DNA of 64,000 nt from the human T2T-CHM13v2.0 reference genome, Homo sapiens: NCBI RefSeq assembly GCF_009914755.1, contig NC_060941.1. The stretch is one strand, 5' to 3'. Each line of letters opens with the position of its first letter. Position 1 is the stretch's first letter. The translations under genes and the position numbers were made by a program. The notes under the pieces were generated by a model. The model was not told where the DNA came from. It ran no database searches and saw only the letters and a list, made by a program, of their open reading frames with translations. Positions 1-64,000 of this stretch are shown one piece after another.

Positions 1-259
1 AACACCTTGGCTCAAGCGATCTACCTGTCTTGACCTCCTAAAGTGCTGGGATGACAGGCATGAGCCACTGTACCCAGCCTAAACATAGTCACTTCTGAGA
101 GTGCAAGAGGGCACCATTAGCTATTTCAGGACAATAAATGCAACCTGACATAAGTGGTCACTCTATATACCTAAAGATATTTCTAGTTTACAGGGCCCCT
201 TCATATTTGTTAACTAAACTGCATAAATATCTGATGACAAAATAATTTTAAAGTTCTAA

Positions 260-571
<312 letters not shown>

Positions 572-673
572 TAAAGTTCTAACTTTCAAGTAAAACCTGG
601 TTCTCAAGGAAAAATAATACATGTATCTCATTATAATAATAATAAAAAAATTAACCTCATTAAGAATAAAAGA

Positions 674-1028
<355 letters not shown>

Positions 1029-1772
1029 TCACAGATACATACAAAGTTGAAATGATTTTGAAATTGCTTTGCTGAACCCATTCAACTAAATTTGAAAACC
1101 TGGTTTCCACGTTGTCATTCACCATGGCTGTGGCCAAGCTAGGGCTGGAAGCTACATCTCATGGCTTTCTGCCTAGTAATTTCCCTGTGAGTCAACCAGA
1201 CTTCAGAGTCTCATTTCTGAAACTTTTATTCCAGTACTCTAACCTAGAGCTAAGATGTCTTTGTAGCTTGGTGGGAACGCGGCTCTTCCATGGGAATGAG
1301 ACACAGATGATCTGAAGACATATCTCCTGAGCATACCTCTTATGATAAATGCCCACATGCCTCCATCTGACATCAGCTTTGTCTGCCATGCTCAGGCCAC
1401 CTGGCTCTAGAAATAAAAGATGGGAACGTCCCTGATCCTGAATGTTAAACCTGGAAAATCTCCTCCTGCCAGAGATGTAGCTAGCATTCCATATTTAAAC
1501 TATCTTTAAAGATTTTAATGTTGACAATAGTAACAACAACTGGTATCTATTGATTCTTTACTCCTTTGTCCCCTATCATTGTACCATCCCCATTTTACAG
1601 AAATCAAAGCACAGAGGGGTTAAGTAACTTGCCCAAAGCCACACAGAGAGTAAGTAATGGAGTTGATATTTGACCCCAAGTAATCTGATTCCAGAGATTA
1701 TATTTTACCTCCAATTATGACTCCAACAGTTTTCATATTATTTTGAGAATTCTGAGAATTATTCTCAGAATA

Positions 1773-1851
1773 ATATATATATGTGTATATATTATATATA
1801 CATATATATATATATATGCCAGACTATGTATATAATGTATATATGTATATA
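1773..1851. repeat. (TA)n-rich simple repeat
   Basis: Interrupted TA runs. Confidence 0.85.
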
Positions 1852-2484
1852 ATGGAACCACTACGCCTAGTAAATTGTTTTTTTTAAGGTCCCAAGAGAC
1901 ATAGGAGAGAAACTATTGGTTACTGGACATTCACCAAGTGTCAGTCATAGTTCTAAGCGCTTGTACATGAATCAGCTCAGTAATCTTAAAACCAAAACCA
2001 GAACCAAACAAACCGCCGCCCACCCCCTGGGGAGAGTGCAGTGATTCTCACTCATCAGATGAGACAAAGGAAGCCCAGAGAGGTTCCATAACTTGCTTGA
2101 GATCCTACAGCTAGGTGGCAAATCCAGGGCTCAGAGCCAGCCCATTTGGCCCGTGAGCAGCATTCTTCACCACCAAGCACACCCCACTGCCAGTCTTTAA
2201 CCCAGTTATTCATTCAGTCCTCACAGCACATGATCGACAGGAGTCATTTCCTACCCACTTGCTTTTCTCGGGTTAGATGGGGTAACTGACGCTGATAAAG
2301 TTTAAATATTAGGTTGGAGCAAAAGTAATTGTGGCTTTGCCATTTTAATGGCAAAACCCTAATAATTTGCTTAGTGCCATTCAATGACTTGGGGCTGGCT
2401 AGCCAGGGAGCCAAAGCGTGTTGCATCTGTTTTCACTTCCCCAGGCCTTAGTGGTGCGGTCTAAGGCTCGCCCTCTGCCACACA

Positions 2485-2937
2485 TCCTCCTGTCCCTCCT
2501 CCCGGCAGCTCCTCCTCCTCCTCGTCCTCCTCCTCGTCCTCCTCCACCCCCTCTCCCTCCACCTCCTCCTCTCCCTCCTCCTTTTCCCCCCGTACCCCTC
2601 CGCCCCCCGGGGCCCTGCCCTGCGGGTCTCACCTGCCGCTCGGCGGGGTCCCGGCGGGGGCCGGACAGCGCCACCTGGCGGCAGGTGGACGCCCGCGCAG
2701 CGCATGCTAATGAGCCCGCGTCGTCGCTCGCGGATTGGCTGGCGCGGATTCCAGCTGCTTTCCAAGTTGGAGGCGCCTAGTGAGGGTCAGGGAGGCCCGG
2801 CCCGCGCCCTCCCCGCCCAGCCGCCTCCCCGTCGACCACCCAGGGCTGGGGCGAGCCAGGCTGCCTTTCGAACTTGGGGGCTTCTCCTCTTGTCTCCCAC
2901 TGGTGCTCTGGCCGTGAATCCATCCAGGCGCCAGGAG
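2485..2937 (+). promoter_or_regulatory. Duplicated RGS9-like CpG-island promoter and 5' UTR
   Basis: About 19 differences in ~330 nt versus 39186-39514; CpGs retained; same CTCF-like (2668-2681), NRF1-like (2700-2707), ATTGG (2734-2738) and GC-box motifs; (CCT)n tract upstream. Confidence 0.85.
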
Positions 2938-2994
2938 ATGACAATCCGATACCAAGGCCGGCAGTACAGGCTGAGGATGGCATTTCTCCAAAAG
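2938..2994 (+). CDS. Paralogous RGS9 first exon ([19 protein letters not shown]), candidate alternative exon 1
   Basis: 54/57 nt identical to exon 1; ATG with G at -3; intact phase-0 donor AAG|GTAACC. Usage is inferred, not shown. Confidence 0.65.
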
Positions 2995-3727
2995 GTAACC
3001 CTGGCCCCTTACCTGGGCCCTGGAGTGCCGGGGACCACATCTGGGAAGCGTCCGAGGACACGTGGGGCAGGAGTGGAGGGCACCCCTTTGGGTCGATTTG
3101 TGCAGCTCGATTTCATTAAGTGACTGGTGTGAGTTGTGATAAAGACAATTCCGTTTAGGTTTCCAAGCTGCGTCCTGGGCCTGGAGACTGAGACAGAGAT
3201 CCACGGACTGCAGTGCAGGCAGCCCACCCCAGCTCCGAGTCATATAAGGTAACCCAGACAACCACCTACGAATTTAAAGCTCCTATAAGTTGCCCTTTCT
3301 GCATCCGAAGTGTGATATTTGAAAGTTAAAAACGTTATCTTACATACATAGATCTTAAAACGTATCTTACACCACAACCTACTCACAGATGCAAAGGCAG
3401 TGGTCATGGTCTTCCATTGCTTGGGGTCCTGGGGCCGGGTTTGAGGCTGAATGTCAGGGTTTCCTTTGCCATAACCTCATTCTGCACCACGTGCTGTCAG
3501 CCAGGCAGCCAATGTGGACTTGGAGGCTGGCATCTGCTGGGCACTGCTCGAGGTACCAGGGACACAGTGATGAGCAAAACGAGCATGGCCCCTGCCCTCA
3601 AAGTCCCTTGAGGCTAAATGGCCCACCCAAGGGCAGCTTAACAGTGCCCAGCCTTGGGGGATGTGGGCTGATGGAGGACTGGGCCCACCACAAGGTACCT
3701 TAGGGTGCCCCCAGTCAAATATATCTA

Positions 3728-4038
<311 letters not shown>

Positions 4039-4596
4039 TAGAGGAGCCAAGCTCCCTCAGCCAGCCAATGGCAGAGCTGCAGGTGAATGGCATCAGATGG
4101 TGTCGACATCCCACCCAACATCAGGGACTTCCACTGTAAGTGCCCGAGCCTCTCTGCTCAGGGGGTTTTCTCTGGCCATAGGAACATGACTGCCACACAT
4201 GTGGCCAGAGTGCCAGGGAGTGGATGCCCCCTGGATCAGCCTGCAACTGATAGTGAAAGACAGTTGCTTGATGAAAAGTACCAAGCTTCCTCCCCACCGG
4301 GTATGGCTCTTCTGAGGGTGTTCTATGTTGTTTCTCCCAGAGGCTCCCAGTAGGACAGAACTCAGGTGGCCCACGGGGGTTGCTGCTCATGAATGAGCCC
4401 TGTATTGTCCACCTTACTTACCCTGTCCCACCTCCCCAGGCACCAGCCGCTTTCAGGAGTCAATCTTCCCACCCATGCGACAGGCTAGTTCAATTATTAT
4501 CTCCGTTTTACAGGTAAGGAAACTGAGGCTGGTAAGGGCTAACACTAGAAGAATTGTTGACATGATACAGAAAAGCTGGTCTCACTACAATTGTAG

Positions 4597-4943
<347 letters not shown>

Positions 4944-5543
4944 CAGGAGAAATATAAAATTAAGACTGTGGTGAGAGGGAGCTTCCGATTCTACTTGAAG
5001 AGTGGGGGTAGTCATCACTGAAGAGAGAGCCTTCAAGCTTGGAGGATCCTGAGGCTTCTGCTGGGCAGAGGAAGGAAGACCCCACCTGCAGAAGCAGCCC
5101 CTGCCGAAGTACAGGGATGTATGAGAGTCTGGTGTGTCTGAGGGCATGCTGATTGCTGTTCGCTGAGCATATAGTACAAGGGGAGTGTGAGGTGGGACAG
5201 GCAGGCAGGGATGGATAGGAAAGGTCTATGCCTTACAAAGGTGGTGCTATTTTTCCCCAAAGAGCAGGTGAGTGAAGTGGTCAGATTTAGGTTCAAATGA
5301 GGGCTCTAATGTAAGCCAGAAGAATGGATGGGATATATTTCCTTCCCTGAGCCAAGAGAATTCACTCAGGGTCTTTCTGTGCTGTCTGCAACTCCAGTTA
5401 CCTAGGAAATGACAGCTTTTCATGGGGTCAGAGGGAGTGGTGCTGATCAGAAGGGCCCTTCTCCTGTGACTGTGGAGGCTTTCACACCTGTCATCACTCC
5501 TGTGATGTCCCAGGCTTGATGCAGCCCTGTGTAGGTATATCTA

Positions 5544-6080
<537 letters not shown>

Positions 6081-7219
6081 TCATTTCCTGTGTTCCGGCA
6101 GCCCTGACCACCTGGGGTGAGGTGGAAAAAATTTCCATCTGGACTTCTAAAATGCTTTCCTATTTGACTTAAGGAAAAGTTGAGGATGTGAGGGTGTTCT
6201 TGCAGCAGATGGGGTGCCAGGAAGAGAGTTGAGCTTAGACGAGGGCTACAAGAAGAAAGGATCTTAATGAGGCTTGGGCAGAATTTAGAATTGCTTGTAT
6301 CATTTGTTCACTCCTCCATGTGACAGACATTTATTGAGCACCTACTATGTGTCAGGTATTGTTAGACACTGTCATAACACAGACTTCAGGACACAGTCCC
6401 TGTTCTCAAGTGACTTGTAGTCTAGTGGTAGGAGATGGCCACATGTATCAACACAGTGGCATGGCACAGGTGCCATGCAGACAGCTGGAGGGTAAAGGAG
6501 GTGCTTAAGTGTGGGCCTTTACTTTATCCTGGGTGGAATGTCAAGAAAGCATTCTGAAAGATATGGTGGTGGTTTCTCTAGGTCTTGAGGATGTGAGGCT
6601 GTTCTTAGGGCAGATGGGGTGCCAGGAGGAGAGTTGGGACAAAGGTGGAAGAGGAACATGAACTTGGCTTGGATCTATTGTGTGTCAGCTGTTGGTCAGA
6701 GCCAGATGGTGATGTCCAGTAGGCAATTCTGTGTCTGGAGGCAGGGCCTGAAAAACCTGGGAGACACATTAAACTGGTCATTGAGAATGTAATAGAAATG
6801 AGGGATGTTTCTGAGGCTGGGTACAGTTAACAAGGCATATTAGACTTGGGCATTTGGACTGTGGCTGGCAGTGCTATAGTTGGGATGTGAGTTGCCAACT
6901 AAAAAAAAGAGCACAGTGGTTTGGGGTCACTATTTACATCTCTGCACAGCAAACTCATAATTATGATTGTCTTCCAGGAAGCTTGCTCTGGATTATAGGA
7001 AAATTCCAGTCCCTGAAATCTTGTAGAGAGTGACAGCCACTTACTATGAGAAGAAATCGTGACCATGGGGTGGATGGAATATTGAGACTATCACTTTCTG
7101 ATACTTTCAGTGACTGTCTGGGTACTTTAAAATGTTCAATGTCATACCTCACTTAGCTGGAATCTGAGAGGGGCAATGCTAGGCCTGTGATGGGGTCAGA
7201 GAGAGTCCAGTGATTTTGC

Positions 7220-7493
7220 TTTTCTTTTTTTTTTTCCCCGATGGAGTGAAGTGGTGCGATCTTGGCTCACTGCAACCTCCACCCCCGGCTTCAAGCGATT
7301 CTCCTGCCTTAGCCTCTGGAGTAGCTGGAATTACAGGTGCCTGCCACCATGCCTGGCTAATTTTTATATTATTAGTAGAGATGGGGTTTTGCCATGTTGG
7401 CCAGGCTGACCTCGAACGCCTGACCTCAGGTGATCCACCCGCTTTGGCCTCCCAAAGTGCTACGATTATAGATGTGAGCCACCGTGCCCAGCC
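7220..7493 (-). mobile_element. Alu (S-like)
   Basis: Antisense Alu consensus. Confidence 0.9.
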
Positions 7494-8352
7494 CAGTGAT
7501 GACCCTTTTATGTAGCATTTGTTTGAGGCCTCAGGAAATAGTTGTGGAGAAGTCAGGATTCTGGGAGAACTGGGCAGCTGTGCTCTGGTAAACAGTGGTG
7601 GGGTGGGGTGGGGAGGTGATGGTATGGGGAAGGACCGGGGGTCTTCAATGTGTCTCACGAAAGGAGATAGCTCAGAAGGGATGCACGCTGGACAGAAGAA
7701 GGGGTAGCCTGGAGAAAGGCCACAGCTGCACCCTTCCTGGGGAGCTTGAAAATCAAGGTGGGTTTTCTCCCGTCGTGAGTGGAGTACAGGCACCTGTCAC
7801 CTGCCACCTTGCCCACCAAGACCACCTCTCCAAGACCATTCCGGACCCAAGGAGTCAGTCATATTTTTCGTAATTGAGATTTATTACAATTTAAAAAGGA
7901 ATCCCTTAAGTGAGTTTACAGGGGAAAAGGTTGGAGGAAAATTATTCTGTCCCCTAATGGGAAGACCCCTAAAAATGTTCAAGACACAGACTCCCCTCTT
8001 CCCAGAAAATCCCTCCTTTGTGCAGAGACGTCATCGCTGGAAAGCCCCTCTTGATTGTGCTTTTAGAAATAACTCCTGTTAATCTCCTTTGAGGGGTAGT
8101 TGCAAATTCCTCAGAGATTGATTTTTTTTTTAAACACAAAGGGAAAGAAATGGAGTGACTGTCATTTTTATCAGAGAAGTTTAAATGTCTAACTGGCAAA
8201 GTAGGTACAACTCCGCCATCCACCGTTAGCTCCCTCTGCCTCACTACTAAGGAGATGGTTATTTTACCCGATGAAGTACCGTATTTATAATCTGAAAAGT
8301 TATGACTGAAAGGACGAGGATGCTTTAAGCCCTGTCATCAGAAACTGCATAA

Positions 8353-8354
<2 letters not shown>

Positions 8355-8397
<43 letters not shown>
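8355..8397. repeat. (GT)n microsatellite, ~21 units
   Basis: Perfect dinucleotide run. Confidence 0.97.
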
Positions 8398-8400
<3 letters not shown>

Positions 8401-8430
8401 GGGAGGACGGGGCTGTTGGCTGCTGCTGAA

Positions 8431-9013
8431 AAGAATCACTCCAGCAGCCATGGCTCCTCAGTCCCCTGGCCATCCCAGGAAGAGCAGGACCACCTCTCAG
8501 CATCCCCCAGTACAGTGTGGGGTTGTGTCTTTGCTCCCCTCTCTGCTGTTGGCCTCATGGCTGACCCAGTGGCCAGAAACACTGCCAAGTCCTGACACTG
8601 CAGAAAGCCAAGGATTGTGGCTCCAAATCAAGCTGAAATGAATAGCTTTTGTTCCAAAACAATTCTGTGAGCCAAGAAAGTGTCCATGCAGATAAAGCTT
8701 GCAGTCAGTCTTGCACAAGGAGCCCCAGCCGTGTTTTGCACGCTGTCTGAGTGACTGGCGCTGTGCCCGGAATGCTGAGTGGTGAGGCTATCCTCAGAGC
8801 CTTCCCTGTGCACCTGATCTTGGCCCATTTCTTGAGATTGTGGTTCAGCTGCAAATGCTTGTTTAGCAACAGAGATTGAAATAGGAAATTCCTTTCCTTA
8901 GTGTTGGCATAAGACATTGTTCCATACTCTCCCTCCTTGGGAAGATTGGAGCCTCCTAGCTTCAGGAGCAGGCTGCCTGAGAGGGAGGGGGCAATTAGGA
9001 TTTTTCTGATTCA
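8431..9013. promoter_or_regulatory. Duplicated copy of the candidate intron-1 enhancer
   Basis: Shares CTGCCAAGTCCTGACACTGCAGA, TGTTCCAAAACAATTCTGTGAGCC and GTGGTTCAGCTGCAAATGCT with 49163-49414. Confidence 0.5.
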
Positions 9014-9122
9014 GCTCTCTTCGGATATATCCAGGTTAGTCTACACCTCCTTCCTGTCTACCTAGCCATATCATGGGTTCCTTCCCAAGTTCACTTCCTC
9101 TAGGAAGCATTCATTGACCATC

Positions 9123-9811
<689 letters not shown>

Positions 9812-10440
9812 GCATCCTGTGATCACAGTCCCTTTTCAGCTCCTGTGCAATTAGGATCTGTATGCTTCACATGAGACACATTTTTATTCTGTGCTGTGTA
9901 TTGGTCATCTCTCTATATATACTTTACCACCTCAGCTCCCAGAGGACACAGATTATGTTGTTTATTTGTAGCAGTCATACCACTGGATTCATAAAAAGTA
10001 TTCAATTAAATCTCACTCTTTGCATTAGGTTGTCTAACTGAGTTTTTCTTATGTGTCTTTACTGTCTGGTCCCTAGAAGGCATATTGTGACAATGATAAC
10101 ATCTATCACTACCACTCCCACCCTATTGTCACTGTTCCTATATTGCCTTAGGGATTATATAACTGTTTCATATTCATTATTTTCATTTGATCACAACCAC
10201 CCTTTTAAATAGATAGGGCAGATATTAGATGTTTTTTTTCCTTAGTGGATGAAAATACTAAGGTTCAGAGAGGTCAATTAACTGGTCCAGTGTCACACAG
10301 CTGACATCATCTATTTTTCAGCTTCACTGAGGCTAGAAAAACCAGTGGTCTCATTCTGAGGACGGCTACGTGCATATATGTTAAAAGGACTTTGTGAACT
10401 GAGGGCTCATACAATGGTGCATAGAATTATGATTAATGGC

Positions 10441-10749
10441 AGCCGGACACGGTGGCTCACGCCTGTAATCCCAGCACGTTGGGAGGCCGAGGCAGGCAGA
10501 TCACGAGGTCAGGAGATCGAGACCATCCTGGCTGACATGGTGAAACCCTGTCTCTACTGAAAATACAATACAAAAAAATTAGCCGGGCGTGTTGGTGGGC
10601 GCCTGTAGTCCCAGCTACTTGGGAGGCTGAGGCAGGAGAATGGCGTGAACCTGGGAAGCGGAGCTTGCAATGAGCAAGATCGCGCCACTGAACTCCAGCC
10701 TGGGCGATGGAGCAAGACTCCGTCTCAAAAAAAAAAAAAAAAAAAAAAA
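10441..10749 (+). mobile_element. AluY-like
   Basis: Long poly(A); TSD aattatgattaatggcag. Confidence 0.95.
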
Positions 10750-11264
10750 TTATGATTAATGGCAGAAAAATAGATACTGCAAGATTGAAACAGTTCAATG
10801 AAGACAGAGCAGTATGGATGGATGGCTCTGGATTTGGTTGATAGGAGCCAAAGAGTTGATTGCATTTGAGGGGCCCTCCAGGTGCAGATGTGTAGCAGGC
10901 AGCGGGAAATAACTCTGAGGAGGGCGGCAAGGGCAGAGTAAATGGGTGAGGAATGACCTTCATTCTTACTGTAGGTCTCCTGTATACCCTGATATTTCCT
11001 GTCTCCATTCCTTTGCTTCTGTTGTACCTTCATCCTGGGATGCCTCTCCTCACCCCAGAGCTTGAGGCTGTTATTTCCAGTTGTCTGCTACACATTTCTG
11101 TGTATATGTTCCAGAGCACGGCACAAACAAGTTTTTCTCTTTCAAAACAGGCTGCTTTCTTTTGTGTTTCCTGTTTTAAATACTGACTACCACCATTGGC
11201 TTGGCAGAGAGGTAGGAAATCTTGGAATCATATTCTCTTGCCTTCACCAAATTGTATACATTAT

Positions 11265-11690
11265 CAACTAAGTTTCAAACACACAAACTTTTGGGAGACA
11301 CATTCAAACCACAGGACCATCCTATGATTGCTGTCCCTTTTGAGCTCCTGTGCAATTAGGATTGCAGTGTCTAAGTACAAGAGACTCATCTATAGTGCTT
11401 CTAGTGACCATATTCTCTTACTTTTCCTCATTGCCTCTGCCTGAACTGTGCTCTCTCCTGCATGATTATTTCCTCTGATACAGAAAGGTTTACTCCTCCT
11501 TTTTCTCTACTTGGCCATACCATGGGTTCCCTTCCAAGTTCACTTCCTCTAGGAAGTATTTCTTGATTATTTGTCTTAGTCCATTTTCTGTTGCTCTAAC
11601 AGAATACCCGAGACTGGGCAATTTACAAAGAAAAGAAGCTTATTTGGCTCACGATTATGGAGGCTGGGAAGTCCAAGGGCATGGCTACAA
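11265..11690 (+). repeat. Permuted copies of both junctions of the LTR at 9123-9811
   Basis: 11265-11362 resembles 9759-9857; 11490-11690 resembles 9041-9240; each includes non-LTR flank. Confidence 0.8.
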
Positions 11691-11929
11691 CTGCATACCC
11701 TCCTTTTTGCATCTATAATTTTGCACATCTAAAACCATCTATAATTTTGCAAAACAAGGCAAACTCTGCTGCTTCTCCATGAGAGCTTCCATTTGTCTAT
11801 GAATGACATTGAAGACCTATTGTGTCCTGGATTTATTTGCTCTCCCTTGGCATGCCATGCAGTTTTACCCATTCATGCCTTTGCACGTGCTTGTTCCTCA
11901 GCCTGGAATGCTCCTTTTCTCTGGGGCAG

Positions 11930-12257
11930 AAGCAACAACTTCTTGCCAAATAGCCCATGTTCTCTGAGTTAGAATTACTGGGCTGTGAGCAGAAGTGTTG
12001 TGTGGGTTTTCAGGCTGAAGTCTTGAAGGGTGAGTACCAATTCTCCATGTTTTTCTCTCTTCCCCTGCACAGTGATGGAGCACATGTAATGGAATGAGAA
12101 ACCATAAATGGTAGCAGCCTAGAGAGTTGAGTCAAGACATCAAGGGAGGGCCCTGGACACTGCCCAACTTGACTTAGCATTTTCTTAAGAGAGATAAACC
12201 CTTGTTGGGTTAAATCTGTGTTACCACAGCATAATCTAAATTATCCTGAGTAATACA
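11930..12257 (+). mobile_element. Old MLT1-family LTR fragment
   Basis: 3' end GAGATAAACCCTTGTTGGGTTAA...TCCTGAGTAATACA. Confidence 0.55.
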
Positions 12258-12674
12258 TTCTCATTTTCTGCCAGTTACAAATCTTTAAGTATCAGCTTAA
12301 ATCCTCTTTCTTTAAAAGCCTTCCAGAACCAACCCACCCCTAGCCAGAATTGATGTCTTTTCTTTGTGCTTTCACAGCCTGTGTAACTTATGTCTATTTG
12401 ACACTTAATGCATAGTATTATGGTTGGTCATGTAGAGTTAGTGACAGAATGAGTAAGAGTATGAATTCCAAAGCCAGACTGACTGGTTCACATATCAGCT
12501 CTGTCATTTACCAGCAGTGGGAATTTCGATGAGTTACTTAGACTTCCAGAACTTGGGTTCATATTTGTCCCTCCAGAACCTACCAGAGTGTCCGACATAG
12601 TAATTATATTACATATGTCAATAATTATGTTAAATAATACCTGTTTACCGGCCTCCTTCTTTTTTGTCTTGCAG

Positions 12675-12770
12675 GTTGAAATATCAGTAAAAAACATGCA
12701 GAACCAAAGATGGGGACCAAAATCCAAAGCCAGAGGGTCCTGGAAATCAGAGGGTCTTACAACATAACAG
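12675..12770 (+). pseudogene. Degenerate copy of RGS9 exon 2
   Basis: Acceptor tgtcttgcag intact; ~64/97 nt identical including ACATGCAGAACC and CCAGAGGGTCCTGG; 1-nt deletion after MQN; donor changed GT to GC; TAA at 12765-12767 in the spliced frame. Confidence 0.9.
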
Positions 12771-13137
12771 GCAGTACAGGCCATGGCTCAGGCTAGGCGT
12801 GGAACAGACTGCAGTTCTCTTCTACAAATCAATCTAGACTGGACAGACAGAACTCCAAGGGAGGAAAGAAAAATGAATCTGATGTTACTTCTTGAAACCA
12901 CATTTTCTGAAGTCACCATTTTTATGTATCTATCAACTCATCATTTTTATGTATATATCAATATGATTTTATGATCTTATTTTTTCCTACTAATGTGATG
13001 AATTACCTTGATTGATTTTAGAATATTAAATCACTTTTGTATTCCTGGAATAAACCCTAGATGGATGCTTGATTTTTTCTAATTCCTTAGCAAAAATGCT
13101 AATATTTTATTTAGGATTTTGCATCTATATTCACAAG

Positions 13138-14285
<1,148 letters not shown>

Positions 14286-14289
14286 ATGA

Positions 14290-17637
<3,348 letters not shown>

Positions 17638-18523
17638 TAAAATATATATACCAAAATATATATATATATACATTTTAATTGAAATATGGTATTCACTCAG
17701 AAAACATGTACAGATCAATACATTTTCACAAGCAGAATGTGGTACATATATTTTAAAACATTAAATTCTGTTTAAAGAAGCAAAATTTTGTATTTTAGGA
17801 ACACATTACTTACTGTTCAAACAGATGGTTTCCTGAGGAAATGTGTGTGACTTCACACTATGGGGCTGTCTTTGTCAGCCCTCCCAGACTGCCCCATCTG
17901 TGACTTGATTTTTTTTTCTCCTTGTCAAGGTGTCCTCCTCAATTCAATTCACCTCTGCTTCAGGCCAACCGAGACAGGGTCCTTTTGTCAACCTTCTGGC
18001 TTCCTTTGCCCTGAGGGACGGAAGCCTTTCCCCACAACCCCCATCAGCTTCTCTTTCTGCATGTTGCTGATCTGGAGACCTGCTGTCATTTGTGGCTGCT
18101 CTGAGACATGGCCTGGTCATGGGGGCAGAGCCTCCCTTTGACTGCACCATTTGTTAGCTGTGCTTTAGCCTTCTGTGGAGATTACGACTGGAAAGGCTTG
18201 AGACATTGATGACTGGTTCAACAACAAGAGCTTGAACTGTATGGGAGGAAAGACTGAATACTACAATTTTAGCAGTCATTACTGGGGAAGCTGGCAGGAG
18301 GATCATTTGAGCCCAGGAGTTCGTGACAGCCTGGGTAACAGCAAGACCCTGTCTTATTAAATTATAATAATAATAAACTGAATTATGGACAAAACGAAGT
18401 TAACAAATTTTTTTAGCAGTCACCATTCCTTAAGCACCTACTGTCAGGTGCTCTGCCAGAAACTTCTATAGAGCATCTCATGAATCCTCAAAATAATTCT
18501 GTGAAGAAAATATCATTACTATC

Positions 18524-18898
18524 TGATATGGTTTGGCTGTGTCCCCAACCAAATCTCATCTTGAATTGTAGTTCCCATAATCCCCATGTGTCATGGGAGG
18601 GAGCCAGTATGAGGTAATTTAGTCATGGGGGTGGTTACCCTCATGCTGTTCTCATGATAATGGGTGAGTTCTCACGAGATCTGATGGTTTTATAAGGGAC
18701 TTTACTCCTTTTGCTCGACACTTCTCCTTCCTGCTGCCACGTGAAGAAGGACGTGTTTGCTTCAATTTCTACCATGATTGTAAGTTTCCTGAGACCTCAC
18801 GAGCCATGTTGAACTGTGAGACAATTAAACCTCTTTCCTTTATAAATTACCCAGTCTTAGGTATGTCTTTATTCGCAGTGTGAGAATGGATTAATACA
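18524..18898 (+). mobile_element. Solo THE1 MaLR LTR (THE1D-like)
   Basis: TGATATGGTTTGGCTGTGTCCCC...TAATACA termini; TSD ctatc/ctata. Confidence 0.9.
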
Positions 18899-19421
18899 CT
18901 ATACAACTTCAAATAAGGAAGAGGAAGCTCAGGGAAGCAATTTGCCTAAGGTCACACATCTAGTAAGTGCAGAGAGTGTTTGGATCAGATTTAATTCATG
19001 TTCTTTGCTCTAGGTCCAGTCACATCTTCTATGCCTATCTCAGCTGCTGACACGTGACTCAGCTGCTCCCATTTTCCTTGGAAAAGTAGGAGCTGGAAAG
19101 GACCTCAGTCAGAGGTCATCCACATCAACCATCTCATTTCACTGATGAGGAAACTGAGACTTGGACCAGGTCAGTGGTTGTCATTCACACCCACGTGCCA
19201 TCCATACCCACGTGCCAGTCACTCCAAACTACACACATTTCTCCAAAGGCATCTGGGTGTTCCCACCTCTCTGCTTTTGCTAACAAGTTTCCCTCTGCTG
19301 GAAGTCCCCTTTCTCCTCATTTCACACTGTTAATGATCTTTTCAGCTTTCAAGATTCACTCCAAGCATCATTTCTCTCATCATCTCCTGAGTATCTGCAG
19401 GCTACACTTAGCAATTTCTAC

Positions 19422-19988
19422 TGTGCAGGGGAGTTACCACAGCACGCCTGAGACTGCTAACCTTAGAAAGCCCTGCTTTCAAGGTTGGCCTTTCCAAGGC
19501 TGGCATGTAGGAGCTTGGGTTTCAGGAGAGTTCCCATGATTCCCTGATAAGAGTGGCTCATTGTGCCTGGACTGTTTGTGCAAACAGTATGGCTTATGTG
19601 AAACACCTGCTTTCCTTCTGGGAGTCTGGAATCTTGGTGCATGCTAGGCAGAGGTTGGCTACATGACCAGCCCTCAGTAAAAACTTTGGGTACTCAGTCT
19701 CTAATGAGCTTCCCTGATAATGGACAACATTTCACACTTGTCACAGCGCATTGCTAGAGGAATTAAACGTGTCCTGTGTGATTCCACTGAGAGAGGCTCT
19801 TGGAAGCTTGCCCCTGGTGGCTTCCAGACTTTGCCCCATGTGCCTTTTCCCTTTGCTAATTTTGCTTTATATCCTTTCATGGTAATAAATTACAGCCATG
19901 CTGATGGCTATACTTTGAGTTCTGTGAGTCCTCCAAGCAAATCACTGGACCTGGGAGTCTTGAGTGGTCTTAGGGATCCCCAGCGCAC
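19422..19988 (+). mobile_element. MER21-family LTR
   Basis: GCCTGAGACTGCTAACCTTAGAAAG...CAAGGTTGGCC start; TAATAAAT near the 3' end. Confidence 0.7.
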
Positions 19989-20099
19989 CTGCTATATGTT
20001 CTGCCATATGCTTGAATATAGATTTCCTGCATTAACACTCAAATGCTGCAATGTTTTGGTTTATGAATCTCTCACTCACACTGTCAAAAAGCAAGTTTG

Positions 20100-20895
<796 letters not shown>

Positions 20896-20924
20896 TGTTT
20901 ATAGCAAGGGAACAGCAAGAGAGT

Positions 20925-21425
20925 TTTGGTAGCCAGCTTCCAAGATGGCTCCCAATCATCCCTGCACCTGTTTTCATGCCTTCTCCCATTGAGTAGGGTC
21001 AACTTATGTAATCGCTAGGTTATTGGGGAAATAATGGTGTGTGACTTCTGAGGTTAGGCCATAAAAGATATTATGGTTTCTGTCTTACTCTTTTGAGTCA
21101 CTTATTCCAGGGGAAGTCAGCTGCCATGTTGTGAGGACACTCAAGCAATCCTATGGAGAGGCCCATGTGATGAGGAACTGAAGCCTCCTGCCAACAGCCA
21201 TGTGAGGGCACCATCTTGGAAGCAGATCCGCCAACTTCACCCAAGCCTTCAGATGAATATAGCCCTGACCGACATCTTCACTACAATCTCATGAGAGAAC
21301 CTGCGCCAGCACTACCTAGCTATGATGCTGCAAAATTCCTGACCCATAGAAACTGTGAGATAATAAATGCTTGTTGTGTTAAGCCACAAGTTTTGTGGAA
21401 ATTTGTTACTCAGCAATAACTAACA
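20925..21425 (+). mobile_element. MLT1-family LTR (MLT1F-like)
   Basis: CCAAGATGGCTCCCAAT...GAAACTGTGAGATAATAAATGCTTGTTGT. Confidence 0.7.
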
Positions 21426-21599
21426 TGAGAGTTAGCTGAAGGTCACATTCTTGTTGAGTAGTGGAAAGGGTTTTGTTAACCCTTCACCCACTGTGGTTCA
21501 CTTGATAAATGATAGATGAATAAAGAGTGAAAATGAGCACAAAAGTGCCTAAGAAAATTTTCTTCTTTATTGGATGAGGAAAGGGTCTGGAACAAACTA

Positions 21600-22090
21600 A
21601 TGTAAAATTGAGAAAGGATGAGGGGTATAATCAGAATGACATACAAGCAATGAAAATGAATGAGCTAGAGCTAAACACTACTACATATATTAATATTAGC
21701 TGCATAGTGTTGAGTAAAAAAAGCTAGTCCAGAAGACAAAATAGTGTAAGACATCCTTTTGATAAAGTTTTAAAAAAGTGAAACCAATGTATTGTTTAGA
21801 TATAAATGGCTGTGATAAAACAAAAAACTCCAAAGGCAAGAGCATAAACTTTACAAAGTTTATCATAGTGGTCACTCCTATAGACAGGGAAGCAGGAGGA
21901 TTGGTCAGAGAGGAGCATGTTGTAACTCTAAGTTATTGGTCATGTTGGTTCATGAAATATTCCTAATACTATTAAATAAATCTAAATAGAATAAAATAAA
22001 TAGAAAGGGCCACGCATAGAACAAAGATGTTTTTGTACCAGGGACTGAGAATTATGACTAACCCAATCCAATAAGCCTGAGGTCCAATAA
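21600..22090 (+). mobile_element. Old L1M 3' UTR fragment
   Basis: GCAATGAAAATGAATGAGCTAGAGCTA; A-rich. Confidence 0.55.
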
Positions 22091-22164
22091 AAAGGGTGGT
22101 GGTGATGGGGGTTAGTCTAAGGCCTGAAGAAAGGGAGGGATGTTAACACTTTAAACACTGATAG

Positions 22165-22507
<343 letters not shown>

Positions 22508-23244
22508 ATCTCCTTGTTCTGATTGCAAGCTCACTATATGTCTCAGTACAATATAAGAATCTAGTCTCCCATGTAGATCTTCCTACAGGAAAGAAACACA
22601 CTGTTGGCAAATACAATGATCCAGTCTGACTGATAATTATGTTTTTCACTAGAAAGGAATTAACTCACACTCCAGGTTTATACATCAACTTCTTTTAGTT
22701 TGGTTAGCATGTGACCTCTGGATCCTGCTTACCTCTGTGTGAACTAATGGAACCAGCGTTTTGGCCCTACAGAGTGAAGGACAGGATACTGGAAGAAGAC
22801 AGTCCAAGGCATTGTTACCCAGTCATCCCCAGTCAGGTCTTGTTTGAAACTCCAACAGTTTAGTAATATACTAGTAAGTCAATTTGTAGCTCTACTTGAA
22901 GAAGGTTTGTGCCAAACAAGATAGTTTCAGTAACTAAGCTATGTTGAGTGATGTTCAAAACAATTGTTCTAAATTTTATTCTATGTCAGAGCAAGGTTCC
23001 AATGAATATCAATGCAAATATACAACACATTTAAATGGTTTTTAATTACATTCTATTTATACAGTTAGCAAATGTTGATCACATCTTATTAAAATAGGTC
23101 CATCTAGGAGACTGTGAACAAATTTCTAGGTTTGTCATTAAGAATCCCTGAATCTACTGAATTTTAGAATTTCGACACAATTCACATTTTTTCCAAATAA
23201 TTATTTCTACTGTTTTATAAATAACTGTATATTGATAATGTTTG

Positions 23245-24109
23245 CTCAATAATATTGAGATGTTATTTACTGTTCATGATGTGTGCAGGAGGAAGTCCAA
23301 GGCCAGGTTTTGTTCATTTCCTTTTCCAGGTGTTATATGGCTTGTGGCACTTCACTAACTAGGAATCATTTTCTTGAACGTTCACAAAACAGAAACTATC
23401 CTAACCGAAATCCAGTCAGATGATTTCAAAAAAGTAGATCTGAAATGCCTTTTGAGAGCTGCGAGTGCCTTCTGAGCAGTCCTGTGCCCAGGTGAATGCT
23501 TTATGTCAGCATTTTGCAAAATGTGTTCTGGGAAAAACCACATGGGAGGGATATTAATAGAGTGTTACTTTAAAGTTTCTGTGGTTAAAATGCTAGAGAA
23601 ACACCAGACTAAACAAAGTTAAGCAAGTTCATCACGGCAGGCCTTCTCTGAACGATCTAATATTCTATTAACTGTGTTAAGAGACTGGCAGATTCCTCCC
23701 TCCCTCCCTCCCCCCGCTCTTTCTCTCTTTCTTTTTTCTTTCTTTCCTTCTTTTTCTCTTTTCTTTTCTTTTCCCTCCCTCCCTCCCTCTCTTTCCTTTT
23801 CTTTTGTCTCTCTCTCTCTCTCTTTTTCTTATTTTCGCCTCAGGAACACATAATGGCAAATGCTTCTTTATAGGGAATATTTCCCAACACAATCTCATAG
23901 AAGTGTCAGAGAAGGTATATCAGTTTCACACATGAATAGTTTCCGTTTTATGGATAGTTTCCGTTTTATAAATGTTCAAGAAAATGATTCATAATCACTG
24001 AACTGCCACAAGCCATGTAACACCTGGAAATGGAAATGAACAAAACCCGGCCTTGGCCTTCCTCCAGCATACATCATGAACAGTAAAATAACATCTCAAA
24101 ATTATTGAG
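23245..24109. repeat. Inverted repeat, arms 23245-23401 and 23952-24109, 550-bp spacer
   Basis: Reverse-complement alignment by hand gives ~141/158 identity. Confidence 0.92.
23507..23865. mobile_element. MER103-like hAT DNA transposon relic with internal CT-rich tract (23695-23830)
   Basis: CAGCATTTTGCAAAATGTGTTC...TAAACAAAGTTAA...GGAACACATAATGGCAAATGCT. Confidence 0.6.
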
Positions 24110-24188
24110 GAACTAACACCTGTGGTAAGTGGCTGCCCTGGTAGAGAATCCAGGCCAGTATTCTCAAACTAGTAGTCTACAATCATGA

Positions 24189-24386
<198 letters not shown>

Positions 24387-24601
24387 TGATTTTGTCTTCA
24401 CCCTCCTCTCCCATAGGGAGGACGTTAGGACCCTTTCTACCCCTGTACCTCCAATCCTCCTTCCAAGTGGCACTGTCTGCATAGTTCTTGTACTCTACTC
24501 TTCCAGGCTCATAGTTCCTCATCTTCTGAACTAATCTTCTTCCCCATTATGTGGTCACAATACTAAAGTGCATTTTTTGTTTGTTTGTTTTGGTTACTTG
24601 A

Positions 24602-24966
<365 letters not shown>

Positions 24967-25059
24967 TAAATTAAATACTTTTAAGTTGCAGTGTCACCAT
25001 TATTTTTTTCGAGCCTGTAGGGGTTATAAAAAGGAAAGTCCAGAGCTTAGGTATTGGAG

Positions 25060-25560
25060 GGGCCGATCTCGAGGTAGCACTTAGGCGAAAGGGATCCCGG
25101 CGCTATGGGCTTCAAGGGGGCCCCTCCGAAAAGCCTTCCACCCCGGCCCCCAATCCCGCGGCGCGCGAGTTCCGTGGAGGAGGCCGCCCGCGGCCCCAGA
25201 GTCGGCATTAGGGGTTCGCGTCCACCCGGCAAGGCCTCCCGTGAGCCCAGAGCAGGGACCTAAGAGGATGCGAGAAACCCTCCAGCAGAAAAAACCCCGC
25301 AAACTCAGTGCACTCAGGACGCTGTCTGAAAGAAGCCGAAAGTGGGCAACCGCCGGAAGCCGACACCCTGAGCCCGCATTTCCTCTCTAGGAATCCGGAG
25401 GTTTCCGCATCTCTATGGTCTGGGCCTCGAGCGGCGGAGCCTGTGGTCTCTGGCGCAAAGGAAAGTGAACTCCCAGCGAGGAGGGGAAGGAGCATCGGCT
25501 TGTCTCTTCGCGATCCCTTTCCTACCCCTTCTCACTCGTGCGCACCTGGCAGTACCACCA
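25060..25560. promoter_or_regulatory. Orphan CpG-rich island
   Basis: Dense CpG outside recognisable repeats (e.g. CCCGCGGCGCGCGAG); ETS-like CCGGAAG 25353-25359; no coding exon found. Confidence 0.6.
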
Positions 25561-27275
25561 GCAGAGCCTCGGAAATTGCTTTCATCACGATTTAACAAAA
25601 TGAAGACACAGGAACACAATAGGACACCCCCAAACTCAACAAGTTTCTCTAGCTTTTTGCCAGTAGTGTAGCGCACATGCATTTTTAAAATTTAGATGAA
25701 GTCTAACATTCATGCAATAACACAGCTGAAATGACGAGTAATAACAATAATAATAACCCAGAAATGTTTGACATTTGAAGTTCCTTTTGAGTTTGAACCC
25801 CAGGCTGGAACTGGATGAGCTGGCGTCGTCTCTCAGCACAGACCCTGTCCTCTGGTCCCTAAGGCCGCGAGCAGGAGAGACACACCTGTTCTTCCACTTG
25901 CTCCCAGGGCTCCAGCTGGCCCATCTGTTGATTCGAAGGTTCATGCTAACCAACTTACATATACTTTCTTATTTGTATTTTCCACTCTAAAAAGGGATAG
26001 GGAAAACAATGCAAATATAAATAACTGCAGAATCTACTAAAATTAGAATTGTCTAGGTTTACAAAACATATGGCATCCAACACAAATAAGGGTGTGGTGA
26101 AATTTGTTCATTCTGAGCAGACAGAATGTAAATATATGCATCCTGTTGAAAAACTACTTGGCATTTTATATCAAAAGCCACCGTGACTCATGGGATCCCA
26201 TCTGTGAAAATTTATCTCAAGCAAATAATGCAAGAGAAAGGAAAAGCTGTATTTTTGAAGTGATTCTGCAATGGACAACTACTGTTATTGTTCGCCCAAC
26301 ATTCAGTTTTTCTTTTAATGATTTTAACAGTAGGATTTTTCTGTGGGAAACCTACTAGCCCTCAATCCACTTCTGGGGTGGGCCCATGACCCAGGCCTGG
26401 CCAATGAGAATATCCCAGCATGGCAAGGCAGTAAGACATGAAGTCATGAGCCAGGCTGAAGGCCCCGAGTCCTGGCTCTGCTGCTTAACAGATGCATGAA
26501 TGTCAGCTTGTTATTCAGCTTCTCTGACTCTCAGTATACTCATTTGTTGAATGGGCACATTAATAGTCCCCTGCCTCACAGGGGTAAAGATTAAATGAAT
26601 GAAGCAGGTGTAACAGGGCTTGTTATGTCCTACCATGATCAGTTCCTACCTCTGTGACTCTGATCAATATTTCCTATGTCTAGCACGCTTTATTACCACC
26701 TTTCCTTTCTTTCCTTTTCTTTTTACTTTCCACATGTTGCAATATCATCTACTGCATTATCCTAGACATTTATTTTATATTTTTCTTTCCTCCGGGGAAT
26801 ACCCTGAAGGTGGGACTGTGTCTTATTCATCTTTGTACTCTGGTTGCTTAACACAGTTCCCACCCCAGAAATGGTGCTCAATAAAGGCTTCTTGAAGAAA
26901 CGGAATAGCCTTGAGCCCAGAGATGAGAAAGAAGTTGGAACAACTAGTGAAAAGGTGATAAATCCTAGATGATAAACAAAAGGGGAATAGAGAGAACCAC
27001 ATGAATATGAACAATTTTCTTTAAAAAACAAAAAAAAACTTGATCCCTGGGGATTGCAGACTCCTTATCTCCCTAGCCCTGGACTGGCTCCCATGTGGTG
27101 GACAGATGAGTTCTAAGGACAGACTTGTGCCTAAGATTCACTTTCTGAATTACTGCTTCCTTTTTCTGCCTTAGGAATCATCTCTTCCCTTGGAGACTAA
27201 CAGGAGAAATTAGCATTCTTTTCAGATAGATCCAATCTGCCTTCAGGAAAGACCACCCCGCATGGCCAATATTCA

Positions 27276-27434
<159 letters not shown>

Positions 27435-27991
27435 CTAGCGAGACCCCCATCTCAACAAAGATATAGTAAGACACTAGGGAAAGGACAGGCTTCATTAGGT
27501 GCCTGGAGGAGATGGGTCAGGCCAGCCTGGAAACCCTCGAAAACCCTTTCTAATGAGTGATTGCTCATCTTTTGATGGTGATACTGAACGAGTGATACCA
27601 GCATCAATTTCTCTGCTGTACAAGACCCTCCTGGAATCCATCTGAGACTCAGAAATTCTCAGGTTTGAAAGAGATGGACAGCAGCACAGTTTGCCATTGA
27701 GTATAGAGTAGATCTCATCTACAACTTTGGACTGTGGCCACTGAAGCTGGGAACACTCCAAAGACACCCAGTTCCCTGGTCTGTGAGATCATCTGCTTAA
27801 AGTACAAAATTAGTTGTTAGAAAGTTTTTCCATGAAGTCCTAATTAGTATTAATGTAATAGTGTCTTAATTCAGGTATTGGTAACCCTTAGCAATCTTCG
27901 GTGAAGCATCCAGAACCTAACAGATAGAGGACTTCCTGACTTAACCGACTTCTCCTACCACCAGATTCTGCAATTTAGCAAACATTTTCAC

Positions 27992-28316
<325 letters not shown>

Positions 28317-28527
28317 TAATTATAATTTTTTAAGAATAATTTGATTTTCTCATAGCAAGCAAATGAATTATTAGAAAGTGGAGGCTTTGCCCAGGGGTAC
28401 GCATGTTAGTAAGCAGCCAAACCAAGACTCAGCCATGGTTTATTTTGTTCTGAATCCTGTGCTGTTTCCATGACTGCAGTGCTCGGCCTCCCTGAACTGC
28501 TAGATAACAGTGACATAAATTCAGTGA

Positions 28528-29325
<798 letters not shown>

Positions 29326-29997
29326 ATGAAAGTAGCAAATGTGGCAGACTTAAAGCTGAGAGGAGGGAAGACCTAACTCATGAGGGATGGGACACTTGGA
29401 GCAAACAGAGGGTCCTGGGATCTAGAGGTTTCACAAGGATGAACAACAGGTAAGTGAACCCTGAGCAGAACTGAATGCTGGACTTAGAGGGCAAATATAC
29501 AAGTTCAGACTTTCCAAGACGACTCAGCTCAAAGTTAAGATCGGGATATGGCCATGGAAGTGGATAGCTGAAGTGAAGCAGAAGCAAAGATCGCTGGAAG
29601 GGAGGAGGTTAAGGTCAGAAGGTTGGGGAATTCATCCACTGGGACCCTGAAATCACCCAGGATGGACAAGAGGAGGATGTGGGTAAGGTGCTCAAGTTCT
29701 GTGGGGGAAAATCTGGAGGAAGACAAGAGTGCAAGGAGGAGGAGAGGGGTGGAGAGGGGTGTGTACGTCTCAGAGGAGGAAAGGTTTAGCACCAAAGTAG
29801 AAGAGCGATGCCTCAGAAGTGGCAATGGGAAGCTTGGGGAACTCCTAATACCAGCCTGGAAATAGGGTGATGACAGGGGAGTAAAGCAACCTCCCCTGTA
29901 ATGGATGTGACACCCCGGAGGACAAGCCCAGTTGCCCTTAGGAGGAAGATCTAGTAGAATATTCCAGGAGGACAGAATGCTCATTCTATTATCATTA

Positions 29998-30678
<681 letters not shown>

Positions 30679-30801
30679 TCAGTAGGGTGGCTTCAATTTT
30701 GAACTCAGAAGGAATCTCTACTAAAGATAAAGAAAGATGAGAAAAAAAGGACAATTAGCTTTTCCAAGGTTCAGGTGATGTAATAAGACATAAAGATAAA
30801 G

Positions 30802-30865
30802 ATGGATGGACGGATGGATGGATGGATGGATAAATGGTTAGATAGACAGATAGATTGATTGATTC
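30802..30865. repeat. (GGAT)n/(GATA)n simple repeat
   Basis: Tetranucleotide runs. Confidence 0.85.
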
Positions 30866-31811
30866 GCAGATAGAGAAAGCGATTATTAGGTTCATACATC
30901 AAAACAAAGATAAATGAACCTAGGGAAAGTGGATCTTTAGAAGCAACACCTGAACTGGATTAAAAATGCATTCTTGCAGCATTTAATGTTTCTTTGTGTC
31001 TCCTGTATCAATCATCTCCCTGTGCCCTTCCAGACATTTCCATTTCTGGGAAAACCAAGGGTAAAATGGGCAGGAGTTTTGGAAAATCCCTTGCTTTGGA
31101 AAACCATAAGACAGACACTTGTTCCCTATCACCCTCTCAGCTCCTTACAAAGAGCGGTGGTGGCTGCTGGAAGCTGAAGGAGGAGGTGGGACCCCCCAAC
31201 CTCCAACACACAGCTGTGGTGCCTGAGCCATCCCGTCACAGTCAGGCAAGGGGAGAATCTGGGCAGTTGGCAGAAACACCGAGGGAGCCACAAGCCTCCA
31301 GGTGGATCTTGGGGGCCTGTGTCAGTAGAGGACCCTCAGTTGGCGTGCATTCTGTTTAAGCATCCTTTGCAGGGTGGGAGTGTTTAGCCAAAGAAAGGGG
31401 CTTCAGTAAGATTAATACAAATGGAGTGCAGCAATTAGTACATTTTCCTGAGGTCTTTTTTTCTAAAGTAGGTCCCTCTTGCTCCAACCCCGATCTCTGT
31501 CTGATAACTTGTGGGGAATGTTGATGGTAGCACTCAGCTCTTTTGAATGTCTGCCACATGGAATCCCATTTTGGGGCGGCTGGTCTAAGTTCAGAGGGGC
31601 CTTGACTTAGGGGGAGCACTGTTCCCACTCTGCTACACCTCAGGGCTGATTGAACTTTTTACTCTACTCAGAATACTGACCTCATAGGATTTCAAAATTT
31701 GAGGGGACTTTTGAATTCATCACGTCTGATTCTTTCTGAAATTACATATTACTAGTGAGAAACTAGAGAATCAGAGAGGTTAGGTAACTTGATCAAAGTC
31801 ACCCATCCTCA

Positions 31812-32365
<554 letters not shown>

Positions 32366-34369
32366 CAAAAGGCCCCTATCTGGTCAGAAGCAGAGGAGGG
32401 ATAAGAGCACACATCTTGTGCTTCGTGGTCTTCACACCGCCCTAACCCCAGCACTGTCTTAAAACCAAAGCTTATTCTAAGTCATAAAAGTACCTTTACC
32501 CATATTGTCATTTTTTTAAAACTCTGTATTTATAAATTTTCTATAATAAAAAATAATAACACCCTTAAAACAAGTAGCAAATGCCCTTCAACAGTTCCAA
32601 TCTGACCCGGTCCTTAGATGGAATTGTACCCTACAGAATTGGGAAGGGGTGGGGAACAGAGAAAGGTGTGATTTTTTTTCTTTTTTCCTGTGTTCATCTT
32701 GAGCAATGCATGTGCAAAATATCTTTTCTGGATGCATCAAGTGAATTTAATTTAGGATAAAAAAATTGAGAGGAACCAGGTTTCTATTATAGGACTGTGG
32801 TTTGTGGTGGTAGCTGGTGGTCCCCACTAGGTCGAAATAGTTTCCGTACAACCCCTAGATGAGGAAGATGCAGGAAGCCTTCTAGGAAGTACCAACTCTT
32901 CTTTTTCTCCTTCTTTCCCTGATCAAACACCCAGGGCCACGAGGTGTGGCCAGCTTCCGGAGGTCCAACATAGCTTCTTTGTGGAGCATGTGGAAGTGCA
33001 GAGATAAAGGTTGGTGTGTCCAACCATCACTTCCCTTTATTGTTGAACTTGGGCTGACCCATGAGGAGCATAGAGACTCTGCCCAGCTGGCTCGATATGC
33101 TCAGTGTGGAAAATGAGGCCCTTTGGTTTCCCACCAGAGTATGTCTTCATGCTGTATTGCCTAAAAGGACCTAAGAAGAAACATTCATGCAACTGAAGGT
33201 TTTTCTGTCTGTATGATTTTTTTAGAATTGCAGATGTAATATACACGTATCATAATTTCAAACAAGACAATTAGATGAAATGTAAGCAAGGGTAAAGGAT
33301 GGGCAGTGACTCTGGGAGTCAGATGAACCCGACACCATTTCTGTCCAGGTCAGGGAGATGTCTCTTTGTGCACGTGTGGGAGGTGCTGTACCTGAGTTGT
33401 TCAAAGTGCTGGGGGACGGTGGATGAACTCTGAGACCGAGATCTGGGTGTGCACACTACCATAGACATTTAACCCATACGCTGCCTCTTCACACTGTGCC
33501 TCCCCTGTGTCCCTCCCAGCCACCAGAATTTTTGCCCTTCTCTGCCTGACTTCTGTGCTCCAGGAGGCTAACTCTAAAAGACTGCAGACCCATTGCCCTC
33601 TGGATTTGGGTCAAGACTGAACACCGGGAGGAAACAGGAGATGGAGGGCAGGAGGAGAGAGAGCCAGGATATGTATTCCCTCAGGTTTTCTCCTTCCAAG
33701 ATGACAGACCCCCCCAGCAGGGCCCTGGCTCTCCATCCTTAAATGCCTAGATAATGCATAATAGCTTTCCACGGTTGCTATTATATTACCTGGGATCTTT
33801 AACATCCCTTAGTGGCTCCTTTAACCCTGCCCCACTTCTAAGAAGTCCCTTCATGGAAGTCTTGGCCTGGCAGCGGTCTGAAACATCCATCCTGTTGAAA
33901 TGAACTGTTTAAGTTTCTGTCTCTTTTTCCAGACTTTGAGAGGGGCACAAAGGCAGGGAACATGTCCTTTTAAGCTTTAGTGCAGCGCTTGGACTGAACT
34001 AAATTGTTGGGTTGACTAGGGGTGTTGCGACATTTTATTGAGATGATCTTAGACCTGGATTTTAAAGGGCACTGCTGCTTGCGTGTGCTGTCTGGATGAA
34101 CACATGACTGTACCGAGATGAGGTTTTAGCCTACAGGGAACAAGGTCCAGGACTATGTAGATCATGTTGTACAATACCCAGGGCAGCATGAGTCCGCTTA
34201 GGGTCTGAATCACACTCTTTTGTTGATATTGATGCAGAGGATACTGGTCACAAAACTGATGATGATGTTGATGATAATGGAATGTCCATTTACTGACTCA
34301 GTCAGAGTCACAGGAGGATTTAATTTTAGTACTGGTTTATTGCAAGGTAATATTTGTTTTTTTGGTCCT

Positions 34370-34920
34370 TTTTTTTTTTTTGAGACAGAGTCTCACTCTG
34401 TCACCCAGGCTGGAGTGCAGTGGCACGATTTTGGCTGACTGCAACCTCTGCCTCCTGGGTTCAAGCGATTCTCCTGCCTCAGCCTCCTAGGTAGCTGGGA
34501 TTATAGGCATCTGCCACCATGCCCAGCTAATTTTTGTATTTTTAGTAGAGATGGGGTTTTACCATGTTGGCCAGGTTGGTCTTGAACTCCTGATCTCAAG
34601 TGATCCACCTGCCTTGGCCTCCCAAAGTGCTGGTAGTATAACAGGCATCAGCCACTGTGCCTGGCCTCAGTTTTTGTTTTTTTTTGGAGACAGGGTCTCA
34701 CTCTGTCACCCAGGCTGGAGTACAGTAGTGATCCTGAGCTCAAGTGATCCTCCTGCCTCAGCCTCTCCAGTAGCTGGGACTACAGGTACGCACCACCATG
34801 CCTGGCTAATTTTTAAAACTTTTTGTAGAGACAGGATCTGACTATGTTATCCAGGTTGGGTCTGAAACTCCAGGCCTCAAGTGACCCACCCGACTCAACC
34901 TTCCAAAGCACTGAGATGAC
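34370..34920 (-). mobile_element. Two antisense Alus (34370-34666, 34676-34920)
   Basis: Antisense consensus; the second is truncated by the templated copy. Confidence 0.9.
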
Positions 34921-35023
34921 AGTGAGCCAAGATTGCACCACTGCACTACAGCCTGGGCAACAGAGAGAGACTCCATCTCAAAATAAATAAATAAATACAT
35001 AAGCAAACAAACAAACAAACAAA

Positions 35024-35058
<35 letters not shown>

Positions 35059-35265
35059 ATTCTGGCTGTGTCTACCTGGGTATGGGATTGATTGATCCAT
35101 GACTGGGAAATTTTGGACAAGTCTGTTAGAAAGAAGGTGAGGGGCTCTTCTTGAAAGGCTCTTAAGAAGGTAGTAGGCCAGGTGCAGTGGCTCGCGCCTG
35201 TAATCTCGGCACTTTGGGAAGCCGAGGTGAGTGGATCGCTTGAGCTCAGGAGTTCAAACCTGGGT
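34920..35265 (+). repeat. Recent direct copy of 28803-29116
   Basis: 35060-35265 reads identical to 28911-29116 (206 nt), including non-Alu sequence; differences lie in the Alu 3' end and A-rich tail. Confidence 0.95.
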
Positions 35266-35444
35266 TTCTATCTTGATGGGAGTGCTGGTAAACAGGGAAA
35301 TAAGTTTGCCAAAACTCATCCAACTATTCTTAAAATTAGAGCATGTAATTGTATGTAAACTGTACCTTGAATATAAACTTTACCTCAATTAAAAGGTTTA
35401 TGTCCCTTTCCATTTAATCCCTGACCCAAACCCTCCAAATTTCT

Positions 35445-35748
<304 letters not shown>

Positions 35749-36372
35749 TAAACTTCTTGACCTTGTGTCCAACAAACTCCTAGTCACCACCCTCAAATTA
35801 TGCTAATCCTTGCCTCTGCACCTTTTCTTGTGCTGTTCCCTGTGAGGAAACTTAGCTTGCCCCTACACCTGGTTAACTTCCTATCTTCTTTTAAGACTCC
35901 TCTTCCAGGAAGCCTTCCTGATCTTCTCTTCCATTCAGGATGGGTGAGGTGCCTTTCCACAAAATCCTGTATTGCATTGACTACATCTTCATCACACATA
36001 GATTTTATTTTATAACATTTTTGTCTAAATATTCTTTTTCCACTTTAAACTCTGAGCTCTTTGAGACAGGAACTGGGTCATATTCTTTTTTTCTTTTTTA
36101 TATTTGTATTTTTCTGGTCTTATTCTCATAGAAAGGACTGAGTCATATTCTGCTTTGAATTCCAGACTCTAGCAAAATGGCTGGCAAACAATATGTTTGT
36201 TGATTAAATAAATCGATGAATTAAATCAATTTTTTCCCCTAGGACACTGGCATGAAACTTTGAATACCATATTATATGACAGGCTCTTTCAGTTGCAAGA
36301 AACAAAGACTCAGATATGTGGGAGGATTCCAGAAGATACCCTTGCCCTTGGTAAGGCACTGACCCAACTTAG

Positions 36373-36741
<369 letters not shown>

Positions 36742-37234
36742 CTGTTTGCCTCCCTTTTCTGATCAGCTTCCTCTGCTCACCTTTCATTTCTCCTTCCTCA
36801 TAACTTCAGCTTGCATTTGGTCTCAGCTTCCTGTGGCCCTGACTTTATCTGACTCAAGTTGGCATTTGTGAAGGTAATAATCTAACAAGCTCCTCTCCGT
36901 TTTTCAGATCCACATCATGGTCCTATCATGTGGGGAACTGGCCTCTGGTCCAATGAGCAAAGATGGGTCCCACAAAATGTAGTTGCTTGGAGAGCAGGGC
37001 CTGACAGAAGGGGTGGGGAGGAGAGTGGCAGGCACTGAGGCCTCTCCTATTCTATTAATGAGCAAAGTGCCTTTTATTTTTGCCTCTCTTTGCTCCTGAA
37101 TAATTTTTCTCATCCTTCATTTTAGGAAAGCCACTTATCTTCTTGATGCTTAGGGTTTCTAGAGACAAGGGATGTTGAAGCTGGAAGGAACTTCATAGCT
37201 CATCTTGGTCAGATCCCAGCATGTGCTCTGTATA

Positions 37235-37386
37235 ACACTAGGCTCAAAAGATGCTTCATGAGAAAAAAAATCAAGATATTCCAGCATTTTCTTTGGATTT
37301 AAACTCACACCAGGCTCAAAAGATGCTTCATGAGAAAAAAAATCAAGATATTCCAGCATTTTCTTTGGATCTCAGCTCACACCAGG
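37235..37386. repeat. 72-bp tandem duplication, 2 copies
   Basis: AGGCTCAAAAGATGCTTCATGAGAAAAAAAATCAAGATATTCCAGCATTTTCTTTGGAT at 37240 and 37312. Confidence 0.95.
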
Positions 37387-37661
37387 AGCATACTTCTCAG
37401 TGGTTCAATTTGCTTGGCAGGATCTCTGGTCTTCTGCTTGGATGGATCTCTGCAGGGTCCAGCGTCCTCTAAATTGGAGGCTCTGAATCAGGGATTCCTG
37501 AAAAGGCACAAGAGAGGCCCAAGCATGAACCTCTTGAAATTGTTTGCAAACTTCAGTCAGTGTTGTGTACATGTGCATGTGTGTGTGTTCCTGAGTGTCC
37601 ATATCTTTCATCAGATTCTTACAGGTAAATATCACCCGAGAGAATGGATAAGAACCACTGC

Positions 37662-37949
37662 TTTTTTTTTTTTTTTGAGACAGAGTCTCACTCTGTCACC
37701 CAGGCTGGAATGCAGTGGCTCAGTCTTGGCTCACTGCAGCCTCTGGGTTCAAGTGATTCTTGTGCCTCAGCCTCCTGAGTAGCTGGGATTACAGGTTGCT
37801 CCACCATGCTGATTGATTTCTGTATTTTTAATAGAGATAGGGTTTTGCCATGTTGGCCAGGCTGGTCTTGAACTCCTGACTTCAAGTGATTCACCCGCTT
37901 GGGCCTCCCAAAGTGCTGGAATTATAGGCGTGAGCCATCACACCCAGCC
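37662..37949 (-). mobile_element. Alu
   Basis: TSD aagaaccactgcttt. Confidence 0.92.
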
Positions 37950-38319
37950 AAGAACCACTGCTTTAAAGGGACATTGGTTGACTGTGCCTTCCTAAGGTAA
38001 AGGCCTTCTTGTTTTCTTCCAACTTAAACATTTTATCTGCTACACTCAATAACCATCGAGTATGTTTAAGAGAAAGTGCTTTATATAACAAAGCAGAAAG
38101 GCTCTTGATAATAACTTAGAGGCTTCATCCTTGCATTTTTCTCAAGATGAAAACGCTAACATAATGAGCTGTCAAGGTAGGTTCATCAATTGTAACAAAT
38201 GGGCCACTCCAGTGGAGGATGTTGATCATGGGGGAGGCTGTGCGTGCGTGGGGAGAGGGGATATATGACGTGTCCCTATACCTTCCGCTCAATTGTGCTG
38301 TGAACCTAAAACTGCTCTA

Positions 38320-38695
<376 letters not shown>

Positions 38696-39119
38696 TCATC
38701 CAGACAGCTAGCCCGGTGAGGACTACAACCTTCCTCTCCTCCTTCTTCACTTCTTTGCTCTCTCTTTTTAAACCCACATCTTAGCAATTCCTCTGCTATT
38801 GGGTCATTAAATCGCCACCTCTAATTTTTTTTTCTAAGCATTTATTGAGGGCCAAGCACTGTGTTACACATCTCCTCATTAAAATGGTATAGCAACCTTT
38901 TCTGGTCGATATTATGATCCCATTTTTCAATTTTTACTTTTGAGTGAAGGACATTGATTCTTAGAGATTGTAAGGAACTTGCCCAAGGCTGCCGGCTGGT
39001 TAGTGGCAGAGCTGGGATGGGAAAGTCCGTATTTTCCACCGCGCTGTATTAGTGAGGGCTCTTTGTGTCACTTCTGTGCATAACTCCGCCCCAAGTTAAA
39101 AGGCTCGCTGCTCTCGACA

Positions 39120-39514
39120 GGTCCTCCTCCTCCTCCCACCAGGTCCTCCTCCTCCTCCCGCCAGGTCCTCCTCCTCCTTCTCCTCCCGGGGCCCTGCCCT
39201 GCGGGTCTCACCTGCTGCTCCGCGGGGTCCCGGCGGGGGCCGGATAGCGCCCCCTGGCGGCAGGTGGGCGCCCGCGCAGCGCATGCTAATGAGCCCGCGG
39301 CGCCGCTCGCGGATTGGCTGGCGCGGATTCCAGCTGCTTTCCAAGTCAGCGGCGCCTAGTGAGAGTCAGGGGGGCCCGGCCCGCGCCCTCCCCGCCCAGC
39401 CGCCTCCCCGTCGACGCCCAGGGCTGGGGCGAGCCAGGCTGCCTTTCGAACTTGGGGGGCTTCTCCTCTTGTCTCCCACTGGTGCTCTGGCTGTGAATCC
39501 ATCCAGGGGCCAGG
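39120..39514 (+). promoter_or_regulatory. RGS9: RGS9 CpG-island promoter and 5' UTR
   Basis: CpG-rich; (CCT)n tract 39121-39186; CTCF-like GCGCCCCCTGGCGG 39247-39260; NRF1-like GCGCATGC 39279-39286; reverse CCAAT (ATTGG) 39313-39317; GC box CCCCGCCC. Confidence 0.85.
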
Positions 39515-39571
39515 ATGACAATCCGACACCAAGGCCAGCAGTACAGGCCGAGGATGGCATTTCTCCAAAAG
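39515..39571 (+). CDS. RGS9: RGS9 coding exon 1 (MTIRHQGQQYRPRMAFLQK)
   Basis: ATG at 39515 with A at -3; 19 codons; phase-0 donor AAG|GTAACC; peptide recognised as the RGS9 N-terminus; lies in a CpG island. Confidence 0.97.
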
Positions 39572-40894
39572 GTAACCCTGGCCCCTCACCTGGACCCTGG
39601 GAGGAGGGCGGGGGACCGCATCTGCGAAGCGTCCGAGGACAAGAGGGGCAGGAGTGGAGGGCACCCCTTTGGGTCGATTTGTGCTGCTCGATTTTATTAA
39701 GTGACTTCTTTGCTGTGTGTGTCGATATTGATGGCTATAATAATTAGGTTTTCGTGTGCCCTGCCTGTAGTGGAGAATCTGAAGCCAGCGCTGATGGTCT
39801 GCGGGAGGTGAAAACAACCTGTTACTCGGGAGAGGCAGGTTCAGTTCAGGCTGTGGCAGATTTGAGACAGCCTGCTGATATTGTTGTAAGACGACCAGAT
39901 GTGACATTGCCATTTTTGCCTTTTTTTTCTGATCCCAAACTGCACTATTTTAAAGTGTGTGTGTGTGTACACATAGACCATGAAAACGGGGTGATTTGTA
40001 GGATAAAGGGCCACCCCATTTACAATGCCCTGAGAGCCCTCATTTGAGTGTGTCTATCTGTGCATCTCCTGCTGTCTGCGCTGGCGGCAGAAGTCCCAAC
40101 CTTTTCGCTTCCCTTGCGAATGCTTTCCCAGACAAAGTGACCGGGCACAGGGTGTGCACACAGGATGGACATGTGGGAGGTGGAATGCACCTGTGGGGTG
40201 ATGTGTTTGGGGACAAAGTGGTTCATTTAGTTCTGAGCTTCTGGTATAATCACTGTCCGATGAGATCTACAGAGGATTAGGTCCCGGGTCACATCTTTGT
40301 CCTTCCTCCCACCCGTAGCCACTTTTCACAGCGTAGTGTCCATCTTCTTAGGCTTATCTTGTTGAGTAGAATTAGTTGAATGTTTTGTGACAAGCTGAGC
40401 TCTCCCTGAGCCCCTGGAGCTCAGCAAATTTGTATAGTCAGTGACCGCTGTCCTGATTTGCCCAGGACTTTCAATGCTAAAACCTGGACAGTCCTGGGGA
40501 CCCCGAGACGGTCGCATTTGGTCCACCTGTTTCAAGATGCTCGTGCTCATCTTCCGGGTAGCAGAGGTGTGGGTATCATCTGTAAAGCAGACAGGCTGAA
40601 TGTTGTCTCACTCAGAAAGAACCCTGAGAGCCTGTATTGCAGATACCAGTTACTAAAAGCAGAAGAAACTGCCTAAGTCGGCTATCTCAAAGCCACACAT
40701 CATCTTCCAGGATTTATCCTAGGACTGTCTCCTCCCAGGCAGGACAGCTCTGGCTTGGGGGCTCAGAGGGTAATTGTCAAGAGATAAATTCAGTTTGTTT
40801 ATTGAATCTCTGGCATTCTTTTCCATCATGACTCTTCTCTGGTAGATTCTCCTCTCCTTACCTTGGTCTTCTGACTAGTGTCTTGGTCTCTAGT

Positions 40895-41330
40895 TTCTCT
40901 CCTCCACCCCAGGCTTCCCTCCTCCTCCCCAGCCACCCCTCCTTCACCCCGGCATCCCCTCCTACATCCTAGCCTCCCCTCCTCCACCCCAGCATCCCCT
41001 CCTCCACCCAAACTCTCCCTCCTCCACCTTAGTCTCCCTTCCTCCACCCTGACCTCTCCCTCCTCCATTCCAGCTCCCCTCCTCCACCCTAACCTCTCCC
41101 TCTTCCATTCCAGCTCCCCTCCTCCACCCCAGCTCTCCCCCATCCACCCCACCTTTCCCTCCTCCACCCCAGGTCCTCTTCCTCCACCCTGTCTTCCCCT
41201 TCCTCTACCCCATCCTCCTCCTCCTCCCCAGCCTTCTCCTCCTCCATCCTAACTTACCTCTCCTCTACCCTAACCTCCCCCTCCTGCATCCCAGCTCCCC
41301 CTCTTCCACCCCAGTCTCCCCTCCTCCATG
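40895..41330. repeat. Degenerate C-rich minisatellite, ~20-23 bp unit with CCCTCCTCCACCCC core
   Basis: Many imperfect tandem units; strong pyrimidine bias on + strand. Confidence 0.85.
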
Positions 41331-42568
41331 ACAGCTTTCCTACACACACTGTTTTTTTCCCCCAAATCAATGGTGACCTCCTTGACCTGAAACGCTCCAC
41401 TGGCTTCCCACATTCCCAGCATAAAGTCCAACCTTCCCCTGAGCAGCCTGGTTACCCAGGATTCCGCTCCCACCATCTTCCTGGCTTTGCCTCCTGCCTG
41501 CCTTACACACCTGCCCTCTGGGAAACAACAAAGCAGCCACAGGCACCCCTGGGCTCCTGCCTCAAACACTTCCTTCCTTTTTAGGAACCCGGTGCCCTTT
41601 CATGCCTCAGGGTCCGTCTGCTGGGAAAGTCCTTTCTCCCCCTCTCGCTTGCCAAGCTCCACTTCTCTTCCCATGCCCAGCTCAGTCACCCCTCGGCTGT
41701 GAAGGCTGGTTCTCCTAATGCCCCTGGGCAGGACAGCTCCCTTCTCTGTGCACTACAGACCTTGCCACACCTCCAGCATTGCTCTTTCCCTAGACCTTGT
41801 GCTGGCAAGGGCCCTGTCTATGTATCCTCTATATCTATGTATGTATTGGTCATGTCACAGAGCTCCTTGGAGCAGCAGACAGAATAAAGGTCTGCAGAAC
41901 AGGTCTCAAGAGCCCATGCCAGGCGATCCTTAATGAAGAACCAGCTACATTCGATGTTCAGCTTTCTGGAGAAGGGCCTGGAACAAAAAAATGTGGACCT
42001 GGGTGCAACTGTCACTCATCACTCGTTCCATGCATGTGATGAAGTACACTGTGTCCGTGATGGTGTGGAGGGGTGGGCATTATGTGCATTATCTCATCTA
42101 TTTCATTAGCTGGAGGTTATGGCCACCATTTTACAGAGAAGAAAGCTGAGGCTCAGAGAGGCTAAGCGGCTTGCCAGTCACGCAGCACTAGGTGGTGAAA
42201 CCAAGAAGAAATACAGGAGTGGTCGTTGTCTGTCACAAGTTGTGGTGCAATGCCCTGAGCTTTCCCATGACGTAGGGCAGAGTGTGGAGGCTGTGGGAAA
42301 GCCTGGCTCAGTGTGCTTAGGGACACAGAGCTGAGACCTGAAGGATACATAGGGTTTCCAGGCAGAAAGGGAAAGATGTTTCAGGCAGAGGGAACAGTTT
42401 ACGCACAGAGGCATGGGAAAGCTAGTGGGTTTGGGGCCATGTTCTGTAATGGATGGATTTTGAAGTGCAAGGGGAGTGGGAAGCTGGAAAGGAAAGGCAG
42501 AGGTAGTGGGTGCCTATGGGCCTTCAAGACCTTTTAAAGGTTTGGTTTTATCTCATACGGAGCCACTA

Positions 42569-42991
<423 letters not shown>

Positions 42992-44009
42992 TCACTCAGG
43001 ATCCTCCTGTGCCCCTGCAGCTCCAACCTCTTGAGAAATGACAACTGTCATGGGGCCATGGAGAGCCATACTGGTCAGAAAGGACCGTGTGCGATTCCCG
43101 AGGTTCTCACACCCATGCCTCCATCTCAGTCTCAATGCAGCTGTGGGTCGGGATGCCCGCCGGCCATGCTGCTTCCCACCTCTGATGCCTGGGCTCGTTT
43201 CAGATGTGGTAGAAAGAGGCAGAAGGCCCATCTGTTCATGGCTTTGCTGGGGAATTAGCTGATGGCACACAGTGGACAGATGAACACAGGTGGGTGGCCT
43301 CCTGTGGTTCCAGCACCCATGGACTCTTGTTCTGGGGATGGCCCATTCCCCTCTGCAATTACCAGATCACCATCCCAGCCAGTACCACCACCGCCCTTGG
43401 GATTCACCATGGGCGAATTTCTTGGACTTTCTTGGAGAAGCCTTCTGGTGACAGCTTTGTTTTCCTGTGCGGCTTCTGGCATCTCTTTTTGCCTGAGAAA
43501 GGAATGCAGAAGCAGAAATATTGAGGATATCCAGGCCGAGTTTGGTATCTCTTGCTTGTAACATTCTTTCATTCAATACAGACATATAATTGGGTACTTA
43601 TGGGCTAGATGCTGTGCCAGGTGCTGGGAGCACCAAGGAGCTTAGAGTCTAGTGGAGAAAGACAGATGTATAAACAAGGAGACAAGAAGTGTTCCATAGG
43701 CTGTGGCAGACATTGTTGGAGGATACATGTGACACCAAGCAGGGAGTGGTCAGTTCTACCTGGGGTCAGGGGGGATCAGGACAGATTTTACAAGGGGGCT
43801 TGCAATGGAGTCGAATTATAAAAAGTCAGTAGTTTTTGGCCAGGAGGTTGAGGAAATGAGTGACATTTTAGGCAATACAAAACAGGGACATGTGAAGTAG
43901 CATGGTGGTTTGGGAGATTGCCTGCGGGTTGGGAGAGCTGGCCCCAAGTGTACAGGAAGTGAGTTTGGCGTTGATGGAGAAGACTGGTAGGTAAGAAAGG
44001 CCCAGATCT

Positions 44010-45090
<1,081 letters not shown>

Positions 45091-45154
45091 TAACCATTGC
45101 TCTTTTTGAAAAGTTTTCCAGGTGGTTTGAATGTGCAGTCAGGATGAGAGCCTC

Positions 45155-45342
45155 TGGGGACATTTGGCAATGTCTAAATACATTTTAGGTTGTCATAACT
45201 GGGGGTGCTCCTGGCATCTAGTGGGTGGAGGACATGAATGCTGCTAAACATCCTACAACACACAGGACAGCCGCCCTCACCAACCCCCAAAGAATGATCC
45301 AGCTCCAAGCGTTGATGGGGCCACTGTTGAGAGCCCTGGGCT
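45155..45342. mobile_element. MER20-like DNA transposon
   Basis: GGGACATTTGGCAATGTCT...GGCATCTAGTGGGTGGAG...GCTGCTAAACATCCTACAA. Confidence 0.75.
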
Positions 45343-45477
45343 AAGGAGCACCCCGGAGGCTGGAGACAGATGCCAGCTCAAAGGCAGAACCTGATAGTCC
45401 AGGAAGGGGGTTAGAAGATGTTCCACGGAGGCAGGATTGAGTGGGCAGAGAAGAGATGTGTTGAAAACAAAAGCAGT

Positions 45478-45986
<509 letters not shown>

Positions 45987-46844
45987 GGAAACAAAAGCAG
46001 ATTCAACAAAAGTTGGCCACATCTTGGCTGGGGTCACCTGGAACGATTCCCAGGCTTTTGAATCGGTGGGAAGAGCAGATTTTGGAGAAAGACTACCGAG
46101 CACTGGTTAGGGCATGGTGCCTCATGAGTGTCTGAGCGTCTGCGAGACATCGGGTGAGACAGCGGGAGGGTGGCTGGACTCTGTGTGGCCAGGCTTATTA
46201 GCAGGAGTACATCCTCCTCTGTTAGAAAAACAACTCTGCGGTTCTGGGTCACTTTTCCCATCTTTGTATAGAAAAGTACCGATTATTATTGTTCCCCCGG
46301 GTGCCTTCTCCAGCTTAAAGGAAAATTCCAGCCCCAGAGATCTTCCGCAGTGAGTGACAGCTCCTTAATGTGAGGAGCAGCGTGGGCGTGGTGGGTGGGA
46401 TGTCAGAGCCATCAAAGCCCTCATTTCTGATCCCTCTGTGATGTCGGGGTTCCCTGGCACGCCCACTGTCATGCCTCAGCACATTGGCATCTGAGAGAGG
46501 AAAGGTGCAGCTGACACCCTGACCCCCTTCTCCCCGACACGGGGTCAGACAGGGTCCCGCGGTGGCCTGGTTGTGCAGCACTGACATGTTGCCTGGGAAC
46601 GAAGTGGGGCTGATGCTTTGTCTTGGGAGGAGCTGGGAAGCAGAGTCTGTTTGGGAGTGAGAGTGTTGGCCTTTGAGGGTGAGCATGCCCCCAAGGACAC
46701 AAGGAGGAGAGTGCAAGGTCTGCTGAAGTTTGCAGCAGAATAGCAAGGGCATCTCACTCCCTGGAGAACTTGGGAAACAGTTCAGATTCTCTCCCCTCTG
46801 TGCAGGGGAAGGGATGTTTCTGATTGAATATAGGACACAGAGTC

Positions 46845-47838
<994 letters not shown>

Positions 47839-48343
47839 GCTAGAGTTCTGTGGTTTCCTGGGGAGACTGAGGAGACGCCTCAGAGGAATTTGTACGGGGA
47901 AAGGTCTGAGGAAAAAGGATTGGGATCCCAATGGGCCGAACTCCCTCAAAATGTTCCCGAGGTCCACGTGACGTTCCCTCCTCCCACCCAGCCCTTCTTT
48001 CTGTGAAGGGTGACACACCTCCTAGAAAGAAATCTGACTCCCCTCATTGTGTTTTTAAAATAACTCTCATTATTCCTCCTCTGAAGGTTATTTTCAAACT
48101 CTTTATAACTCTATTTTTTTTTAAATGCAAAGACAAGGAATCAAATCTGCCAACTTTCTATCGGAGAAACTCGGGTTTCTAACTTTTAAAGTGGGATTAT
48201 ATGTCTTCTCCAATATATGGGCTCCCTGCTTTTATAACATGCTGCTGTTACATCTAATAAAAACCATTTTGAATGAAGGCAGCCTTTCATCCGGCAGCTA
48301 ATGTGGGAAAAAGGAGTCTTGGGCCCTCATATTAGAAAATCTT

Positions 48344-48942
<599 letters not shown>

Positions 48943-49004
48943 GAAAATCAGGCACTTCTTGGGTACCATGGAGACCTGAGGTCACAGTTAGTGGAGAACT
49001 CCAG

Positions 49005-49557
49005 AAGGAGTCACTCCTGCAGCCTGTTGCCTCCTCAGTTCCCTGGGCCACCCCCAGGAGCAGCAGCTGTACCTCCCAGTGCCCCGCAAACACCCTCCTG
49101 GCGTTGTCCCTTTGCTTCCCTCATTGCTGCTGGACCTACAGCTGACCCAGTGACCTCAGATGCTGCCAAGTCCTGACACTGCAGATGGCCAAGGACTATG
49201 GCTCTGAGTCAAACCAAAATAAGTATTTTCTGTTCCAAAACAATTCTGTGAGCCGAGAATGTGTCCGTGCAGAGGAAGCTGACAGTCAGTCTTGCACCAG
49301 GAGTCCCTGGAGCTGCCTGGGTCTGCACGCTGGCTGGCTGTGTGCTCAGAGTGGCCTCAGCTGTGTACCTGCCCTTGGCCCATTTCTTGAAATCGTGGTT
49401 CAGCTGCAAATGCTGGTTTAGCAATAAAGATTGAAATAGGGAATCTCACCCCTCAGCATCAAGTTAGGTCATGGTCCCACGCTCCTTGGGAAGGTGGGAG
49501 CTTCCCAGCTTCAGGCTGCCTGAGTGACAGGTGGCAGGTAGCATTTTTCCACTTCAG
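49005..49557. promoter_or_regulatory. Candidate RGS9 intron-1 enhancer, paralogous to 8431-9013
   Basis: Non-repeat block with 20-24 nt perfect matches to the upstream copy, in otherwise weakly conserved intron. Confidence 0.5.
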
Positions 49558-49616
49558 GACTCCCTTGAATGACCCGTCACCTTGAATGCACCTGGATCAT
49601 TCTCTCTCTCTTTTAA

Positions 49617-49927
<311 letters not shown>

Positions 49928-49937
49928 TCTCTTTAAA

Positions 49938-50590
49938 AAATTTTTATTTTATTGTGGTGAGAACATCTCACACGAGATCTACCCTTTCAAAACTTTAAGT
50001 GCACAATACAATATTGTTGATGAGGTACAATGTTGTACAGCAGATGTCTAGAATGTATTCATCTCATTTAACTGAAAGTTCTTTATGTCTGTTGAGTAGC
50101 AACTCCCCAGTTTCCCTTCTCTCTAACCCCTGGCAACCACTATTCTGATATTTGATCTATGAATCTGTCTATTCTAGGTACTTCATGTAAGTGGAATCGT
50201 GTGGTATTTGTCCTTCTGTGACCGGCCTATTTCACTTAGCATAATTAGCCCTAGGTTCATCCATTTGCTTGCATATTGCAGAATTTCCTTCTTTTCGAAA
50301 GCCAAACAATGTTCTTTTGTATGCATAGAACACATTTTCTTTGTTCATCTGACAGTGGACACTTAGGTTATTTCCACATTTTGGCTAACGTGTATAGTGC
50401 TGCAGTGAACATGGGAGTGCAGGTATCTTTTCCAGAGCCTGATTTCAATTCTTTTGGGTACATACCCAGAAGTGGTATTGTTGGATGCTGTGGTAGTTCT
50501 ATTTTTAATTTTTCTGATGAACCTCCATACTGTTTTCCACAGCAGATGCACCATTTTATATTTCTACCAACAGTGCACAGGGTTCCAATT
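49938..50590 (-). mobile_element. L1MA-like 3' end
   Basis: AACTTTAAGTGCACAATACAATATTGTT; ATACCCAGAAGTGGTATTGTTGGAT. Confidence 0.85.
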
Positions 50591-50769
50591 TCAATCTCTT
50601 TCCATTTCTGAATTAAGAAACCTGAGTCCTTCTTATACCACCCCTCCCTTGGAGTGCGGCCTGGTCCTCACCATCTAGGGAGATTCTGTTGGCCCTCTCT
50701 GCACTTTTTTTGGGATCATCTCAGCCAGTCTGCAGTTGCTATTTTTTTTGTGGGTAGGTGTGGGGAGGA

Positions 50770-51308
<539 letters not shown>

Positions 51309-52340
51309 TGATACTATTGCAAGTTCTATTTTACAGATAAATGAGTCCTAGTGAAATTTAGCAATTTACCAAAAGCCTCTAGCTTCTAAATTGGAGCAGA
51401 GATGTGAAACTGAACTTTCTCTGCATTCAGACTCCTAGCTTTCATATTAGTTAACTTTTCATTTTCATGTAACTGTCTGCTCAACTTTCTGAAGACTGGG
51501 TGTATGTCTTTTACCTTGTATCCTTGCAGTGCAGGGTTCTTAATACATGCTCAATAAATACCTATACTTATTTGGTTTGTTGACCTGGGTTTCTATTCCT
51601 GGGCACCTAAACACAACCCTGCATGCAAAGTTTCAAAATGTATTAGTATGAATGCTACTAATATTAATAATTCTAACCATAATAGTGAACATATGTCTCT
51701 CCTGATAAAGCATATATCTTCATGCATACATAACATATATCTCTCCTTATAGAGCATTTTACATAATTAAATTCTAAGGGATTATAAAGTCACAAATTAA
51801 TTAAATTCTAAGAGATTATAGAATTCTTTAGTAGTCCACATCATGGTCCCCATTTTATGGAGAGAAAGGAGATTCAGAGAGGTTAAGTGAGTTGCCCAAG
51901 ATCCTACAGTTAATAGAGAAAGAAAGTCCCATGGAGACTGAGTGCTTTTTCTTTGGACTGCAAGCAAGCACCTTCAGATCATGAAAGGATTTTGTAAATT
52001 GTAATGAGCCAGACAGTGTTGGGAGATGTTGTTTAATTCAGTGCCAGAAGACTAATGATGGTGTAAGCAAGGTGGCTAAATGGAGGGGAAGCAGGTAAAT
52101 GGATGAGATGTTTTACTTTGGGTAATGGCGGGAATGTGGACAGACTTGGTGTGAGAGCAGCCATCCACGTTGATGTCCAGCTGCACGCAGCAGCCCAGAC
52201 CTCAGGAGAGAGCCCTGGGCCAGGTGAAGGCAGGAAAGGGCTTTGTTTCCCGCTGCTGGTTCATGTTCTGTGCTTCTGCTTCTGTGGCCCTTCCACCTAG
52301 AACACCCTCACCCATGCTCCTTTTCTCTTTCTGCTTCCTA

Positions 52341-53409
<1,069 letters not shown>

Positions 53410-54569
53410 TTATTTCCATTTGATTTTTTCAAGTGGGAAATAATTTTTAATAATAAAAATGAAAAAAACAACTCTAAAGATAGTCAGGGCTGTCCCTGTG
53501 GCTGCCTTCCTGCAGTGCAGGCTTCCTTGGACAGTTTGTTGATTCTCTTTAGCTTCAACTCTCCCTGACATTCATGGCTCTAATTCATATCTCTGACCCT
53601 GTCTCTTCTGAACCTGGGGCAGTCATTTCCAATCACCTCCCAGACATTGTGGGAATCTCAGAAGCCCCTTACAGTCGACCTTCCAAGGCAGACACCTTTG
53701 CTTCCAGAAGTGGCTTCTTCTTTGCATTTTCTAGTTTGGTAACTGGTAACTCTGGTCTTATAAGTTATAAACCTTGGCATTATTCTGTGTCACCCTTAGT
53801 GAACCTTTCAATCACTTGCAAATGCAGTTTATTTTCGCTCTTCCAGGGCTCTGAAAGTCATGCCTCCTTACCATCTTCCTGGCCACTGCCTCATTTATTT
53901 ATTAATTCACACATCACTTGCTTACTGGGTACTATCTATGTGGCAGGCATGCTTCCTGACACTTGACATCCAGCAGCAAACAACAACAGAAAAAGACCCC
54001 CAGGAAGAGCTTGCTTTCCAGGAGCTAGGGGAGATGCACCACCGACAATGTATTAACTAGGTCAATTATTTTGTATGTTTGAAGACCACACATGCTCTTG
54101 AGAAACGGAGCAGGGCGTCAGGAGTGCCAAGGGTGGAGTTCAGGGTTGCAGCTTTAGGAATGGTCAGGGTGGGCCTCCTGAGACCATCAGAAGGGGAAGA
54201 AGGTGAGGAGGGAGCCAAGTTGGTCTCTTGCGAAGACTGGCCCAGGTAGAGGGAAGAGCCAGAACATGGGACCCGCCCAAGGCTGGCTGGGAGTGTCCTT
54301 GGTATGGCTGGGGGAAGGAAGGTGGCCAGTGTGGCTGGATCAGAGGGAGCCGGTGGGGAGTGGGTAAGAAAGAAGTCAGAGAGGAAGGAGGTCCCGAACA
54401 TGTAGACCAGTAGGGGAACTTTATCATTTACTTGGAGTCAAGTGGTCCTTGCAGTGGAACAGCCACGCAGAAGAGTGACATATTCTAAAATAATGGAAAG
54501 CCCATCTGGCTGCTCTGCTGAGAATACAAAGAGTGGGAGTGTTAAGGGTTGAAACGCTGTCATTTCTTT

Positions 54570-54860
<291 letters not shown>

Positions 54861-55233
54861 GTCACTGTCGTTTCTCACCTGGGCTGTATGCAATAGCTTT
54901 GAATAGGTCACTGCACTTTTTTCTACCTCTGCAAACTTCTTCACACTTCAGTGTTCTTCTCTCTGTCATGGGCCAAATTTCCAGAACGCTCTCTAGGAAC
55001 AGTCACTGGAATAAAATCCACACTGCAGGGGTGGCTTTGAGGTCCATGTGGTCTGGCCTCCACTGGCTTTTCCAGCTGCAACTCCTGCTGTTTTCTGTTC
55101 CACTAACCCTGGGAGCTGTCATCCTTCCATGCCTTTGCCCATGGTGTTCTATCACTTTCTGTTCAGCAAAATCCTTTCTTGTTAAGCTCCATCTTTCCTT
55201 AAAAGCCACCCCAGAATCTCCCAGTCAGGATGA

Positions 55234-55626
<393 letters not shown>

Positions 55627-55643
55627 TAAAAAACTTTATTTTT

Positions 55644-56362
<719 letters not shown>

Positions 56363-57559
56363 CTAGCGCTCTACAGAGTACATTTGCTGACTCCTGGACT
56401 AAAGTCTTCCTCTGAGGAAGGGGTCAGGAGGGAGAAAAGGACTCAACAGGTCATTTCTTGAAGCCATTCCTCCCAGAAGGTCATTTTAGAAACCTTCACT
56501 GTCATTTTTTGTTTTGTTGTTTTGTTTGCTTTGTTTTAATGAAACCAAGTAGCAGAAAAAAAAATACTATTTAGCAGAAAAAAGTTGGCCTTTGTTTTGC
56601 TCCACCGTTTACCTTCTAATTCATTTCAGGCCCTTCTCAACTGCCCTGTGGGAGTGGTGCCACTGTCTCCTCTCTGTGTGTGGGGGTGAGGTGCCTACAG
56701 AGCATCATTTGGGGATATTGGCAAGAAGGGCTGGACGCCAATATTAAGAGAGCATTTTGGTTAATGTGTTACCTGTTTTCTGATCTTGATTTTGCAGTAA
56801 AGACAATGTTTCATACTTAGGCGTATTGCCTGCAGAAGCAGACAGCTTCTCATAGCCCAAGCCCGGGCCTCACCACGGCTGTGCTCAATGTGAGGCCTCC
56901 CTCTCTATGCCACCCCTGACCTGACTATTTATTTTTCACTCAAGGTGCCCTAGTCTTTGCAGAGACAAGCTGGCTCACAGCTTCCCCTTTCCCTTTCTGA
57001 CTGCTTAGAAGAAAGGATGCCCCCACCAGCAATGTGTCACTCAGGTTTCCTTGCATGCAAGCAACAGAAGACCCACTCTTTTGTTGGAGCAAAAGGGGAA
57101 GTAATTGAAATGCTATAGAGCAGCTCATGGAGGAAAAGGAAACACTGACAAGCCAGACTTTGGAAAGGCCAAGAACCAGCGTAGCTCTGGGCACCCAAAG
57201 AGTGGAAACAGGGGGCAGACTTTTCAGGGTGCCTTTGTGTCCCCCATCACCTCAGATGCAGCTGGGGCAATTCTTCCTGAAGGCATCCCTGACCCTGTCC
57301 CCCTCCCTGCCTTTGACTGTCATTAATTTTGGCCTGAATTCTCTACTGGACTGGGGCCCTTTAAGGGAAAGTACCTTGTCTTGCTCATCTGGGTAATCCC
57401 AATGCTTCTCAGAGCTGTGTTTGTAACAGATGGTTAGTAAAAGTTTATTGAATGCATGAGTCACTTATTGTCTGTCCTTGTGTGGAGAGTGAAGGATTAA
57501 ATCCTTCAGGTGTCTTTTCTAGCTGTAGCCCTGGTCTCAGTTTACTTTCTCCATTGTTT

Positions 57560-58489
<930 letters not shown>

Positions 58490-60328
58490 TGAATTCCAGC
58501 TGCTGTAGAAACAACACAGGGAGAAGCCCTGGTCCTGCAACAACAGCACCGATAAAAAAAAATTATTTAACTTCTTGGACGGCAGGCGTCCCAGGGCTTC
58601 CTCGGGACAAAGGTGGCTGATGCGGGAGGCTGAGCAGCCTGCCAGGCTGTCAACGTAGACCGCGTGGTACAGATGCTGGTGGCACCATAATCTCATTTGA
58701 TCTATTTCGGGAGGCAGTCAAGTGGATGAGAAAGCCCTCGGCTCCTCGGTGGAGAGAGCTAATCAGTCTGATGTCTGCCTAGGTCTGTCTCTCTGCCTGC
58801 GCACCACTGTGTAGCATTTAAAGAGAGAGACTTGGTGTGGAAAGTCTAAACACCCAGTCCTAGGAGTTTAGATGAAGGATTTTGCTTTTGAACAGCCATC
58901 CAGGAGTGAATGATGCTAAGAGCAACAGAGGGAGAACCATGGAAAGCCATGACAGTGTGCATGTGGACACTGACAGAGATCATGGCTGGACATTTGTGTC
59001 CTAGGGTGTGGGCATGAAGGGAAGAATTACAGGTTGTCTACACCCAGCCATGGTCGTAGGCAGGCAATTACGCCCAGAGAGCGTGTATATGGGTCATAAG
59101 AAGAAATGTCCCTGCACCGCCTCCGAGGAGGGAAGTATCATTGGCAATTATCCAGACATAAGAACACAGGGAGTGGAGTCTCAATCCTGGCCCTCTTCTT
59201 TGATGTGTTATGTGGGCCTGTTTCCATGCAGACAGGCTTCCAGCTTGGCCTTTGGAAAGCAGGCTAAGATTGCTGGAAAATGTGACCATTGGCATCTGCA
59301 CGATGGTATCTGTGATGCGGTGCTTCGTTCCAGGGCACCTTGTCTATCTTCTGAGATGCTATTACCTTGTGCCTACGAGCTGTACCTTCTGCTTGTGAGG
59401 TGAGAGGGCCCAGGCTGAGGGAAGGGGCTCAGAGCTTCTGTGGGGTCGTACGGCAGCTCTGGGCTTGTTGGTGGAACTTGGCTTGCCTTGACCCTTAGAT
59501 AAATCTGAATCCTTGAGGGGAGCAGGTGGGTGGGACGGGTGTACGGGTGCACATTCTCTCCTGGCCTCTGAGCCCGCCTCTCCTGCTGTTTTTCATGCCA
59601 TTTTTTCATGTTTTTTTGTGTGTTGTTCCCAAGCCAGCCCCTAAGATTTGCAGGGCCTGGGGCGAGAGTACACATGGAGCCTTCATTCCATCATCTAAAG
59701 TTATAAATCAACTAGGATAGGTCCCAACCTCCTACCCTGACAAAAGTACCTTCACAATGTCATGGAAGGCCAGGTTCAAGTTTAGAAGTTTCTGACTCCT
59801 CGGAGTTCTGCCTGGGAACTTGGGGAGTTGGAGAGCCGGCCCCAGCCCTCAGCCTGTCCTCTTCTCATCCCTGTCTCTGTTTTACTCCCAGAGTCCCAGC
59901 TTGGTCCAGAGCCCTGCAAACAGCTTGCCTCGGGTCTGTTTTGTGTGTGTGTATGTGTGTGTGTGTGTGTTTAGACTTAGCCTATTTACTATCCAGTTAG
60001 TGAATAACAGACCATGTACAAGTTATCGTCAGGTAAAAGATCAATACAACAAGAGATGTAAAGATGAAGCGTGTGTGTATGTATGTGTGGGCTGGGGGTG
60101 CGTGCGGTGTTAAGTTGCACATCTGCTGGAGTCAGATCATGGATAGCCTTGAATTACAGGCTGCAGAGCTGGGACTGAGCATGATGAGGTGGGGGTTTCT
60201 GAAGGTTCTGAGCGAAGAGGAATGAAATCGCAGCTGAACGGGAAGGAGACCAGTCAGGCAACAGCGTGGAGGAGCGGGGATGTGTCAGGAGGCTATGACA
60301 ATAACCGCAAATGTCTCTTGTTTTTCAG

Positions 60329-60379
60329 GAAGTGATGTTCTGCAATGGATCGTCCAGCGGCTTTGGATCTCCAGTCTGG
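60329..60379 (+). CDS. RGS9: RGS9 coding exon 3 (G-SDVLQWIVQRLWISSL-E)
   Basis: Acceptor tgtttttcag, donor G|GTGAGA; 51 nt, phase 1/1; DEP signature GSDVLQW. Confidence 0.96.
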
Positions 60380-60931
60380 GTGAGAGCTCATCTGGCACTC
60401 AGTTATCCGGGACAGCTTTGTGTACAGCACCATGGGAGAAACTAAATAGAGACTTAGCCTGTGTTTCTGAGAAATTTACATTTTAATTGGACAGACATGA
60501 CCTTCGTGTGTAAAAGTACCAGAATCAAAAGCAAAGGCAGGATAATTTGGGGACGAAAGAGTTATTTTGTACAAAATATTTAGAGCATAAATAACAGGGA
60601 TAAGTGGGGAGGACTCAGTCAAGAAAGTCCTGGAGGGGGTGCTGTGTATAGCTGGTCTTGAAAGAAGTGATGCTTGTGAATTGGTGAAGAGGAGCTCTGA
60701 GGGTCTTCCTATAAGGGGACACTAGCAAGAGCAATGGTTTAGAAATGGAATGAGTGGAAAGTGGAGGAGTGACAAGGGAGATTGAGAGTCATGGCTCCAG
60801 ATGGCTATGGAGGGTGGCAGAGGGGTGGAAGAGCACCTGCAGATCTGGGAGATAGGCAATAGGAAGCCACAGGCAATTTTTGAGCATGGCAATGTGCCTG
60901 ATAATCATATTTCAGCTAGGGTGCCTCGCAG

Positions 60932-61383
60932 TGTCAGGCCTCTGAGCCCAAGCTAAGCCATCATATCCCCTGTGGCCTGCACGTATACATCCAGATGGCC
61001 TGAAATGAACTGAAGAATCACAAAAGAAGTGATATTTACATGGCCTGTTCCTGACTTAACTGATGACATTCCACCACAAAAGAAGTGAAAATGGCCAGTC
61101 CTTGCCTTAACTGAGGGCATTACCTTGTGAAATTCCTTCTCCTGGCTCATCCTGGCTCAAAAAGCTCCCCCACTGAGCACCTTGTGACCCCCCACTCCTG
61201 CCCGCCAGAGAACAACCCCCCCTTTTTCCTTTACCTACCCAAATCTTATAAAACAGCCCCACCCCTATCTCCCTTCGCTGACTCTCTTTTCGGACTCAGC
61301 CCGCCTGCACCCAGGTGAAATAAACAGCCTTGTTGCTCACACGAAGCCTGTTTGGTGGTCTCTTCACACGGACACGAGTGAAA
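60932..61383 (+). mobile_element. Solo HERV-H LTR (LTR7 family, LTR7B/Y-like) in RGS9 intron 3
   Basis: Starts TGTCAGGCCTCTGAGCCCAAGCTAAGCC, ends CACACGGACACGAGTGAAA; TATA-like TTATAAAA near 61246; AATAAA 61319-61324; TSD cgcag/ggcag. Confidence 0.93.
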
Positions 61384-62214
61384 GGCAGCAATTTAGAAAA
61401 TGGATTGGAGCAGAAAGAAACTGGAGAGTAGATTTCACACTAGAAAATAGGCTGTTGGTACAATGAGGCATACAACTTTAGGACTTGGTCTTTGATGGAG
61501 GGAGCGAGACCTGGAGAGGGAGGGCTGGGGAGGAAGTCTTCCCACACCTTGGAGGCTGAGCTATGGGATGGGGAGATGGGTTGGGTCCTTGGGCTGGGGG
61601 GTCCTGCAGGAATGGAGGGATGGAATCCTCCCCAGAGGATGGAAGGATATCTGCTTTCATTGATGCTTTGGAGAAAGAACCAAGGAAGTTTGTCCTTTAA
61701 TTGATATAATTGATAAACAAGGCTGTGCTTCCGAATAAACTGGAGCAGGGTGGGAATTAAAGTGAAGTGGGAAGGAGAGGAAGGGTCTGGACCCGAGATG
61801 CAGGCAGAGGTGAGCTTGGGATAGAAGTTGGCAATAAACATGATGCTCCTTGCTCATTCTTGGAGTGACAAAGTGTCTGTTGGTCCAACAGAGACATTTT
61901 CTTCCCAGTCCTGTGACCTTTCCCAGACCCAAAGGGCCTATAGAGGCTTCTCTAGGCCTTCCTTAACCATCACCCGCTGCAGCAGACCACGTGTGGTTTC
62001 TGTTAACATCCAGATTTCCTAGTTCCCATCTAGACTTATTGAGTTGTCACTCCTGGGGATAAGACCTGGGAGGTCCTCCTTTTAGCGTGCAACCCAGCTC
62101 ACGCTTGTCCACAGCCAAGTTCAGCAACCAGTGTCCTCACTGCTCATGAGATGCAGTGCTGTTAGGAAGGGGCACCTGTCCTGGAGTTTGGGGTGCCGTG
62201 GGGGCCGGCAATGA

Positions 62215-62421
<207 letters not shown>

Positions 62422-62569
62422 TGAAAAGGTGGGGTTCATAGTTTCACAGATCAAGGACTTCAGAAATGGTGGAGGGGGCCAAGGTGGTTGGATTTCTTTA
62501 GTCACAGGGTTGGGGTCCATTGAGTCACAATCCAGTTTTAAAGCGTGGTTTCCCTGGTTTCTTTTGCAG

Positions 62570-62621
62570 ACACCGTATTTCTGGCCCACCCAGCAGTGGC
62601 CAGCTGAAGATACCGATTACG
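62570..62621 (+). CDS. RGS9: RGS9 coding exon 5 ([18 protein letters not shown])
   Basis: Acceptor cttttgcag, donor G|GTAAAT; 52 nt; R7-family TPYFWP motif. Confidence 0.97.
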
Positions 62622-62884
62622 GTAAATACTTCAGCCCCAACTATGCCTTTGGTAGTGCTTAACATGCTGCTTATTTACTTGCTGCACTTTGGTGACATTT
62701 GTCTTGCTGTCATCATGACCTTTCTGTCAGTCCACATCTGTACTGGGCATGTCCCCAGGGGCAAGGGGCTGGGTGTGCTGAGCGTTCTCTCCCCGACTCT
62801 GAGCACAGCAGCCTCAGGCTTAGGGAGGCTGCAGATGGGGTTTTGAAAGATGATGATGGAAAATGTCATTGCTTTCTTTTCCAG

Positions 62885-62943
62885 CCATCTATCTGGCCAA
62901 GCGAAATATCAAAAAGAAAGGGATTTTGGAAGAATATGAAAAG
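62885..62943 (+). CDS. RGS9: RGS9 coding exon 6 (A-IYLAKRNIKKKGILEEYEK); gene continues beyond the window
   Basis: Acceptor ttcttttccag, donor AAG|GTATGG; 59 nt; six exons total 423 nt with an open frame. Confidence 0.97.
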
Positions 62944-63237
62944 GTATGGAGGTGCTTTTAAGTAGAGGTTGTTATAATTGAGTGGAAGATAGTTTTGAGC
63001 TGTACTTTCCTCATTCCCACATCACTACATTCATATGCGCCCACATTCATATGCAATCCATCCAGCCAGCCAGCTAGCCATCCATTTATTAATTAGAAGC
63101 AGCTAGCTGAAGTAAATTCTTTCTCATGTCTAACTTCAGTTTCTCTTGCTGTAATTTAAGCCCTTGCCTCAGTGGCTACTGGGCACACAGTGGCTACCCA
63201 CTTCCTTTTGCCATCCCAAAACAATGTGACATAATAA

Positions 63238-64000
<763 letters not shown>

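What the first reader, a model, noticed from the sequence alone, without database searches (positions are those of the whole stretch)
12665..13054. Decayed exon-2 copy keeps its acceptor and may act as a terminal decoy exon encoding a 49-aa microprotein
Seen: 12675-12770 aligns to exon 2 (~64/97 nt) with an intact TGTCTTGCAG acceptor, a 1-nt deletion, a GT-to-GC donor change, and ATTAAA (13025) and AATAAA (13049) downstream in L1-like sequence. Splicing 2994 to 12675 gives [49 protein letters not shown]-stop (TAA 12765-12767), a basic 49-aa peptide. The stop would lie in the last exon, so the transcript should escape NMD. The ORF track misses it because it is spliced. Inference: the near acceptor (12675) and far acceptor (55456) compete for the upstream donor, forming a switch between a short RNA/peptide and full-length RGS9.
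Basis: partly seen in the sequence, partly recalled or inferred. Interest (0 to 1): 0.85.

Follow-up and report, generated by a model that had tools for sequence, protein, structure and literature searches.

The report
Relic RGS9 exon ending a lncRNA
The flagged stretch is the already annotated last exon of the lncRNA LUESCC, built from a decayed copy of RGS9 exon 2 left by an old partial duplication of the gene's 5' end, and nothing found here shows that it encodes a peptide or controls RGS9.

Summary
The sequence observation is correct. 12675-12770 aligns to RGS9 exon 2 with 64 matches, 32 mismatches and 1 gap. The acceptor is intact, the donor is GT>GC, TAA lies at 12765-12767, and ATTAAA and AATAAA lie at 13025 and 13049.

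The stretch is the annotated 3' exon (12675-13054) of RefSeq lncRNA NR_110801.1, published as LUESCC (RP11-160O5.1). This lncRNA is an old partial duplicate of RGS9 covering promoter, exon 1, intron 1, exon 2 and about 40 nt of intron 2. Eight co-linear homology blocks show this. The exon-2 relic has diverged as much as the intron blocks (K2P 0.34 against 0.26-0.36), so it looks neutral. A 520-bp tract over the promoter and exon 1 is 94.6% identical with sharp edges, which suggests later gene conversion.

The 49-aa ORF exists only if the annotated middle exon (3159-3248) is skipped. In the annotated RNA the same ATG gives 29 codons. The LUESCC paper reports no coding potential.

The proposed switch with RGS9 has no RefSeq support: RGS9's own promoter lies 26 kb downstream of this exon. 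It is not excluded, because no transcript data or primate genomes were available. The finding is ordinary, apart from the RGS9 origin of LUESCC, which I did not find in print.

The parts
2606..3125 (+). High-identity tract shared with RGS9 39190-39706. It covers the CpG-island promoter, exon 1 and the first 131 nt of intron 1, and is probably a gene-conversion tract.
   Evidence: 489 matches, 28 mismatches and 8 gap columns, 94.6% identity. Promoter 95.6%, 5'UTR 95.3%, CDS 94.7%, intron part 92.4%. Identity falls sharply on both sides. Only two copies exist in the genome.
2764..2994 (+). Exon 1 of LOC100507002/LUESCC, a copy of RGS9 exon 1. The first ATG is at 2938. The 19 codons differ from RGS9 at 3 positions, and the donor is AAG|GTAACC as in RGS9.
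   Evidence: Annotation. Translation and donor. The annotated TSS 2764 and the RGS9 TSS 39344 are homologous within 1 nt.
3159..3248 (+). Annotated middle exon of NR_110801.1. It puts TGA (3189-3191) in frame with the ATG and has a weak acceptor.
   Evidence: ORF 175-264 of the 701-nt transcript, 29 aa, with the stop 57 nt before the last junction. 12 of 25 pyrimidines lie before the AG, against 21 of 25 at 12675.
5310..9014 (+). Co-linear relics of RGS9 intron 1: 5310-5616, 5983-6067, 6904-7053, 8045-8149 and 8430-9014, matching 42943-43213, 43249-43331, 46226-46377, 48040-48140 and 49005-49557.
   Evidence: 72-79% identity, K2P 0.256-0.356. Block 8430-9014 has just two copies in the genome, itself and RGS9 intron 1.
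12649..12674 (+). Relic 3' end of intron 1: polypyrimidine tract and acceptor AG (12673-12674).
   Evidence: Aligned with 55430-55455. The last 10 nt are identical, and 21 of 25 bases before the AG are pyrimidines.
12675..12770 (+). Decayed copy of RGS9 exon 2 with a 1-nt deletion. TAA is at 12765-12767 in the frame set by exon 1.
   Evidence: 64 matches, 32 mismatches, 1 gap. The best local block has K2P 0.343. z = 15.2 against shuffles.
12771..12810 (+). Relic start of RGS9 intron 2 with GC (12771-12772) in place of the GT donor. Homology to RGS9 ends here.
   Evidence: Alignment with flanks. No further homology to 55553-60328 other than Alu.
12940..13140 (+). Fragment of an old dispersed repeat (L1 by recall only) that carries both poly(A) hexamers.
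   Evidence: 213 candidate places genome-wide, 40 scored, 69-88% identity, matching query positions 170-370. It is not in the RefSeq list of masked stretches of 100 bases or more.
13025..13054 (+). ATTAAA (13025-13030), AATAAA (13049-13054) and the annotated 3' end of NR_110801.1 at 13054.
   Evidence: The end lies 24 nt after ATTAAA, and a U-rich stretch follows at 13070-13085.
39121..55597 (+). Parent segment in RGS9: promoter, exon 1 (39344-39571), intron 1, exon 2 (55456-55552) and the start of intron 2.
   Evidence: It is 16,477 bp with 4,896 masked, against 10,275 bp with 1,949 masked in the copy.

Best explanation
12675-13054 is the 3'-terminal exon of the polyadenylated lncRNA LOC100507002 (NR_110801.1, LUESCC, RP11-160O5.1). 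The lncRNA is what remains of an old partial duplication of the 5' end of RGS9, covering about 250 bp of promoter, exon 1, intron 1, exon 2 and about 40 nt of intron 2. The copy lies 36.6 kb upstream of the parent.

How it works (anatomy shown, mechanism inferred):
- The duplicated CpG-island promoter fires at the homologous start site.
- Exon 1 splices through its inherited donor, by way of a new 90-nt exon, to the inherited exon-2 acceptor at 12675.
- The relic has lost its GT donor and no exon-3 copy lies downstream, so the exon runs on.
- It is closed by cleavage at about 13054, after ATTAAA in a dispersed-repeat fragment.

The exon-2 part has decayed at the intronic, apparently neutral, rate. 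It is a scaffold for splicing and 3'-end formation, not a coding exon. The promoter and exon-1 block was later homogenised with RGS9, most likely by a gene-conversion tract of about 0.5 kb.

The RNA is non-coding or at most yields incidental short peptides. The only published function is as a miR-6785-5p sponge in oesophageal carcinoma cells.
For: Annotation:
- There is one BestRefSeq transcript with exons 2764-2994, 3159-3248 and 12675-13054.

Duplication:
- Eight co-linear +/+ blocks link 2536-12743 to 39121-55525. Seven have E <= 1e-5 and one is weak at E = 0.24.
- Block 8430-9014 and the exon-1 block each have exactly two copies in the genome.
- No copy of exons 3-6 lies upstream; the best E is 0.028 for an 18-nt match.

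Neutral decay:
- K2P of the exon-2 block is 0.343, against 0.256-0.356 for five intron blocks.
- 22 of 85 exon-block sites are mismatched against 271 of 1148 intron-block sites, p = 0.60. The whole exon has 32 of 96, p = 0.036, so if anything it is more diverged.
- The copy has a frameshift, a stop and a GC donor.

Conversion:
- 2606-3125 is 94.6% identical with abrupt edges, and its intronic part is 92.4%.
- The tract has 44 mismatches in 580 sites against 293 in 1233 for the other blocks, p = 2e-18.

3' end:
- The hexamers are at 13025 and 13049 and the transcript ends at 13054.

Literature (PMC10924007, passages seen):
- The RNA is 700 nt with 3 exons and is mainly cytoplasmic.
- Its sponge function was tested by reporter and knock-down assays.
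Against: - The first ATG of the RNA (2938) is the RGS9 start codon with G at -3 and A at +4, and the RNA is reported to be cytoplasmic. Some translation of a short ORF cannot be excluded.
- The middle exon has a poor acceptor (12 of 25 pyrimidines), so an exon-1-to-12675 isoform carrying the 49-aa ORF may well exist unannotated.
- Recalled, from no call: Ensembl/GeneCards give RGS9 an hg38 start of chr17:65,100,812. One search shows that this is the printed start of RP11-160O5.1. If my recall is right, GENCODE holds at least one transcript linking the upstream exon 1 to RGS9 exons.
- The intron blocks are the best-preserved pieces that BLAST could find, so 'same rate as intron' is measured against a biased sample.
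- Selection on both promoters, rather than gene conversion, could contribute to the 95% tract.
- No other species was compared.
Confidence: 0.85

Rival explanations
1. An isoform that joins 2994 directly to 12675 is translated from ATG 2938 into a basic 49-aa peptide. Its stop lies in the last exon, so the RNA escapes NMD.
For: - The ORF exists exactly as written in the exon-1 + last-exon join. It is the first ATG, in an adequate context.
- The middle exon's acceptor is weak, so skipping is plausible.
- The RNA is reported to be cytoplasmic.
- The NMD logic is sound (established 50-55-nt rule, recalled).
Against: - The junction is not in RefSeq. The annotated RNA gives a 29-codon ORF that stops 57 nt before the last junction.
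- The exon-2 part diverged like intron, and 19 of its 30 codons are read out of the RGS9 frame.
- All 3 differences in the 19 exon-1 codons change the amino acid.
- The paper reports no coding potential and no ribosome-profiling signal (supplement not seen).
Confidence: 0.07
2. Transcripts from the upstream promoter choose between the near acceptor and poly(A) site (12675-13054) and the far acceptor of RGS9 exon 2 (55456). The relic exon then acts as a premature terminal exon that gates an upstream-initiated RGS9 mRNA.
For: - Exon 1 of the copy ends in phase 0 with the same donor as RGS9 exon 1. A 2994>55456 join would therefore be in frame and would change only 3 of the first 19 residues.
- The two acceptors are about equally pyrimidine-rich, 21 and 20 of 25.
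- My unverified recall is that Ensembl's RGS9 gene model starts at the lncRNA's TSS. The coordinate itself is confirmed only for RP11-160O5.1.
Against: - All three RefSeq RGS9 mRNAs start at 39344, and none starts upstream.
- The polymerase would have to read through two poly(A) hexamers, 26 kb of intergenic DNA and RGS9's own promoter.
- No paper in the library holds RGS9 together with any name of the lncRNA.
- The relic shows no conservation above the intron level. The exact 10-nt run at its acceptor is unremarkable, because 16.7% of intron-block columns lie in exact runs of 10 or more.
Confidence: 0.07
3. The 95% tract over the promoter and exon 1 reflects purifying selection on two working promoters rather than gene conversion.
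For: - Both copies are CpG-rich, with G+C 0.68 and CpG observed/expected 0.63-0.66.
- Both drive annotated transcripts from homologous start sites.
- The copy's tract also holds the first exon of an antisense lncRNA (2633-2664).
Against: - Identity is nearly uniform across promoter, UTR, CDS and 131 nt of intron (95.6, 95.3, 94.7 and 92.4%).
- It drops abruptly at both edges to about 75% or to unalignable sequence. That is the pattern of a conversion tract rather than of scattered constrained motifs.
Confidence: 0.12
4. The resemblance of 12675-12770 to exon 2 is a chance match or a shared repeat.
For: The genome-wide DNA search with 12640-12800 returned only itself.
Against: - z = 15.2 against shuffles and E = 2e-14.
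- The match is co-linear with seven other blocks.
- The region is not masked as a repeat.
- The tool also missed another 72-75% partner that local BLAST finds, so its blank reflects limited sensitivity.
Confidence: 0.01

Closest known systems
Transcribed unprocessed (duplicated) pseudogene fragments and lncRNAs born from partial gene duplication
   Same: It keeps the parent's promoter, start site, exon-intron layout and splice sites. Its reading frame is disabled by a frameshift, a stop and a lost donor, its divergence looks neutral, and it is transcribed and polyadenylated.
   Different: Only exons 1-2 were copied. It is catalogued as a lncRNA, not as an RGS9 pseudogene. It gained a new internal exon (3159-3248) and a new 3' end. 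I found no paper that links it to RGS9.
Terminal exons closed by poly(A) signals that lie in transposable-element fragments
   Same: Both hexamers lie inside a dispersed-repeat fragment, and the annotated end follows ATTAAA by 24 nt.
   Different: The repeat family was not established with tools (0 of 7 Pfam tests). Actual use of the site rests on the RefSeq transcript end alone.
Interlocus gene conversion between tandem duplicates, as described for globin and opsin genes (recalled)
   Same: A short (about 0.5 kb) sharply bounded tract of much higher identity sits inside an older duplication. The two copies are 36.6 kb apart in the same orientation.
   Different: The tract covers a promoter and first exon of a non-coding copy. 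Its direction and date could not be tested without other species.
Poison exons, decoy exons and premature (intronic) polyadenylation exons that regulate a host gene (concepts recalled)
   Same: It has an exon-like unit with a good acceptor, no usable donor and a nearby poly(A) site. This is the anatomy of a composite terminal exon.
   Different: Those elements lie inside the regulated gene's pre-mRNA. This exon lies 26 kb upstream of the RefSeq RGS9 start, so membership depends on upstream-initiated RGS9 transcripts that I could not verify.
lncRNA-encoded micropeptides
   Same: A short ORF starts at the first ATG of a cytoplasmic lncRNA.
   Different: The ORF is absent from the annotated isoform, shows no sign of constraint, and has a published negative statement on ribosome profiling.

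Membership tests
Partial unprocessed duplicate (pseudogene fragment) of RGS9 | Paralogy with the parent that includes intron sequence in the same order and orientation | tested here: met
   Eight co-linear blocks. The intron block 8430-9014 has only itself and RGS9 intron 1 as copies in the genome.
Partial unprocessed duplicate (pseudogene fragment) of RGS9 | Disabling changes relative to the parent ORF | tested here: met
   A 1-nt deletion, an in-frame TAA at 12765-12767 and a GT>GC donor. Exons 3-6 are absent.
Partial unprocessed duplicate (pseudogene fragment) of RGS9 | Exon divergence no lower than that of neighbouring non-coding sequence | tested here: met
   K2P 0.343 against 0.256-0.356. 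Fisher p = 0.60 for the block and p = 0.036 for the whole exon, which is the more diverged.
Annotated lncRNA LOC100507002 / LUESCC | The stretch coincides with an exon of the catalogued transcript | tested here: met
   The last exon of NR_110801.1 is 12675-13054. The paper names NR_110801 and RP11-160O5.1, and hg38 chr17:65100812-65111058 is printed in PMC7441485.
Translated micropeptide (sORF) | The ORF is present in a documented transcript | tested here: not met
   The 49-aa ORF needs a 2994>12675 join, and RefSeq has only 2994>3159 and 3248>12675. Other catalogues were not available.
Translated micropeptide (sORF) | Ribosome footprints or peptide evidence | not testable with these tools
   The paper says ribosome profiling shows no coding potential. 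That figure is in a supplement I could not open.
Translated micropeptide (sORF) | ORF conserved across species with a coding-type substitution pattern | not testable with these tools
   No primate genomes were available. Within the human genome, comparison with the parent shows no constraint.
Regulatory premature terminal / decoy exon of RGS9 | Lies inside an RGS9 transcription unit | tested here: not met
   In RefSeq all three RGS9 mRNAs start at 39344. GENCODE could not be consulted, and my recall that its RGS9 model starts at the lncRNA's TSS is unverified.
Regulatory premature terminal / decoy exon of RGS9 | Junctions from the same donor to both acceptors, varying inversely | not testable with these tools
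Gene-conversion tract | A sharply bounded segment with significantly lower divergence than its flanks | tested here: met
   2606-3125 is 94.6% identical against 72-79% elsewhere, p = 2e-18, with abrupt edges.
Gene-conversion tract | Tracts group by species rather than by locus in a tree with outgroups | not testable with these tools
   No other mammalian genome was available.
L1-derived sequence (for 12940-13140) | Many dispersed copies in the genome | tested here: met
   213 candidates, 40 scored, on many chromosomes and both strands.
L1-derived sequence (for 12940-13140) | L1 protein domains in or next to the copies | tested here: inconclusive
   0 of 7 ORFs next to two other copies matched any Pfam family. 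The pieces between stops in the window copy are under 20 aa. The L1 label is recall only.

The most novel reading that the evidence does not exclude
The duplicated promoter and exon 1 form a second, differently regulated entry point into RGS9. Transcripts started there either end at the relic exon 2 (12675-13054), giving LUESCC and perhaps a 49-aa basic peptide that shares RGS9's first residues, or read on and splice 2994>55456. The second route would give an RGS9 protein with three changed N-terminal residues. The relic exon and its repeat-borne poly(A) site would then gate RGS9 output from the upstream promoter. Gene conversion would have kept exon 1 splice- and frame-compatible with RGS9.
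Probability: 0.06. Interest if true: 0.5.

Novelty: new member of a known kind. Interest (0 to 1): 0.2.

Why it matters
The practical value is annotation. A lncRNA studied as a cancer RNA (LUESCC) turns out to be a relic of the 5' end of RGS9. Its promoter and first exon are 95% identical to those of RGS9.

This matters in three ways:
- Primers, siRNAs, probes, CAGE and ChIP reads, and methylation probes aimed at either exon 1 or promoter region may cross-map.
- Anyone reading variants or regulatory elements upstream of RGS9, a gene for delayed cone adaptation (as listed in PMC7917623), should keep the two promoters apart.
- The locus is a tidy example of how a partial duplicate becomes a lncRNA: inherited promoter and acceptor, lost donor, borrowed poly(A) site.

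If the upstream promoter really fed RGS9, the locus would be a natural case of premature termination gating an alternative promoter. Nothing here shows that.

Tried and rejected
- Chance similarity was rejected.
- A shared dispersed repeat as the cause of the intron homology was rejected. Block 8430-9014 has only two copies genome-wide, the blocks lie outside the masked stretches, and 5300-5609 found only itself.
- A full tandem duplication including later exons was rejected. There is no copy of exons 3-6 in 1-38500, and no homology to intron 2 beyond about 40 nt apart from Alus.
- Special conservation of the acceptor was rejected. 16.7% of the 1244 intron-block columns lie in exact runs of 10 or more, with 14 such runs.
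- Shared Alus as a young-age marker were not supported.
  - The Alu at 5610-5944 splits an otherwise contiguous homology (5616/43213 to 5983/43249) and has no partner.
  - The Alu pairs at 7210-7499/47116-47487 and 9247-9561/49594-49960 sit at roughly co-linear places. They are 83-84% identical, like unrelated Alu pairs in the window, and their immediate flanks gave no hit.
- Known RNA families: 0 Rfam matches in 2400-13400.
- L1 identity by protein domains: 0 of 7 ORFs matched.
- Literature on an RGS9 link or an upstream RGS9 exon:
  - 'RGS9' with 'partial duplication' gave 1 paper, a volume of meeting abstracts seen only in the search listing.
  - 'RGS9' with 'alternative first exon' gave 3 papers. 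I read passages of two, and neither links the terms. The third (PMC4869301) I saw only in the listing.
  - 'RGS9' with any name of the lncRNA gave 4 papers holding two or more terms, 3 listed, all with 0 occurrences of RGS9.
- Supplementary figures of PMC10924007 (Fig. S2: transcript map, CPAT, ribosome profiling) are closed and may bear on the isoform and coding claims.
- Not done: comparison with other primates or mammals, since no such genomes are reachable; junction or 3'-end read counts; splice-site scoring with a trained model.
Full report
**Observation.** I read 12560-13160, RGS9 exon 2 with flanks, and both exon-1 regions.
- A global alignment of 12675-12770 with 55456-55552 gives 64 matches, 32 mismatches and one gap column, a 1-nt deletion in the copy.
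- The last 10 nt before the exon (TGTCTTGCAG) are identical in both.
- The former donor reads CAG|GCAGTA against CAG|GTGATG in RGS9.
- TAA is at 12765-12767. ATTAAA and AATAAA start at 13025 and 13049.
- The match is not chance. Exon 2 with 30-nt flanks finds 12649-12771 at E = 2e-14 in the upstream 38.5 kb. Its local score of 53 compares with mean 23.8, sd 1.9 and max 30 in 60 dinucleotide-preserving shuffles, z = 15.2.

**What the stretch belongs to.**
- RefSeq has one curated transcript here, NR_110801.1 (LOC100507002), with exons 2764-2994, 3159-3248 and 12675-13054. The flagged stretch is its last exon.
- The acceptor at 12675 and an end at 13054, 24 nt after ATTAAA, are therefore already catalogued.
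- The RNA is published as LUESCC (also RP11-160O5.1). PMC10924007 (passages seen) describes it as follows:
  - It is 700 nt long with 3 exons.
  - It is raised in oesophageal squamous carcinoma.
  - It is mainly cytoplasmic.
  - It was reported at 514 copies per cell in one cell line.
  - It is proposed to act as a miR-6785-5p sponge.
- PMC12230507 (passages) measures it in colorectal tumours.
- PMC7441485 (one passage) prints its hg38 place as chr17:65100812-65111058.

**Origin.** I compared the repeat-masked window, 1-38000 against 38001-64000, and obtained 54 HSPs at E <= 10. The eight co-linear +/+ blocks, with their partners in RGS9, are:

| Copy | RGS9 | Identity | E-value |
|---|---|---|---|
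| 2536-3125 | 39121-39706 | 89.9% over 596 | 0 |
| 5310-5458 | 42943-43086 | 72.5% | 2.7e-13 |
| 5555-5602 | 43152-43199 | 81% | 1.1e-5 |
| 5983-6067 | 43249-43331 | 71.6% | 0.24 (weak alone) |
| 6904-7053 | 46226-46377 | 71% | 7.8e-14 |
| 8045-8149 | 48040-48140 | 72.6% | 3.1e-6 |
| 8430-9014 | 49005-49557 | 72.1% over 591 | 2.5e-83 |
| 12659-12743 | 55440-55525 | 73.3% | 3.1e-6 |

- The other HSPs are CT-rich or TG low-complexity matches, or short weak hits.
- Genome-wide, the 8430-9014 block has exactly two copies, itself and RGS9 intron 1. The exon-1 block also has two, itself and RGS9 at 93%.
- Homology continues about 40 nt past the relic exon, to about 12810/55597, and then stops.
- Nothing but Alus links 12771-14000 to RGS9 intron 2, and exons 3-6 have no copy upstream; the best E is 0.028 for an 18-nt match.
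- So LOC100507002 is a partial duplicate of the RGS9 5' end, from about 250 bp before the start site to just past exon 2. The copy spans 10,275 bp and the parent 16,477 bp, the parent carrying more masked repeats.
- The two annotated start sites, 2764 and 39344, are homologous within 1 nt.

**Two ages in one duplicate.**
- K2P distances are 0.256-0.356 for five intron blocks and 0.343 for the exon-2 block.
- The exon-2 block is not better kept than intron: 22 of 85 sites are mismatched against 271 of 1148, p = 0.60. The whole exon is, if anything, worse at 32 of 96, p = 0.036. The intron blocks are the best-kept pieces BLAST could find, so this comparison is conservative.
- By contrast, 2606-3125 has 489 matches, 28 mismatches and 8 gap columns, 94.6% identity. 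The values are nearly even across promoter (95.6%), 5'UTR (95.3%), CDS (94.7%) and 131 nt of intron (92.4%).
- On both sides the alignment collapses within a few bases.
- The contrast with the rest is strong: 44 of 580 against 293 of 1233, p = 2e-18.
- An evenly similar, sharply bounded tract of about 0.5 kb inside an older duplication is the signature of interlocus gene conversion. I hold that as the likely cause (about 0.7). Selection on two working promoters is the main alternative.

**Dating (inference, with recalled rates of 1.0-2.2e-9 per site per year).**
- K of about 0.26-0.36 between copies means 0.13-0.18 per lineage, roughly 60-180 Myr. That is around or before the eutherian radiation.
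- This fits the Alu at 5610-5944, which interrupts an otherwise contiguous homology and has no partner.
- The tract has 28 mismatches in 517 sites. By hand, the Jukes-Cantor distance is about 0.056, suggesting a last homogenisation some 13-28 Myr ago.
- None of this could be checked against other species.

**How the terminal exon works.**
- Shown: the acceptor is strong, with 21 of 25 pyrimidines against 20 of 25 at RGS9 exon 2.
- Shown: the GT donor is gone and no exon-3 copy follows.
- Shown: two poly(A) hexamers lie 255-285 nt downstream, inside a fragment (12940-13140) of a dispersed repeat. That repeat has 213 candidate places, 40 scored, at 69-88% identity.
- Shown: the curated transcript ends 24 nt after the first hexamer, and a U-rich run follows.
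- Inferred: with no donor to pair across, the exon is defined by its acceptor and the poly(A) site, making a composite terminal exon.
- The repeat looks like an old L1 to me, from memory of L1 ORF2 C-terminal motifs. My one tool test, Pfam on 7 ORFs beside two other copies, gave 0 hits. The stretch is not in RefSeq's list of masked stretches of 100 bases or more.

**The peptide.**
- ATG 2938 is the first ATG of the RNA, with G at -3 and A at +4. It is the RGS9 start codon. The 19 codons up to 2994 differ from RGS9 at three positions, all changing the amino acid.
- In NR_110801.1 the frame runs into the middle exon and stops at TGA 3189-3191. The ORF is 29 codons, and the stop lies 57 nt before the last junction, which is borderline for NMD.
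- The 49-aa ORF appears only when 2994 is joined directly to 12675, a junction RefSeq lacks.
- It may still occur, since the middle exon's acceptor is poor, with 12 of 25 pyrimidines.
- Of the 30 codons from the relic, the first 11 align in frame with RGS9, 6 of them identical. The other 19 are read out of the RGS9 frame after the deletion.
- Nothing points to selection on this ORF, and the LUESCC paper reports no coding signal. I could not see that supplementary figure.
- I could not search protein databases for it.

**The switch.**
- The 'upstream donor' at 2994 belongs to the duplicate's exon 1, not to RGS9's.
- All three RefSeq RGS9 mRNAs start at 39344, which is 26,290 bp after this exon ends, and none starts upstream.
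- A 2994>55456 join would be in frame, so the idea is coherent.
- I also recall, from no call, that Ensembl/GeneCards give RGS9 an hg38 start of 65,100,812. One search shows that number to be the printed start of RP11-160O5.1. If my recall is right, GENCODE has at least one transcript running from the upstream exon 1 into RGS9.
- That would make rare read-through real. It would not by itself show a regulated switch.
- No paper in the searched library holds RGS9 together with LUESCC, LOC100507002 or RP11-160O5.1.

**Comparison, novelty and score.**
- The locus works like a transcribed partial duplicate, an unprocessed pseudogene fragment turned lncRNA, with a borrowed poly(A) site and a converted promoter tract. 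All of these are well-known kinds.
- It meets the tested defining features of such a fragment. For a micropeptide gene it fails the one defining feature tested here, an ORF present in a documented transcript. In RefSeq it likewise does not lie inside an RGS9 transcription unit, as an intragenic decoy or poison exon would. The other defining features of those two families could not be tested with these tools.
- The exon itself is already annotated and the RNA already published. What I did not find in print is its RGS9 ancestry and the 95% tract shared with the RGS9 promoter.
- That is useful for annotation and for avoiding cross-mapping, but it is not surprising. Interest 0.2.

**Limits.** No transcript reads, no Ribo-seq, no other mammalian genome, no GENCODE table and no supplements were available. 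Splice sites were compared only by eye and by pyrimidine counts. Rfam found nothing in 2400-13400.

Noticed in passing
window 2633-2664 (- strand) within 2606-3125: The first exon of the antisense lncRNA LOC105371864 lies inside the 95% tract, so the duplicated promoter is annotated as bidirectional. The homologous RGS9 position (about 39217-39248) has no annotated antisense RNA.
   Followed up: no
window 2764 and 39344: The annotated start sites of LOC100507002 and RGS9 fall on homologous bases within 1 nt. The two RNAs are nevertheless reported from very different tissues: carcinoma lines in the papers, and retina and striatum for RGS9 by recall.
   Followed up: partly
window 2531-2860 and 39034-39533: RefSeq lists a 'silent region' (silencer) element on each of the two homologous promoters. 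With 95% identity, the reads behind such calls might cross-map.
   Followed up: no
window 3246-3254, 2992-3000, 39569-39577: The donor of the new middle exon (AAG|GTAACC) is the same 9-mer as the exon-1 donors of both copies. The middle exon starts 34 nt after the high-identity tract ends. Its TTAG|GTTT acceptor motif aligns with the same 8-mer in RGS9 intron 1 in a poorly aligned region, which may be chance.
   Followed up: partly
window 2463-2605, 39100-39190, 41149-41285: CT-rich (CCT-type) low-complexity tracts lie just upstream of both promoters, with another inside RGS9 intron 1. They cross-match one another and mark the 5' limit of recognisable homology.
   Followed up: no
window 8354-8403 and 59942-59970: Dinucleotide microsatellites in the copy's intron and in RGS9 intron 2 match each other. 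They are not at co-linear places, so they are probably independent.
   Followed up: no
window 7210-7499 / 47116-47487 and 9247-9561 / 49594-49960: Two pairs of Alu-like repeats sit at roughly co-linear places in the copy and the parent. They are 83-84% identical, which is no more than unrelated Alu pairs in the window. I took them for independent insertions without testing insertion sites.
   Followed up: partly
window 12783-12974: The longest ORF of NR_110801.1 (63 aa) lies wholly in the last exon downstream of the relic, partly in the dispersed repeat. It is not the first ATG, and I saw no reason to think it is used.
   Followed up: no
window 18716-18901: Exon 1 of the Gnomon lncRNA LOC124907955 (18720-18779) lies inside a masked repeat. 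No similarity to RGS9 exons was seen there.
   Followed up: no
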